Source of the DNA: Terriglobia bacterium | GTDB taxonomy: Bacteria; Acidobacteriota; Terriglobia; Versatilivoradales; Versatilivoraceae | Length of the DNA: 64,000 nt | Assembly: GCA_963663845.2 (NCBI GenBank) | Contig: OY760650.2 | Span: forward strand, 3,149,509-3,213,508 | Direction of reading: 5' to 3' | Shown: positions 1 through 64,000 of the stretch, piece after piece | Layout: every line of letters begins with the position of its first letter | Position numbering within the stretch: position 1 is the first letter of the stretch | Notes under the pieces: generated by a model | What the model saw: the letters and a program-made list of their open reading frames with translations, nothing else | Told to the model about the DNA's origin: nothing | Database searches by the model: none | Made by a program: the position numbers and the translations under genes

Positions 1-14
1 CAGGGCGGTTGTGA

Positions 15-1355
15 ATGTCTCCCCTGTGCGTTATGTCTGCTCTAATGACAACCAGCGGGAGAAACGCCCCGGAACGGAATCGGCTCAGGCCCGAGGATCG
101 CACCGTTCACGACTGGTACCGTTTCGTGTTGTCCTTTCCGTCGCACCTCGTTCGCGACTACCTCGATGCGTTCCGTGTCGATTCCGGGCAGCGGGTCCTT
201 GATCCGTTCTGTGGCACCGGAACGACGTTGGTGGAGTGCAAGAAGCTAGGCATCCCCAGCGTCGGGATCGAGCGCAATCCGATGGCCGGATTCGCGAGCC
301 GCACAAAGCTGGATTGGGGCGTCGATCCCGACACGCTTGTCTCTCACGCCAGGGAAGTGGGCGCACAAGCGATCGACCTGCTTGAAAATCAAGGAATCAA
401 CGACTTCGGGACAGCGCCCCTGTTCCCGGCGAACGGCATCCCGATCAACGACCTCCAGACACTACCTCCCGACAAGCTGAGCCTGCTGCTGAAGAACTCG
501 ATCAGCCCGCTGCCGCTTCACAAGACGCTGCTGCTGCTCGACCTCCTCGATCAGAACCGAAACGACAGGTTCCGGTCTCATGAGCGACTGGCGCTCGCGG
601 CAGCGCTTGTCTCGGAAATCGGCAACCTCCATTTCGGTCCCGAGGTGGGGGTCAGAAGAATCCAAAAGGACGCTCCGGTGATCGGTCCATGGCTGAGTCA
701 CGTCACGACAATGGGTCGTGATCTTGGGATGTTGCGGGGAATGATCGAATCCGAAGCCACGGTCCATCTTGGGGACGCTCGCCGAATGGAGGATTTTCTG
801 GAGCCGTCCTCCATCGATGTCGTCATCACCTCTCCGCCGTATCCGAACGAGAAAGACTACACGCGGACGACTCGGCTCGAGAGTGTGCTGCTCGGCTTCG
901 TTGGGAACAAGCAGGATCTCCGTTGCTTGAAGCAGGGACTGGTCCGCTCCAATACGCGAAGCGTGTACAAGGCGGATGGCGACGATGCCCTGGTCAGGGA
1001 ACACGAAGGCATTCAGCGCATCGCCCGGCTCATCGAAGCACGCCGCCTCGAGCAGGGCAAGACATCGGGTTTCGAACGCCAGTACGCGAGAGTCACGAAG
1101 CTGTACTTCGGAGGGATGGTCCGGCACCTGGCGAGCCTCAGGAGTCGATTGCGTCCGGGCGCGAGGCTTGCGTACGTCGTCGGGGATCAAGCGTCCTACC
1201 TGAGGGTCATGATCAGGACCGGCCGACTCCTGGGCGACCTTGCTCAGAACCTCGGTTACGAGTTGGATGGAATCGACCTGTTCAGGACCAGAATCGCCAC
1301 GGCCAGTCGGCAGTACCTGCGTGAGGAGGTTGTCCGGCTCCGATGGGCGGGGTGA
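15..1355 (+). CDS. DNA methyltransferase (N6-adenine/N4-cytosine class; motif I, long insert, then motif IV)
   Basis: 446-aa ORF. AdoMet motif I 'VLDPFCGTGTTLVE' near the N-terminus and catalytic motif IV 'VITSPPYPNEKDY' about 200 aa later. Exact start uncertain (GTG at 15, in-frame ATGs shortly after). Confidence 0.8.
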   Translation: MSPLCVMSALMTTSGRNAPERNRLRPEDRTVHDWYRFVLSFPSHLVRDYLDAFRVDSGQRVLDPFCGTGTTLVECKKLGIPSVGIERNPMAGFASRTKLDWGVDPDTLVSHAREVGAQAIDLLENQGINDFGTAPLFPANGIPINDLQTLPPDKLSLLLKNSISPLPLHKTLLLLDLLDQNRNDRFRSHERLALAAALVSEIGNLHFGPEVGVRRIQKDAPVIGPWLSHVTTMGRDLGMLRGMIESEATVHLGDARRMEDFLEPSSIDVVITSPPYPNEKDYTRTTRLESVLLGFVGNKQDLRCLKQGLVRSNTRSVYKADGDDALVREHEGIQRIARLIEARRLEQGKTSGFERQYARVTKLYFGGMVRHLASLRSRLRPGARLAYVVGDQASYLRVMIRTGRLLGDLAQNLGYELDGIDLFRTRIATASRQYLREEVVRLRWAG

Positions 1356-1801
1356 TCCCGCTCGTTCGAGGCGGCGCTGATCGTCATGGCCAAGTCAAGG
1401 TACGCCGCGATTTCACGGGCATCACCTGCTACTCGTTGCAGAACCACCTGCGGACCTCGGTGCCCGACATCGGACAGGTTGAAACTGACGAGTTGTACGT
1501 GGGAGTCGATAAGAAGGGGCGCTAGTACGTCCTTCCCGTGCAGGCCAAGGGCGGACGCGACGAGTTGAACATCGTCCAGATCGAACAAGACATGGCGCTT
1601 TGCGAATCCAGGTTCCCGGATCTGATCTGCCTTCCGGTGGCGGCCCAATTCATGCGTGACCAAGTGATCGCACTTTTCTCGTTCGAGAGAACGGACGGCG
1701 AGGTAAAGATTCTGTCGGAGCGGCACTACAAGCTGGTGGAGACGAACGAACTCACACCTGAAGACTTGGCCGCGTATCGGCGGCGCGCGGACGCTGATTG
1801 A
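1343..1801 (+). pseudogene. 152-codon reading frame with one in-frame TAG; possible decayed restriction or nuclease partner of the methyltransferase
   Basis: Track ORFs 1343..1525 and 1538..1801 share one frame and are separated only by TAG at 1523-1525. ATG 1343 overlaps the methyltransferase stop (1353-1355). No recognised family. Confidence 0.4.
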
Positions 1802-2062
1802 GAGCGGGAGGCGCGTGTAATCCACTTTCAGTTGTAAAGGCGTCTGAGCACGCCGGTGCCGACGGGAATCTAGACAGCCGGGGTCGCGGATCGCCCGTTT
1901 CTGGCCTCAGGCCGCCATCAGCGCACCCACCCGCTTGACGTTGAGGGCCAGACACACCGGGCTATGGGAAATAAACGGGATGGTCAATCGCTACTGCCAT
2001 CGCAAGGACCGGCTTCCAATCCCTCCAAATTGTCCCTCCAAAATGCGAAATGGAGTAGCGAC

Positions 2063-3598
2063 ATGCGAAAGATCTTCTTATTGGTTTTGCTATTGGTTTT
2101 TCCCCTATACGGGGAGGGGCTTTCCCGACAGTCTCACCCTATTAGAGGAGGAGACCGGACTCCTTTTGGGAGTATGAAGTCTGTAGTACTGGTCAGCAAG
2201 GGAGATGGTAACGCTTGTACAGGAACGATTGTGCATCGAAATTGGATCCTTACCGCAGCCCATTGCAGCCTGAAATCCGACTTGATGGAGCCGTCTGGAA
2301 TTCGCTCCGTTACCTTTGGGTGGAAAACGTCTTATGAGGAAACAATATCCAGGATCGGTAGAGTCATCGCTCACCCCGAATACGAATCCCGGGACGGCCG
2401 CAGCTATCGATATGATGTTGCCTTGATTGAACTGCTAGATCCCGTCCCAGAGGGATTTGACCCCCTTCCCCTTATGTCGCGGGGACTAGAAGATGAAATG
2501 ATGCGGCCAGGGATGACAGGGATGATGGTAGGTCACGGGGTTATTCCCGGAGGGGAGTACATGACTTGGTTACACCAAGCCGAGGTTCCGGTTAAGTTGC
2601 CAGGGCCTTGCCGCTCGGATTGGGGAGGTTTACCAGAAATAGTTTTGGATAGCACCCTCTGCGCTGGAACGAGAATGAAGCGGTTAACTTCGGGAGATAG
2701 CGGAGGGCCTTTATTGATCTCTACTGGACGGAAACAATTTGTTCAGGCAGGGATTGCTTTTCGTTCTACCGGAGGTTTGGGTTCAGACGGGCTCCCTCGC
2801 CTCTTTGGCCTCTATACCCGGGCCTCCTCCATCTATGAATGGGTCCAATCTTACTTATCCTCTTCGCTTTCGGCTCCGGTGATTTTGACTCATGTATTCT
2901 CAGGGGACCTAAACGGCAATGATTCTTGGACCGAGGCAGTAATCACAAACCAAGGAGAGTCCCCTTGCTCCGTCAATTTGAAGTTTTCCCTAGGGACTGA
3001 AGAAGCCCCTCCAGTTTACTTCGATGAGATGATCTATCCCAAAAACCTTTTGTCCCTCTCCCTCCCTGCCTTTGCTACCCGATCCGTTAATATCACTTCG
3101 CCCAACAACGAATTTATCCACGGATCGCTTTATATTGAGTCCAATTGCTCTTTCTTAAACGTTCAGGGGAGGTATCTAATCCAGAACCGAAGAGAGGAGA
3201 TTCAGGAGGTTTTCTCCGTTAGCCCGCAAGCAGAGCAAGATTGGTTTAGCAGGGGAGGAGGATGCATATCCCTAGCCTCGAAGTTTGGGAATGGAAGAGA
3301 CGTTGGGCTAGCGTTCGTAACGGCTAAACCGGGAGACGTAGCTCCCCCGGGGACGATGCTAGAAGCTACGGCCTTTAACTGGGATGCCGTCTACGAAAGG
3401 AAGTTAGAAAGTGTTCCTGTTACGGGTCGGAAAACGGCTCTGAATCCCTGGAAGCTATCGGAGCCAAAACTTCTGCAGCTTTGCCTTACGGGCCCCAATT
3501 TGGGACACTCCTTCAAGCTAGCGATCATTGCCATAGGAGCTAAGGCTACTCGGGGGGGGGTTCAGTATTTCTCGGAGGATTTGATGCCGTATCGATAG
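2063..3598 (+). CDS. secreted trypsin-like serine protease (S1 family) with an unassigned ~250-aa C-terminal region
   Basis: Catalytic motifs 'LTAAHC', 'YDVALIEL' and 'GDSGGPL'. Signal-peptide-like 'MRKIFLLVLLLVFPLYGEG' from ATG 2063, preceded by GGAG. Local GC is clearly lower than the flanks. Confidence 0.8.
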   Translation: MRKIFLLVLLLVFPLYGEGLSRQSHPIRGGDRTPFGSMKSVVLVSKGDGNACTGTIVHRNWILTAAHCSLKSDLMEPSGIRSVTFGWKTSYEETISRIGRVIAHPEYESRDGRSYRYDVALIELLDPVPEGFDPLPLMSRGLEDEMMRPGMTGMMVGHGVIPGGEYMTWLHQAEVPVKLPGPCRSDWGGLPEIVLDSTLCAGTRMKRLTSGDSGGPLLISTGRKQFVQAGIAFRSTGGLGSDGLPRLFGLYTRASSIYEWVQSYLSSSLSAPVILTHVFSGDLNGNDSWTEAVITNQGESPCSVNLKFSLGTEEAPPVYFDEMIYPKNLLSLSLPAFATRSVNITSPNNEFIHGSLYIESNCSFLNVQGRYLIQNRREEIQEVFSVSPQAEQDWFSRGGGCISLASKFGNGRDVGLAFVTAKPGDVAPPGTMLEATAFNWDAVYERKLESVPVTGRKTALNPWKLSEPKLLQLCLTGPNLGHSFKLAIIAIGAKATRGGVQYFSEDLMPYR

Positions 3599-3673
3599 GA
3601 GAAGAGGGTTGATGAAGGATTTTCTCGTCCCCTGTATCATCTTATTGATCGCTGTTGTTCTGATCCACTACTT

Positions 3674-3943
3674 GACGACTTCCAGAACAAGCTCGCCTTC
3701 CTGGGAATCGAGTCTTCGCCGGCATTCGTTCGCGAGCCCGAGGGCAACGGCTGTATTGAACGTTTCTTCAGGATGCTCAAGGAGCAACTGCTGTGGGCCC
3801 GGCACTTCCAGGCCATACCCGAACTGGTCCGGGCATTAGAGGAGCTTCGCGCTCTCTACAACCAGCACTGGTTGATTGAGCGTTTGGGCTTCGAGCCTCC
3901 GGTTCAGGCAAGACAACGCCTTGCCTTGCAACCGGCGGCTTGA
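3674..3943 (+). pseudogene. C-terminal fragment of an rve (integrase-core) transposase, IS481/IS3-like
   Basis: The frame translates to '...DDFQNKLAFLGIESSPAFVREPEGNGCIERFFRMLKEQLLWARHF...YNQHWLIERLGFEPPVQARQ', typical of the end of an rve domain. The N-terminal ~250 aa are absent. Confidence 0.65.
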
Positions 3944-4028
3944 GTATGGTGCGTCTTAACCGTCCAATAAATCGGGGCCGGTAAATCCACTATTTGATAG
4001 AGGGGTACTTTCGCAGGCGATAGGAGGG

Positions 4029-4283
4029 TTGATGGAAGAAAAAGGAGAAGGATTCAGAGCAACCATTCAAACCTTAAGAGCGAGGCTTTCAACAGCAGCG
4101 AAAGGGCGAGGGGGTATGGCAACTTTAGCTCTGGTTGTTTTGGTTGCAGGGTTAGTAGTTCTTGTCTATTTACGTGTATCCCACGAAAACTCAGATAAGC
4201 TTACTGTCCCTATCTGGATTATCGGAATGGCCATCCTCTGGCTCGCATCAGATCTAGGCCGATGGCTGCGAGGAAAAGGTTAA
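4029..4283 (+). CDS. hypothetical small membrane protein
   Basis: 84-aa ORF with two hydrophobic stretches in a low-GC patch. No recognisable motif. Confidence 0.25.
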   Translation: MMEEKGEGFRATIQTLRARLSTAAKGRGGMATLALVVLVAGLVVLVYLRVSHENSDKLTVPIWIIGMAILWLASDLGRWLRGKG

Positions 4284-4301
4284 GGGCCTTCTTATTAAAT
4301 C

Positions 4302-4950
4302 TCAATACCGGAGCCTCTTCCCATCCATCCCCCGGGCTATAACCGCCATCCGTTCCATTACTCCGAGGGGACGAAGGATATGCCTTCCCTGGAATTCGTT
4401 GACGTAGCGCTGGAGATGCTTCCGGCTCCACTGGTGATAGGTTCCGTGATATCCCCGCTTTAGGAAAGCTCAGAAGGATTCAATCCCATTCGTATGAACC
4501 GATCCCCGGACGTACTCTCCCAGTTCGCGAGTGGCATATTCCCGGTTAGGATAGTCGGAATAACTCCGGTTTTGATCGGTGTAGACTTTAGCATTCCAAG
4601 TGCGTTCGCTCATCCAGGAGCCAATGGAGCCCCCCTTTCGTAGTATGCTGGACCACTTGAGCGCTGATCCGGTTAGTTCCTCGGTCTAAGACGCCTACAA
4701 CCGGGACCTTTCCCGTTGGCCCTCGCCCGGCTCGAGTCTTTTTCCGTCCGTGCCTGTTTCGCTCCTTTCCTCCAATATAGGTTTCATCTACCTCGACAGG
4801 ACCCTTGAATCCGGGAAGCTTCTCCTCTTCCCAAGCCTCCCGGATTCGATGCGCTAGGTACCAGGCGGTTTTTTTGCGTAATCCCGAGTTCACGATGTAG
4901 CCGCATCGAGGAGATCCCCTTAACCCCCGTTGTGATTGCGTAAGTAGCAA
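4302..4950 (-). pseudogene. IS1595-family (ISXO2-like) transposase pseudogene
   Basis: First half reads '...KTAWYLAHRIREAW...VEVDETYIGGKE...GRGPTGKVPVVGVLDR'. After a 1-nt frameshift near 4590 it continues 'VYTDQNRSYSDY...VHTNGIESF*AFLKRGYHGTYHQWSRKHLQRYVNEFQGRH'. TGA replaces the expected Trp codon at 4470-4472. The N-terminal Zn-ribbon part is missing, and the IS4-type element begins at 5032. Confidence 0.75.
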
Positions 4951-5176
4951 CGTCCTAAATCCGGCAACCGAGGTTCGATCCGTGCATAACGCTCCCTGTC
5001 TTCAGGGAGAAATCCTTTTTACAATCCCGGCCACTACTGTCCGGTTAAGCTTTCAAGACGTTGATGTAAACGATTTATTCTCATCAGGTTACGAGTGGAA
5101 ATGACTGTTTTCGACTTCAACGCGCCGCAGCATGTCAGCCATACTATCTCCACGTTCATGTGGAAAGGAGTGGCTG

Positions 5177-5297
5177 ATGTACACGGGACCAATGGTGTTC
5201 TCCCAGTTGATGGATTTTCTGCCCAGGCACGAGTTCAGCCAGTGCGTTCGCCGGTATCAAGGCAACTACCGGGTGCGCAAGTTTTCCTGCCTCGATC
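5177..5297 (+). pseudogene. N-terminal fragment of the IS-B copy 1 transposase
   Basis: 'MYTGPMVFSQLMDFLPRHEFSQCVRRYQGNYRVRKFSCLD' matches residues 1-40 of the intact copy. It is cut at 5297 by the IS-A insertion. Confidence 0.85.
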
Positions 5298-6962
5298 CAC
5301 TAGTGTCTCGCTTAGCGACGGACTCAGGGTTGTAATCAACTCATAATCAATAACATAGAGATGATTTGAGGTGGTGGCGACTTGACTCTACCTGAGGGTC
5401 GGGTCATTTTCGGTGGCCCCGCCACCTGCCAGCGGAATTGCCGGGCAAAGGCTGATTTCCTAGTCTATCCGGATGTACACTGGCAAAACTCTTTTTGCTC
5501 AAGTCATGAGCTTCCTTCCTTGGTCGACCTTCGCTCGGATCGTAGACCGTTACTCAGGGGACCGGCGAGTTCGCAGCCTGCCCTGCACTGAGCACTTCCG
5601 CGCTCTCGCCTTCGCCCAACTCACACTGCGGGAGAGCCTGCGTGACATCGAAACGTGCTTGGCGGCCCATCCCGCCAAACTCTACCATTCCGGCTTTTCG
5701 GCACCGGTGAGACGGGCGACCCTGGCCCGAGCCAACGAGCGTCGCGACTGGCGCATCCAGGCCGATTTTGCTCAGCGCCTCATCGCCCGCGCCCGAGGGC
5801 TCTATGCCGGCGAACCGCTCGCCGTGGAACTAGCCGATACCGTCTATGCCTTGGACTCCACCACGATCGATCTGTGCCTGTCGGTCTTCCCCTGGGCCAA
5901 CTTCCGAAGCACCAAGGCGGCTGTGAAGTTGCACACATTGCTGGATTTGCGCGGATCCATCCCCAGCTTCATGCACGTCTCCGACGGCAAGTTCCACGAC
6001 GTCAACGTGCTCGATATCCTCGCCCCGGAACCGGGAGCCATCTACGTCATGGACCGCGCCTACCTGGACTTCGAACGTCTCTACCTGATGCACCAAATCG
6101 GTGCCTTCTTCCTCACCCGGGCCAAGAAGAATCTTCGCGCCCACCGCGTCTACTCTGCCCGCAAGGACCGCGAGCGGGGGATTGTCGCTGACCAAACCAT
6201 CGCTCTCGATGGCCCTTTGAGCCAACGACGCTACCCCGCCCACCTGCGCCGCATCCGCTATCGGGACCCCGCCAGCGGCAAGACTCTGGTGTTCCTCACC
6301 AACCGCACCGACCTGGAGGCCCGCACCATCTGCAACCTCTACAAGAGCCGCTGGCAGGTCGAGTTGTTCTTCAAGTGGATCAAACAACACCTGAGGATCA
6401 AGCGCTTCTTCGGCACCTCGGAAAATGCCGTCACGTCGCAACTCTGGGCCGCCGTCTCCGTCTACGTGCTGGTCGCGACCCTTCGCAAGGAACTCAACAT
6501 CAAGACCCCACTCTACGCCATACTCCAGATCCTGTCGGTCCTGCCGTTTGAACAAGTCCCTCTCTATGAAGTGCTTACAACATCTGAATCCATCTCCGCA
6601 GACACGCCGCTCCCGGATCAACTGCCTCTGTTCTCCCCTTGACGCCACACCCCTTGCCTTTGACAACAGCCCGAACCGATGCCCAATCGCCGACAGTCCA
6701 GCCAAGCCAGCACTTTCCCAGCGGCTTGCCAATCGCCATCAATGCTCAAGCATGATCTGCTGTCTCAGCCGGTGTGTCCCCTTCTGCCCTTCGCAAGTCC
6801 CTTGCGATTCCTTGTTGTTCTACAAAAACCAACAGTTTCCGTTGGACCTGCCGGCCGTGCAAGTGCTTTAGAATCTATAACTTCTGAAATGCAAAACCAG
6901 ATCCAAGAACCGACTCTCACGTAAGTGCTTGATTCTGTTGGACTTTTAACGAGACACTAGTG
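5298..6962 (+). mobile_element. IS4-family element 'IS-A' (1665 bp) inserted inside IS-B copy 1
   Basis: 13-bp terminal inverted repeats CACTAGTGTCTCG (5298-5310, and reverse complement at 6950-6962). Perfect 9-bp direct duplication GCCTCGATC at 5289-5297 and 6963-6971. Removing the element plus one duplication restores the IS-B transposase frame. Confidence 0.9.
5473..6642 (+). CDS. IS4-family DDE transposase of IS-A
   Basis: 389 aa. N-terminus 'MYTGKTLFAQVMSFLPWSTF'. YREK signature 'YKSRWQVELFFKWIKQHLRIKRFFGTS'. Paralogous to the IS-B transposase but clearly distinct. Confidence 0.9.
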   Translation: MYTGKTLFAQVMSFLPWSTFARIVDRYSGDRRVRSLPCTEHFRALAFAQLTLRESLRDIETCLAAHPAKLYHSGFSAPVRRATLARANERRDWRIQADFAQRLIARARGLYAGEPLAVELADTVYALDSTTIDLCLSVFPWANFRSTKAAVKLHTLLDLRGSIPSFMHVSDGKFHDVNVLDILAPEPGAIYVMDRAYLDFERLYLMHQIGAFFLTRAKKNLRAHRVYSARKDRERGIVADQTIALDGPLSQRRYPAHLRRIRYRDPASGKTLVFLTNRTDLEARTICNLYKSRWQVELFFKWIKQHLRIKRFFGTSENAVTSQLWAAVSVYVLVATLRKELNIKTPLYAILQILSVLPFEQVPLYEVLTTSESISADTPLPDQLPLFSP

Positions 6963-6982
6963 GCCTCGATCAATTCCTGTGC

Positions 6983-8020
6983 ATGGTCTTCGCGCAACTC
7001 ACCTATCGGGAAAGTCTGCGCGACACCGAAACCTGTCTGCGCGCTGTCGGGTCGAAGCTCTATCATGTCGGCATCCGCGGCCGAGTCTCCCGAAGCACCT
7101 TGGCCGACGCCAACGAGAGCAGAGACTGGCGCATCTGGGCCGACTTCGCCCAGGTGCTGGTGGGCAGGGCCAGAAAACTCTATGCCGGAGAGGACTTCGG
7201 CCTCGCCTTGCAACAGAGTGCCTACGCCCTGGATTCCACCACCATCGATCTGTGTCTTTCGCTGTTCCCCTGGGCGCGATTCCGAAGACGCAAGGGGGCC
7301 GTCAAAGTACACACCCTGATGGACTTGCGTGGCAGTATCCCCTGTTTTATCCGCATCACAGCCGGGAACGTGCACGACGTCAATATCCTCGACGAACTGC
7401 TGTTGCAACCCGGCGCCTTCTACGTCATGGATCGCGCCTACATCGACTTCGCTCGTCTCCATGCCTTCACCCGGAGCTTGGCCTTCTTCGTGGTTCGCGC
7501 CAAAAGCAATCTCACCTGCCGCCGACTCGCTTACCGCCCAGTCGACAAGTCCACAGGTCTGCGCAGCGATCAGAGCATCCGCCTTCGAGGACCGAAAACG
7601 TCCCAAGCCTATCCCGATACGCTTCGCCGCATCAGTTACGTCGACCCCGATACCCGGAAGCGCCTAGTCTTCTTGACCAACAACTTTTCCCTTCCGGCCT
7701 TGACCATTGCCCACCTTTACAAGTGCCGCTGGCAGGTGGAGTTGTTCTTCAAATGGATCAAACAATACCTCAGGATCAAGGCCTTTTTCGGAACCTCCCA
7801 GAACGCCGTCAAGACCCAGATCTGGATCGCCATCAGTGTTTATCTGCTCGTGGCCATCCTCAAGAAGGAACTGAAAATCGACCGCAGCATGGGTGAAATC
7901 TTGCAAATTCTCAGCATCACCCTCTTTGAAAAAGTCCCTATGAATCAAGTACTTACGAGATTCCACTTGCAACAAAAAGAGTCCCAATCTTGTAAACAGT
8001 TGATATTGTTCGAGTTTTAA
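6983..8020 (+). pseudogene. C-terminal 345 aa of the IS-B copy 1 transposase
   Basis: Nearly identical to residues 45-389 of the intact IS-B transposase, with only a few substitutions. Separated from its N-terminus by IS-A. Confidence 0.9.
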
Positions 8021-8495
8021 CCGGACAGTACTGGAACCACCGAAATAACACGCATCAACGCATTGCACAAATCCCTATGGGAAGCCTCGGAACGCGAGGG
8101 AATTATTTCTAGCTGTCCTCTTTGGCATCAACCACGAACGGATGAACCTGCTTAGCTGAAATGGCGTCAAATGGGACACCCTTATTGTCACTTCACCCAC
8201 GGCACTGTCTCGGTTTTGTGCGTGAGCCTGTTGAAGTAGAGACCGCAATACCCGACCACTTTCAGCAGCATCAAATCCGCCAGCCAGATCGAAACTTCAA
8301 GCAGGTATTGCTGAAGCGATATGGGGAGGCCAAGTAGCATCTTGGCATTCTTAGGGTCGCCGATATGTAGCAGCCAGTTCTCGACATTTGCCAAAGGACG
8401 ATTGAGCGTTCCCTTTGCCTTCTCGTCTTCCAGTATCCTTCTCTGCTTCTCAGCCCACCACAATTCCGGGTATGTCTGGATAACGTATTCTCGAT

Positions 8496-9838
8496 CAGTA
8501 CTGTCCGGTTAAAACTCGAACAATATCAACTGTTTACAAGATTGGGACTCTTTTTGTTGCAAGTGGAATCTCGTAAGTACTTGATTCATAGGGACTTTTT
8601 CAAAGAGGGTGATGCTGAGAATTTGCAAGATTTCACCCATGCTGCGGTCGATTTTCAGTTCCTTCTTGAGGATGGCCACGAGCAGATAAACACTGATGGC
8701 GATCCAGATCTGGGTCTTGACGGCGTTCTGGGAGGTTCCGAAAAAGGCCTTGATCCTGAGGTATTGTTTGATCCATTTGAAGAACAACTCCACCTGCCAG
8801 CGGCACTTGTAAAGGTGGGCAATGGTCAAGGCCGGAAGGGAAAAGTTGTTGGTCAAGAAGACTAGGCGCTTCCGGGTATCGGGGTCGACGTAACTGATGC
8901 GGCGAAGCGTATCGGGATAGGCTTGGGACGTTTTCGGTCCTCGAAGGCGGATGCTCTGATCGCTGTGCAGACCTGTGGACTTGTCGACGGGGCGGTAAGC
9001 GAGCCGGCGGCAGGTGAGATTGCTTTTGGCACGGACCACGAAGAAGGCCAAACTGCGGGTGAAGGCATGGAGACGAGCGAAGTCGATGTAGGCGCGATCC
9101 ATGACGTAGAAGGCGCCGGGTTGCAACAGCAGTTCGTCGAGGATATTGACGTCGTGCACGTTCCCGGCTGTGATGCGGATAAAACAGGGGATACTGCCAC
9201 GCAAGTCCATCAGGGTGTGTACTTTGACGGCCCCCTTGCGTCTTCGGAATCGCGCCCAGGGGAACAGCGAAAGACACAGATCGATGGTGGTGGAATCCAG
9301 GGCGTAGGCACTCTGTTGCAAGGCGAGGCCGAAGTCCTCTCCGGCATAGAGTTTTCTGGCCCTGCCCACCAGCACCTGGGCGAAGTCGGCCCAGATGCGC
9401 CAGTCTCTGCTCTCGTTGGCGTCGGCCAAGGTGCTTCGGGAGACTCGGCCGCGGATGCCGGCATGATAGAGTTTCGACTCGACGGCGCGCAGACAGGTTT
9501 CGGTGTCGCGCAGACTCTCCCGATAGGTGAGTTGGGCGAAGACCATGCACAGGAATTGATCGAGGCAGGAAAACTTGCGCACCCGGTAGTTGCCTTGATA
9601 GCGACGAACGCACTGGTTGAACTCGTGCCTGGGCAGGAAATCCATCAACTGGGAAAACACCATTTGTCCTGTGTACATCAGCCACTCCTTTCCACTTGAA
9701 CTCGGAGAAAGTATGGCTGAAATCCTGCGAACTGCAATCCTGCGGCGCGTTGAAGTCGAAAACACTCATTGTCACTCGTAACCTGATGGAAATAAACCGG
9801 TTACATCAAAGTCTTGATAGCTTAACCGGACAGTACTG
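8496..9838 (-). mobile_element. IS4-family element 'IS-B', copy 2 (intact, 1343 bp), inverted relative to copy 1
   Basis: Perfect 17-bp terminal inverted repeats CAGTACTGTCCGGTTAA. Perfect 9-bp target duplication ATTCTCGAT at 8487-8495 and 9839-9847. Confidence 0.92.
8509..9678 (-). CDS. IS4-family DDE transposase of IS-B
   Basis: 389 aa counted from 'MYTGQMVFSQLMDFLPRHEF' (the track ORF extends to 9765). YREK signature 'YKCRWQVELFFKWIKQYLRIKAFFGTS'. Confidence 0.9.
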   Translation of the reverse strand: MYTGQMVFSQLMDFLPRHEFNQCVRRYQGNYRVRKFSCLDQFLCMVFAQLTYRESLRDTETCLRAVESKLYHAGIRGRVSRSTLADANESRDWRIWADFAQVLVGRARKLYAGEDFGLALQQSAYALDSTTIDLCLSLFPWARFRRRKGAVKVHTLMDLRGSIPCFIRITAGNVHDVNILDELLLQPGAFYVMDRAYIDFARLHAFTRSLAFFVVRAKSNLTCRRLAYRPVDKSTGLHSDQSIRLRGPKTSQAYPDTLRRISYVDPDTRKRLVFLTNNFSLPALTIAHLYKCRWQVELFFKWIKQYLRIKAFFGTSQNAVKTQIWIAISVYLLVAILKKELKIDRSMGEILQILSITLFEKVPMNQVLTRFHLQQKESQSCKQLILFEF

Positions 9839-11148
9839 ATTCTCGATCTTTCTTTTCCAATGACGGAAGCTCGTTCTCTACACCTACTTTTTTGATGCAA
9901 TGGAGCATCACGTCGTTCCTGCTTCTGCGGCTGTTTGAGCCGATTAGAATACCTAGGAGTATGTCGCACGCCGTGAACGTATCACGCATGTAGCCAATGG
10001 CGGGCTTGTCGTTCGGAGACCCTTTTTCTCGACTTCGTAGCATCTGCAACGCCAAATGAAAAATGCCTCTTTCAGCTATATTCTTGTCCCACACTTGGAC
10101 GAAGCTATTCAGCAAATCTTGCACGTTATCGGCGTGCCTGCCAGCACTAACGCCGTGCTCGTTTTCGGGACCGAACCGTGGAAGCCAAGAGAACTCGTCC
10201 CTTTGGATGGTCGCGTGTGGATACAGATCGTAGCCCCGGTACACTAGCCTACGTTTTTTGTAGGCTTTCACATGAAACACGGGGGAGACGCAGTGATTAA
10301 TCCATCCAAGGAAGTTGGACAGCAGAGTGGCTGCGTTGTTGAACTCGTCCCAAGTCATCGGCCTACCTTTCGACTTCCGGACACCTACGATGGAGTCGTG
10401 TTGTAGGGTGTGGCGGGCGACCAATTTCTTCCAGTACTTGGAAGTGCCGACGAAGATGATCTCCAAGTCTCTATAGTGAAGTCGGAGTGCATGTGCACTC
10501 CATCTGGTCTTTGTCAAGTGTTTTGGAAAGGTCTCCCTAAAGCTGAACGGGAATCCCGGACGAGCTACGCCGTTTGAACAATTGGCCCTTCCAAGCGGAC
10601 TACTAGACACGACACCGAAGACTACGGAATCTATGTCAGCCACAGGGGAGCCAGCGTTCGTTGGACGTAGTACGATTTTTCCTTGTTCTAGGTCGAACAT
10701 ACGCATTCTCTTGATTTCGCCGGTGTTCAGTTGCCCTCCACCGCCTATGGTTCGCCCAGTCAGCGTAATGCCGTTGTCGAGAACCAACTTTTCCAAGGTC
10801 TGGCCCATGCCAATTAAATTTTGTCCGCAAATTTCAATGATAACGGGTTGTTGCGGGGACGGTTTTAGCTCGTACTTTGCATTCACGATGACCGGCCACT
10901 CGAATTCATTGGAAACTGGCTTTCCGGAGGCATCCTTGACCCAGTGTAGCTTTCCGGTCGTTCTAAATACCTTATGCATTGTGCCAATTGCTTTTTCGTT
11001 TGTTTCCATTCATATGATTGAACACAACGATGTCCACATCTGCGTAGTCGATCCAAAAAATCGCTTTGGTTGACTCCACGTGCTGGTTGAAATCGTGGGG
11101 CGGGGGAACGTGAGTAGAGCCGCGAATGCGGCGACAACAATCAACAAT

Positions 11149-11361
11149 TCATTCACTCCGCTCTGTTCTGACCTTTGCGCGCCCGCCCTTGCCTGACCGC
11201 CTGGCCGGCGCGACCTTGGCCGCTTCGGAGTGATGTTCGGTGGGTTCGGCCAGGGTGGCGGAGGCGGCAGGCGTCTTCTTTCCTTCCTTGGCGATCGCCG
11301 CGAATTCCTGCGACAAGTTCTTGAGCTTGTCGAGCTGGCTCTTGGTGAGTTTGCCGGCCAT
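11149..11361 (-). CDS. hypothetical small basic protein downstream of the RiPP genes
   Basis: 70 aa from ATG 11361 ('MAGKLTKSQLDKLKNLSQEFAAIAKEGKK...'). Same strand, 80 nt after the DUF2063 gene. No strong ribosome-binding site and no motif. Confidence 0.3.
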   Translation of the reverse strand: MAGKLTKSQLDKLKNLSQEFAAIAKEGKKTPAASATLAEPTEHHSEAAKVAPARRSGKGGRAKVRTERSE

Positions 11362-11441
11362 GGTGTGAACGGGTGGGATCGCGGTTTCCCCATCGGCCTC
11401 CACCCGGGATCGGACCACCCCGCCATCCCGGATCGAGGGGG

Positions 11442-12281
11442 TTATTGCGGGTCTTCCAGCTCAACCGCCTGAAACAGGCCTTCGGTCACCCAGCCGCGGA
11501 ACCAGGAGAAGAGCTGCACCTCTCCAACCGGCTGGCGCCCGCCTCTCAAGACGCCGCTCAATGCCTCTCCGAGCGGCACGCCATCGACCAGGGCATGGAG
11601 CAGCCGAAAAGCGGGACGGGACAGGTCCAGCCAGCGGAGCGCGTATTGGCGCCGGTAGACGACCGCCCAGTGATTCTTGCGCCGGGTGGCGGGCCCTGGC
11701 TTGCCCTGGCGCACCGCCTCCAGGTAGGCCCCCACCGGGTAGCGAAGCGCCTGCACCGAAAGGGCGGCGACGGGTTTGAGACGGGCTGTCTCCCAGCTTT
11801 CGGGGGGCACGGCGGCAATGGCCTCGGGGGTGAGCGCCGGCGATTCCTCGGCGTCGAACAGCCGGCTCATCAGCAGCTCGAAGCGAGCCAGCTCGTAGAG
11901 GAAGTCCTGCCGCGCCATGCCCGGGCTGCTCCGAATGTATTCCGGGAGGCGATCTCCCAGGCGGTTCAAGGTATGGCTTCGGGAGGGATGGCGGTCGAGA
12001 TAGCCCGTGGCCAGGTCGGAGAAGCGCTTCCGGCCCAGAAAATGCAGCAACCCGGGGAAATCGGCCTCCAGGGCTTCCTGCAAGCGGGCCAGGTACATGC
12101 CGCGGTAGATGCCGATGCGTTCGAAGGAGTCGAGCGTGCGGGATGGCCGTATCAGGCGTGGAAACCGGCTCGGCGGCACCAGCTTCCGGGCCTCGGAGGA
12201 AGCCACCGCCTGGCGGTCGGAGCCGGGATGCAGGATGACCGCCTGCATCCATTTCTGGGTGTTGCCCAGATCAGGTGCCAT
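11442..12281 (-). CDS. bufC: DUF2063-family partner protein of the MNIO enzyme (BufC-like)
   Basis: 279 aa. Start overlaps the upstream DUF692 stop by 11 nt. Position and size fit the DUF2063 partner that accompanies DUF692 enzymes. Family assigned from context and general sequence character, not from a search. Confidence 0.6.
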   Translation of the reverse strand: MAPDLGNTQKWMQAVILHPGSDRQAVASSEARKLVPPSRFPRLIRPSRTLDSFERIGIYRGMYLARLQEALEADFPGLLHFLGRKRFSDLATGYLDRHPSRSHTLNRLGDRLPEYIRSSPGMARQDFLYELARFELLMSRLFDAEESPALTPEAIAAVPPESWETARLKPVAALSVQALRYPVGAYLEAVRQGKPGPATRRKNHWAVVYRRQYALRWLDLSRPAFRLLHALVDGVPLGEALSGVLRGGRQPVGEVQLFSWFRGWVTEGLFQAVELEDPQ

Positions 12282-13131
12282 AGGCTCTCTGGTGGTCCGG
12301 CTCGGGAAGGCCGCGGTGCCGGCGGGCCTTCAGGGCTTCGGCGTGAACCACCTCGAAGCCGGGAATGTTCTCGTCCCACTCCAGCAGGGTGGCCACGCCG
12401 CCGGTCCTTTGGCAGGAACGTCGATAGAGGGACCAGACTTCGTCGATGACGTGATCGCTGTGGGTGTCCAGAATGTGGGTTCCCTTGTGGGTGTGTCCGG
12501 CCAGGTGGTATTGAACGACGCGGTCGGCCGGGACCCGGTCGATGAAAGCTTCCGGGTCCAGGCCGTGGTTGAAGCAACTGACGTAGACGTTGTTCACGTC
12601 CAGAAGAATCCCGCAGTCGGCCTCCTGGGCCAGGGTGGAAAGAAAGTCCACTTCGTTCCAGGTGGAGGTCCCGAACTCCAGGTAGGTGGAGGGGTTCTCC
12701 AGGACCAGGGGGCGCTCCAGGATCTCGGAAACGGCCCTCACCCGCTCGATGGTGTAGCGCAGGGATTCGTCGGTGTAGGGCATCGGCAGCAGGTCATGGA
12801 CGTTGATGCCGCTCACGCCGGTCCAGCAGAGGTGGTCCGAGACCCAGTGGGCGCGGGTGCGGTCGGCCAGGGCCTTCAGTTTCTTCAGATAGTCCAGGTT
12901 CAAGGGGTCGGTGCTTCCCACCGACATGGAAACGCCGTGGAGCACGACCGGATAGCGTTCCGCCACCTGGTCGAGCACGTAGAGCGGGCGGCCCCCCGTA
13001 TCCATGTAGTTTTCCGACAGGATCTCGAACCAGTCGATGGGGGGTTGGTTGGCCAGAATGTAGCTGTAATGGACGGTACGCAGACCGATCCCGAACCCCA
13101 GGTCGGGCAAATTCCACCGGTTCCTGCCCAT
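12271..13131 (-). CDS. bufB: DUF692 / UPF0276 multinuclear non-heme iron oxidase (MNIO, BufB-like)
   Basis: 286 aa. 'LGFGIGLRTVHY...IDWFEILSENYM...', 'VVLHGVSMSVGS', 'WVSDHLCW', 'LENPSTY', 'GILLDVNNVYVS', 'QYHLAGH', 'LLEWD' are typical of DUF692 TIM-barrel proteins. GGGAGG ribosome-binding site. Confidence 0.8.
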   Translation of the reverse strand: MGRNRWNLPDLGFGIGLRTVHYSYILANQPPIDWFEILSENYMDTGGRPLYVLDQVAERYPVVLHGVSMSVGSTDPLNLDYLKKLKALADRTRAHWVSDHLCWTGVSGINVHDLLPMPYTDESLRYTIERVRAVSEILERPLVLENPSTYLEFGTSTWNEVDFLSTLAQEADCGILLDVNNVYVSCFNHGLDPEAFIDRVPADRVVQYHLAGHTHKGTHILDTHSDHVIDEVWSLYRRSCQRTGGVATLLEWDENIPGFEVVHAEALKARRHRGLPEPDHQRAYGT

Positions 13132-13250
13132 CAGGGACCTCCCGGTTCAATAGGACGGACGGGACCGGTCCCGCTTCCCGGCCGGAGAGTAGCGGGATGC
13201 ACGAAGCGGTCGGAAAAGCCGGGGACCGGTCAGTCCTGGAGAGATTCGGG

Positions 13251-13625
13251 CTACTTCTTCTTTTCGACTCCGTGGAGGGGAACGGCGCAGCCGCCCTTGC
13301 CCTTGCAGGAGTTCTTGCCGGCGCAGCCGTTGTCGCCGCTGCCGCAGCCGCCCTGGCCCTTGCACTCGTTCTGGCCCTTGCAGGAGTGCCTGGCCGCGGT
13401 GGCGCAGCCACCCTTGCCCTTGCAGGAATTCTTGCCGGCGCAGCCGTTGTCGCCGCTGGCGCAGCCGCCTTGACCCTTGCACGCGTTGCGGCCCTTGCAG
13501 ACGTGCTTGGACTTCTTGTCGTCATCGGCCAGCAACAGGGAATCCGTTTGGCCGACCGCCTTGGAACCGGCCACCATGCCGGCCACGGCGGCTCCCATGA
13601 CCTGAGTGAATTTCCTTCGATCCAT
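13251..13625 (-). CDS. bufA: 12-cysteine bufferin-type RiPP precursor with an N-terminal signal peptide
   Basis: 124 aa. 'MDRRKFTQVMGAAVAGMVAGSKAVG' is followed by two 39-aa modules, each with 6 Cys (CKG..C.G.GGC..GDNGCAGKNSCKGKGGCA). Strong AAGGAGG ribosome-binding site. Lies immediately upstream of the DUF692 and DUF2063 genes. Confidence 0.8.
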   Translation of the reverse strand: MDRRKFTQVMGAAVAGMVAGSKAVGQTDSLLLADDDKKSKHVCKGRNACKGQGGCASGDNGCAGKNSCKGKGGCATAARHSCKGQNECKGQGGCGSGDNGCAGKNSCKGKGGCAVPLHGVEKKK

Positions 13626-13720
13626 AGAAGAATCCTCCTTGAGGATGGGTGCGAACCTAGCCTTCCGAGGGTATCGGTGAGCAATGCCGACCGGTTACCC
13701 GATGCTCTTGAGAGAGCCAG

Positions 13721-13749
13721 AATATAGCCCAACCCCCCGCAAAAATCAA
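13721..13749 (-). promoter_or_regulatory. candidate sigma70-type promoter of the bufABC operon
   Basis: Minus strand reads TTGATT-17 nt-TATATT, about 95 nt upstream of the bufA ATG. Confidence 0.35.
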
Positions 13750-13927
13750 AACTCGCTCTGTGCCGCCCGAGCGGGGATGGCCGTGTCGCGTGTTGGTCTC
13801 CACCACCGGCGAGGCGGACCCATGCGAGGCAGGGCCTTCGGTCCGCCGGGGCGCTGGGTCTATGGTATAGTCGGTGGCGGTTAACGGGCTTTTCTGAGAC
13901 CAGACCCCGATTGGGAGGCTGAAGATC

Positions 13928-14977
13928 GTGTTCGAGACCATTGCATGGAGCGACGAAGGCGTGGTCATGATCGACCAGCGGAAGCTGCCGGCCGTCGAAG
14001 AGTACCCGGTGTTCAAGACCCACGAGGAAGTGGCGCAGGCGATCAAGGACATGGTCATTCGAGGGGCGCCGGCCATTGGAGTCGCCGCCGCCATGGGGGT
14101 GGCGCTGGGCGCCGAGTCGATCAAGTCCCATGACCCGGAGCGGTTCGAGCAGGCGTTTCAGTCCATTTGCGGGACCCTGGCGGAAACCCGGCCCACCGCC
14201 GTCAATCTGTTCTGGGCCATCGAACGGATGAAGGGGGTCTACCGGCGACACAAGTCCCAGGGGGCCGAGGCCGTAGCCGCCGCCCTCAAGGCCGAGGCCC
14301 TGCGCATCCACGACGAGGATATTCGTCTCAACCGCCGCATGGGGAGCCACGGGGCGGCCCTCATCCAGGACGGTTCCCGGGTTCTGACCCATTGCAATGC
14401 CGGCGCCCTGGCGACCGCCGGCTACGGCACGGCGCTGGGAGTCGTTCGGGCCGCGGTGGAGCAGGGCAAGAGAGTGGAGGTGCTGGCGGATGAAACGCGG
14501 CCTTTCCTGCAGGGAGCCCGCCTGACCGTTTGGGAGCTGCAAAAGGACGACATACCGGTCACCCTGATCACCGACAACATGGCGGGGTACTACATGAAGC
14601 AGGGCCAGGTGGACTGCGTCGTCGTGGGCGCGGATCGGATCGCCGCCAACGGGGACGTCGCCAACAAGATCGGCACCTATTCGGTTGCCGTGCTGGCCAG
14701 GGAGCACCAGATCCCCTTCTACGTGGCGGCGCCCCTCTCGACGGTGGACCTGGACGTTCCCACCGGTGACGAGATCCCCATTGAACAGCGCTCCCCGCGT
14801 GAAGTGACCCACCTGGGCGAGAAGGCCATCGCTCCCCAGGGGGCCCCCGCCGGAAACCCCGCCTTCGACGTGACGCCACACCGCTACCTGGCGGCCATCA
14901 TCACCGACGCCGGCGTCGCCCGGCCTCCCTTCCTGGAGAATCTGAGAGCTCTGAAGGCCCAGGCAGGGCTTACCTGA
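13928..14977 (+). CDS. mtnA: S-methyl-5-thioribose-1-phosphate isomerase
   Basis: 349 aa. 'IDQRKLP', '[16 protein letters not shown]', '[10 protein letters not shown]', '[11 protein letters not shown]', '[14 protein letters not shown]', '[19 protein letters not shown]' are typical of the MtnA/eIF-2B family. Confidence 0.9.
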
Positions 14978-15120
14978 AACAAACGAAAAAAAAGAGTGAT
15001 ACACGAAGAACGGCGAAGGGCCACCAAGCGGGACGGCTCTGCCGTATCGGCACGGGCTGCGGCCCGGCAAGCCGGCGCGTGCCCCCTGGAGGAGCAAGAG
15101 TGATGGGAGGAGGCGCCCCT

Positions 15121-15323
15121 CCGGGAGCGCGGGCGTCTCGCCCGCATCCTCAGCGTTGGGTGGCCGCTCAGTTTTCCCGCGATGCGGCGCCCGGCCACCC
15201 TGCCGGCGGGAACCCCATGGGCTCGGCTGAAGCGGAATCGTGGCGCCATTGCCGGTCGAGCCGAGTGGAAGCGATGGGTGAGGCTGTGCCAGTGTTGTGC
15301 GGGCGGGACGCCCGCGCTCCCGG
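15121..15323. repeat. palindromic REP/MITE-like core element, copy a
   Basis: Inverted arms CCGGGAGCGCGGGCGTCTCGCCCGCA and TGCGGGCGGGACGCCCGCGCTCCCGG separated by about 150 bp. Confidence 0.8.
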
Positions 15324-15527
15324 GTGGCCTGCATCCCGTGACGTCGTCGCAGCCAAGCAGGTCCATCGGTCTTCGTGTCTATTCGTGTTCATTCGTGGTT
15401 CGTCGTTATTGACGATCGGGTGTTTCTCCCTCGCATGATCCGCACCGTCGTGAGGGGCGGGGGCGCTGTTTACCTGAAACAAGAGAAAAAGGAGGGGGCC
15501 ACGAGGAGCCACGGGAGAGGCACCCAC

Positions 15528-15730
15528 CCGGGAGCGCGGGCGTCTCGCCCGCATACTCTGCGTTGGGTGGCCGCTCAGTTTCCCTGCGATGGGGCAGCCG
15601 GCCACCCTGCCGGCGGGAACCGCACGGGCCCGGCTGAAGCAGAGTCCTGGCGCCATTGCCGGTCGAGCCGGGTGGAAGAGATGGGTGAAGCTGTGCCAGT
15701 GTTGTGCGGGCGGGACGCCCGCGCTCCCGG
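15528..15730. repeat. palindromic REP/MITE-like core element, copy b
   Basis: Same inverted arms as copy a, with about 90% identity across the core by eye. Confidence 0.8.
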
Positions 15731-15891
15731 GTGGGCTTCCTCCCGTGACATCGCCGCAGCAAAGGGGGTCCATCGGTATTCGTGTCTATTCGTGTCCATT
15801 CGTGGTTCGTCTTTATTGACGATCGGGTGTTTCACCCTCGCATGATCCGCACCGTCGTGAGGGGCGGGGGCGCTGTTTACCTGGAGAATCC

Positions 15892-16305
15892 TCAGTCCAG
15901 GCCCTCGTAGTCCTTGATTCGCTGCCGCATCGTCTGGGGAATGGGGGTCGTCCGGCCCTGGGTGCGGTCGTAGCAGACCTGCACCGAGAGGCCGTCTGCA
16001 ATCAGGCGCCCGCTCCGGCTTTCGGTCAGTCGGTATTCGAAGGTGAAGCTGGAGTTCTTGAGAGCGGAGATGCGGGCGGCGATGGCGATGGTTTCGCCCA
16101 GGAGGGCGGGGGAGCGGTAGTTGCACTCGGTCCGCACCATCACGAATCCCCAGTCATCGGGGGGAGGGAGCCCGAACAGGTGGTCCCAGTATCGGGTGCG
16201 AACGATCTCGAAATAGGTGAGGTAGACGGCGTTGTTGACGTGGCCCAGGGCGTCCAGGTCTCGAAAGCGGATCTCCAGGTCGGTGGTGAAGCGAAAGGCT
16301 GGCAT
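15892..16305 (-). CDS. acyl-CoA thioesterase, 4HBT/YbgC family
   Basis: 137 aa. 'IRFRDLDALGHVNNAVYLTYFE' hot-dog thioesterase signature. Confidence 0.8.
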   Translation of the reverse strand: MPAFRFTTDLEIRFRDLDALGHVNNAVYLTYFEIVRTRYWDHLFGLPPPDDWGFVMVRTECNYRSPALLGETIAIAARISALKNSSFTFEYRLTESRSGRLIADGLSVQVCYDRTQGRTTPIPQTMRQRIKDYEGLD

Positions 16306-16388
16306 TGGCTGGTAGCTGTCGGGCCGTTTGAGAGACGGTGAACGCCCGGAAAGAGGACGGTCCCGTTTCTGAGACAGGTCGCCGGCCC

Positions 16389-17492
16389 TCAGTCGAAAGG
16401 GTACTGCGTCACCTCGGCATCGGTCCGGCCTCCGGCGCCATCCACTGCGACCCTGGTGCCGGGGTCCCAGGCCTCCTTGCGAACGTAAGCCAGGGCGATC
16501 GCCCGCCGCAGCCCGGGTGAGTAGGCGCTGTCGGTAACCCAGCCCACCTCCCGCCCGTTGTGGAATATCTTGTCTCCCCCTTGGGCGGGGTCCCCGGATG
16601 CCAGCAGGAGACCCATGAGCTTGCGATTGACCTGCCCGCGGAAGGTGGCCCGGGCCACCACTTCCTGGCCGATGTAGCAGCCCTTGTCATAGCTGATGGC
16701 CTCTTCCAGGCCGGTTTCCGGGGGTATGCGGGCTTCGTCCATATCGACGCCATACCAGGCGATTCCCGCCTCGAGCCGGCGGACGTTCCAGGCCTCCAGG
16801 CCTGCCGGGCGAAGGCCGGCCGGCTCTCCCGCCTGCAGGAGAAGGTTCCAGAGGTCGACTGATTGGGGTTCGGGCACGATCAGGTCGTAGCCGCCCGAGG
16901 CGGTTCGCCGCACGCGCCCGCAGCGCGCCTGCAGGTTCCCGACCTGAATGAGGCGGTGTTCGAAAGGAGCCTCCGGCGGGGAGGCTCCTCCACACAGCCC
17001 TGCGACGACCTCGGCCGCCTTGGGTCCTTGCAGCGAGAGAAGGGCCAGGTCGGCCGACCGGTCGACGACCTCGACCTGATCCGCAATGATGTACCTCCTC
17101 AAGAGGGCCAGGTCCTTCTCCACCAGGTCGGCATCGACCACCAGCATCAGGGCCTCCTCCAGGCAGAAGACCCTCATGTCGGTGAGGATCCGTCCCTGGG
17201 GAGTCAGCATGAGCGCGTAGCAGCCCTGACCCGCTGAGAGACTGCGGATGTCATTGGTGACCATTCCGTGGAGAAACCGCGCTCGATCCCGGCCCCGCAA
17301 TTCGACCACGCTCTGAACCGAGAGGTCGAGAAGACCGGCCCCACGTCCCAGGACGGAGTACTCCTCGTCCAGAGAGGTGAAGCGGTTGGGGACCTCCCGG
17401 CCCCGAAATTCCACGAAGTCCGCTCCCGAGTCCCGCTGGGTTTCAAACAGGGAAGATCGCTTCGGCATGAGCCTGGTCTCCTGCGGCGTCAA
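16389..17492 (-). CDS. aminomethyltransferase-family folate-binding protein (GcvT/YgfZ-like)
   Basis: 367 aa. '[30 protein letters not shown]', '[12 protein letters not shown]' and C-terminal '[12 protein letters not shown]' motifs. Confidence 0.75.
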
Positions 17493-18928
17493 CCGTCCAG
17501 CCTCTTTCTCAACAACTCGTTCACCAGGCGGGGATTGGCCTGCCCCTGGGTCGCCTTCATGACTTGACCCACGAAGAAGCCGAAGGTGGCCTTCTTGCCA
17601 CCCAGGTACTGGGCCAGGATTGCGGGATTGGCGGCCAGGACTTCTTCAATCACGGTGGTGACGGCATCGGGATCGGTGATCTGCTTCAGACCCTTTTCCC
17701 GGATCACCTGCCTGGCCGGCTTCTTCTCCCGAAACATGGCCTCGAAGATCTCCTTGGCCATCTTGCCCGAAACCTCTTTGCTGTCGATGCATCCGATCAA
17801 TTCGGCCAAGCGGCTCGGGCCGATGGGAGAAGACTCGATGTCGAGATTGAATTCCTTGAGGTCGCGCAACAGGTCTCCCATGATCCAGTTGGAAGCGGCC
17901 TTGGGATTGCGGGAGCGGGCCGCGGTTTCCTCGAAGAAATCGGCCAGGGCCCGGGTGGTGGTCAATACACCGGCGTCGTATGCGGGAATGGCGTACTCGG
18001 CCACGAACCGCTGCTTTTTTTCTTCGGGCAGCTCCGGCATGTCTGCCCGTATATCCCGCTGCCAATCGGCGTCCACCGCCAGAGGCGGCAAGTCGGGCTC
18101 GGGGAAATAGCGGTAGTCGTGAGCCTCTTCCTTGCTGCGCATGGGGAAGGTGCGCTGCTCGGTGGTGCTCCACAGGCGGGTTTCCTGGGTGACGGCGCCT
18201 CCCTGCTGCAAGAGGCGGGTCTGGCGGGCGATCTCATAGTCGAGCGCCTTCTGCAGGAAGCGGAAGCTGTTCAGGTTCTTCAGCTCGGTCTTGGTTCCCA
18301 GAGTGGGTGAGCCGACCGGGCGAATCGACACGTTGGCGTCGCAGCGGAGACTGCCTTCCTCCATGTTGCCGTCGCAGACTTGCAGGTATTCGAGAATGAC
18401 CTTCAGGCGGGTCAGGTAGTCGTGGGCCTGGGCCGGAGAGAAGATCTCGGGTTCGCTGACGATTTCGATCAGCGGGGTGCCGCTGCGGTTCAAGTCGATA
18501 TAGCTGAAGCGATCGGAGTCGGCGAAGCCGTCATGAATGGATTTGCCGGCATCCTCCTCCAGGTGGACCCGCTTGATCCCCACTCTCTGGGAATGGCCGT
18601 TCTCTTCGAGGTCGAGGTGTCCGTATTCCGCCAGGGGCTTGTCGAATTGGGAAATCTGGTAGCCCTTGGGGAGATCGGGATAGAAGTAATTCTTGCGCGC
18701 AAAAATCGAAAGGGAATTGATGCGGCAGTGGAACGCCAGGGCTGCCTTGACGGCCATGACCACGGCCCGGCGATTCAGCACCGGCAGGGCTCCGGGAAGA
18801 CCCAGGCAGACCGGACAGGTGTTGGTATTGGGGGGGGCTCCGAACCGGGTCGGGCAGGAGCAGAAGATCTTGGTTCGGGTCAGAAGCTGGGCGTGAACCT
18901 CGAGGCCAATGACGGCTTCATAGGTCAT
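17489..18928 (-). CDS. gatB: Asp-tRNA(Asn)/Glu-tRNA(Gln) amidotransferase subunit B
   Basis: 479 aa. '[21 protein letters not shown]', '[14 protein letters not shown]', '[10 protein letters not shown]'. Stop overlaps the next gene's start (ATGA). Confidence 0.95.
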
Positions 18929-18934
18929 GGGGCC

Positions 18935-20518
18935 CTAGTCTCCCTGCTTTCTGACCAGCAGGTCCGTATCGCCCGAGTCACGGTTGATGAGAGCCTTGGC
19001 CTGGGGAAGCACCTCCAGCGCCTTGGCGAATTGGGGGTCGTTCTCCAGGAGAACCTTGTGAGCCTCGGCTTGACCCACCCGAGAGAGGAAGTATTCGTAG
19101 CGCATCTGGAACTCGATGAAGTCCAGGTTGTCCTGAAAGTCGCTTTCCTTGTAGACCAGTTTTTGGTCGGTCAGAAAAGTCCGGAATTCCTTCAGGATTT
19201 CAGGCGTCGCCTGAAAATTCCGGTCCACGGTCGGATGGTCGGCGTTGTAGGCGCGGATGAAGCTGAAGACCAGCCCCCTGCTGGTGAGCAGCAGTTGGAA
19301 TTCATTGATCTTCCTGGTCTTGACCTGGAAATCGGGAGTAATGCCGCCTCCGCCGTAAACCTCGCGGCCACTGGCGGTCTTGTAGACCTTCCGCTTCTCG
19401 GAGTCCTTGTTTCTGGCGTAGTAGTAGTCGATGTAGGATTGGTTGGCGTAATCTCTCTGGATGAGCCGTCCGCTGGGAGTGTGCCACTTGGCGGTGGTGA
19501 GGGAAACGCCCGAGCCGTTGTCCAGGGGATAGACCGTCTGAACCAGACCCTTGCCGAAACTGACTTCACCCACCAGCAGCCCGCGATCATGGTCCTGAAT
19601 GGCGCCGGCCACGATTTCGGAAGCGCTGGCGCTGCCGGTGTTGATGAGCACCACCAGCGGGAACAGCACTCCCCCGGATCCTCGGGGGGCTTCGTAGGAC
19701 TGCTTGGCGCTCGGCGTGCGCCCGTCGGTAATCAGGACCTTCTGGCCCTTCTTCAGGAATTTGTCGGCCACCTGGATGGCCGCCTGCAGGTACCCTCCGG
19801 GGTTGGATCTCAGGTCGAAGATCAGACCCTGCAGATCGGGTCCCAGCTCTTCCAGGCTCTCCTGGACTTCCCGGTTGGTGGTCTCGTTGAAGGTGGCGAG
19901 CTTGATGTAGCCGATGCCCGGGCGGAAGAAGAAGGCGAAGGGGACACTGTGGTGAGGGATCTCGTCGCGAACGATGGCCATATCGAGCAGCTTGGGGATT
20001 CCGGCCCGGTCTATGGAGATGTTGACCACCGTTCCCTTGGGGCCCCTCAGCCGCTCCACCACGGCCTGAATATCCAATCCCTCGGTGGGATTTCCTTCGA
20101 TCCTGGCGATGACGTCCCCGGAGCGAATGCCCAAGCGGTATGCGGGCGTCCCGGGAATGGGCGTGATCACGGTGGGCATGGCGTTCTTCATGGAGATGAT
20201 GATGCCCAGCCCATAGAAATTCCCGCGCTGGTCTTCCCGGAATTGGGCGAACTGCTTGGCGTCGAAGAAGTTCGAATGGGGATCCAACGTCTTCAGCATG
20301 CTTCGCAGCGAGGCGTGAACGCTCTTCTCGACGTCGATTTCGTCGGCATAGTACTGCTCGGCCAGATCGAGCACGGCGGAGTAGACGTTGAGCAGGCGAT
20401 TGCGTTCGTCGGACTGGGACGTGGCTTGAACCGGCCTCCCCCAAAATCCTCCAATCAGGGAGGCGATAACGATGACGGCCGCGACTGTGGTCCAGGATCG
20501 AAGTCTCTGCATATCCAC
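18935..20518 (-). CDS. carboxy-terminal processing protease, S41 family, with PDZ domain
   Basis: 527 aa. N-terminal membrane anchor, 'FYGLGIIISM', PDZ-like 'SGDVIARIEGNPTEG', 'LIFDLRSNPGGYL', 'LINTGSASASEIVAGA'. Confidence 0.9.
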   Translation of the reverse strand: MDMQRLRSWTTVAAVIVIASLIGGFWGRPVQATSQSDERNRLLNVYSAVLDLAEQYYADEIDVEKSVHASLRSMLKTLDPHSNFFDAKQFAQFREDQRGNFYGLGIIISMKNAMPTVITPIPGTPAYRLGIRSGDVIARIEGNPTEGLDIQAVVERLRGPKGTVVNISIDRAGIPKLLDMAIVRDEIPHHSVPFAFFFRPGIGYIKLATFNETTNREVQESLEELGPDLQGLIFDLRSNPGGYLQAAIQVADKFLKKGQKVLITDGRTPSAKQSYEAPRGSGGVLFPLVVLINTGSASASEIVAGAIQDHDRGLLVGEVSFGKGLVQTVYPLDNGSGVSLTTAKWHTPSGRLIQRDYANQSYIDYYYARNKDSEKRKVYKTASGREVYGGGGITPDFQVKTRKINEFQLLLTSRGLVFSFIRAYNADHPTVDRNFQATPEILKEFRTFLTDQKLVYKESDFQDNLDFIEFQMRYEYFLSRVGQAEAHKVLLENDPQFAKALEVLPQAKALINRDSGDTDLLVRKQGD

Positions 20519-20599
20519 CTCTTGAGTCGGCCCAAATATAGCATCGGCCCCCGCTTCAAGTAAAGCCTCAAACGGACAGCCTCGAACGCGAGCCCTGCC

Positions 20600-20628
20600 T
20601 TGACTTGAACCCCCGCTCCCATTATGAT
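20600..20628 (+). promoter_or_regulatory. sigma70-type promoter upstream of tatA
   Basis: TTGACT-17 nt-TATGAT. GGAGG ribosome-binding site at 20640-20644 and ATG at 20650. Confidence 0.5.
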
Positions 20629-20649
20629 TCGGTACGTTTGGAGGAACGC

Positions 20650-21129
20650 ATGGGACCGCTCGGCGTACCCGAATTGATCATCATTTTTATCGTGGCCCTG
20701 CTGGTTTTCGGGCCTCGAAAGTTGCCGGAGCTGGGGAAGTCTCTCGGCCGGGGGCTCTCCGAGTTCCGGCGCGCCTCCAACGAGCTCAGAAATACCCTGG
20801 AGGAAGAGGTTCGCGCGGCCGAATACGAGCCTCCCCCTCCCCCACCCAAGCTGGACAAGCCGGCGGAAGCCGCGCCTGCCGACCCTCAGCCGGCCGTCGA
20901 GACCGGGGAGGAAACACCGCCGCCGACCACTTCGGAAGCGGAGGCCGGTGACACCGCGGCCGAGGCCGCCTCCGTCGAGGAGAAAGCTGAAGCACCCTCC
21001 CAACATTCGGAAGCCGACGCCGGCCCGGAGCCGGAGGCTGCCCCAGCCTCCCCGCCCGGCTTGAGCTCGGAAGCCACGGCTGAATCCAAGCCTGAACCCA
21101 AGCCTGAACCCAAGCCGGATGGACACTGA
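20650..21129 (+). CDS. tatA: twin-arginine translocase TatA/E-family protein with a long acidic Pro-rich tail
   Basis: 'MGPLGVPELIIIFIVALLVFGPRKLPELGKSLGRGLSEFRRA', then about 110 aa of low-complexity tail ending in KPEPKPEPKPD. Confidence 0.85.
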   Translation: MGPLGVPELIIIFIVALLVFGPRKLPELGKSLGRGLSEFRRASNELRNTLEEEVRAAEYEPPPPPPKLDKPAEAAPADPQPAVETGEETPPPTTSEAEAGDTAAEAASVEEKAEAPSQHSEADAGPEPEAAPASPPGLSSEATAESKPEPKPEPKPDGH

Positions 21130-21889
21130 CCCGACGGGCGAGAAAGAGCTGGCGGCGTCCGGCAAGATGTCCTTTCTGGATCATCTGGACGAGTTGCGCC
21201 GGCGCATCATCGTCGCCGTCGTCGCGGTGGGCATCAGTTTCGTCGCCTGCTGGATCTTTCACGAGAGAATCTTCGAATTCCTGTCGGTCCCCATCACCCA
21301 GCACCTGGGAGACCGCAAGCTGGCCTATCTGCGCCCCACCGAGCCCTTCATGATCTACATGAAGGCTTCTTTCTACGCCGGGATCTTTCTGGCCTCCCCG
21401 GTGGTTCTGTGGCAGGTCTGGCTGTTCATTGCCCCCGGGCTCTATTCCCGGGAGAAGCGATACGCCATACCCTTCCTGCTGTCGTCCAGCATTCTCTTCA
21501 TCCTGGGGGGGATCTTTGCCTACGCGGTCGGCCTTCCCATGACCTTGAACTTTCTCACCAATTTCGGCCAAGCCTTTGAGGAGATGGTGACCGCGACCTT
21601 CTATTTCGACTTTGCTCTGGTCATCATCTTGGGATGCGCCATCATTTTCGAGATTCCGATCGTCATCTTCTTCCTCTCCATCATGGGCGTCACCAATGCC
21701 CGATTCCTGTTGCGAAACCTTCGCTACGCGGTCCTCATTATTTTCATTGCGGCAGCCGTCATCACGCCGACTCCGGACATCCCAACCTTGATGGTCTTCG
21801 CCGCGCCCATGCTGCTGCTGTACCTGGTGGGCGTATTGGTAGCCTGGATCTTCGGCAAGAAGCGCCTCAAGGGCGAGGATTCCGACTGA
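21119..21889 (+). CDS. tatC: twin-arginine translocase subunit TatC
   Basis: 256 aa. 'MSFLDHLDELRRRII', six hydrophobic segments, 'FEIPIVIFFLS'. An alternative start at 21167 is possible. Confidence 0.9.
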   Translation: MDTDPTGEKELAASGKMSFLDHLDELRRRIIVAVVAVGISFVACWIFHERIFEFLSVPITQHLGDRKLAYLRPTEPFMIYMKASFYAGIFLASPVVLWQVWLFIAPGLYSREKRYAIPFLLSSSILFILGGIFAYAVGLPMTLNFLTNFGQAFEEMVTATFYFDFALVIILGCAIIFEIPIVIFFLSIMGVTNARFLLRNLRYAVLIIFIAAAVITPTPDIPTLMVFAAPMLLLYLVGVLVAWIFGKKRLKGEDSD

Positions 21890-21916
21890 CCCTCGCCCTC
21901 CTGCCGGTGACCTGCC

Positions 21917-23323
21917 ATGGCCGATTCTCCCGGCGCAGATCGGAAGTCCTTGAGGGCACGCCTGGTCAAGGGCAAGCCGATCTTCAGGCGCCACCTCTAC
22001 ATCAGCTCCGCTCTCTTTCTGCTGGTGATCGCCGCCATCGCCTTTTCGCTGTTCGACCTGGCCAACCGCTGGGCAGACGAGCGGGTGGAGCTTGAAATGG
22101 AGGCATTGCGCGACGATTTGAAGGATCGGATCGAGAATCACATGCGCCTCGTCGACCTGGAGCTTGCGGGCGCCGGCCCGGCCGATGAGCTTCGACGCCG
22201 GCAGCAGATGGAGCCCTACCTGGAGGAGTTGCTGGCGGCCCATGACGAGGTCGTCTACGTTTTTGCGCAGCATCCCCGGGGAGACCTGGCCTGGCAGCGC
22301 TTGCAGATGGGAAGGGAGCTGGAGCGGAGCCAATTTCCCGACCTCATTCTGCCCCCCGGAGCCGCGCGCAGCCCCAGTCAGGAAATCGCTTCGGTCAGCA
22401 ATCCCGGAGAGCGCATTACCGATTGGGTCGAACCGGTTGTTTCCCGGGGACAATTGAGGCTGTTCATCCATTTCGGCTTCGACAACACCCTCATCGCCAG
22501 CCGGGTGGCGGAAGACCGGAGCCGGATCAACCGGCAGATCCTGGCGGCCTCCTCGGTGGTGCTGGCGCTTCTGCTGGTGGCCCTGTTCTACGTGCGCTGG
22601 CTGCTCAAGCGAGCCCAGGTGATCGAGGCCGAAGCCCACACGGCCGACCGGCTGGCGGTTCTGGGGACGCTGGCCAGCGGGTTGGCCCACGAGATCCGGA
22701 ACCCTCTGAGCGCCATCAACCTGAATCTGCAGATGATCGAAGAAGAAGTCTCCCAGTCACCGGCCCATTCCGGCGAGATGGCCCAGCTCCTGGCCGGGGC
22801 CAAGTCGGAGATTCGGCGGCTGGAGCGGTTGGCGCGCAATTTCCTGGTCTATGCCAAGCCGTTGAGGCTGGACCGAAAGGTGGTGTCGCTGCCCCAGGTT
22901 CTGAACCATGTGGTTCAACTGGTGGCCAGGGAGTGTGACAGAGCGGGAATCGAGTTGGCGAGGCAGGATGGTCCGGGAGAGCTGGAGGTTCGGGGTGACC
23001 GGGACCTGTTGCAGCAGGCCGTGATGAACCTGCTGGTCAATGCCAGGGAAGCCGTCCTGGCCAGGGAGGATGGACCCCGCCGCATCTCGATGGGGGCCAG
23101 GCGGGACTCGGGCCGCCTGGTGGTCCGGGTTCGCGATAGCGGCGCCGGAGTCTCTGAGGGGGAAGCCGGCCGGCTCTTCGACCTGTTTTATTCCAGCAAG
23201 CGCGGCGGGACGGGTTTGGGCCTGCCCATTGCCCAACGGATCGTGGAAGCCCACGACGGTCGCTTGGAGTGGAAGAACAACGACCGGGGAGGAGCGGAGT
23301 TCTCGATGATCTTCAACCGGTAG
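21917..23323 (+). CDS. membrane sensor histidine kinase
   Basis: 468 aa. H-box 'LASGLAHEIRNPLSAI', N-box 'LLVNAREA', G-boxes 'RDSGAGV' and 'GTGLGLPIAQ'. Confidence 0.9.
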   Translation: MADSPGADRKSLRARLVKGKPIFRRHLYISSALFLLVIAAIAFSLFDLANRWADERVELEMEALRDDLKDRIENHMRLVDLELAGAGPADELRRRQQMEPYLEELLAAHDEVVYVFAQHPRGDLAWQRLQMGRELERSQFPDLILPPGAARSPSQEIASVSNPGERITDWVEPVVSRGQLRLFIHFGFDNTLIASRVAEDRSRINRQILAASSVVLALLLVALFYVRWLLKRAQVIEAEAHTADRLAVLGTLASGLAHEIRNPLSAINLNLQMIEEEVSQSPAHSGEMAQLLAGAKSEIRRLERLARNFLVYAKPLRLDRKVVSLPQVLNHVVQLVARECDRAGIELARQDGPGELEVRGDRDLLQQAVMNLLVNAREAVLAREDGPRRISMGARRDSGRLVVRVRDSGAGVSEGEAGRLFDLFYSSKRGGTGLGLPIAQRIVEAHDGRLEWKNNDRGGAEFSMIFNR

Positions 23324-23465
23324 CAAGGCTGTGCCGCAAACCGAAACGCCGGCGAAAAGAGATATCCACGAAGAGACACGAAGAACGACGAAGGGACACG
23401 AAGAAAAACCCGGTCAATTGTTGGTTGGGGAGATGTTCCCATTGGCTGAATGCCGTTGCCCCCCC

Positions 23466-23499
23466 ACAAAAAAAAGCCACCGGAGCGGGCTCCGGTGGC
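23466..23499 (-). terminator. intrinsic terminator downstream of groEL
   Basis: Hairpin GCCACCGGA/TCCGGTGGC at 23476-23499, followed on the minus strand by a run of 8 T (23468-23475). Lies 24 nt after the groEL stop. Confidence 0.7.
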
Positions 23500-23522
23500 T
23501 TTGAGGGTTTTCGGTCGCGGCG

Positions 23523-25145
<1,623 letters not shown>

Positions 25146-25215
25146 TCATTCCTCCATGTTTTTCGTGGGTTGATCTGTCGAGGCCGGATTGGCCCGGGTG
25201 GAACGCCGTTGCCTG

Positions 25216-25512
25216 CTAGCCGGCGTCCGCAAGGATACCGAGGACCTCGTCTTCCCTCAGGATGAGGTATTCCTCACCTTCAATCTTGATGTCGGTTCCT
25301 GAATATTTGCCGAAGAGTATGTGGTCGTCTTCCTTGACCTCCAGGTTCAAACGGGTCCCGTCGTCCAGGATCTTTCCGTTGCCCACCGCCACCACAATGC
25401 CTTCCTGGGGCTTTTCCTTGGCGGTGTCGGGAATGATGATCCCACCCCTGACGTTTTCGGTCTCCTCGATGCGCCTGATCAGTATCCGGTCGTGGAGCGG
25501 TCTGACCTTCAT
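25216..25512 (-). CDS. groS: co-chaperonin GroES
   Basis: 98 aa. '[14 protein letters not shown]...[16 protein letters not shown]'. Confidence 0.97.
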
Positions 25513-25568
25513 GCCGGCATCTCCTTTCTATTCCACAATGTCACCAGTCTCCGTTCGGAGCGGAGTGG

Positions 25569-25595
25569 TTAGCACTCCAGATTCGAGAGTGCTGA
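25569..25595 (-). promoter_or_regulatory. CIRCE operator (HrcA binding site) upstream of groES
   Basis: TTAGCACTC-N9-GAGTGCTGA, a near-perfect match to the CIRCE inverted repeat TTAGCACTC-N9-GAGTGCTAA. Confidence 0.85.
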
Positions 25596-25623
25596 TAATA
25601 GGAACGGGTCCCTAGCGAGTCAA
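25595..25623 (-). promoter_or_regulatory. sigma70-type promoter of groESL
   Basis: Minus strand reads TTGACT-17 nt-TATTAT immediately upstream of CIRCE. It overlaps the 3' end of the Fis-type gene. Confidence 0.55.
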
Positions 25624-25890
25624 GCGTTTTTTGGGTGGGCCGGCTTTTTTTCGGGGGCTGGAGTGGTTGGAGGACGAGAGCTTTTTTTGAAGGGTGTTGC
25701 GGTGGATTCCCAACCTCTTGGCGGTCTGGGTCCGATTGCCCCTCGATCGCTCCAAACACTTGATGATGAACTGTTTTTCGAATTCCTTGGTGGCTTCTTC
25801 ATAGAGAAGCCCCCGGTCCAGCATTTCGGTGATCAGACGGTCCAGTTGGTCTTTCACGATCGAGTCCCCATTTCTAAGCGTCCTCTTCAC
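25612..25890 (-). CDS. Fis-family helix-turn-helix DNA-binding protein
   Basis: 92 aa. 'FEKQFIIKCLERSRGNRTQTAKRLGIHRNTLQKKL'. Confidence 0.75.
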   Translation of the reverse strand: MKRTLRNGDSIVKDQLDRLITEMLDRGLLYEEATKEFEKQFIIKCLERSRGNRTQTAKRLGIHRNTLQKKLSSSNHSSPRKKAGPPKKRLTR

Positions 25891-26440
25891 TCGCCGGCTC
25901 GGATTGTTCCCGCCAGAGTCTCTCCACTTCGCCGTAGCCTTCCATGAATCGATCCTTCAGGGTCTGAGGAGTGAGCACGATCAGGCCCCGGGCGCTGACC
26001 AGGAGGAAGGGGGCCAACCTGGCTTTCTGGACGCTGGCCAACTGCACCCGGAAGGTCGTCAGGAGCAGGACCAGAACGGCAGCGATCATCCAGCCGCGAA
26101 TCAGTCCGAAGGCGGCTCCCAGCAGGCGATCGAACCACTGCAGGTGAGCCACTCTCACGAATTTGTGCACCAAGAAGGAGACCAGGGCGCCTGCAATCAG
26201 GCATCCCGCGAAAATCGTCACGAAGCCCAGGGTGGCGGCGAGGTTCCGGCTCCCGACGAACTGAAGCAGGAACTCGCCGGTCGTGGGATAGAGCCGCGAA
26301 GCCAGCACGATTCCAACCACGACCGACCCCAGCGAGATGGACTCCCGGACGAAGCCCTTCAGCAGACTGCCCGCTACGGAGATGAACACCACCGCCAGGA
26401 CGACCCAGTCGAGGGAGTTCAGGTCGTGGAGAGGCTCCAT
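25874..26440 (-). CDS. cvpA: CvpA-family membrane protein
   Basis: 188 aa with four hydrophobic segments. 'LNSLDWVVLAVVFISVAGSLLKGFVRE', 'DRLLGAAFGLIRG'. Confidence 0.7.
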   Translation of the reverse strand: MEPLHDLNSLDWVVLAVVFISVAGSLLKGFVRESISLGSVVVGIVLASRLYPTTGEFLLQFVGSRNLAATLGFVTIFAGCLIAGALVSFLVHKFVRVAHLQWFDRLLGAAFGLIRGWMIAAVLVLLLTTFRVQLASVQKARLAPFLLVSARGLIVLTPQTLKDRFMEGYGEVERLWREQSEPASEEDA

Positions 26441-26444
26441 CCGG

Positions 26445-27392
26445 TCAGTCCCTCCTGTCCATCAACTCTTCAATCATCTCTCTGCCGCGGACTTTGACGG
26501 AGCCGATGCGAACGTGCGGCTTGACTCTCCCGTGAAAGTCCGAGCCGGCGGTCTTCACCAGGTCCCAGCGAGCCGCCCAGTCGGAGAACCGTCGAGTCGA
26601 TTGGGGATCGTGGTAGGAGGAGTACACCTCCAGCCCCGCCAGCCCATGGGCGACAAAGGTCTCCAGCACCGTCTCATCGGCCTCGTAGCCGGGCGCCCCG
26701 GGGTGGGCCAGCACCGGGACGCCGCCTGCCCGGCGGATCAACTGCAGGGCTTCCGGGGTTTCGAGCCGCTCCATCTCGGCAAAGGCGGGTTTCCCCCGGG
26801 CGAAGAAGTCTCGATAAAAGGCGATGACCCCTCGGGCGGCGTCCTTTCCGTGAAGATAGCGACGCAGCCTGGGGGACTCCTGGGATTGGGGTTTCGCCAG
26901 GAGGGCTTGAGCGATGGCAGGGCCCGTCGGTATCGGGTTGCCGGTCGCTCGCATGACCTCTTCGTAGGTAATCTCGAAACCGCAGTCCCGCAGCCGCTCG
27001 ACCCTCGCTTTCGCCTGTTGGCGTCTTCCCTCGGCCAGGACCTGGAGCCTCGACTGCAGCTCGGCGGACCGGTAGTCGACCAGGGGGGCCAGCACGTGGA
27101 ACTTGCGGGCCAGGTAGTGCGTGCTGATCTCGACGTTGGGGTAGAACTCGAGGGGAAATTCCCGGGCCAGACGCGTCCCCTCGGCCACGGCCGCCACCGT
27201 GTCGTGGTCGGAGATGCAAAGACCGGCAAGACCGGCCTCGCAAGCCATTTCAAAGAGCCGCCGGGGCGGATGGTCCGCGTCGCTGGAGTGATTCGAGTGA
27301 ATGTGCAGGTCGTAGAAGCGAGCTGCTTTCTGCAAGGCGAACTCCCGGCAGTCAGCCGTCCAGTTTTCTACCGGTGAGGCGCTCGAAAGCAT
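26445..27392 (-). CDS. PHP-domain phosphoesterase
   Basis: 'YDLHIHSNHSSDA', 'ISDHDT', 'AHPG', 'GSDFHG'. The real start is probably TTG 27335 (GGGAG ribosome-binding site), which removes the overlap with purC. Confidence 0.8.
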   Translation of the reverse strand: MLSSASPVENWTADCREFALQKAARFYDLHIHSNHSSDADHPPRRLFEMACEAGLAGLCISDHDTVAAVAEGTRLAREFPLEFYPNVEISTHYLARKFHVLAPLVDYRSAELQSRLQVLAEGRRQQAKARVERLRDCGFEITYEEVMRATGNPIPTGPAIAQALLAKPQSQESPRLRRYLHGKDAARGVIAFYRDFFARGKPAFAEMERLETPEALQLIRRAGGVPVLAHPGAPGYEADETVLETFVAHGLAGLEVYSSYHDPQSTRRFSDWAARWDLVKTAGSDFHGRVKPHVRIGSVKVRGREMIEELMDRRD

Positions 27393-28251
27393 CCATGTAC
27401 TTCCGGCTGGTCGCTTCCACCACCCAGTCGGGCAGCTCGGGGGCGGGGGGCTTCTTGTTCCACTGAATCTCTTCCAGGTAGTTCCGCACGAACTGCTTGT
27501 CGAAGGGCTGCTGGGGTTTTCCGGGCTGGTAGTCGGAAGCCGGCCAGAACCGGGACGAGTCCGGAGTCAGCACCTCGTCGACGAGAATGATGTCGCCCTG
27601 GTAGGCGCCGAACTCGAACTTGGTGTCGGCGATGATGAAGCCCTTGGAAACCGCGTAATCCCGGGCCTTGCAGTAGATGGCCAAAGAGATGTCGCGGAGC
27701 CTCTCGGCCGTGTCCTGCCCAATCACGTCGACCATTCGTTCAAAGGAGATATTTTCGTCGTGACCGGTGGTGGCCTTGGTGGCGGGAGTAAAGAGTGGCT
27801 CCTCCAGGCGGGCCGATTCCGGCAGTCCTGGAGGCAGTTGGATGCCGCACACCGACCGGGACTGCTGGTACTCCTTCCAGCCCGATCCGGCCAGGTATCC
27901 CCTGACCACGCATTCCACCGGGAAGACCTCGGCTCGCTTCACCAGCATCGATCGTCCAGCCAGCAGGTGGGCATGGGGCTGAAGATCGGCCGGGTACTCC
28001 TCAACGTCGGCAGTCACCAGGTGGTGGGGAACGATATCGCCGATGCGCTCGAACCAGAAGAGCGACATCTGGGTCAGGATGCGTCCCTTGTTGGGAATGC
28101 CACTGGCCAGCACGTAGTCGAAGGCGGAAATTCTGTCGGTGGCGATGATCAGCAGGTGGTCCCCGACTTGGTAGTTGTCTCGAACCTTGCCTCGGCCGAC
28201 CAGGGGGTGATGGGGTAAATTTACCTCGGTTTGCAGGCTCTCTGCGGCCAT
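27352..28251 (-). CDS. purC: phosphoribosylaminoimidazole-succinocarboxamide (SAICAR) synthase
   Basis: 299 aa from ATG 28251. 'GKVRDNY', 'LIIATDRISAFD', 'IIADTKFEFG', 'LVDEVLTPDSSRFW'. Confidence 0.93.
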   Translation of the reverse strand: MAAESLQTEVNLPHHPLVGRGKVRDNYQVGDHLLIIATDRISAFDYVLASGIPNKGRILTQMSLFWFERIGDIVPHHLVTADVEEYPADLQPHAHLLAGRSMLVKRAEVFPVECVVRGYLAGSGWKEYQQSRSVCGIQLPPGLPESARLEEPLFTPATKATTGHDENISFERMVDVIGQDTAERLRDISLAIYCKARDYAVSKGFIIADTKFEFGAYQGDIILVDEVLTPDSSRFWPASDYQPGKPQQPFDKQFVRNYLEEIQWNKKPPAPELPDWVVEATSRKYMDAFERLTGRKLDG

Positions 28252-28435
28252 GGGATTACTCGCTGTCCTTTCGTTTGGGAACGCCGGGCGGAAGCAGGGA
28301 GGAGACCCTCGAACCCTTCGGCTTGCCCGGATTTTTTCTTCAGGAGGGGGCCATTCTAGTACATGGAGGACGGTTGTCAAGGCTCATGTGAGAACCCGTT
28401 TGAAACCCGCCGGAAGACGGCCGGCGGAAGGGAAA

Positions 28436-31400
28436 TCAGTTCATCCGGACCGAGACCAGCTTGGACACGCCGGCCTCTTCCATGGTCACTCCATAGAGGG
28501 CGTCAGCCGCCTCCATGGTCCGCTTGCTGTGGGTGATGAGCAGGAACTGGGTCTCCCCGCTCATGGATTTGATCTTCTGCGAGTATCGCCCCAGGTTGAC
28601 GTCGTCCAGGGGAGCGTCGACTTCGTCGAGGACGCAAAAAGGGCTGGGCTGGTAGCTGAATATGGCCAGCAGAAGGGCGATGGCGGTCAAGGCCTTTTCG
28701 CCGCCCGAGAGCAGCAGCACGTTCTGCAATCGTTTCCCCGGAGGCTGGGCGACGATCTCGATCCCCGTGTCCAGCAGATCCCGAGGATCCAGCAGTTTCA
28801 TTTCGCCCCGTCCCCCGCCGAACAGTTCCCGAAAACTTTCCCTGAAGTTCAGGTTCACGGCGTCGAAGGCCTGCTGAAACTGCTCGCAGGAGACCTCGTC
28901 GATCTCGCGGATGGCGGCGCCGGTGTCCTCTATGGAATCGAGCAGGTCCTGGCGCTGCCGGTTGAGGAAGTCGAATCGCTCCTCGCATTCCTGGAATTCC
29001 TCCAGGGCCATCATGTTCACCGGTCCCATCGAATCCAGGCGGTTCCTGAGCCGGAGGTATCGTTCCTCGGCCATCCGAAAGGTCTCCGGGTCGAATTCGC
29101 CGGCCTCCTCCACCTGGAGCGATTCCAGGGGTTCCCCCAGCTCCTGGCGGCAGGTTTCCTCCAGGTGGGAATAGCCGGAGGCCAGCCGGGCCCGGTCGAC
29201 CTCGATTTGCGTCTTCCGGTTCCTCAGATCGTCCAGTTCCAGGCGCCACCCCTGCAGCTCTTCTCCCAGTTGCGCCTGGGCCTTTCGGGACGCCTCCAAC
29301 CGGCCCTCCCCGATCCGGATCTCGGCCTCCAGGGAAGCGCGCTGCACGGCTCGATTGAAGACGGTCTCCTCCAGTTGTCGAACCGAGGTCTGCAGCTCCA
29401 GGCTCTGACCGGACCACTCCTCCCGCTGGGCATTGAGCCTGGTCCTGCGTTGGAGGCAGGCTTGCAGGTTGGCTCGAACCCGTTCCAGGTCGGCCTCGGT
29501 AGCGAGTTTGCGCTCACCGCAGGCGGCCAGCTCCGAGCCGATCAGGCTGAGCTGCTGCGAACGTTGCAGCCATTCGTCCCTCAAGCGGCGCCAGTCGGCC
29601 TGATTCGATTCGATGGCCTGGTCCACCTCGGTCTTGCGTGCTTCGGCCCCAGTGATTTCCGATCCGGACCGATGGCGGCGCCGGCCGATTTCCGACCGCT
29701 CCTGGGCCACGCTCCCGATTTCCCCGGCAAGGTCCCGCTCCCTTTGGGCAAGGCGTTGGAGTTCGCCGGCGAGGGTCTCCAGGCGGTGGTTGGAACCCAC
29801 CAGCTCCTTTTCCAGCTCCTGCGACTGCCGGTTCACCCGGGTCAGCTCCTCCTGGCGGGCCTGCACCGATTGGTCCAGCGCCGTGAACCGTTCCTCCAGC
29901 AACAGCAGATCCCGGCGGGCCGATTCGAGCCGGCGGTCCAGCTCGCGGATCTCTCGCTTCAGGGAGAGGTGTCCGCGCTGGTCCCCGCTGCCGCCGGAAA
30001 TGAGCTGTCCGCGAAACACCTCTCCCTGCGGCGTCAGCACGGTCAACTTCGGGTGGGCTCGAGCGATCTCCAGGGCCGCCTCGTAACTGGGGGCAATGAG
30101 GCTGTGGAACAGATGGGGAAGGGCGGAACGGAGGCGCTGCCGGTGTTGGGAGGGAAGGCGAATGACGGCGCTCATGGGAATCAGCCGCGGGTCTCGATCG
30201 GCCAGGTCCCGGATCAGGGCTTCGAGGGTGTCGGGAACCGGATCCGAGGCTCCGTTGCCGGGGAAGAGAAAGGTGGATCTGCCGGCGCCGCTCTTGCGCA
30301 GCAGATCGATGCCTTCCCGCGCGTTGGATGGAGAATCCACCAGGAAATATTCCAGCTCGTGACGCACGAACTGTTCCACGGTCTTCTCGTGCTCGGCATC
30401 CACTTCCACCAGGTCGGCCAGGATCCCGTGGGTCCGAAAGTCGGCGCCCCCGGACCGGTCGGCCACCGACAGCAGCATCCGCACCGACTCGGCGCTGTAG
30501 GCGTGATGGGCGGCCAGCTCCTGAAGAGACTGGAGCCGTTGATCCTGCGCGCTGAGGTCTTCCCGTTTCTCGGCCACCTGACGCCGCGCTCGAACCTGCT
30601 CCTCCTGCTGCCGGCTCAACTCGGTCGAGAGCCCATCGACCCTGCCGGTCAACTCGCGCAGGCTTGCCTCTTTCAGGGCGTGCCGGCTGCCGGTCTCTTC
30701 GCGGGAGTCCGCCAGGTTCTGACGATCGCGGGATGCCTGCCTGCGATCGTTTTCCAGGCGCCCGGCCTGTAGCGCCAATTGCTTTTCCTGCTCCTCCAAC
30801 TGAAGGGTGGCGCTGCGAAGGGTTGCGGCTCGACTCAGCAGTTCCAGTTGTTCCGACCGCAGCCGGTCACCCGAGGCTTCCAGCTCGCCCAGCCTTCGCT
30901 GGCGGAGCACCTGTTCCCGGTTGCGAGCGTCGTACTGCTCCTCCAGGCCGTCGAACTGCCGGATCACCTCTTGGAGGGCCTGCTGCTTTTCGCCGGCTTG
31001 GGCCTGGAGCTGTTCCTCCTGCTCCGAGAGCAACTGGAGCTCGAGAGCGTTTTCTCGAGACCGGACCCCCAGTTGGTCGAACCGGTCTTTCTGATGCTGA
31101 ATCGTCTGCTGGTCCCGCTGGCTGTCCATCTGCAGCCGGGACAACTGTTCGCGTTGCCCTTTCAAGGCGGTTTCGGCCTCGAAGTGGGCGTCGTTCTCCC
31201 GGCGAAAATGCGTCTCCTGGTCCTGGATGAAGTCCTGTTTGCCATCGACCTGGTCCCGGAGTTGCTCGAACTGTTCCGAAACCCGGCTCAGTTGGGCTTT
31301 CAGGCGGCGGGCGCGGGCGGAGAAGAGGCTCTTGGAGAGTTCCCGGGCTTCCTGACTGAGCTCCCGGTAGCGCCGAGCCTTGCCGGCCTGGCGCTTGAGG

Positions 31401-32197
31401 GCCTCGAGCTGGCGGGAAACCTCCTCGGTGATGTCGTTGACACGGAGCAGGTTCTGCCTGGCCTGCTCCAGCTTCGAGGCAGCCAGCTTGCGCTTGACCT
31501 TGAATCGGGTGACGCCCGCGGCCTCCTCGATGATGGCCCGTCGATCGGAGGGTTTGGAGCTGAGGATCAGTCCTACCCGGTCCTGCTCGATCAGCGCGTA
31601 GGAATCCGGCCCCAGTCCGGTTCCCAGGAATATCTCCTGAACGTCCCGCAGCCGGACCTTCCTGCCGTTGAGCAGGTACTCGCTCGCTCCCGAACGAAAG
31701 AGGCGCCGGGAAACCACCAGCTCTCCCGGATTGGCCGGCGGGCCGGGTTGCCTTCCCTTCTTTCTGGAGGCCGGGGCCGGCCCGGCCTCGAAGGGAAGGG
31801 CCGGGCCGGATCCCTCCATCCTGGCCTCGCCCTTCCGAGGGGAGCCGTCGCGGCCGGATGCCGGGCCATTGCCGGACGAATCCGCGGTTGAGGCGGAGGG
31901 GGCGGTCGAGGCCGGCTTCTCCATGCTCTCCGGATCGAACAGGACCACGCTGACCTCGGCCAGCCCCAGGGGCAGCCGGGAGCGGGTGCCGTTGAAAATG
32001 ACGTCCCGCATTCTCCCGCCGCGAAGGGTTCGGGCGCTCTGCTCCCCCAACACCCATGCGATGGCATCCGAGATGTTGCTCTTCCCGCAGCCGTTGGGCC
32101 CGACGATAGCGGCGATGCCGGTTCCGTCGAAAGTCAGCTCGGTTTTATCTGCGAAGGACTTGAACCCTTGAATCCGGATTTGCTTCAGTTTCAGCAA
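28436..32197 (-). CDS. smc: chromosome segregation protein SMC
   Basis: 1253 aa. Walker A 'GPNGCGKSN', long coiled coils, hinge, signature 'LSGGEKALTAIALLLA', Walker B 'FCVLDEVDAPLD'. Confidence 0.97.
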   Translation of the reverse strand: MLKLKQIRIQGFKSFADKTELTFDGTGIAAIVGPNGCGKSNISDAIAWVLGEQSARTLRGGRMRDVIFNGTRSRLPLGLAEVSVVLFDPESMEKPASTAPSASTADSSGNGPASGRDGSPRKGEARMEGSGPALPFEAGPAPASRKKGRQPGPPANPGELVVSRRLFRSGASEYLLNGRKVRLRDVQEIFLGTGLGPDSYALIEQDRVGLILSSKPSDRRAIIEEAAGVTRFKVKRKLAASKLEQARQNLLRVNDITEEVSRQLEALKRQAGKARRYRELSQEARELSKSLFSARARRLKAQLSRVSEQFEQLRDQVDGKQDFIQDQETHFRRENDAHFEAETALKGQREQLSRLQMDSQRDQQTIQHQKDRFDQLGVRSRENALELQLLSEQEEQLQAQAGEKQQALQEVIRQFDGLEEQYDARNREQVLRQRRLGELEASGDRLRSEQLELLSRAATLRSATLQLEEQEKQLALQAGRLENDRRQASRDRQNLADSREETGSRHALKEASLRELTGRVDGLSTELSRQQEEQVRARRQVAEKREDLSAQDQRLQSLQELAAHHAYSAESVRMLLSVADRSGGADFRTHGILADLVEVDAEHEKTVEQFVRHELEYFLVDSPSNAREGIDLLRKSGAGRSTFLFPGNGASDPVPDTLEALIRDLADRDPRLIPMSAVIRLPSQHRQRLRSALPHLFHSLIAPSYEAALEIARAHPKLTVLTPQGEVFRGQLISGGSGDQRGHLSLKREIRELDRRLESARRDLLLLEERFTALDQSVQARQEELTRVNRQSQELEKELVGSNHRLETLAGELQRLAQRERDLAGEIGSVAQERSEIGRRRHRSGSEITGAEARKTEVDQAIESNQADWRRLRDEWLQRSQQLSLIGSELAACGERKLATEADLERVRANLQACLQRRTRLNAQREEWSGQSLELQTSVRQLEETVFNRAVQRASLEAEIRIGEGRLEASRKAQAQLGEELQGWRLELDDLRNRKTQIEVDRARLASGYSHLEETCRQELGEPLESLQVEEAGEFDPETFRMAEERYLRLRNRLDSMGPVNMMALEEFQECEERFDFLNRQRQDLLDSIEDTGAAIREIDEVSCEQFQQAFDAVNLNFRESFRELFGGGRGEMKLLDPRDLLDTGIEIVAQPPGKRLQNVLLLSGGEKALTAIALLLAIFSYQPSPFCVLDEVDAPLDDVNLGRYSQKIKSMSGETQFLLITHSKRTMEAADALYGVTMEEAGVSKLVSVRMN

Positions 32198-32342
32198 TAG
32201 GAAGGCACCCTCGAAGGCTTACCGCCCACTGGATAACGTTGGGTTCGACAGGGTCGGGACAAGGTAGGATTTCATGCTGACCCGGCGAGTGTACCACGGA
32301 TGGGACAGGAGTGCAAAGCGCCCTGGAAAGGACTCGCCCGTA

Positions 32343-32372
32343 TTGACTTATCAGTGAACAGCGGTCTATTCT
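32343..32372 (+). promoter_or_regulatory. candidate promoter upstream of cysS
   Basis: TTGACT-17/18 nt-CTATTC/TATTCT, about 90 nt upstream of the GTG start. Confidence 0.3.
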
Positions 32373-32459
32373 AGGCCCGAAAATCGACCCGACCCCAAGT
32401 CGTATTCGGTCGGGCGGAAGGCGCCGCCGGGCCGAGGCCCCCTGCAGGAGATTTCACTC

Positions 32460-33851
32460 GTGTTGCGGTTGTCCAATACCCTCTCCGGAAGGATCGAACC
32501 CTTTCAGCCGCTGGAGCCCCGGCAGGTCCGAATGTACACCTGCGGTCCTACGGTGTACGACTTCGTCCACATCGGAAACCTCAGGACCTTCGTCTTCCAG
32601 GACGTTCTGAAGCGCTATCTGCGGCACAAGGGCTTCGGGGTCTTTCACGTCATGAACATCACCGACGTCGACGACAAGACCATCCGCAACTCCGAGGCGC
32701 AGACCGTCGCTCAGCTCAGAACGTTTACCGACCGCTTTACCCAGGCCTTTTTCGAGGACTGCGATCGGCTGGGCATCGAGAAGCCCGACCGGGCCGTTCA
32801 CGCCACCGATCACATCGACGACATGGTGGCCCTGATCCGGCAGCTTCAGTCCGGAGGCTACACCTACGAGCAGGACGGATCGATCTATTTCCGCATCGAG
32901 GCCTTCGGGGACTACGGGAAGCTGGCCAAGCTGGACCGGGAGGGAATTCGGGTGGGGGCCCGGGTGGACGTGGACGAATACGACAAGCAGGATGCGCGGG
33001 ACTTCGTCTTGTGGAAGGCTCCCAGGAACGGGGAACCTCGATGGGAGACCCCCCTGGGTCCCGGCCGGCCGGGTTGGCACATCGAGTGTTCAGCCATGAG
33101 CATGAAATACCTGGGCGAGACCTTCGACCTGCATTGCGGAGCGGTGGATCTCATCTTTCCCCACCACGAGAACGAGATTGCTCAAAGCGAGGCCGCCACC
33201 GCCAAGCCCTTCGTGCGCTACTGGGTCCACGGGGAGCATCTCATCGTGGACGGCGAGAAGATGTCCAAGTCCAAGGGCAACTTCTTCACCCTGCGGGACC
33301 TGCTGGAGAAGGGGATTCAACCGGGAGCCATCCGCTACGCTCTGCAAAGCGTTCCCTACAAGCGCCAGCTCAACTTCACGGCGGACGCCGTCAAGCAGGC
33401 CGGGGCCTCGCTCCAGCGGCTGCGCGACTTCAGGCAGCGGATCGAAACCGAGACTCTGCCGAGGGGCGCCGGCGCCGAGCTCCAGGCCGGCTGCAAGGCG
33501 GTTCTGGAGAAGTTCGAGGAGGCCATGGACCAGGACCTCAACACGGCCCAGGCCCTGGCCGCCATCTTCGACTGGGTGCGCGAGGTCAATACCGCCCTGG
33601 CGGCCGGCCGGGTCCATGACGGCGACGGCTCGGCGATTCTGGCGACCATGGACAGGCTCAACCGGGTCCTGCCGCTGTGGGAGTCTGAAGAACCCGGGCC
33701 GGACCCCCGCATCCAAGGCCTGATCGAGCAAAGAAGCCGGGCGCGGCAGGCCCGAGACTTCGCCCTGGCCGACGAGCTCCGCAACCGGATCTTCGACCTG
33801 GGCTACCTGGTCGAGGACACCAGGGACGGCGTCCGCTGGAAGAAGCGATAG
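32460..33851 (+). CDS. cysS: cysteine--tRNA ligase
   Basis: 463 aa. 'CGPTVYDFVHIGNLRT' (HIGH) and 'KMSKSKGN' (KMSKS). Confidence 0.97.
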   Translation: MLRLSNTLSGRIEPFQPLEPRQVRMYTCGPTVYDFVHIGNLRTFVFQDVLKRYLRHKGFGVFHVMNITDVDDKTIRNSEAQTVAQLRTFTDRFTQAFFEDCDRLGIEKPDRAVHATDHIDDMVALIRQLQSGGYTYEQDGSIYFRIEAFGDYGKLAKLDREGIRVGARVDVDEYDKQDARDFVLWKAPRNGEPRWETPLGPGRPGWHIECSAMSMKYLGETFDLHCGAVDLIFPHHENEIAQSEAATAKPFVRYWVHGEHLIVDGEKMSKSKGNFFTLRDLLEKGIQPGAIRYALQSVPYKRQLNFTADAVKQAGASLQRLRDFRQRIETETLPRGAGAELQAGCKAVLEKFEEAMDQDLNTAQALAAIFDWVREVNTALAAGRVHDGDGSAILATMDRLNRVLPLWESEEPGPDPRIQGLIEQRSRARQARDFALADELRNRIFDLGYLVEDTRDGVRWKKR

Positions 33852-33997
33852 ACCCGGTTCCGAACCGACTCCCACCGAGCCGGTCTGCCCCGCGGGCGCT
33901 CCCTCGGGCAGAACAGAAAAGCTCTCCCTCCTCGTTGCTCAAATTCTCCCCGGGCATCTCTCCCTCCACAACCGGTTGACTGAATCCGACAGATCCA

Positions 33998-34483
33998 TTG
34001 GGTCGGGCTGCCATCCGTGCGGGGGACCCGGTGCGCTCCACCTGGTTTGAAAAGGGAAAACGTTGGCTTGCCGGATGGCGCTTCGCCCGGTCCCGGGACC
34101 CGGGCCGGCCCAACACCTCCGAAACCGGCATGAAAGGAGAATTGGTCGCCTATGCCTACCTGAAGCGGCGAGGGTATCGGATTGTCGCCCACCGCTACCG
34201 CAGCTGCTCGGGGGAGATCGATCTCATTGGTTGGGACGGTGACATCCTGGCCTTCATCGAGGTGAAATATCGCCGGAATCGTCTCTACGGAGGTCCCGAG
34301 GAAGCGGTGGACCTTGCCAAGCAGCGGCAGATCTGCGGGGCAGCCGCCGACTATCGCCGCGGACTTCGCCGCCGGGCGGCTGCCTGGCGCTTCGACATCG
34401 TGGGCATTCAAGGGAGCTGGGCGGACCCGGAAGTCTTCCTCATCAAGGACGCCTTCAGGGAGCCGGGGAGGGTCGGTTGGTAG
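33998..34483 (+). CDS. yraN: YraN-family (UPF0102) endonuclease-like protein
   Basis: 'GELVAYAYLKRRGYRIVAHRYRSCSGEIDLIGWDGDILAFIEVKYRR'. Start uncertain (ATG 34130 is an alternative). Confidence 0.8.
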   Translation: MGRAAIRAGDPVRSTWFEKGKRWLAGWRFARSRDPGRPNTSETGMKGELVAYAYLKRRGYRIVAHRYRSCSGEIDLIGWDGDILAFIEVKYRRNRLYGGPEEAVDLAKQRQICGAAADYRRGLRRRAAAWRFDIVGIQGSWADPEVFLIKDAFREPGRVGW

Positions 34484-34486
34484 CCC

Positions 34487-34515
34487 CCGTTCCCCGCAGG
34501 CGCGGGGATGAACCG
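34487..34515 (+). repeat. orphan type I-E CRISPR repeat (28/29 identical to the array consensus)
   Basis: CCGTTCCCCGCAGGCGCGGGGATGAACCG, 4 nt after the yraN stop. No second repeat within 61 nt. Confidence 0.9.
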
Positions 34516-34621
34516 GCGACGCTCAAGCAACAGAGGCTTTCGATCAACCCATTGCATGCGGCCGCCGGCCTCTTCTCTCAGGGGCGAGCCCCCCTGGGAT
34601 TCTCGCGTTTCCCGCAGGGTC

Positions 34622-34650
34622 TTGACTTCAGAAGCAAACGGCGGCATAAA
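34622..34650 (+). promoter_or_regulatory. candidate promoter of DUF29 gene 1 (conserved with 53294-53322)
   Basis: TTGACT-17 nt-CATAAA. The same hexamers and spacing occur upstream of the second DUF29 gene. Confidence 0.45.
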
Positions 34651-34689
34651 CATGGCAACCCACCGCTTCACAAAGTCTGGAGGAAGACC

Positions 34690-35307
34690 ATGGCGACCGT
34701 TGCCGGAATTCCCGACACTCAGCAAGCTCGAGAGCAAAAGGGCCTCTACGATCGGGACTACTACACCTGGGCCCGGCAGCAGGCGGACGCCTTGAGGCGT
34801 CGCGATTTCGACGCTGTTGATTGGGAGAAGGTTACGGAGGAGATTGAAGCCTTGGTCAGGGGAGAAGAAAGCAGCCTCAGAAGCCAGTACACCCGGATCA
34901 TCGAGCATATGCTGAAGCTTCAATACCGCCAGGCTACGGAAATCGATCCGGTGGCGGGCTGGGAAAATTCCGTGGACAATGCCCGTACAGAGATCGATGA
35001 ACTATTGGAAGAAAGTCCTGGATTGAAGGACAAGCGCGATCCATTGTTTCAGGAGGCTTGGCCCCGCGCTAGAAGAAGAGCCATCAAGGCCCACGTGAAC
35101 CGTGCAACGGCAACGATCCGGAATGACTCGTTGCGCCACCGCGAACGCAAGCGGCTGACCCGTGAATGGAACCGCGCACTGCCTCGGGAAAACCCCTATA
35201 CCCGCCAGCAAGCTGAAGATTCAGACTGGCTTCCTCAGCGGCTACGCTTGACCAACCGTCCTCAGAGCCGACAGCAGCCCACCTCCAACATCGACAGGAC
35301 TCATTGA
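34690..35307 (+). CDS. DUF29-family protein, paralog 1
   Basis: 205 aa from ATG 34690 (GGAGG ribosome-binding site). 'YDRDYYTWARQQADALRRRDFDAVDWEKVTEEIEALVRGEESSLRSQYTRIIEHMLKLQY' is the DUF29 signature. Confidence 0.8.
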   Translation: MATVAGIPDTQQAREQKGLYDRDYYTWARQQADALRRRDFDAVDWEKVTEEIEALVRGEESSLRSQYTRIIEHMLKLQYRQATEIDPVAGWENSVDNARTEIDELLEESPGLKDKRDPLFQEAWPRARRRAIKAHVNRATATIRNDSLRHRERKRLTREWNRALPRENPYTRQQAEDSDWLPQRLRLTNRPQSRQQPTSNIDRTH

Positions 35308-35325
35308 AGGCCAACTTCGAGCCTT

Positions 35326-35859
35326 CTACCCATAAGACTCGCCGGATTCACTGGACACCGGCGCTTGCCACCCCGAGGCCTGGGCCGCAAGCACGATGCG
35401 GGCGCACGCTTCCGCATCCGACCCGGGATCATGGTGTCGCAACAGGATGCGGAGCCGCCGGCAGACACTGGGCAAACCTGTCGGGTAGATGCTCCACTGG
35501 GAGCGCGCAAGCTCCACCGTGCATGTGAACGGCAGCGCCGGCACGCGAATTCCGTACATGGCGCAACAGGCTCGGAGCACCCTGCTGTCAAAACGCGCGT
35601 TGTGGGCTGCGATGAACTCCACCGTATCGAACCAGGGGAGCAGTGTCGGCCAGAGATTGCCAAAGGTGGGCGCGTTGCGCACATCTTGCCAATGGAGGCC
35701 ATGAATATGAGAGAACTCGAACCGCGATGTCGGCGGCCGGATCAGGAATGAACGCGTAGCCTCAACTTTCCCGTTGCTCCCCTTTGCGAGGCCCACCGCG
35801 CAGGCACTGACCCTCTGAGCATTGGCAGTCTCGAAATCGATAGCGACGAAAGAATTCAT
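35326..35859 (-). CDS. DEDDh 3'-5' exonuclease (DnaQ/epsilon-like), stand-alone
   Basis: 177 aa. Exo I 'FVAIDFETAN', Exo II 'FIAAHNARFDSRVL', Exo III 'HHDPGSDAEACARI'. Confidence 0.8.
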   Translation of the reverse strand: MNSFVAIDFETANAQRVSACAVGLAKGSNGKVEATRSFLIRPPTSRFEFSHIHGLHWQDVRNAPTFGNLWPTLLPWFDTVEFIAAHNARFDSRVLRACCAMYGIRVPALPFTCTVELARSQWSIYPTGLPSVCRRLRILLRHHDPGSDAEACARIVLAAQASGWQAPVSSESGESYG

Positions 35860-35958
35860 CGCTCAAGACGGTATCATATGGCTTTCCGCATGGTCCAAGT
35901 CCAGGGCGGTCAGCAACGGTCACTTCAATCATCGGTTCATGAGGGCTGCTCCGAAAAA

Positions 35959-38475
35959 ATGACACCAGAACAAATCGGCGCGTGGCCAGGCAAATTGATC
36001 GACGGATGCACCCATCCCGCCCTTTGGCACATGCTCGACGTGGGCGCGGTGGCGGCCTGCCTGACCGACCGCAGGCCACTGATCGGGACCCGAAAAGCCG
36101 ACCGGGCGGCGTCTTTTCTTGTCGCCTTGCACGATCTCGGGAAGTTCAGCACTTCTTTTCGCGCCATGTTGCTTGGCCTGCCTTACACGGGCCTCAGGCA
36201 CTGGCAGCACAGCTATCGGCTGCTGTGCGATCATGACGGTCTCCTCTCCGACAGGCTGGGAGCGACAAAGGGCGTCCGGCGAATACTGTATGCCGCCGTC
36301 GCCGGGCATCATGGAGGCCCGCCGGAGCACCTGGACTATCGAAAGTCCGGGGATCAGGCCAAGCAGATCGGAGCCGAGGCCTCCCGAATTGCCGGCGAGG
36401 CCATCGAGGCTGTCGCGTCCCGGTTTCCCGGAGCCTCCCTGGAGGGAATGACGGAACCCGAAGCCCGGCGATTGTCGTGGGCATTGTCCGGTCTGACCGT
36501 TCAAGCGGACTGGATCGGCTCCAATTCGGAGTGGTTCGGTCCCCAGGGTCCCGAAACTCCAATTGTCATCTATTGGAAAAATGCCCTTGCCAGGGCGGAA
36601 GCCGCGATCGCCAAGGCCGGTTTGCATTCTGCCCGCCCGTCACCTGAGGGAACCGAAGTGGTTCTGCCTGCGTCCGCCGAGCTTCGTCCGATGCAGGCGG
36701 CCGCAGCGAAGATCGAATTGCCGGATGGACCTGTGCTCGCACTGATCGAAGATGCGACAGGCTCCGGCAAGACCGAGGCAGCGCTCATCCTTGCGTCTCG
36801 CATGATGGCGGCAGGCAAGGGGGATGGTTTCTTTTTCGCCCTCCCGACCATGGCGACGTCGAACGCCATGCTGGGGCGCCTGGAAGCTATCGCGCCGCGG
36901 CTATTCGATGGCCGGCCCTCTCTGGCGCTGACCCATGGAAGAGCCGGGATGCATGAACGGTTCCGCGAGATCCTGGGGCGCGACGGGTCCGACCCGGGCG
37001 GGGGACCGAGTTGCGGTTCGTGGCTGGCTAACGACCGCCGCCGGATTCTTCTGGCCGACATCGGAGTGGGGACTATCGACCAGGCGTTGATGGCGGTGCT
37101 GCCGACCCGTTTCAACACGCTACGCCTGCGGGCATTGTCAGGACACATTCTCATCGTCGATGAAGCCCACGAATTCGACCCCTACATGGAGGCCCAACTG
37201 CAGCGCTTGCTGCAGTTCCACGCCATGTTGGGCGGCTCCGTGATCGTCATGACGGCAACCTTGCCGTTGGGTATGCGGGCCGGCTATGCCAAGGCCTTTC
37301 AGCAGGGTCTCGGTCTCCGCAGATCTTGCGAGGTCGAGGGTCAGGCTTATCCAATGCTGAACGTCATCGGCCGAAGCATCGACAGCGTGGAACCCGATGC
37401 CGTTCCGGCCACCTGCCGCGACCTCGCCGTGCGGCGGCTGGAAGATGAAGACGCTGCCGTGCGGCTATTGCAAGCCGGCAGCCGAAAAGGGATGGCCTGC
37501 GTATGGATACGCAATTCCGTCAATGGCGCCATTGCTTCGGCCATGGCCCTGCGCGAAGCGGGGCTCCAGGTCGATGTCTTGCATGCACGGTTTACGGTGG
37601 CCGACCGGCTGAAACAAGAAGGCGCCGTTCAGAGGTGTTTCGGGCGGGATGGCTTCGGCAGGGCGGGAAGGGTGTTGGTGGCGACCCAGGTGGTCGAGGC
37701 TTCGCTGGATCTGGATTTCGACCTGATGGTCACCGATCTGGCCCCGATCGGGTCGCTGGTCCAGCGGGCTGGGCGTCTGTGGCGGCACATGGACCTGCGT
37801 CCGGCGTCGAAGCGTCCGTCGGCGGCGCCCGTTTTGCACGTTCTGTCGCCGGACCCGGATCGGGTGGACGGCGCGGACTGGATGAAGCGAGTCCTTGGGT
37901 CGGGAGCCCTGGTCTATCCTCAGGATGTGCAGTGGCGCACCGCCAGGGCGCTGTTCGATCAGGGGGTGATCCGCGCACCGGGCGGTTTGCGCGATTTGAT
38001 CGAGACGGTGCACGGAGATGAACTCCCCGAGGTGCCAGATGTGCTGCAGGGGTACGAGTTCGAAACGATCGGCCGGAAGATGACCGAGGCCCAGCAGGCC
38101 TTCAACCAGGTGCTCGACGCGGAGGACTCCTACGACCAACCCCAGATGCAGCGCGTCTTTGACGACGACCGGTTCCCGACGCGCCTGGGATTGCCGCAGG
38201 TGACGTTGCGGCTGGCTCGTGAAGAGAACGGGAAGCTGGTGCCGTGGTCGGGGGAAGACCTGTTCGGCTGGAGACTGTCCGAAGTACTGGTTTCGGCTGT
38301 GCGTTACCGGAACCTGGAAGGCGTGGACCAGGAGCGCCCGGAAATCAGAGTTGTGCTTGAGGACTGGCCGGATTGGATGCGGAAGCGGGGGGGCGTGGCT
38401 CCGGTCGAGGAGAGCGGAAAGATTTGCGACGGGTTGCAGTACAATAGCGATCTGGGAATTGTTTTCACGGAATGA
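35959..38475 (+). CDS. cas3: CRISPR-associated helicase/nuclease Cas3 (type I-E)
   Basis: HD domain 'HPALWHMLDVGAVA...LHDLGKFS', helicase motif I 'DATGSGKTEAAL', motif II 'VDEAHEF'. The track ORF starts at 35878; ATG 35959 fits the usual N-terminus. Confidence 0.93.
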   Translation: MTPEQIGAWPGKLIDGCTHPALWHMLDVGAVAACLTDRRPLIGTRKADRAASFLVALHDLGKFSTSFRAMLLGLPYTGLRHWQHSYRLLCDHDGLLSDRLGATKGVRRILYAAVAGHHGGPPEHLDYRKSGDQAKQIGAEASRIAGEAIEAVASRFPGASLEGMTEPEARRLSWALSGLTVQADWIGSNSEWFGPQGPETPIVIYWKNALARAEAAIAKAGLHSARPSPEGTEVVLPASAELRPMQAAAAKIELPDGPVLALIEDATGSGKTEAALILASRMMAAGKGDGFFFALPTMATSNAMLGRLEAIAPRLFDGRPSLALTHGRAGMHERFREILGRDGSDPGGGPSCGSWLANDRRRILLADIGVGTIDQALMAVLPTRFNTLRLRALSGHILIVDEAHEFDPYMEAQLQRLLQFHAMLGGSVIVMTATLPLGMRAGYAKAFQQGLGLRRSCEVEGQAYPMLNVIGRSIDSVEPDAVPATCRDLAVRRLEDEDAAVRLLQAGSRKGMACVWIRNSVNGAIASAMALREAGLQVDVLHARFTVADRLKQEGAVQRCFGRDGFGRAGRVLVATQVVEASLDLDFDLMVTDLAPIGSLVQRAGRLWRHMDLRPASKRPSAAPVLHVLSPDPDRVDGADWMKRVLGSGALVYPQDVQWRTARALFDQGVIRAPGGLRDLIETVHGDELPEVPDVLQGYEFETIGRKMTEAQQAFNQVLDAEDSYDQPQMQRVFDDDRFPTRLGLPQVTLRLAREENGKLVPWSGEDLFGWRLSEVLVSAVRYRNLEGVDQERPEIRVVLEDWPDWMRKRGGVAPVEESGKICDGLQYNSDLGIVFTE

Positions 38476-38490
38476 CGTGCGAAGCCTGAC

Positions 38491-39975
38491 GTGGCAGCCA
38501 TGCTGAACCTTATCTCCGACCCCTGGATTCCAGTCCTTCGCCGTTCCGGATGCGACACCATCCGTCCAGACCAGATCGCCGAACCCGATGTCCTTCGTCC
38601 CGACTGGCCTCGCCCCGATCTCAACCTCGCCTGCTATGAGCTGCTCATCGGTCTGGTATACCTTGCACATCCGCCCAACGGCAGCGACGACCGTGCCAAC
38701 CCTCCGGACGCCGCCTCGCTCCGGGCGGCCATGAAACCCCTGGCGCCGGCCTTCAACCTGTTGGGCAATGGCCCGCGCTTCCTGCAGGACCTGGAGCCGC
38801 TGGAAGGTGAGGGGAATCCTCCGGATATGCTGTTCATCGACAGTGCGGGTGAGAGTACGGCCAGGAAAAACGCCGACCTGATGGTGCGCCGAGGGCGCTA
38901 TCCGGCGCTACCGTTGCCGCTGGCGGCCATGGCGCTCTACACGCTGCAGGCCTTCGCGCCGGCCGGCGGCGCGGGGAATCGCACCTCCATGCGCGGCGGA
39001 GGTCCGATGGTGACCCTCGTGAAGCCAGCCGAAGAAGGACTATGGCCGCTGGTTTGGGCGAACGTGCCGCAAGGCCCGTCCTTGGAGCCGCGCGACCTTG
39101 AAGCATTGCCATGGATGAGATTTACCGAAACCTCCAAGCCTGTCGGTAAGAAGCCCCGGGTCACAGTGCCCGCCAGCGACAGCCAATCAAGGATCGACCC
39201 CGAGGTGTTTTTTGGCCAGCCCCGCAGATTGTGCTTGGTGGCCCGGGATGGCGCGGTGACACAAGTCATTCAGGAACCGTGGGGCACGAACTACCAGCAC
39301 TGGCGTCATCCGCTGACGCCCTACTACAGAAAGGACGACGAGTTCTTGCCGCGTCATCCCAAGCCGGGAAGTTTCGGCTATCGAAACTGGCGAGGAGTGA
39401 TCCTTCAGAGTGACAGCGGTCTGCGGCCGCGGACGCTGGAGCAGTATCTGCGCGATATTGAATGGGCGCACTGCAGCCTGATCGTGGCGGGCTGGGCGAT
39501 GAAGAACATGAATCCGCTCGATTTCCTCTGGTCGGAACAGCCCGTGTTCACCCTGTCCAAGGACGACGAAAGTCGCGCCGAGGCGTCGGTGGAAGCATCC
39601 GAACAGGCCGGCTTCGCGGTGGCAGTCTGCGTAGAAGACGGCGTCGGGGATGGCGATGTAAAATCGGGCGCCGGCCAACGAGCGCGGGAGGCGTTTTTTG
39701 CCGAGACGCAAGGTCCGTTCGAAGAGATGCTCGCATCAATGTCGGCAGGTGAACCCTTCGTACCGGGGGAATGGGTCAAGACGCTCCGACGGGCGGCGCT
39801 GCCGATCTTTGACCGGGAGGTCTTGCCGGGGCTGGCGGACCTTGCAGACACCCGCCGAGACGATGCCATCAGGGCGCGATCGAAACTGAAGGCTGCCTTC
39901 GAAGGGCGGCCACCTTTCGGAAAGAAGATCTTCGATCCGCTTGGGTTGGAGAGGCCGTCCAGGCCGTCTGGATAG
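38491..39975 (+). CDS. cas8e: Cascade large subunit Cse1/Cas8e (CasA)
   Basis: 494 aa. 'MLNLISDPWIPVLR...RPDLNLACYELLIGLVYL'. Position directly after cas3. Confidence 0.88.
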   Translation: MAAMLNLISDPWIPVLRRSGCDTIRPDQIAEPDVLRPDWPRPDLNLACYELLIGLVYLAHPPNGSDDRANPPDAASLRAAMKPLAPAFNLLGNGPRFLQDLEPLEGEGNPPDMLFIDSAGESTARKNADLMVRRGRYPALPLPLAAMALYTLQAFAPAGGAGNRTSMRGGGPMVTLVKPAEEGLWPLVWANVPQGPSLEPRDLEALPWMRFTETSKPVGKKPRVTVPASDSQSRIDPEVFFGQPRRLCLVARDGAVTQVIQEPWGTNYQHWRHPLTPYYRKDDEFLPRHPKPGSFGYRNWRGVILQSDSGLRPRTLEQYLRDIEWAHCSLIVAGWAMKNMNPLDFLWSEQPVFTLSKDDESRAEASVEASEQAGFAVAVCVEDGVGDGDVKSGAGQRAREAFFAETQGPFEEMLASMSAGEPFVPGEWVKTLRRAALPIFDREVLPGLADLADTRRDDAIRARSKLKAAFEGRPPFGKKIFDPLGLERPSRPSG

Positions 39976-39988
39976 GCAGGGAGGACGC

Positions 39989-42270
<2,282 letters not shown>

Positions 42271-42274
<4 letters not shown>

Positions 42275-42968
42275 CACTCTATCTCTCACGGCTGACGCTG
42301 AACCGGGAGGCTCCGGCCGCGGCGCTGTTGCCCCTGCTGAACCCACGGGAGCCGGGAATGGCGGCGGACGCTCATCACCGGCTGATCTGGTCGGTCTTTG
42401 CCGACAGCGCGGACCGCCGGCGGGATTTCCTCTGGCGGCATGACGGGCAGGGCCGCTTCTACACGCTTTCAAGACGGCAGCCGCAATCGAGCAGCCTCTT
42501 CAACCCGCCCGAGAGCAAGGCCTTCAATCCGGTTCTTCGTACGGGCGATCGGCTGCAATTCACCTTGCGGGCCAATGCCACCAAGGACCGCGCAGCCGTC
42601 AGCCGGATGGAGAAGTCCGCCAGGCGCGGCAAGAGCCGGCGGGTGGATGTGGTGATGGACCTCCTGCGGTCCGCGCCCGAGAACGGAAAGCGTGGAGCCA
42701 TCCGGGACCGCACGGCACAAGCCGCGGCCGAGGCCTGGATGGCCCGGCAGGGAACCGCCCGGGGATTCGAACCGAGAATGACCTTGGTGGAAGGCTATTC
42801 CACTATAGAGTTGGGCCGCAGGCGTCGTGAGGGAGCCACGTTCGGCATTCTCGACCTGACGGGGATCCTTGCCGTGACCGACCCGGAGGCGTTCCTGGCT
42901 GCGCTGGCGACGGGATTCGGCCGAGCCAAGGCCTGGGGCTGCGGGCTCATGTTGATCCGTCGGGCAAG

Positions 42969-42972
<4 letters not shown>
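42271..42972 (+). CDS. cas6: Cas6e (CasE) pre-crRNA endoribonuclease
   Basis: 'MTLYLSRLTLNRE...', C-terminal 'GFGRAKAWGCGLMLI'. Position fits the I-E gene order. Confidence 0.9.
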
Positions 42973-44175
<1,203 letters not shown>

Positions 44176-44271
44176 TAGTGGGGGTTACAATTACCTTCGC
44201 GGGCATGGGTAATCTTGGTAGCAATCAACGCAACCTACAACTCTCTGCACATCAATAACATGGAGATTAGT
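44176..44271 (+). promoter_or_regulatory. leader of CRISPR array 1
   Basis: 96-nt comparatively AT-rich segment between the cas2 stop and the first repeat. No promoter hexamers confidently identified. Confidence 0.6.
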
Positions 44272-47200
44272 CTGTTCCCCGCAGGCGCGGGGATGAACCG
44301 CCGGGCTTTCTGGGGAACCCGGCCTGCGTGGACTGTTCCCCGCAGGCGCGGGGATGAACCGGGCTACGGTCCCTGAAGATGTGAAACTCTACACTGTTCC
44401 CCGCAGGCGCGGGGATGAACCGGTTCGGTGCGGCAGGGTACGGTGCGGCGGGGCCTGTTCCCCGCAGGCGCGGGGATGAACCGCTTTCCGCGTTGCTCCG
44501 CGATACCGTCGGCGACTGTTCCCCGCAGGCGCGGGGATGAACCGTACCGCAGGCCGTTTCTCTTTCCGTATCAGCTCTGTTCCCCGCAGGCGCGGGGATG
44601 AACCGATCCGGAACCGGGTCGGCGGGGTCGGCGAGCTCTGTTCCCCGCAGGCGCGGGGATGAACCGATGCTGATCGACGCCACAAAGGACGATGACGACT
44701 GTTCCCCGCAGGCGCGGGGATGAACCGGAGGCGAGGAAGAGAGCAGCGCCCGGTTCTTCCTGTTCCCCGCAGGCGCGGGGATGAACCGTCGACGAAGCCC
44801 TGGCCACCACGGTCGAGGGCCTGTTCCCCGCAGGCGCGGGGATGAACCGTACCGGGCAACGATCCCGCCGGTCGATCAGCTCTGTTCCCCGCAGGCGCGG
44901 GGATGAACCGGACCAGGTGGGCCGCGACGTCTCGCGTCTCGACTGTTCCCCGCAGGCGCGGGGATGAACCGTCTGGATACAGTGGTTGTGATGCCGCGCG
45001 ACACTGTTCCCCGCAGGCGCGGGGATGAACCGTCGGCGACCGCTCAGGGGCTGTATTTTGGAGCCTGTTCCCCGCAGGCGCGGGGATGAACCGGCGGCCT
45101 CCCCGGTGTCGACCTAAGAGGGGTTCTGTTCCCCGCAGGCGCGGGGATGAACCGCCTATGCCCTCACGGACTGGGTGCGCTATTCGCTGTTCCCCGCAGG
45201 CGCGGGGATGAACCGGTACGGAGATGCTCGCGCTCCTGCCGGCGAAGCTGTTCCCCGCAGGCGCGGGGATGAACCGGCGCTGGAGGGGCTGAAATACCAG
45301 CTGACGAACTGTTCCCCGCAGGCGCGGGGATGAACCTCTGGTCGACCGGCTGCCGCGCTTTCGCTGCGGCTGTTCCCCGCAGGCGCGGGGATGAACCGGC
45401 TTCCTCGTGTCCAGCAAGTGCCACTCGGTGCTGTTCCCCGCAGGCGCGGGGATGAACCGAGGCTGGCGGCATGACCGAGCTCGGATGTGGCCTGTTCCCC
45501 GCAGGCGCGGGGATGAACCGGAGGCAGAACATGCAAACTGCTGAAAACGAAACTGTTCCCCGCAGGCGCGGGGATGAACCGCCGTCCGGCACTTCATTCT
45601 TGAAGGACTTGCGCTGTTCCCCGCAGGCGCGGGGATGAACCGGTCCATTGATGAATGTCCGGCTAACCCACATCCTGTTCCCCGCAGGCGCGGGGATGAA
45701 CCTAGGTGACGGACTGGTCCGCGAGGGCCTGCGGTCTGTTCCCCGCAGGCGCGGGGATGAACCGCCCAGCTTCAGGTTTTCGAGCTTCGTGAATTCCTGT
45801 TCCCCGCAGGCGCGGGGATGAACCGTGTTCCATCCCGAGGAACTGACCTTTTGGAACCTGTTCCCCGCAGGCGCGGGGATGAACCGTCCGCGACCATCCG
45901 TTCGGGGTCCCACACGCCCTGTTCCCCGCAGGCGCGGGGATGAACCGGATTGGCGAGCGTCGCGCCATTCGGGTTCGGTCTGTTCCCCGCAGGCGCGGGG
46001 ATGAACCGTCGGTGACCGTGTAGGTGACGGTGACTTGGCCCTGTTCCCCGCAGGCGCGGGGATGAACCGGTGCTGGCTCAAGACTGATTTTTGTTTGGTA
46101 GCTGTTCCCCGCAGGCGCGGGGATGAACCGGCCCTGGACAGAGCCCTTATCTGGATGACATTCTGTTCCCCGCAGGCGCGGGGATGAACCGATTTTGAAC
46201 TCTTAGCCTCTGGAAACTCTGTCCTGTTCCCCGCAGGCGCGGGGATGAACCGACTTTTCCGCATCACTGCCTCGATGACATCGACTGTTCCCCGCAGGCG
46301 CGGGGATGAACCGAGATTCAGCGCATGGCTCAGGAGATCGATCTCCTGTTCCCCGCAGGCGCGGGGATGAACCGGGTTGTTCTGTCTGGTGAAGCAGGCT
46401 GCAGCGCTGTTCCCCGCAGGCGCGGGGATGAACCGGTGAACCCAAATGGCGGCCCAATAGCCGAACACTGTTCCCCGCAGGCGCGGGGATGAACCGAACA
46501 ACCCCTTCGCCCGCCCCACCCCCGGGGCCTGTTCCCCGCAGGCGCGGGGATGAACCGTCACGAAAGGGGCTGGGGCGCTTGAAGCCGCCCTGTTCCCCGC
46601 AGGCGCGGGGATGAACCGCCCTTGTGATAGGGGCAAATCAGCAGCCCCTTCTGTTCCCCGCAGGCGCGGGGATGAACCGTCCCTCGAGGTAGACGAGGCG
46701 GTGAGTTTCGCCTGTTCCCCGCAGGCGCGGGGATGAACCGCACTTGATCAGGAAAGTGCTCCGGTCGCCGGGCTGTTCCCCGCAGGCGCGGGGATGAACC
46801 GTTTGATCTCCAGGGGCAGCCGCAGGACCCGAGCTGTTCCCCGCAGGCGCGGGGATGAACCGTCTCCACGGCTGACCGGCGGGCGGGGGCGTGCCTGTTC
46901 CCCGCAGGCGCGGGGATGAACCGGCTTCGACCGATCAATCCCAGCAACGCCGGGGCTGTTCCCCGCAGGCGCGGGGATGAACCGCCGGCCGAGGCGATCT
47001 ATACCGACCGGATGCGCTGTTCCCCGCAGGCGCGGGGATGAACCGGTGGCCACCCACCCCCGCTTTCTCGACCGCGGCTGTTCCCCGCAGGCGCGGGGAT
47101 GAACCGCTGAGAATTGGTTGAAGATTCAGCTCCACGGACTGTTCCCCGCAGGCGCGGGGATGAACCGTTGGGAGCCGCGCTCAGCTTCCGGAGGATATCC

Positions 47201-48387
47201 TGTTCCCCGCAGGCGCGGGGATGAACCGCTGGAAATCGACCAAATGCCGAAGGAGGCGATCTGTTCCCCGCAGGCGCGGGGATGAACCGCGTCAACCGTG
47301 GGGCGGAATCCGCTTCCCGGTCTGTTCCCCGCAGGCGCGGGGATGAACCGGTCAAGACCGTTCCCATCGACCTGATTACCCCCTGTTCCCCGCAGGCGCG
47401 GGGATGAACCGTAGGCGGGTAGGCGGGTAGGCGGGTAGGCGGGCTGTTCCCCGCAGGCGCGGGGATGAACCGGCAGATATCAGCGCGTCGAGCCCGTGGT
47501 CCACCTGTTCCCCGCAGGCGCGGGGATGAACCGCGGTGCAACGTTGGCAGTCTGGCGGCGTTGAACTGTTCCCCGCAGGCGCGGGGATGAACCGGCTGTC
47601 GGAGCGCATCTCGCAGATCGAGAGCACTGTTCCCCGCAGGCGCGGGGATGAACCGCTGGTCAACGCGCTGCTGAGCGACGGAGAGGACTGTTCCCCGCAG
47701 GCGCGGGGATGAACCGGGCTGTTTCCCTTCATGCCGCAAACCGATAATCTGTTCCCCGCAGGCGCGGGGATGAACCGTAGGGGGCCGTCCCGGCCGCCGC
47801 CGCTAAGTCCTGTTCCCCGCAGGCGCGGGGATGAACCGAGCGTGTGGGATTGGGCGGGGTGGCTCCAGGGCTGTTCCCCGCAGGCGCGGGGATGAACCGA
47901 CTGTGCATTCTAGTCACGGGGCGGGTGTGGTCTGTTCCCCGCAGGCGCGGGGATGAACCGTTGGTCTATACCCTGCGGACGGACGCCTCGAACTGTTCCC
48001 CGCAGGCGCGGGGATGAACCGTCGTTTGATAGGGCTGGGATTCCTGGGTTTGACTGTTCCCCGCAGGCGCGGGGATGAACCGACGGCGATCCCCTACGAG
48101 GAATTCGCCGAGGTCTGTTCCCCGCAGGCGCGGGGATGAACCGCGCGGCTGATGCGCGACACCGCTACCCGCGAGCTGTTCCCCGCAGGCGCGGGGATGA
48201 ACCGCGGGCCGGGCGGCGGCGGGGTAGCGGGCCGTACTGTTCCCCGCAGGCGCGGGGATGAACCGGAGCCCTCCGCGACTTCGGCCAGCAGTGGCTCCTG
48301 TTCCCCGCAGGCGCGGGGATGAACCGCCCTTGACGTTTCAGGAACGGCTCGGTAGTGACTGTTCCCCGCAGGCGCGGGGATGAACCG
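44272..48387 (+). CRISPR. type I-E CRISPR array 1: 68 repeats of 29 bp, 67 spacers of 32 bp
   Basis: Repeat CTGTTCCCCGCAGGCGCGGGGATGAACCG. The 61-bp period was checked at several points (44272, 45309, 46590, 47383, 48359). Orientation matches the canonical I-E repeat, which ends in AACCG. Confidence 0.98.
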
Positions 48388-48593
48388 GGAGCTGTTTCTG
48401 CTCAGCTTCCACCGGGTGCGGAAGAGAGACGTGGCGGCCACCCGGAGATCGGGCAAGACGCTGCGGAAATAGCGACAGGGCCGCCCGAAGACGGCCCTGC
48501 TTGCCGGGATTTACAGCGTTCGCCCAGAGCGCTCCCGGCCGGCGCTGAGAGCAATATAGCACGAAAATGGCGAAAGAGGCGTGTGGCCAACAC

Positions 48594-50688
48594 CCAGGGG
48601 GATTTCACGCTGGAGTTCGGAGTGGGATGGTCAGAGGGGATTGCCAGAGGGATTGGAGGACGGACCAGTCGCAGGAGAGGATGTGGAGGGGAGGTGCGCC
48701 CGGAAGGGATGGCGATCGGAGTCAGCGACTGTCGCCTGCGGGCGATGGAGATGGACGGGTGGGGAGGCGTCTGGAGGTGCCGGCGCCGAGGAAGCCATCC
48801 GGACAGGGAGCGGGGGCGATCAGGTCGGCGAGAGAATGGCGTCGAGGGCGTCTTGGCGGCGCATCATGAAGTGCAGGTTCGCTTCGGGCACGTAGTGGAA
48901 GCCGCGGTGAAAGACGATGGCGAGTGCGATGTTGTTGAGGGTGGCGTTGTTGGCGGGGGCGTGGCGTGCGCGCAGGCGGCTGGCGTCCTCGCCGAGGCTG
49001 GTGTCGCGGCGATAGTGGTTGGCGTTCTCCACCGCCCAGTGGCCGCGGTTCCAGGTCAGGAGTTGCTCCGGGCTGGCCCGCTCGGCGCTCACCGAGGTGA
49101 TGGCGTAGACGGTCTCGGTGGTGGTCTCGCCGGTACTCAGGTCGGTGCGCTCGCGGATGACGCGCATCGCTTGGCGCGCCTTCTCGAAGTTCAAGAAGCG
49201 GCCGGGCAGGGTGAAGGCGTCGAGGCGGCGCCTCTCAATGCGCCCGTGGCCCTTCTCGGGCCCCGCGCCGTGATGGCGCACCTCGGGCGCGTTCCAGTCC
49301 AGCGTGGCGAGCGCCTCGGAAGTGTCCGGGCAATTGCCCTTGACGGTGAGCAGATACTCGGCACGGTGGATGTCCACGATCACACGTTCGGTGTCACGGG
49401 TCGTGTGCAGAGCATCCAGGGTGATGACGCACCCGCGCACATTGACGTCTTCCAGCAGCGCCCTTGTGGCCGCGATCTCCCCGCCTTCGTCACGGCAGCA
49501 GCGGCTGGCGAGTGGCCGCCCATCGTGGGTGACCAGGGTGACCGTTTCGAAGTACACCCCCTTGCCGGCGTGGCGGTTGGCGCCCCGAATGCGCTTGCCG
49601 TCGGCGGCGATCGCAGGCGAGGGGCCTCGCACCACACCACGCGGCACCGCCCATCGGCGCAACACCTCCTGCAAGGCGTCGGGATCGGTATCGGCAAGCA
49701 CCCGGCACAGCGTCGAGTCCGACGGGGCGACCCAACGCCCGGCCTTGGGGTCGTACCATGCCCCCAGCGCGCGCAACTCCTCCTGGCTCAAGCGCTGGGC
49801 GAAACGCTCCATCGCCGACGGCCCCGAGACCCCGGCCATCCGCGCCAGCGCGCACACCGAAAGGACCGTATCGAGCTTGTGCTTCATCCCCTGGCCGCGA
49901 CGACAATCCGGCATCTCCCCGAACAGTTCGCGCAGCGAGCGCAACTCCTCGCGCGTATACCTCAACGGCGTCGCCCGGCACGTCCACTCCTTGCGGTCCA
50001 CCGGGTTCGCCAAGCGCTCCCGTGCATCACGGCGCAACGGGCGCACCAACATCTCCTTCCGCACCTCGTGCGGGTCGGTATAGGCGCCGTTGTGGCGCGC
50101 AAATCCCTTCGTGCGCCCCACCCGCACCCAGTTGGAGGCGTCATAGGCGCCGCCGTGAAACCGCGAGGGGTCCACGAACGTCTCCGCAAGCTCCAGCGGA
50201 TGCCCGTAGGCCGTCTCCCAGTCCGCGCTCAAACGCCTCAGACTGCGCCCCAACACCCGCGACGCCAAGTTCTTGATTCCCCCCGCCTCCGGCAGAATCA
50301 GAAACCGCGTGTTGTTCCCAATCAGATGCAACCGCCGGAACTGCACCGACCGGTGCCAGCCCAGCCACCGGTCCCGCGGCGCGCACTTGAACGCCCCCGA
50401 CTGCCAACCCACCAGCGCCAGCCAGTGCCCCCGCCACACCGCGACGTGCCGCAGCCCCCGGCCTGCAAATTGCCGGAACCCCAGGTAGTGGTGCCCGTCC
50501 ATCAGTGCGTCCCAGCGCCGCCGCTCGTCCGGCCGTGCCAGCCTGACTTCCACTTCCCCTATCACCACCTGCGACCTGTCGAACCCATCCGCCATGCCCC
50601 CTTTATATCCGAATCTCTCCCAAAAAGCCAGCCCCCTGTACAACTATCCTAATGTCACCCTCTTGCCGCTAGCGTGAAATAGCCCTGG
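48594..50688 (-). mobile_element. ISAs1-family-like insertion sequence, element 1 (2095 bp)
   Basis: Terminal inverted repeats CCAGGGGGATTTCACGCT (48594-) and AGCGTGAAATAGCCCTGG (-50688). 8-bp direct duplication GCCAACAC at 48586-48593 and 50689-50696. Confidence 0.8.
48820..50595 (-). CDS. fusion transposase: N-terminal DUF4338-like domain plus ISAs1-type DDE domain
   Basis: N-terminus 'HHYLGF...LRHVAV...WLALVGWQSGAFKCAPRDRWLGW...RLHLIGNNTRFLILP...NLASRVL...ETFVDPSRF.G..Y.ASNW'. C-terminus 'KGHGRIERR', 'GHWAVENANHYRRDTSLGEDASRLR'. The track ORF extends to 50643. Confidence 0.8.
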   Translation of the reverse strand: MADGFDRSQVVIGEVEVRLARPDERRRWDALMDGHHYLGFRQFAGRGLRHVAVWRGHWLALVGWQSGAFKCAPRDRWLGWHRSVQFRRLHLIGNNTRFLILPEAGGIKNLASRVLGRSLRRLSADWETAYGHPLELAETFVDPSRFHGGAYDASNWVRVGRTKGFARHNGAYTDPHEVRKEMLVRPLRRDARERLANPVDRKEWTCRATPLRYTREELRSLRELFGEMPDCRRGQGMKHKLDTVLSVCALARMAGVSGPSAMERFAQRLSQEELRALGAWYDPKAGRWVAPSDSTLCRVLADTDPDALQEVLRRWAVPRGVVRGPSPAIAADGKRIRGANRHAGKGVYFETVTLVTHDGRPLASRCCRDEGGEIAATRALLEDVNVRGCVITLDALHTTRDTERVIVDIHRAEYLLTVKGNCPDTSEALATLDWNAPEVRHHGAGPEKGHGRIERRRLDAFTLPGRFLNFEKARQAMRVIRERTDLSTGETTTETVYAITSVSAERASPEQLLTWNRGHWAVENANHYRRDTSLGEDASRLRARHAPANNATLNNIALAIVFHRGFHYVPEANLHFMMRRQDALDAILSPT

Positions 50689-50702
50689 GCCAACACCAGA
50701 AA

Positions 50703-52813
50703 CCAGGGCGAATTTTTGTTCAAGACTGGCAGGCTTGGAGGGAAGAGGGGGGAGGGCTGAATCTGTGGTGCTGGTGGGTAGAGAAGGGGATGGCAGAGGG
50801 GTTGGAGGCGATGGTGGGGAGGCGAAGGGATGGATTGGAGGATGGTAGGCAGGGGTGGGCGGCCCGTAGAGAGGGTTGGGGGCTGGCTGGTGGGTTGAGG
50901 GGGGGCTTCAGGCTCTCAGAGGGTTGAGCACGGCCTTGAGGGCGGCCTGGGGTTGACCGGCATAGAAGCGATGGGCCTGGGGCAGGTAGGAGAAGCGACC
51001 CTGACAGCGGACGATGGAGATGGCGGCATTGGTCATGGCGGCGAGGTTGCGGGGCAGGTGGCCGACATGAGCGCGGCAGCGGTCTTCGTCCCAGGAGAGG
51101 TCGCGGACATGATGGAGTCGATTCTCGATTTCCCAGTGACCTCGGACCAGAGCCATCAAGCGTTGGGAGTCGGCCTCTGCGGGGGGCAACGAGGTGAGGC
51201 CGTAAACGACTTCGGTGCTTCTGGCGCCGGTCTTCAGGTGGGTGCGCTCCCGCTGGATGCGGAAGGCTTGGCGGCGATAGGGCAGGCGAGCATAGTCGTT
51301 CCACTGCTTACCCGTCAGGTCGAGGCGACGGCAGCGGCGGGTTTCGATGCGCCCGTGAGCCTTGTCGAGAGTTTCCCGCTGAGAGGCGACGCAGGCGGGC
51401 GCCTCCCAGTCGATGGCCTTGAGGTCCTCCAGCAGGGTGGGCTGGTTGTGCTTCACCGCCGTGGCCACCCAATGGGCCTGACCCTGTTCGACCACCAGGC
51501 GCAGAGTGTCCCCCTGCACATGCAGCGCATCCAGGCTGACGGTCCGACCCGCCAAGCGCAGTTGACTGACCAGGGTGCGCACCGCCGGGATCTCGTTGCT
51601 CTTGTCCCGGACCGCTTCCTGGCCCAGCACCAGGCCCGACCCATGTTCGAGGGCGGCCACCAGCAGCGTGCGGCCCCGGGGGTTGTGGCGGGAGGCGCCG
51701 CGCACCTGCTTGCCGTCGACGGCGACCGGGGCTGGGTGGCGGCTCATCCTGCTGGCCCAGAGCCGCAAGGCCCGGTCGAGGGTGTCGGGAGGCAGCCGCG
51801 CCAGCACGTTGTGGAAGGTGGTGACGGTGGGGGCCGTATAGCGGTTCAGTTTCTTGCTGTAGTAGGCGCGCAAGGCGGCCAACTGCTTCTGAGTGAGACG
51901 GGAGGCAAACTCGGCGATGGCGGTCACGCCTCGGCAGCCGGCCAAGCGTGCCGCCACGGTTATCGTCAGCAGGGTGGCCAGCGGGTAGCGCTTGCCCCGA
52001 GGCCTGCGGAACTCCTCCACCGTGCGCAAGGTCTCGAACAGAGAGCGCAGGCTTCCCTCGCCCAAGGGCTTGGACTCCCCTTGGCTGCGCCAATCGGGGG
52101 AATCATCCAGTTGACTCAGTTGCTGACAGGCATCCGCTTGCAGAGGGTACACGAAGATCTCCTTGGGTTGACCGTGAAGGCACCAGCGCGCGCTGCCCCC
52201 GGGCTGGCGTCGATAGCCCCGCGTCCTGCCCAGCCTCAGCCAGTTGGAAGCCCGGTAGCAGATGCCCCCAAAGCGGCTGGGGTCGACGAAGGTCTCGGCC
52301 ACCAGCACCGGATGGCCGTGCAGCGCTCGCATATCCCTCGATACCCGCCGCAGGCTCAAGCCCAGCACCCGCGAGGCCAGATTCGGTCGATGGGGGCCGG
52401 GCAACACCACGAAGCGGGTGTTGTTGGCAATCAAATGCAGCCGCCGGAACTGCTGCTGCGGAACCCATCCAATCCACCGGTCCCGCGCCTTCAGCTTGAA
52501 GGCTCCTGCCTGCCAGCCCACCAGCGCCACCCACTCCCCGTCGAATTCCGCCACGTGACGCAACCCGCACCCCACCAGACCCTGAAACGGCAAGTAGTGA
52601 TGCTGCCGAACCAGTCGGTCCCAGCGGCGGCGCTCCTCCAGCCCCCGGGTCGGCCGCACCCGCACCGCTCGCAACGGCCGCTCTTTCAGCACAGCAACTC
52701 GGGAGGTGTCCATCGCCATCCCTCCCATCATCCCAGATCAGTTCCCGATTGTCCAGACTCAATCCTACCCCCATTGCTCTTAATCAAATGCCCGTCAACA
52801 AAAAATGGCCCTG
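50703..52813 (-). mobile_element. ISAs1-family-like insertion sequence, element 2 (about 2.1 kb), a diverged relative of element 1
   Basis: Imperfect terminal repeats CCAGGGCGAATTTTTGTT (50703-) and CAACAAAAATGGCCCTG (-52812). 8-9-bp duplication (C)ACCAGAAA at 50694-50702 and 52813-52821. The G-rich region 3' of the transposase gene resembles that of element 1. Confidence 0.75.
50908..52731 (-). CDS. fusion transposase: DUF4338-like domain plus ISAs1-type DDE domain (paralog, roughly 55-60% identical by eye)
   Basis: 'HHYLPF...LRHVAEF...WVALVGWQAGAFKLKARDRWIGW...RLHLIANNTRFVVLP...NLASRVL...ETFVDPSRF', 'DKSNEIPAVRTL', 'KAHGRIETRR', 'GHWEIENRLHHVRDLSWDEDRCR'. Confidence 0.8.
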   Translation of the reverse strand: MMGGMAMDTSRVAVLKERPLRAVRVRPTRGLEERRRWDRLVRQHHYLPFQGLVGCGLRHVAEFDGEWVALVGWQAGAFKLKARDRWIGWVPQQQFRRLHLIANNTRFVVLPGPHRPNLASRVLGLSLRRVSRDMRALHGHPVLVAETFVDPSRFGGICYRASNWLRLGRTRGYRRQPGGSARWCLHGQPKEIFVYPLQADACQQLSQLDDSPDWRSQGESKPLGEGSLRSLFETLRTVEEFRRPRGKRYPLATLLTITVAARLAGCRGVTAIAEFASRLTQKQLAALRAYYSKKLNRYTAPTVTTFHNVLARLPPDTLDRALRLWASRMSRHPAPVAVDGKQVRGASRHNPRGRTLLVAALEHGSGLVLGQEAVRDKSNEIPAVRTLVSQLRLAGRTVSLDALHVQGDTLRLVVEQGQAHWVATAVKHNQPTLLEDLKAIDWEAPACVASQRETLDKAHGRIETRRCRRLDLTGKQWNDYARLPYRRQAFRIQRERTHLKTGARSTEVVYGLTSLPPAEADSQRLMALVRGHWEIENRLHHVRDLSWDEDRCRAHVGHLPRNLAAMTNAAISIVRCQGRFSYLPQAHRFYAGQPQAALKAVLNPLRA

Positions 52814-52822
52814 CACCAGAAA

Positions 52823-53218
52823 ACTGTTCCCCGCAGGCGCGGGGATGAACCGCTGTGAGTGGTCCTCTTGAGCGTGTGATTCAGCTGTTCCCCGCAGGCG
52901 CGGGGATGAACCGCTGTTCCACTTCCCGATATCCGCCCCGGTGAACTGTTCCCCGCAGGCGCGGGGATGAACCGAACGGACCGGAATGGCGCCCGCCAGG
53001 CGTTTCCTGTTCCCCGCAGGCGCGGGGATGAACCGTCCTTGGTGGGTGTGCGCTTTGCCATGGCGCTCTGTTCCCCGCAGGCGCGGGGATGAACCGTGCT
53101 ACAGCGGGCGGCGGAGTCGTGGAACCTGCTGTTCCCCGCAGGCGCGGGGATGAACCGACCTTGGCAGCCGCCAACTACCAGGAGATGCACTGTTCCCCGC
53201 AGGCGCGGGGATGAACCG
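52823..53218 (+). CRISPR. type I-E CRISPR array 2: 7 repeats, 6 spacers (32, 32, 32, 33, 32, 32 nt)
   Basis: Same 29-bp repeat and orientation as array 1. Repeats start at 52823, 52884, 52945, 53006, 53068, 53129 and 53190. Confidence 0.97.
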
Positions 53219-53230
53219 ACTGATTTTCTT

Positions 53231-53263
53231 GAGGCGGCGCCTTCGGCCGTCGCCTCTTTTTTT
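53231..53263 (+). terminator. intrinsic terminator 12 nt after the last repeat of array 2
   Basis: GAGGCGGCGCC-TTCG-GCCGTCGCCTC hairpin (one G-U pair and one mismatch) followed by TTTTTTT. Confidence 0.7.
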
Positions 53264-53293
53264 CTCGCGCTTGGCTCGCTTCTTTCCCGGCGC

Positions 53294-53322
53294 TTGACTT
53301 CCCCGCCCAACCGGTGCATAAA
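53294..53322 (+). promoter_or_regulatory. candidate promoter of DUF29 gene 2
   Basis: TTGACT-17 nt-CATAAA, the same architecture as 34622-34650. Confidence 0.45.
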
Positions 53323-53359
53323 CGCACCTATACCCTTTCGGCCGCTGTGGAGGTGACCG

Positions 53360-53965
53360 ATGGCCCGCGCCGCCAAAATCCCTCAAGCCCGACCGTTTGC
53401 CGAGCCCGATACCCACGGGCTCTACCTGACAGATTCCTACGCTTGGGCGCTAGCGCAGGCCGAAGCCATGCGCCGCCGCGATTTCGGCGCTGTTGATTGG
53501 GAAAATGTTATAGAGGAGATTGAAGACCTGGCCCGAAGCGACGCTCGCAGACTCAGGAGTCAGTATGCGCGAACCATCCAGCACCTATTGAAACTCCAAT
53601 ATCGCCACCCCGGCGAAAGCGACCCTGTTCGCGGCTGGAAATACTCCATCGACGATGCCCGCACTGAAATTCAAAGAATTCTCCGCGACAGCCACCGTCT
53701 TGAATCCATCCGCCACACTCTCTTGGCCAAAGCCTGGTCTGACGGCCGGGCCGACGCCATTAACGCCCTTGTCGCGGACGCGACCCGCACTATCAAAACT
53801 GACTCCATCTATGAACGAGAGCAAAAACAACTTCGCCGAGAATGGAACCGGCTCTTGCCTGAAAATATTCCTTACACCCTCAACCAACTTGAAGCTCCCG
53901 ACTGGTATCCCACTCCCAAAACTGTCTCCCCGAAGGCCCCTTGCTCGCCCTCATTCCGACCCTGA
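53360..53965 (+). CDS. DUF29-family protein, paralog 2
   Basis: 201 aa. 'LYLTDSYAWALAQAEAMRRRDFGAVDWENVIEEIEDLARSDARRLRSQYARTIQHLLKLQY'. Roughly 45% identical to paralog 1 by eye. Confidence 0.8.
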   Translation: MARAAKIPQARPFAEPDTHGLYLTDSYAWALAQAEAMRRRDFGAVDWENVIEEIEDLARSDARRLRSQYARTIQHLLKLQYRHPGESDPVRGWKYSIDDARTEIQRILRDSHRLESIRHTLLAKAWSDGRADAINALVADATRTIKTDSIYEREQKQLRREWNRLLPENIPYTLNQLEAPDWYPTPKTVSPKAPCSPSFRP

Positions 53966-54068
53966 ATGGTCTCGCTAAATTCCACTTCTCAACTGCAGCG
54001 CCTTCTTGCCCTTTTTCACAAACAGATCGCTCAGGGCTTCTTCAAGCAACGACTGTCCCGTCGTCCCG

Positions 54069-54097
54069 CTATTCCCCGCAGGCGCGGGGGTGAACCT
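54069..54097 (+). repeat. degenerate orphan CRISPR repeat (26/29)
   Basis: CTATTCCCCGCAGGCGCGGGGGTGAACCT. The stem CCCCGC/GCGGGG is intact. Lies 104 nt after the DUF29-2 stop. Confidence 0.8.
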
Positions 54098-54155
54098 GTG
54101 GAGTTTCCGGTTCAATCAGGGTCTGTCGGCTTCGGTCGAGGCCGACGGGACCAGC

Positions 54156-54434
54156 ATGAATCGGCTGACCTTGCGGGAGCCGACGGTGAGCGACCTGGAG
54201 ATCTGCGATAAAGAGAAAGACAACTTGGCGCAATCCATTCGCCTGCTCACCTTGATCTCCGAAAATCCGCTCTCCCCTCAAGAGGTTCGGCTGTTGGGCC
54301 GACGCGACTTCTCCCGCCTCCGCAAGCTATCAACGGCTCCAATCAAGGGTGTCGGAGTCGCCACGGCTTTGGGGGCGCCGGGTCAAGACACGAGGCTCGG
54401 GCAACCAGAGGAAATCCTCAGCCTGGCGGCGTGA
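54156..54434 (+). CDS. phage tail assembly chaperone-like (gpE-type) small protein, isolated
   Basis: 92 aa. 'MNRLTLREPTVSDLEICDKEKDNLAQSIRLLTLISENPLSPQEVRLLGRRDFSRLRKL' resembles the gpE/TAC pattern (..ItLr.P..gdl...... L.p.e...L...D...L). No other phage genes nearby. Confidence 0.4.
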   Translation: MNRLTLREPTVSDLEICDKEKDNLAQSIRLLTLISENPLSPQEVRLLGRRDFSRLRKLSTAPIKGVGVATALGAPGQDTRLGQPEEILSLAA

Positions 54435-54447
54435 AAAGGGGTTGTCG

Positions 54448-54713
54448 GCAGAGCCTTTTGCAAAATTCGGAATCGGGCATGCCATTGGGACGACAGCGGC
54501 CGGGAACGGCGAACGAGTCAATGCCCACCCGGGAGCGCGGGCGTCCCGCCCGCACAAGTCCTGGCGCAAAGGAAGCGATCCGGCTGAAGGCGGGTTGGGT
54601 GCGGCCTGCAGGGGAGTGCCCCTGGATGGGAGCTGTTTGCAGGATCAAGGTGCGGGCGGGACGCCCGCGTTCCCGGGGGTTGTCCTGCCGACGAATTTTG
54701 CAAAAGGCTCGGC
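54448..54713. repeat. MITE-like palindromic element with 22-bp terminal inverted repeats
   Basis: GCAGAGCCTTTTGCAAAATTCG (54448-54469) pairs with CGAATTTTGCAAAAGGCTCGGC (54692-54713), 21/22 complementary. It encloses core copy c. Confidence 0.75.
54529..54676. repeat. palindromic REP/MITE-like core element, copy c
   Basis: Arms CCGGGAGCGCGGGCGTCCCGCCCGCA and TGCGGGCGGGACGCCCGCGTTCCCGG, the same arms as at 15121 and 15528, with a shorter and different loop. Confidence 0.8.
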
Positions 54714-54851
54714 AGGCAGGATTTGATTCCACTCCCTCAGTAGTCGCTTTGTCTCACGGAGAAAGCCCGCTATAAAGCGGACAGAGAGTAAGAGGTGGAG
54801 GCAAGGGGCTGATTGCGAAGATTGTAGAAAGAAGTCAGGATCCGGAAGAGA

Positions 54852-55145
54852 TCAGTTGGAGGTCTTCTTGTCGGAAAGTTTCTTGATGAGTTTCAGCCGT
54901 ATCAAGTCGTTCTCGTCCCAACCGATGTCTGCCAGTATAGCTTTGAGCGTTCCAGGAGGGTAGGTCTTGCGGGGGTGGTAGTGAATCACAACCCGTTCGC
55001 GGGTTTTCTGTTTGCCTACTTTGATGAAGACCCTCGTCGCACCTCTTGTCTGATCTTCAATCCACCCGTCCTTTAGGAGGGCACGAATGATTTTGGTTGC
55101 CGTGACCGCTCTTAGCTGATCCCAGACGACTTTAGGTAGGGCCAT
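54852..55145 (-). CDS. hicA: HicA-family toxin (mRNA interferase)
   Basis: 'KIIRALLKDGWIEDQTRGATRVFIKVGK...VVIHYHPRKTYPPGTLKAILADIGWDENDL'. Low GC. Confidence 0.7.
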   Translation of the reverse strand: MALPKVVWDQLRAVTATKIIRALLKDGWIEDQTRGATRVFIKVGKQKTRERVVIHYHPRKTYPPGTLKAILADIGWDENDLIRLKLIKKLSDKKTSN

Positions 55146-55426
55146 TGAACTGTGAGATTTCGTAGCGAACAACCTTCAGGAGTAGGTTCTCCGGCCGGTT
55201 CTTTCCTGACAAATGCTCCGATTGGAATGGGCTCATTGTGCTTGGCTAAAGATGATAGATAGGCGATAACGGCATCCATGGCATGACTGCCTGCTTCCTC
55301 CTCAGTCTCACCATACACGTGGATGCCCTTCAAGCCAGGCGTAAACGCATGATACGCATCTCCGTCTTTTTCTACCATAACCGCGACAGACAGGCTAGGC
55401 GTTGGGTGCCTGAAATGAAAAACCAT
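55112..55426 (-). CDS. hicB: HicB-family antitoxin
   Basis: 'VAVMVEKDGDAYHAFTPGLKGIHVYGETEEEAGSHAMDAVIAYLSSLAKHNEPIP'. Start chosen at ATG 55426. Overlaps hicA by 34 nt. Confidence 0.65.
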   Translation of the reverse strand: MVFHFRHPTPSLSVAVMVEKDGDAYHAFTPGLKGIHVYGETEEEAGSHAMDAVIAYLSSLAKHNEPIPIGAFVRKEPAGEPTPEGCSLRNLTVQWPYLKSSGIS

Positions 55427-55622
55427 TTTCCACCACAAAGTTTCCCAAAATCTCATGGCCTCTCTCCGTTTCTCTACAAAATTTCGGATCTCAATCCAAT
55501 CTGTCGGAGAAAACACAGATCTTGCTGCAAAACTCCCGAAACAATATATAGCTGCAATATCAATGCCAAACTTTCGCTTTTGAAGGTGTCACGTCTTTTT
55601 GTGATCGGAAGAGTCTTCCCGC

Positions 55623-57032
55623 TCAGAACTTGTAGCTGGTGAACAGGTAGGAGTAAGTGAAGGGGTGGCCGGGGGTGTTGGCCCTGACGAAGGGGCCGGG
55701 GAGCAGGTGCGCCAGGCCGGCTCCCAGCGTGAAGTTGTCCGTCACCGGCACCGTGAAGACGGCGTCGACTTCGGCGCCGACCCTTGCGTCGCGGGCGCCC
55801 CCGTGGGGTGGGGCCACCGACACTCGCCCGACCGCGTTGTAGAGGGCATCGGTCCTGGAGGCCAGCCGGAAGGAGTGGAATTCCAGGAGTAGCGTCAACT
55901 TGGAGTGCGGCTTGAACTCGCTCCCCAGGCGCAGGCCCTTGTGGTTGCGCCAGCCGACCCGGTTGGCGCGGCCGTACAGGAAGGCGGTGGTGGGATAGAG
56001 GTTGTCGAAGCCCTCGATTCGGCCGTCGTCGGGATCCTTGTCGCCCGAGCCGAAGTTGTAGTGGACATAGAGGCGCGGGTTCAGCCTGGCCTCGATCGAA
56101 TAGCCCAGTTCTCCGTAGCCGGCCCAGGCCTGGATTTCAGCGCCTGCCGCCTGCCCCCACTGGCGGACCAGGGCGGCGTTGTAGTCCCAGGGCCCGAGCC
56201 CTTTGCCCCAGGCCCGCAGTCCCAGGGTATAACGGTCCAGGTCTCCGACTGCTTTCAGCTCGTTGACGACCGAGGACTTCGTCTGCCAGAGCAGGTAGGG
56301 TTCGAGAGTGGACCCGGGGATGACGTTCTCCAGGGAGCCGTAGAGTCCGTGCAGGTATTCTCCCTCGACCGACCGGTTCAAGCGGCGGTTGGGGTCGTTC
56401 CGCACCACCGAGGCCGAGAAGAGGTCGAGCTTGGCGCCCGCTCCCCGCACCTGCAGCCTGACGGCGTCGAAGACGCGGGAGGTGTTGGACCAGTTGGGAG
56501 CCCCAATCAGGCGCGAGTCGCCGTAGATCAGCGCCTGCCGGCCCACTTTCAGAGAAGCCGGGGCCTGGCTGGCGCCGATCTCGGCATAGGCCTGGCGCAG
56601 GTCGAACGGATCCCGGACGGCTCCGGAGTTGGACAGCGCCGGCCGGATGCCCGGCGCCCTGGAGTCCTGGGCCTGAATCCCGAAGTTCAGCCAGGAGACC
56701 GGCCGGATCCCCACCTCCAGGCGGGTCCGGGTCAGTCCGTAGTCGTCGTCGCTGTCCTGGCTGTAGCCCAGGCCCCGTCCGCTTTCCACGCGAAAGCGGA
56801 ACTCGCCGGCCAGGGAGAGCCAGCCCGGCAGCTCGTCACCCAGACCGCTCTGCAGCGTGACCGGAGTTTCGTCATGCTTCGGGGCGCCGCCTTGGCCAAA
56901 GCCGGCGGGCGTCGACAGGACCCAGATCAGTCCGGCAAGAACCGCCCGCTTGAGCAAGGCGGAGGCCTTCCGCCGGGCGGTACGGCTTGGAGGGACGGTC
57001 GAGACCTGTCCTGATGGCTGGCGTAGAGCCAT
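55623..57032 (-). CDS. outer-membrane beta-barrel protein, alginate-export-like
   Basis: 469 aa from ATG 57032. Signal-like 'LLKRAVLAGLIWVLSTPAGFG'. Alternating beta-strand pattern, 'GEFRFRVE', terminal aromatic '...YLFTSYKF'. Family call is tentative. Confidence 0.55.
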   Translation of the reverse strand: MALRQPSGQVSTVPPSRTARRKASALLKRAVLAGLIWVLSTPAGFGQGGAPKHDETPVTLQSGLGDELPGWLSLAGEFRFRVESGRGLGYSQDSDDDYGLTRTRLEVGIRPVSWLNFGIQAQDSRAPGIRPALSNSGAVRDPFDLRQAYAEIGASQAPASLKVGRQALIYGDSRLIGAPNWSNTSRVFDAVRLQVRGAGAKLDLFSASVVRNDPNRRLNRSVEGEYLHGLYGSLENVIPGSTLEPYLLWQTKSSVVNELKAVGDLDRYTLGLRAWGKGLGPWDYNAALVRQWGQAAGAEIQAWAGYGELGYSIEARLNPRLYVHYNFGSGDKDPDDGRIEGFDNLYPTTAFLYGRANRVGWRNHKGLRLGSEFKPHSKLTLLLEFHSFRLASRTDALYNAVGRVSVAPPHGGARDARVGAEVDAVFTVPVTDNFTLGAGLAHLLPGPFVRANTPGHPFTYSYLFTSYKF

Positions 57033-57171
57033 TGACTCGGTGATTCCTGTCTCTCTCGCATGAGGGCTCGGAGAGTCCCCACCGCGGAGGTCAAGCCAAC
57101 TACGGTTTGGAGATGACCTCAAGGCCTTGCCTTTGATCCATGCCGTTCCGGCCGGGGCGCCTGCCGCCGGC

Positions 57172-59634
57172 TCAGGAGTCCCTGGGCTCGAGCCTGTCCG
57201 ATTCCCCGGATGAGAGCACCGGCTCATCCTCCTCTTCGTCCGCATCTTCCGGTTCAGCCATTATCGCGGGCGATTCCAGGGGCAACTCGACCAGCATCTC
57301 GGTGAAGCTGCCGGGTTCGGTCTCCACCTTGATGGCTCCTCCATGCTGGCGCACGATGTCGTTGGACAGGGCCAACCCCAGCCCGGTTCCCTCGTTGGTG
57401 GGCTTGGTGGTGAAGAAGGGGTTGAAGATCTTGTCGACGACCTCGGCGGGAATGCCGCTCCCGTTGTCCCGCACGCGGATTTCGATCCGGTCCTCCAGGC
57501 GCTTGGTATTGAGCCAGAGAATCGGACTGTATTCGCCCTCCCCGTCAGCCTGTTCTCCGCCGTCCGTCTCCAGGGAACGCCGTCTCTCATCGGTGGCATA
57601 GCAGGCGTTGCTGACCAGGTTGAGGAAGACGCGTCCGATGTCCTGAGAGACGACGTCGATGGATTCGATCTGCGGGTCCAGGTCCTGCTTGATATCCAGG
57701 TTGAACGACTTGTCGGTGGCCCGGGCGCTGTGGTAGGCCAGTCGAGCGCTCTGATCGAGCAGACCGTTGATGTCGGTCGGCTGCCGCTCGCCCGAACCTC
57801 GCCCCATGGAGAGCATGTCGTGTATCACCCGGTTGGCGCGGTCGCCGTGGTGGCGGATGCTCTTGAGATTGCCGGTCAGATCTCCGGAAATCTCCTCGAT
57901 CAACTCCCGGTCCTCCTTGCTCAGCTTCTCCTGGTTGTCGGTGAGGACCTCCCCCAGTTCTTCCATCAGCTCCTCGGAGACTTCCGAGAAGTTCTTGACG
58001 AAATTGAGCGGATTCTTGATCTCGTGGGCCACGCCGGCGGTGAGCTGGCCGAGTTCCGCCAGCTTGTCGCGCATGACCATTTGGTCCTGGGCCTTGCGCA
58101 GGTCGTCCATGGCTTTCTCGAGCTGAGAGTTCTTTCCCTTCAGCTCTTCGGCCAGCTTCTCGACCAGGTTCAGGCGCTGAACCTCCAGGGCGTGACGCCG
58201 AAATACCTCCAGGGCCGCCGCCATCTCGGCCACCTCGTCGTGCCCGCTGATCTCCACCCGGGCCTCCAGATCGCCTCCGGCCATGCCGCGCATGCGATCG
58301 GACAGCTTGTTGAGGCGGCGCAACAGGATCTTTCCCACAAACAGCCAGCCGATCAGCAAGGCGCCCGTGATACTGACCAGGTTCAGGATCAACAGCAGTC
58401 TGCTTCCAAAGAGGATGGCCTGCGCGGAGGAGAGAGTCGCATCCTGAGCCCGCGCACTGGCCGAACCGACCATCCCTTCGACTTCGGCCACCAGGTCGAT
58501 GGAGAGTCTGCGATTGCGCTCCAGCAGGTCCCGCTGCCTGTTGGAGAGACCGAGCTCCTGGGCGCGCAGATCGAATCCATTCTGTTCCCCCAGCCCCAGG
58601 TCCAGCAGGCGGTCGAAAACCGGGGTGATCCTGTCTCGCAACGGAGCCCTGCCGAGAGCCGAAAGGCTGCGCCCGATACCGTCGCGGGCCGACTCGAAAC
58701 GTTCCCGAACCGGCTCGATCAGGGGGATTTCCGTCAGATTGGTGACGCCCGCCAGAAGCTGGGTGGCCGTGGTCGCATGGGCCTGCAATTCAGTCATGTG
58801 ACGGTAGCGGTTGAACTCGGACTTCGAGAAGTGCCGTGCCGGGGAATCCGGCTGTTGGCCAAGGTTGCTGTAGCCGGTCAGCGCATAGAAGTAATGGTCA
58901 TCGACGGCCGGAACCAGGATGCGGGTCAGTTCGTCCTGCAGGGTCTCCAGATTCGCGAGCAGTTCTTCGCTTCGCCGGCTCAGCGAGAAGGACTGGGATA
59001 CCGAATCTCGAATGGCCCCGATGTTCGAGATGATTTCACTCCCATGGGCGAGAATGCGCGAGACGGTTTCTTCTTCTCCTTCCCGTGGGGTCAGGGCTTG
59101 AAGGCGTGTTTCGAAGTCCGTCTGCTCCTTGGCGACCGCGGCGGCGACGTTGGTGAAGTCCGCCGGAGTTGCGGCGGTGACCAGGCGCGGGGCCGCCGCC
59201 ACCAGGATGCCGGCCTGGCGGGCCACGCCGAAGGCTGCGGTCATTTCCGGGATGCTCTCCTCGTTGACCCGGTTCTGGGCATCGCCCACCTGGTTGAAGG
59301 AGAACCAGGCCACCAGGCTTGCCGACAGGGTGATGGCCACCGCTCCGCCCAGCCCGATGTAGAGCTGCATTCCAAGCCGGATTCGGCCTTCCAGGAGCCG
59401 CTGCGCCAGCTCCATCGCCAGGCTGCGATGGCGTTGAACCCTCTCGGTCCCGATCAGGCGGGACAAGAGGCTCAAGACGGCTGTCACGAATCGGCTCTCG
59501 GACAGTTGCTGCAGCAGAGCGGCGGCGGCGGGTCCCACCGACCGGCCGAATGGGGTCTTGGAGCGGCCGGCAGGGCGCTCGGATTCCCCGGAGTGAAAAC
59601 GGTTCTTGAACAAGCGTCGCAGCCGGTCGATCAC
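57172..59634 (-). CDS. HAMP-domain sensor histidine kinase with a ~300-aa periplasmic helical sensor region
   Basis: Two transmembrane segments flank the sensor region. HAMP 'LRRLNKLSDRMRGMAGGDLEARVEISGHDEVAEMAAALEVF', H-box 'LTAGVAHEIKNPLNFV', 'NLVSNACYA', 'DNGSGIP', 'GTGLGLALSN'. GTG 59634 overlaps the stop of the upstream gene (GTGA). The track ORF extends to 59910. Confidence 0.85.
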   Translation of the reverse strand: MIDRLRRLFKNRFHSGESERPAGRSKTPFGRSVGPAAAALLQQLSESRFVTAVLSLLSRLIGTERVQRHRSLAMELAQRLLEGRIRLGMQLYIGLGGAVAITLSASLVAWFSFNQVGDAQNRVNEESIPEMTAAFGVARQAGILVAAAPRLVTAATPADFTNVAAAVAKEQTDFETRLQALTPREGEEETVSRILAHGSEIISNIGAIRDSVSQSFSLSRRSEELLANLETLQDELTRILVPAVDDHYFYALTGYSNLGQQPDSPARHFSKSEFNRYRHMTELQAHATTATQLLAGVTNLTEIPLIEPVRERFESARDGIGRSLSALGRAPLRDRITPVFDRLLDLGLGEQNGFDLRAQELGLSNRQRDLLERNRRLSIDLVAEVEGMVGSASARAQDATLSSAQAILFGSRLLLILNLVSITGALLIGWLFVGKILLRRLNKLSDRMRGMAGGDLEARVEISGHDEVAEMAAALEVFRRHALEVQRLNLVEKLAEELKGKNSQLEKAMDDLRKAQDQMVMRDKLAELGQLTAGVAHEIKNPLNFVKNFSEVSEELMEELGEVLTDNQEKLSKEDRELIEEISGDLTGNLKSIRHHGDRANRVIHDMLSMGRGSGERQPTDINGLLDQSARLAYHSARATDKSFNLDIKQDLDPQIESIDVVSQDIGRVFLNLVSNACYATDERRRSLETDGGEQADGEGEYSPILWLNTKRLEDRIEIRVRDNGSGIPAEVVDKIFNPFFTTKPTNEGTGLGLALSNDIVRQHGGAIKVETEPGSFTEMLVELPLESPAIMAEPEDADEEEDEPVLSSGESDRLEPRDS

Positions 59635-60818
59635 GGTCGCCCCCCGCCCCGGAGCGTCTCGATGGGGTGATAGTAGCCGTCGCGGCCGATCCTGGTCAGG
59701 AAAACGGAATCGGAGCCCTGGTTGTCGGTGGCCCCGAAGCGGAGCTCGAACCCGTCCAGATCGATCGGGTCGGAAAGGCGCAGGCTGTCGAGGAATCCGG
59801 CTCGATCCACGTCCCGGCCGCAGCGTTCCAGGGCCGCGATGGCCAGGCGGCCGGCCAGGTAGCCTTCGAACGAGACGAATCCGGGAGTGGCGTCCGAATC
59901 GAAGGCCCACAGGGCTCGGTTGTAGTTGGCCGTGATGGGGTAGCTGGTGTCTGTCGGCGGGGGAACCACCTGGGTGACGAACACCCCGGCGCCGTCGCGG
60001 CCCAGCTCCTGGGACAGGGCGTTGCTGCCCACGAAGGAGAGCGCCATGAACACCGCATTCATTCGGGTGTGGCGCGCCCAGGCGATCAGGGAGGCGACCG
60101 GCTTGTAGGCGCCGATGAGAATCACCGCGCCGGGATTTTCGGCGCGCAGGTCGAGCAGAGGCGTCTTCACGGCGGTGGTGTTGCGCTGATACACCCCCAC
60201 CGATACCGGCTTGAGCTGACGTCGCCCCAGGGAGCGTCTCAGGCTTCGGTAGGTGTCACGGCCGAACGAATCGTCCTGGTACATGACGCCGATACGGTCG
60301 ATGCCCAGCTTGTCGGCCAGGTGGGAGACCATGGTATCGATCTCCTGGCCGTAGGAGGCCCGAAGGTTGATGACGTTTTCCCACTCCGGCTCTCTCAGGA
60401 ATGCGGCGCCGGTGAAGGGCGCGATGTAGGGAACTCCGGCGCCGGCGGCCACGGGGGTGGAAGCGCGCGAGGTCGGCGTGCCCACGGCCCCGATGAGGGC
60501 GAAGACCTTTGCTTCGTGGATCAGTTGATGGGTGTTGGCGATGGCGGCTTCGGGCTCATAGGCATCGTCGAGGCTCTTCAGCTCCAACTGCCGCTCGTGA
60601 ACGCCGCCTCTCTCATTGGCCTCGTGAAAGGCCGCCTCGATTCCCAGGCGCATGTTCCGCCCCAACTCTCGGGCGGGTCCGGTGAAGGCGGCCGATTGTC
60701 CGAAGAGGATACGATTGTCCGAGACCCCAACCTCTTGCGCGAAGCCCTCGGTGTGCCCGCAGAATAGAGATCCGGAGGCGAGCAGCAGCGCTGCCGCCTT
60801 CCGGCACGCCGGACTCAT
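59631..60818 (-). CDS. periplasmic solute-binding protein, Leu/Ile/Val-binding (type I) family
   Basis: 395 aa from ATG 60818. Signal peptide 'MSPACRKAAALLLASGSLFC'. 'ILFGQSAAFTGPARELG', 'LKSLDDAYEPEAA', 'VFALIGAVGTPT'. The ATG overlaps the upstream stop (ATGA). Confidence 0.8.
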   Translation of the reverse strand: MSPACRKAAALLLASGSLFCGHTEGFAQEVGVSDNRILFGQSAAFTGPARELGRNMRLGIEAAFHEANERGGVHERQLELKSLDDAYEPEAAIANTHQLIHEAKVFALIGAVGTPTSRASTPVAAGAGVPYIAPFTGAAFLREPEWENVINLRASYGQEIDTMVSHLADKLGIDRIGVMYQDDSFGRDTYRSLRRSLGRRQLKPVSVGVYQRNTTAVKTPLLDLRAENPGAVILIGAYKPVASLIAWARHTRMNAVFMALSFVGSNALSQELGRDGAGVFVTQVVPPPTDTSYPITANYNRALWAFDSDATPGFVSFEGYLAGRLAIAALERCGRDVDRAGFLDSLRLSDPIDLDGFELRFGATDNQGSDSVFLTRIGRDGYYHPIETLRGGGRP

Positions 60819-61228
60819 CCGTCCCTCCGCTTGACCAGAGTCAGATGGTTTCTGTCCTGTTCGCGCCGGTAATGGGCTTCGTCCATCAGGGTCTGCACCA
60901 GGTAGACGCCCAGCCCGCCGATGGGACGGTCTTCGAGGCTGGCGTCCACATCGGGCGTCGGGGCCTGGGTCAGTGGATCGAAGGCGCGGCCGTCGTCGGC
61001 AATCTTGATGGTGAGGACGTCCGGTTCGGAGATCAGGTCGACCTCGATCTTGTGTCCCCCTCTTCCCTCGTAGCCGTAGTTGACGACATTGACGATCACC
61101 TCCTCCAGCACCAGCTTGACCTGGTAGAGGAGGCTGGAGGGCCATTGCTCCTTTTCCCCGAGATCCTCGACGGCTGCTTCGAGTCGTTGCAATTCGTCGA
61201 GCCGGGATTCGAGACGCAATGAGAGCAT
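60815..61228 (-). CDS. RsbW/SpoIIAB-like anti-sigma-factor serine kinase (HATPase_c_2)
   Basis: 137 aa. 'LVLEEVIVNVVNYGY', 'ADDGRAFDPL', 'GGLGVYLV'. Confidence 0.8.
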   Translation of the reverse strand: MLSLRLESRLDELQRLEAAVEDLGEKEQWPSSLLYQVKLVLEEVIVNVVNYGYEGRGGHKIEVDLISEPDVLTIKIADDGRAFDPLTQAPTPDVDASLEDRPIGGLGVYLVQTLMDEAHYRREQDRNHLTLVKRRDG

Positions 61229-61233
61229 CGGGA

Positions 61234-62400
61234 TTAGTCGCCGTCGCTATCGTGCAGAAGTGTCAGGCACGTGATGTCGTCGGACTGTGGGGTGTCGCCG
61301 GCGAATTTCTCGACGGCGTCGAATACGGAACGGTTGGCCGCCTCGACATCGGTCGGCTCGGCGCCGGCGAAGACCTCTTGCAGGCGCTCGGTGCCGAACT
61401 GGTTCCCCTGTGCGTCGAAAGCTTCGGTGACGCCGTCGGTGTAGAGAACGAGCAGGTCCCCGGGAGTCAGGGTCACGGTATTGTTGTCGTACTCGAGATC
61501 GGGCATCAAGCCCAGGGCAATGCCTCCGGTCAGGGGCAATTCGGCCGAGCTTCCGTCCGAATGCACGACCAGGGGAGAATTGTGCCCTCCGTTGGCATAG
61601 TGGAATCGCCGGCTGTCGGGGTCGTAGACGCCATAGAAGACCGTCACGAACATGGCGGCCTCGTTGTCCTCCTGCAGCAACTGGTTCACCTCGTGCAGCA
61701 CTTCCCCGGGATCGGTCTTGCCGATGGCCGCACCCTTGATCAAGGTGCGGCAGGACATCATGAAGAGCGCGGCCGGAACCCCCTTGTCCGATACGTCGGC
61801 GATGGCGATGCCGATTCGGTTGTCCGAGAGCTGGATGACGTCGAAGAAGTCCCCGCCCACGTTGCGGGCGGGCTTCATGTTGGCGGACATCCGGCAGCCG
61901 GGTCGGTCGGGGAAACGGGTGGGCAGGATGGACTGCTGTATCTTGCTGGCCACGCCGAGCTCGTTTTGCAGCGCCACCAGCTTGTCGCGCGATTCAAGGG
62001 CTTCGCGCCATTCGACAAGGTGTTGCAGGGTGCGTGAGATGGTGATTTTCAGGTCGTCGAAGTCGATCGGCTTGGTGACGAAGTCGAAGGCGCCCCGGTT
62101 CATGGCCGTTCGGATGTTCTTCATGTCTCCATAGGCCGAGATGATCACCGAGCGAACGTCGGGTTGGACCTTGGGAATCTGCTCGATCAGCGTCAGTCCG
62201 TCCATCTTGGGCATGTTGATGTCGGAGAGCACCAGGTCTATGTCCGGCTCCTCCTTCAGCCGCTCCAGGGCTTCCACGCCGTTGTGGGCAAAGACGAAAC
62301 TGTAGCGGCCGGCGCGAATGTCACGGCGCATTCGCTGCAACATGAGCCGTTCGAGATCCACCTCGTCATCCACCACCAGAATCTTGTACTTCGATTTCAT
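61234..62400 (-). CDS. response-regulator receiver fused to a PP2C/SpoIIE phosphatase (RsbU-like)
   Basis: 'KILVVDDEVDL...LVLSDINMPKMDGL' receiver, then 'VGGDFFDV...IADVSDKGVPAALFM...GGHNSPL...LYTDGVTEA'. The track ORF extends to 62448. Confidence 0.88.
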   Translation of the reverse strand: MKSKYKILVVDDEVDLERLMLQRMRRDIRAGRYSFVFAHNGVEALERLKEEPDIDLVLSDINMPKMDGLTLIEQIPKVQPDVRSVIISAYGDMKNIRTAMNRGAFDFVTKPIDFDDLKITISRTLQHLVEWREALESRDKLVALQNELGVASKIQQSILPTRFPDRPGCRMSANMKPARNVGGDFFDVIQLSDNRIGIAIADVSDKGVPAALFMMSCRTLIKGAAIGKTDPGEVLHEVNQLLQEDNEAAMFVTVFYGVYDPDSRRFHYANGGHNSPLVVHSDGSSAELPLTGGIALGLMPDLEYDNNTVTLTPGDLLVLYTDGVTEAFDAQGNQFGTERLQEVFAGAEPTDVEAANRSVFDAVEKFAGDTPQSDDITCLTLLHDSDGD

Positions 62401-62580
62401 CTGTCGGCCTACCCCTCTGCGGGTGATCCCATCGCTATTGCCGGACACTCCCGATTGCCTGCAGACGCCCGCCTCCCGTTTCCGGGAGGAACAACCGCCC
62501 TACGCCCCATGGGCCGGTGAGGATCGAGCGCGGTCAATTGGAAACCGTCTCCCGTCGGACCACCGGGAACGCGAATGCCG

Positions 62581-62916
62581 CTAGCCGACAGCGGCTCTTG
62601 CCTCAGCCAAATTGGCGTGTATCGGGATGATCTTGTCGAAGCCGCTGATTTCGAAGACCTCCCGAATGGGCTCCGCGAGCGAGCAAATCAGCAGCTTGGC
62701 GCTCCTTTGCTGGAGGGTCTTGGCGGTCAGCAGAATCACCCGAAGGCCGGCGCTGCTGACGTATGAGACTTTCTCCAGATCCATAATCAAAACCTGGTCG
62801 CTTTCGCTGATCGCGGATTTCAAGGCATCGTCGAACTCTCGTGCATTGATACTGTCGAGGCGGCCTCCCGCCCTTGCGACCAGGAGCGTACCTTCCCGCT
62901 CCGTACTGATCTCCAT
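62581..62916 (-). CDS. STAS-domain anti-sigma-factor antagonist (RsbV/SpoIIAA-like)
   Basis: 111 aa. 'LIMDLEKVSYVSSAGLRVILL' with the conserved phosphorylatable Ser context. AAGGAG ribosome-binding site. Confidence 0.85.
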   Translation of the reverse strand: MEISTEREGTLLVARAGGRLDSINAREFDDALKSAISESDQVLIMDLEKVSYVSSAGLRVILLTAKTLQQRSAKLLICSLAEPIREVFEISGFDKIIPIHANLAEARAAVG

Positions 62917-63080
62917 CGGCCTCGTCTCCTTGATGTCAGGTGCAACCTCAGGTTGGCCGTGACACCTGCATTATAGTTACCTGCTCACAAATGGCTTAGT
63001 GTAACAGAAATGGTCCAATCGGAATAGCCACACGAAAAAACCATGAATCCGGCGCCGTTTCGCCCCGACACGGGGCAACC

Positions 63081-64000
63081 CTATTTCCGAGACAGGACGC
63101 CGGTCCTTTCCGCAAAGGCCTCAAAGGCCTCCTCCCGCGCAGCCGGCGAACGCGCGCGCGCCCTCACCTTGACGGCTACCTCGATACGGGTGCTCTCGCC
63201 ACCTCGCAAGACACCGCGTGTGGGAGACACGTCCCTGTAGTCTCGTCCCACTGCAATTCGCACGTGCCGCTCATCGGCCAGGCGCCGATTGGTAGGATCG
63301 AACCCCACCCAGCCGAGTTCCGGAAGCAGGCACTCGACCCAGGCATGAGTGGCGTTTCCCGGCGCCTGCTCGCCCTCCAGGCCGGAGAGATGCAAGTAGC
63401 CCGAGACGTAGCGGGCAGGAATGCCCCAGGAGCGCGCGATCGCGATCATGGCGTGGGCATAGTCCTGACAGACGCCGCTCCCGGACATGAGGATGTGCTC
63501 GATGGAGGACGTTGCCGAGGTGCTTCCGGGAACGTAGCGGAAACAGCGGTGGAGCGTGTCCGAGAGCTGCAACAGCCCCTCCAGAGGATCGTCCCCGGGC
63601 CGAATGCCGTGTCGTTCGACGAATCGGGCGAGCAGGGGTGACGGCCGGGTCAGGGCGCTGGGGTGAACAAAGTCCCAGAGAGCGAGGGAGCCCTTCCACG
63701 ATTGGATTTCATGCCAGGCGCCTGCGCCCAGAGAGGGCGGCAAGGCGCTGAAGGGGGCCGGCGAGACCGTGGAGCGGGCGGTGATCTCCATGACCCGATG
63801 CTCGCCATTGAGACTGAAGACGTGTCGAGTATTGCCGAAACAATCCTGCTCGGAGGTCAGGAGAGCGGCCGGGTCGGTTTCGATTCCGAAATTCAGGACG
63901 CGCTGCCCGCGGTCGTCTTGCGGTTTCAGACAGAGCATCATCATGCACTGCCTCGGACTGCGAGAGTAGTGGTAGCGGGAGAGGTGGTCGATGTCGTAGT
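63081..64000 (-). CDS. transglutaminase-family protein (5' end outside the window)
   Basis: 'SGSGVCQDYAHAMIAIARSWGIPARYVSGY...HAWVECLLPELGWVGFDPTN' Cys-His-Asp core. The frame stays open upstream of Met 63944 to the window edge. Confidence 0.85.
   Translation of the reverse strand, partial: YDIDHLSRYHYSRSPRQCMMMLCLKPQDDRGQRVLNFGIETDPAALLTSEQDCFGNTRHVFSLNGEHRVMEITARSTVSPAPFSALPPSLGAGAWHEIQSWKGSLALWDFVHPSALTRPSPLLARFVERHGIRPGDDPLEGLLQLSDTLHRCFRYVPGSTSATSSIEHILMSGSGVCQDYAHAMIAIARSWGIPARYVSGYLHLSGLEGEQAPGNATHAWVECLLPELGWVGFDPTNRRLADERHVRIAVGRDYRDVSPTRGVLRGGESTRIEVAVKVRARARSPAAREEAFEAFAERTGVLSRK

Follow-up and report, generated by a model that had tools for sequence, protein, structure and literature searches.

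Single CRISPR repeats outside of arrays have been described in several contexts. Repeat-like sequences are present in 25–29% of the untranslated regions adjacent to cas3 in systems of the types I-E, I-D and I-F1, and in type I-E systems their formation is sporadic (10.1101/2023.03.03.530964). The functional subset reported by Shmakov et al. (2023; 10.1101/2023.03.03.530964) consists of mini-arrays with a spacer that partially matches the PAM-adjacent promoter of cas8 or of a cargo gene, and these mini-arrays are conserved in relatives. In CreTA/CreR and CRISPR-supervised systems a non-cas gene with its own promoter is located next to a solitary repeat and the cas operon, and the pseudo-spacer of the repeat unit pairs with a PAM-flanked site 37–46 bp upstream of the transcription start of the cargo gene (Shu et al., 2024; 10.1101/2024.12.27.630466). 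In Escherichia coli, for example, insertion of IS elements or other mobile DNA has remodeled arrays, kilobase-sized inserts having split them and isolated repeats or mini-arrays, and CRISPR-Cas modules have been exchanged or lost, cas genes included, by recombination (PMC3903273). Phages have solitary repeat units as well; these RNA anti-CRISPRs (Racrs) are encoded by viruses and plasmids (PMC10651486). Standalone repeats near cas3 are increasingly interpreted as regulatory RNAs.

An orphan repeat had been predicted ahead of cas3 in a type I-E locus within a 64-kb stretch of DNA (64,000 nucleotides, in the following "the window"), and the locus was compared with related loci, which are designated L001, L002, and so on. 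All coordinates are those of the window, and features are encoded on the forward strand unless stated otherwise. The repeat (34487–34515, CCGTTCCCCGCAGGCGCGGGGATGAACCG) has the orientation of the array repeats and begins 3 nt past the stop codon of a UPF0102/YraN-like gene (33998–34483; Pfam PF02021, E 3e-24). As predicted, 28 of its 29 nucleotides are identical to the array consensus, at a chance expectation of 0 matches. The single mismatch, at position 2, is outside of the CCCCGC/GCGGGG stem, the hairpin stem is intact, and the 8-nt handle AUGAACCG begins at 34508. The repeat is followed by a tract of 32 spacer-like nucleotides and about 70 further nucleotides (34516–34621), the promoter-like motif TTGACT-17-CATAAA (34622–34650), a GGAGG sequence, and a gene encoding a DUF29 protein of 205 aa, in the following DUF29#1 (34690–35307; Pfam PF01724, E 2e-31). 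No further repeats and no 61-nt spacing with neighbors were found within 9.7 kb of the orphan repeat, and a search with a repeat profile (nhmmer) yielded no degenerate copies nearby. Neither a second repeat-like sequence downstream nor a leader-like sequence or further decayed repeats or spacers upstream were detected, and Rfam families had zero matches across the whole window. No terminator was predicted between the UPF0102 gene and the orphan repeat, and the two may plausibly be co-transcribed.

The orphan repeat resembles the standalone repeats of Shmakov et al. (10.1101/2023.03.03.530964) in being a single copy outside of an array at the cas3 border of an I-E system. It is unlike their functional subset, because a second repeat, a target and conservation are all lacking. 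With CreTA/CreR and CRISPR-supervised systems (10.1101/2024.12.27.630466) it shares the arrangement of a solitary repeat, a non-cas gene with its own promoter-like motif and a cas operon, but the window contains no PAM-flanked site of the kind that is used by these systems. Like the Racrs (PMC10651486) it is a single repeat outside of an array, but it is situated in conserved chromosomal synteny and does not qualify as a Racr. The array of the window is split by two transposase-like genes, as in the IS-in-array cases (PMC3903273). In contrast to the latter, DUF29 recurs in the inserts of several genomes and with two repeat types, and, in the transfer model proposed below, a repeat-bearing junction would have been copied across the cas operon.

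On the other side of DUF29#1, the locus continues with a gene on the reverse strand (35326–35859; Pfam RNase_T) and the I-E operon cas3, cse1, cse2, cas7, cas5, cas6e, cas1 and cas2 (35878–44175), which was assigned from its open reading frames, the homologs in L079 carrying Pfam annotations. The gene between DUF29#1 and cas3, which had been overlooked in the original prediction, encodes a CRISPR-associated DEDDh exonuclease, i.e., an RNase T-like accessory protein (PADLOC DEDDh "CAS ... associated," E 1e-20). A leader (44176–44271) precedes the proximal part of the array, which has 68 repeats with a 61-nt period (44272–48387). It is followed by a 4.4-kb insert (48388–52823) with two diverged transposase-like genes of the DruA + DDE_Tnp_1 type on the reverse strand (48820–50643 and 50908–52731) and by seven perfect repeats (52824–53218). 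No leader-like sequence resembling that of the first array was found before 52824, and the supposed second array is the distal part of one array that is split by the 4.4-kb insert. Its last repeat abuts a segment with a second DUF29 gene, DUF29#2, for a protein of 201 aa (53360–53965; Pfam PF01724, E 4e-29), the upstream region of which (53219–53359) contains a second copy of the promoter-like motif (53294–53322). A terminator had been predicted in this region at 53231–53263, together with a decayed counterpart near the orphan repeat. An intrinsic-terminator-like hairpin with a T run is indeed present at 53231–53256, but nothing comparable exists in the 34.5-kb copy.

A ribbon-helix-helix (RHH) antitoxin-like gene, convergent with DUF29#2, is represented on the reverse strand by about 31 codons of its 3′ part (53975–54068). 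This fragment is 87% identical to L002 12071–12173 and is truncated by a degenerate repeat just past DUF29#2 (54069–54097; 26 of 29 positions, 3 mismatches). This third repeat, which had been overlooked previously, was probably once the terminal repeat of the array and is now found at the break in the RHH gene. The 32 nt preceding it (54037–54068) were considered as a spacer and rejected, as they belong to the truncated RHH gene, which is intact in L002 and there matches PF20605 Antitox_RHH (E 3e-14). An Alginate_exp gene on the reverse strand (55623–57245, Pfam) opens the right flank of the island, which is common to L084, L078 and L019 (blastn synteny), while the UPF0102 gene forms the left flank, likewise conserved, of the variable CRISPR-Cas/DUF29 island. 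The type I-E island of this Bryobacterales/Terriglobia lineage, from UPF0102 to the alginate-export gene, has DUF29 genes at both borders. Its array trailer is pieced together from fragments of the array and segments in the kilobase range that are of mobile-element type, with DUF29, RHH, transposase and HicAB genes. Such mosaic trailers, with or without DUF29, are common in relatives (L175, L019, L002, L024 and L178). Overall, the array trailer is best interpreted as a region that is prone to recombination and strewn with remnants of mobile elements.

The original prediction was that both DUF29 genes belong to one old duplicated module of repeat, promoter and gene, which the analysis did not support. 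The presence of two DUF29 genes was confirmed (109 and 102 bits against PF01724 at a cut-off of 22.5, both covering profile positions 1–138 of 138), as was that of TTGACT-17-CATAAA in both copies, with GGAGG before each ATG. Protein identity is higher than the predicted value of about 45%, i.e., 53% over 184 aa (BLASTP) or 49% over the full alignment. The intervening regions do not bear out the homology that had been assigned to them: GGCCGyCG.CCTCTT is the best local alignment upstream of the −35 box, but 7% of the shuffled sequences score as well (p about 0.07), and blastn of 34516–34625 against 53219–53295 gave no match. With a near-identical repeat, proteins of 53% identity and an intervening region without significant similarity, the parts of the supposed module have no single divergence level. 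In addition, the two genes fall into different subfamilies, both of which have separate orthologs in other genomes (86–96% nucleotide identity), and the two junctions differ in history. The junction between repeat and ACTGATTTTC (53218/53219) occurs in the window alone; the terminator of the DUF29#2 type is preceded by a gene fragment in L019 and L078 and not by a repeat. Orthologous DUF29#2 segments with 86–88% nucleotide identity are present in L019, L078, L175 and L002, and in all four they have the orientation opposite to that of the repeats. For the junction at 34.5 kb, the only counterpart is the array end of L084/L085. To judge from these sequences, the two repeat–DUF29 junctions arose separately, the one at 53.2 kb representing an event of its own. 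The promoter motif is also found at DUF29 paralogs at loci far from any CRISPR; the copy at 34622–34650 fails a stricter sigma-70 scan, and it is therefore regarded as a conserved motif and not as a demonstrated promoter.

The comparison with related loci suggested an origin for the sequence around the orphan repeat. The gene order CysS-UPF0102-DUF29-DEDDh-cas3 is conserved in L078, L079, L080, L082 and L083, and seven loci from three related lineages have UPF0102-DUF29-DEDDh-cas3 without a repeat. The orphan repeat is missing from the orthologous intergenic region of L078–L083. The flanks of L078 are 97–98% identical to the window, yet its intergenic version is repeat-free, as in L082 and L079, indicating that the change is recent and specific to the lineage of the window. 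A homolog was found at an array end: the repeat of the window and about 105 nt following it are about 87% identical to the array-end junction of L084/L085, L085 being an independent assembly with the same junction. Including the gene, the identity to L084 is 87.7% over 807 nt (blastn). In L084 the DUF29 gene has the last repeat of the array on one side and an additional perfect repeat on the other. The tract 34516–34621 is homologous only to the sequence past the last array repeat of L084/L085, with z = 52 against L084 versus z ≤ 1.3 against L078, L079 and L082. The window is a mosaic: in the alignment it tracks L078/L082/L079 up to the UPF0102 stop codon; between the start of the repeat and the −35 box it tracks the array end of L084, and thereafter the local type again. 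The crossover back to the local sequence type is in the −35 region, and the DUF29#1 coding sequence is 96–100% identical to L078 in sliding windows.

It thus appears rather probable that the orphan repeat is a recombination scar, which was copied recently from a DUF29 paralog at an array end. A recent ancestor would have had two D1-type DUF29 genes, one upstream of cas3 without a repeat and a close paralog at the array end. The donor would have had the order of last repeat, 32 spacer-like nt, about 70 nt, promoter and gene, which is still seen in L084/L085, and its signature would be a D1-type DUF29 gene preceded by a repeat and GCGACGCTCAAGC. In what may have been one non-reciprocal event, a stretch of about 133 nt ahead of the cas3-proximal gene would have been exchanged for the array-end version. 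In its likeliest form, a break repair would have been primed in the shared promoter region and would have copied leftward through the repeat, the left end being joined by microhomology at the UPF0102 stop codon, so that the repeat would have been carried along with the tract 34516–34621. Identity between L084 and the window is 88.8% for the right flank and about 83% for the cas-to-array alignment; the value of about 87% for the transferred tract thus equals the general divergence of L084, which fits a resident paralog as donor. The near-perfect state of the repeat would be due to the recent transfer and not to selection, and nothing indicates that the repeat is under selection. The paradox noted in the original prediction, an old duplication beside an almost perfect repeat, vanishes with such a recent arrival. 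Transcription of the repeat as part of the 3′-UTR of UPF0102 is probable, and Cas6e could cleave the hairpin, which is intact. As there is no partner repeat and a target could not be detected, the repeat is not expected to act in immunity or regulation. An orphan repeat that is near-perfect can thus be the passenger of a recombination between paralogs that flank a CRISPR-Cas island, with a source sequence that is traceable. Because such a passenger origin is possible, a perfect repeat in a suggestive position is not in itself evidence of function.

Several observations weigh against the transfer model. The donor copy is absent from the 64-kb window; since the trailer now contains DUF29#2 instead, the donor must have been lost or be located elsewhere. 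The left joint is without homology, and hence an end-joining step is needed. Lastly, L001 has a weak resemblance to the 3′ end of the repeat and the next approximately 30 nt (z = 4.5), which hints that there may be an older repeat-bearing DUF29 unit, perhaps moving as a unit.

An alternative that is regarded as unlikely is that DUF29, often together with the RHH gene convergent with it, forms a small cassette of a mobile or selfish kind that either lodges preferentially between repeats or has a functional link to arrays, the orphan repeat being an integral cassette end. DUF29 segments bounded by repeats of the same orientation are found in the window (53190/54069), L084, L175, L019, L002 and L078; L175 has three of them, and L002 has four DUF29 genes and five solitary repeats. 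The same layout of array, DUF29 and a perfect solitary repeat is seen in L024 with an unrelated 37-nt repeat, and L001 may contain a decayed repeat before a D1-type gene at a non-CRISPR site. In a survey of 77 genome loci, which had been found through DUF29, three had a repeat within 500 nt of the gene. The association with array trailers that had been predicted does exist in this clade, and in one case with a different repeat type, but orientation and junctions are not constant. The junctions are at varying positions of the RHH gene, occur in both orientations and include truncated repeats, which argues against a site-specific mechanism. The majority of DUF29 loci have no repeat nearby. Among three I-E loci that were anchored on Cas2, none had a DUF29 gene, and in one of them a solitary repeat was cut off from the array by IS elements. 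As the I-E cases may share one ancestral island, the independent events may number only two. No recombinase was found beside DUF29 cassettes in a partial gene survey, PADLOC had no match for DUF29, and the integron-like combination of constant cassette ends at the repeat boundary with a nearby recombinase was not seen. A set of 175 spacers from the window, L084, L175, L079, L019, L078 and L085 was compared with every locus that had been retrieved, among them a plasmid-like contig with a DUF29 gene. The matches were short and at chance level only, and no spacers were shared between the genomes compared. That DUF29 cassettes with or without RHH settle preferentially between the repeats of array trailers, in two or more unrelated CRISPR types, and that the orphan repeat is a cassette end that moved along with the gene, is considered to be quite improbable. 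Such cassettes might recombine or integrate at repeats, possibly with the help of the adaptation machinery, given that the inserts have whole repeats on both sides, or they might stay there through array-coupled expression.

There is also little reason to expect that the orphan repeat is ancestral at its site, as the remnant of an upstream array or of a repeat-bearing cassette, and was lost in the relatives. In accordance with an old age, the tract from the repeat to DUF29 is shared with L084 at genome-level divergence, and the intergenic regions of the window and L079 have a loose likeness (TCAAG, CGAT, GCGGCCGCC). However, losses would be needed in L078, L082/L083 and L079–L081, which keep one homologous repeat-free sequence, and this sequence is not significantly similar to the tract of the window (z again not above 1.3). 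Furthermore, the UPF0102 stop codon just 3 nt before the repeat leaves no room for a leader. The collapse of a second array to one repeat, which had been offered as a first explanation, is not supported, for the same lack of leader space and because seven related syntenic loci are repeat-free.

Very unlikely is the explanation that the orphan repeat and the next 32 nt form a crRNA-like RNA that guides Cascade to repress DUF29 or cas genes, in analogy to CreTA/CreR and CRISPR-supervised genes. A standalone repeat with intact hairpin beside a non-cas gene at the cas3 border does resemble the published cases (10.1101/2023.03.03.530964; 10.1101/2024.12.27.630466), and DUF29 has its own promoter-like motif about 110 nt downstream. 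But no partial match of seed and PAM was found in the upstream regions of DUF29, DEDDh/cas3 and cse1. The highest pseudo-spacer score was 11 out of 15 seed positions, at a non-canonical PAM, which equals the level of 200 shuffled spacers (best score 10 or 11 in 179 cases, at least 11 in 81). A strict seed search within 4 kb on either side found nothing, and the 32 nt that follow each of the solitary repeats of the window, L084, L175, L019, L002 and L078 gave no convincing match of seed and PAM. Viral scans gave no match with the 32-mer following the orphan repeat and two matches with the repeat, neither of them linked to DUF29. Two further arguments against such an RNA are that no second repeat-like sequence lies downstream, and that the repeat is not conserved in close relatives, conservation being the hallmark used in the published surveys.

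Recombination between 29-bp direct repeats deletes spacers, so excision of the 18.7-kb block of cas genes and array via the orphan repeat and an array repeat is mechanically possible in principle, but it is most improbable, as is an assembly chimera at the junction: CRISPR-Cas loss variants do exist in L078 and L019, but these deletions join cas3 (codons ~304–319) to the array at differing points and never the orphan repeat to the array, which leaves the predicted excisable cassette unsupported, and a chimera would require two false joins, because unique sequence flanks the 29-nt repeat on both sides.

The properties of DUF29 itself were also analyzed. No toxic or defense activity is known for DUF29, and one paper mentions it in passing. 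An exact look-up of the two proteins of the window in an assembly index gave no record, a metagenome scan found almost no close relatives (best identity 55%), and a phage genome collection contained no match. Viral relatives are distant, with six loci of at most 43% identity, and a PHROG search gave a single match to a family of unassigned function. The AlphaFold model is confident (pLDDT 87.6) and has the form of a helical bundle, without a PDB fold match at E ≤ 0.001, and the only sequence relative in the PDB, 3FCN, has no assigned function. If the pattern of DUF29 between repeats holds against controls, it would be the first functional context for this family. A hairpin CCTGTGG...CCACAGG is conserved upstream of D1-type DUF29 paralogs at non-CRISPR loci; the sequence GTTTCCCGCAGGG just 5′ of the −35 box of DUF29#1, which had been considered as a decayed half-repeat, was rejected as such and is the 3′ arm of this hairpin.

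A complete type I-E locus lies on the plus strand of the window. A UPF0102 gene (33998-34483, plus strand) is followed by the orphan repeat (34487-34515), which matches the consensus at 28 of 29 positions, as originally predicted, with no chance matches expected, and by the first DUF29 gene, DUF29#1 (34690-35307, plus strand). A standalone DEDDh exonuclease gene (35326-35859, minus strand), which matches the PADLOC model for CRISPR-associated DEDDh, is divergent from cas3; its position is conserved in relatives, and its product may be a prespacer-trimming accessory. The genes from cas3 to cas2 (35878-44175, plus strand), a 96-nt leader and 68 repeats (44272-48387, plus strand) follow. Beyond a 4.4-kb insert (48388-52823), which carries a pair of transposase-like genes, lie seven further repeats (52824-53218, plus strand) and the second gene, DUF29#2 (53360-53965, plus strand). 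Both DUF29 genes are full-length family members. A degenerate repeat (54069-54097) and the tail of an antitoxin-like ribbon-helix-helix (RHH) gene cut off by it (53975-54068, minus strand) had been overlooked.

There is no separate second array: the transposase-bearing insert divides a single array, and the repeats beyond it are the distal part of that array. Intact repeats stand on both sides of the insert, and no leader resembling that of the first array was found before the distal repeats. The two genes of the insert, each of 607 aa, have diverged (about 70-80% nucleotide identity), and both encode DruA, DDE_Tnp_1_assoc and DDE_Tnp_1 domains. The ends of the element were tentatively placed at an inverted repeat (48593-48611 / 50671-50689).

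The original prediction was that a module of repeat, promoter and DUF29 gene had been duplicated and brackets the whole locus. The TTGACT-17-CATAAA motif and GGAGG were indeed found in both copies, and a scan detected the terminator near 53.2 kb (at 53231-53256). The proteins are 53% identical rather than about 45%, and the stretches from the repeat to the -35 box, which had been taken for homologous, are not significantly alike (p about 0.07; no blastn match). DUF29#2 belongs to a subfamily different from that of DUF29#1, and orthologous segments were found in four contigs of other genomes (L019, L078, L175 and L002; 86-88% nucleotide identity), all four with the segment in an inverted orientation with respect to the repeats. 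The orthologues are usually convergent with an RHH gene, and the codon at which this gene is broken differs from genome to genome. Ahead of DUF29#2, the terminator of L019 and L078 comes after the 3′ end of a further gene; the window has the last array repeat instead of that gene end, with the joint exactly between ...AACCG and ACTGA. The joints are independent and not copies of one module, and the junction at DUF29#2 is separate from that at 34.5 kb. As a side observation, the stretch 54156-55516, past the degenerate repeat and before the conserved right flank, contains a short Phage_TAC_7 ORF (phage tail-assembly-chaperone-like) and, on the minus strand, a HicA/HicB-like toxin-antitoxin pair; neither L078 nor L084, a 172-kb TARA scaffold, has this material.

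The window comes from a member of the Bryobacterales/Terriglobia. The order CysS-UPF0102-DUF29-DEDDh-cas3 is kept in seven contigs of three lineages, the DUF29 proteins of which are 94% (L078), 92% (L082/L083) and 87% (L079-L081) identical to that of the window. None of the seven has a repeat between UPF0102 and DUF29; in all of them the gap is filled by about 110 nt of another sequence, homologous among the seven. L078 lacks the repeat although its flanking genes are 97-98% identical to those of the window, and the difference is therefore recent and specific to the lineage of the window.

The likely source was revealed by L084, which has the same cas genes and the same repeat and shares the right flank (the alginate-export gene and genes beyond, 88.8% identity). 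Its array counts 50 repeats, the last of which is followed by a clear homologue of window 34516-34689, a DUF29 gene, 64 nt and a further perfect repeat; an independent short assembly (L085) has the same array-end junction. In an alignment of the UPF0102-DUF29#1 intergenic region, the window agrees with the local type as far as the UPF0102 stop codon, with the L084 array end from the repeat to the -35 box, and with the local type again thereafter; sliding windows give 96-100% identity between its coding sequence and that of L078. It is fairly probable that the orphan repeat is a recent recombination scar whose source was a DUF29 paralogue embedded in an array. About 133 nt upstream of DUF29#1 would have been transferred in one non-reciprocal event, with priming in the promoter region common to both copies, and the repeat would have hitch-hiked with the tract. 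Such a recent transfer would explain how a near-perfect repeat can stand beside a gene that shares only 53% identity with its paralogue. The tract common to the window and L084, gene included, is about 87% identical, which equals the general divergence of both genomes, and thus the donor was probably a paralogue already present in the lineage of the window and not a recent import. Between the window and L084 the repeat differs at 2/29 positions and the next 32 nt at 5/32, in which we see no sign of special conservation.

Type I-E loci commonly have standalone repeats adjacent to cas3, some of which encode crRNA-like RNAs that repress cas8 or cargo promoters (10.1101/2023.03.03.530964); "CRISPR-supervised" genes are controlled by solitary repeat units (10.1101/2024.12.27.630466). 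The hairpin of the orphan repeat is intact and no terminator is predicted between UPF0102 and the repeat, which makes its transcription and cleavage by Cas6e plausible from the sequence. The 32 nt behind it have no seed-plus-PAM match near the starts of DUF29#1, DEDDh/cas3 or cse1, their best target score is at the level of shuffled spacers, and no second repeat-like sequence was found downstream. Without a target, a second repeat and conservation in close relatives, the orphan repeat differs from the regulatory examples; it adds a new, well-documented case to a known class, the sporadic standalone repeats.

DUF29 had also been proposed to be tied to array trailers. Kilobase-sized DUF29 segments between repeats of the same orientation do recur (L084, L175, L019, L078, L002 and L024). 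In the L175 trailer (ENA ERZ23495410 scaffold_515, 6850-11700) a type I-E array is followed by three kilobase-sized segments, which in order carry an RHH fragment and two DUF29 genes, two genes without Pfam match, and an RHH fragment and DUF29, and are separated by mini-arrays of repeat, spacer and truncated repeat. L002 has four DUF29 genes and five solitary repeats. L024 (OZ243965.1, Bryobacterales, 5828-11000) has an array of 52 repeats from an unrelated 37-nt family (ATCTCCCCCCGCTTCGGCGGGGGGAGCGGATTGAAAC); behind it come a 1.4-kb segment containing a DUF29 gene and then a solitary, perfect repeat. The part of L024 that is homologous to DUF29 paralogues elsewhere starts 31 nt past the last array repeat, suggesting insertion into a spacer. 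In L078 (10676-11739) and L019 (11275-12174) cas3 is truncated behind the Walker A region (about codon 319 and 304, respectively) and fused to array remnants with differing joints; cse1-cas2 were lost independently in these two related genomes, which looks like recurrent inactivation of interference genes.

Such lodging is more frequent than expected from random placement; of 77 loci located through DUF29, 3 have a repeat within 500 nt of the gene. Several points speak against a dedicated mechanism. Locating the loci through DUF29 biases the sample, and the type I-E cases may all go back to a single ancestral island. Junctions and orientations vary, some repeats are truncated, and none of three type I-E loci located through Cas2 contains DUF29. 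One of these (L178) has a solitary variant repeat (18236-18261) 3.7 kb past the array end, among DDE transposase genes and separated from the array by IS elements. DUF29 is also a multi-copy family: some genomes have at least six loci, tandem clusters exist, and members occur on plasmids and a plasmid-like contig. In the simplest reading, array trailers of this clade collect mobile-element remnants and array fragments, with DUF29 as frequent cargo; its lodging between repeats is a modest curiosity that merits a controlled census.

DUF29 itself remains uncharacterised: the structure model is a confident helical bundle for which no informative fold match was found, the function of the one solved relative is not established, no defence-system model matched, and the literature is essentially silent.

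On the plasmid-like contig L174 (ENA ERZ25070786 ctg148484c, 40.6 kb, circular by its name; TrbC, ParA, RepB primase, ArdC), three DUF29 genes are interspersed with nuclease genes of the SNase and Endonuclease_NS types; the contig has no CRISPR repeats. Another paralogue of the L079 genome (L086, 10001-11224) lies far from CRISPR beside a PemK/MazF-type toxin gene; this case and the RHH and HicAB neighbours suggest that DUF29 often adjoins toxin-antitoxin genes. Two tandem repeats of the window, at 13284-13500 (117-nt unit, 1.9 copies, 92% matches) and 15105-15883 (407-nt unit, 1.9 copies, 91% matches), are unrelated to the finding. A low-GC viral contig (L181, IMGVR_UViG_3300029959_000411) contains one exact copy of the type I-E repeat core (4735-4760) with no array around it, which could be a phage solitary repeat unit.
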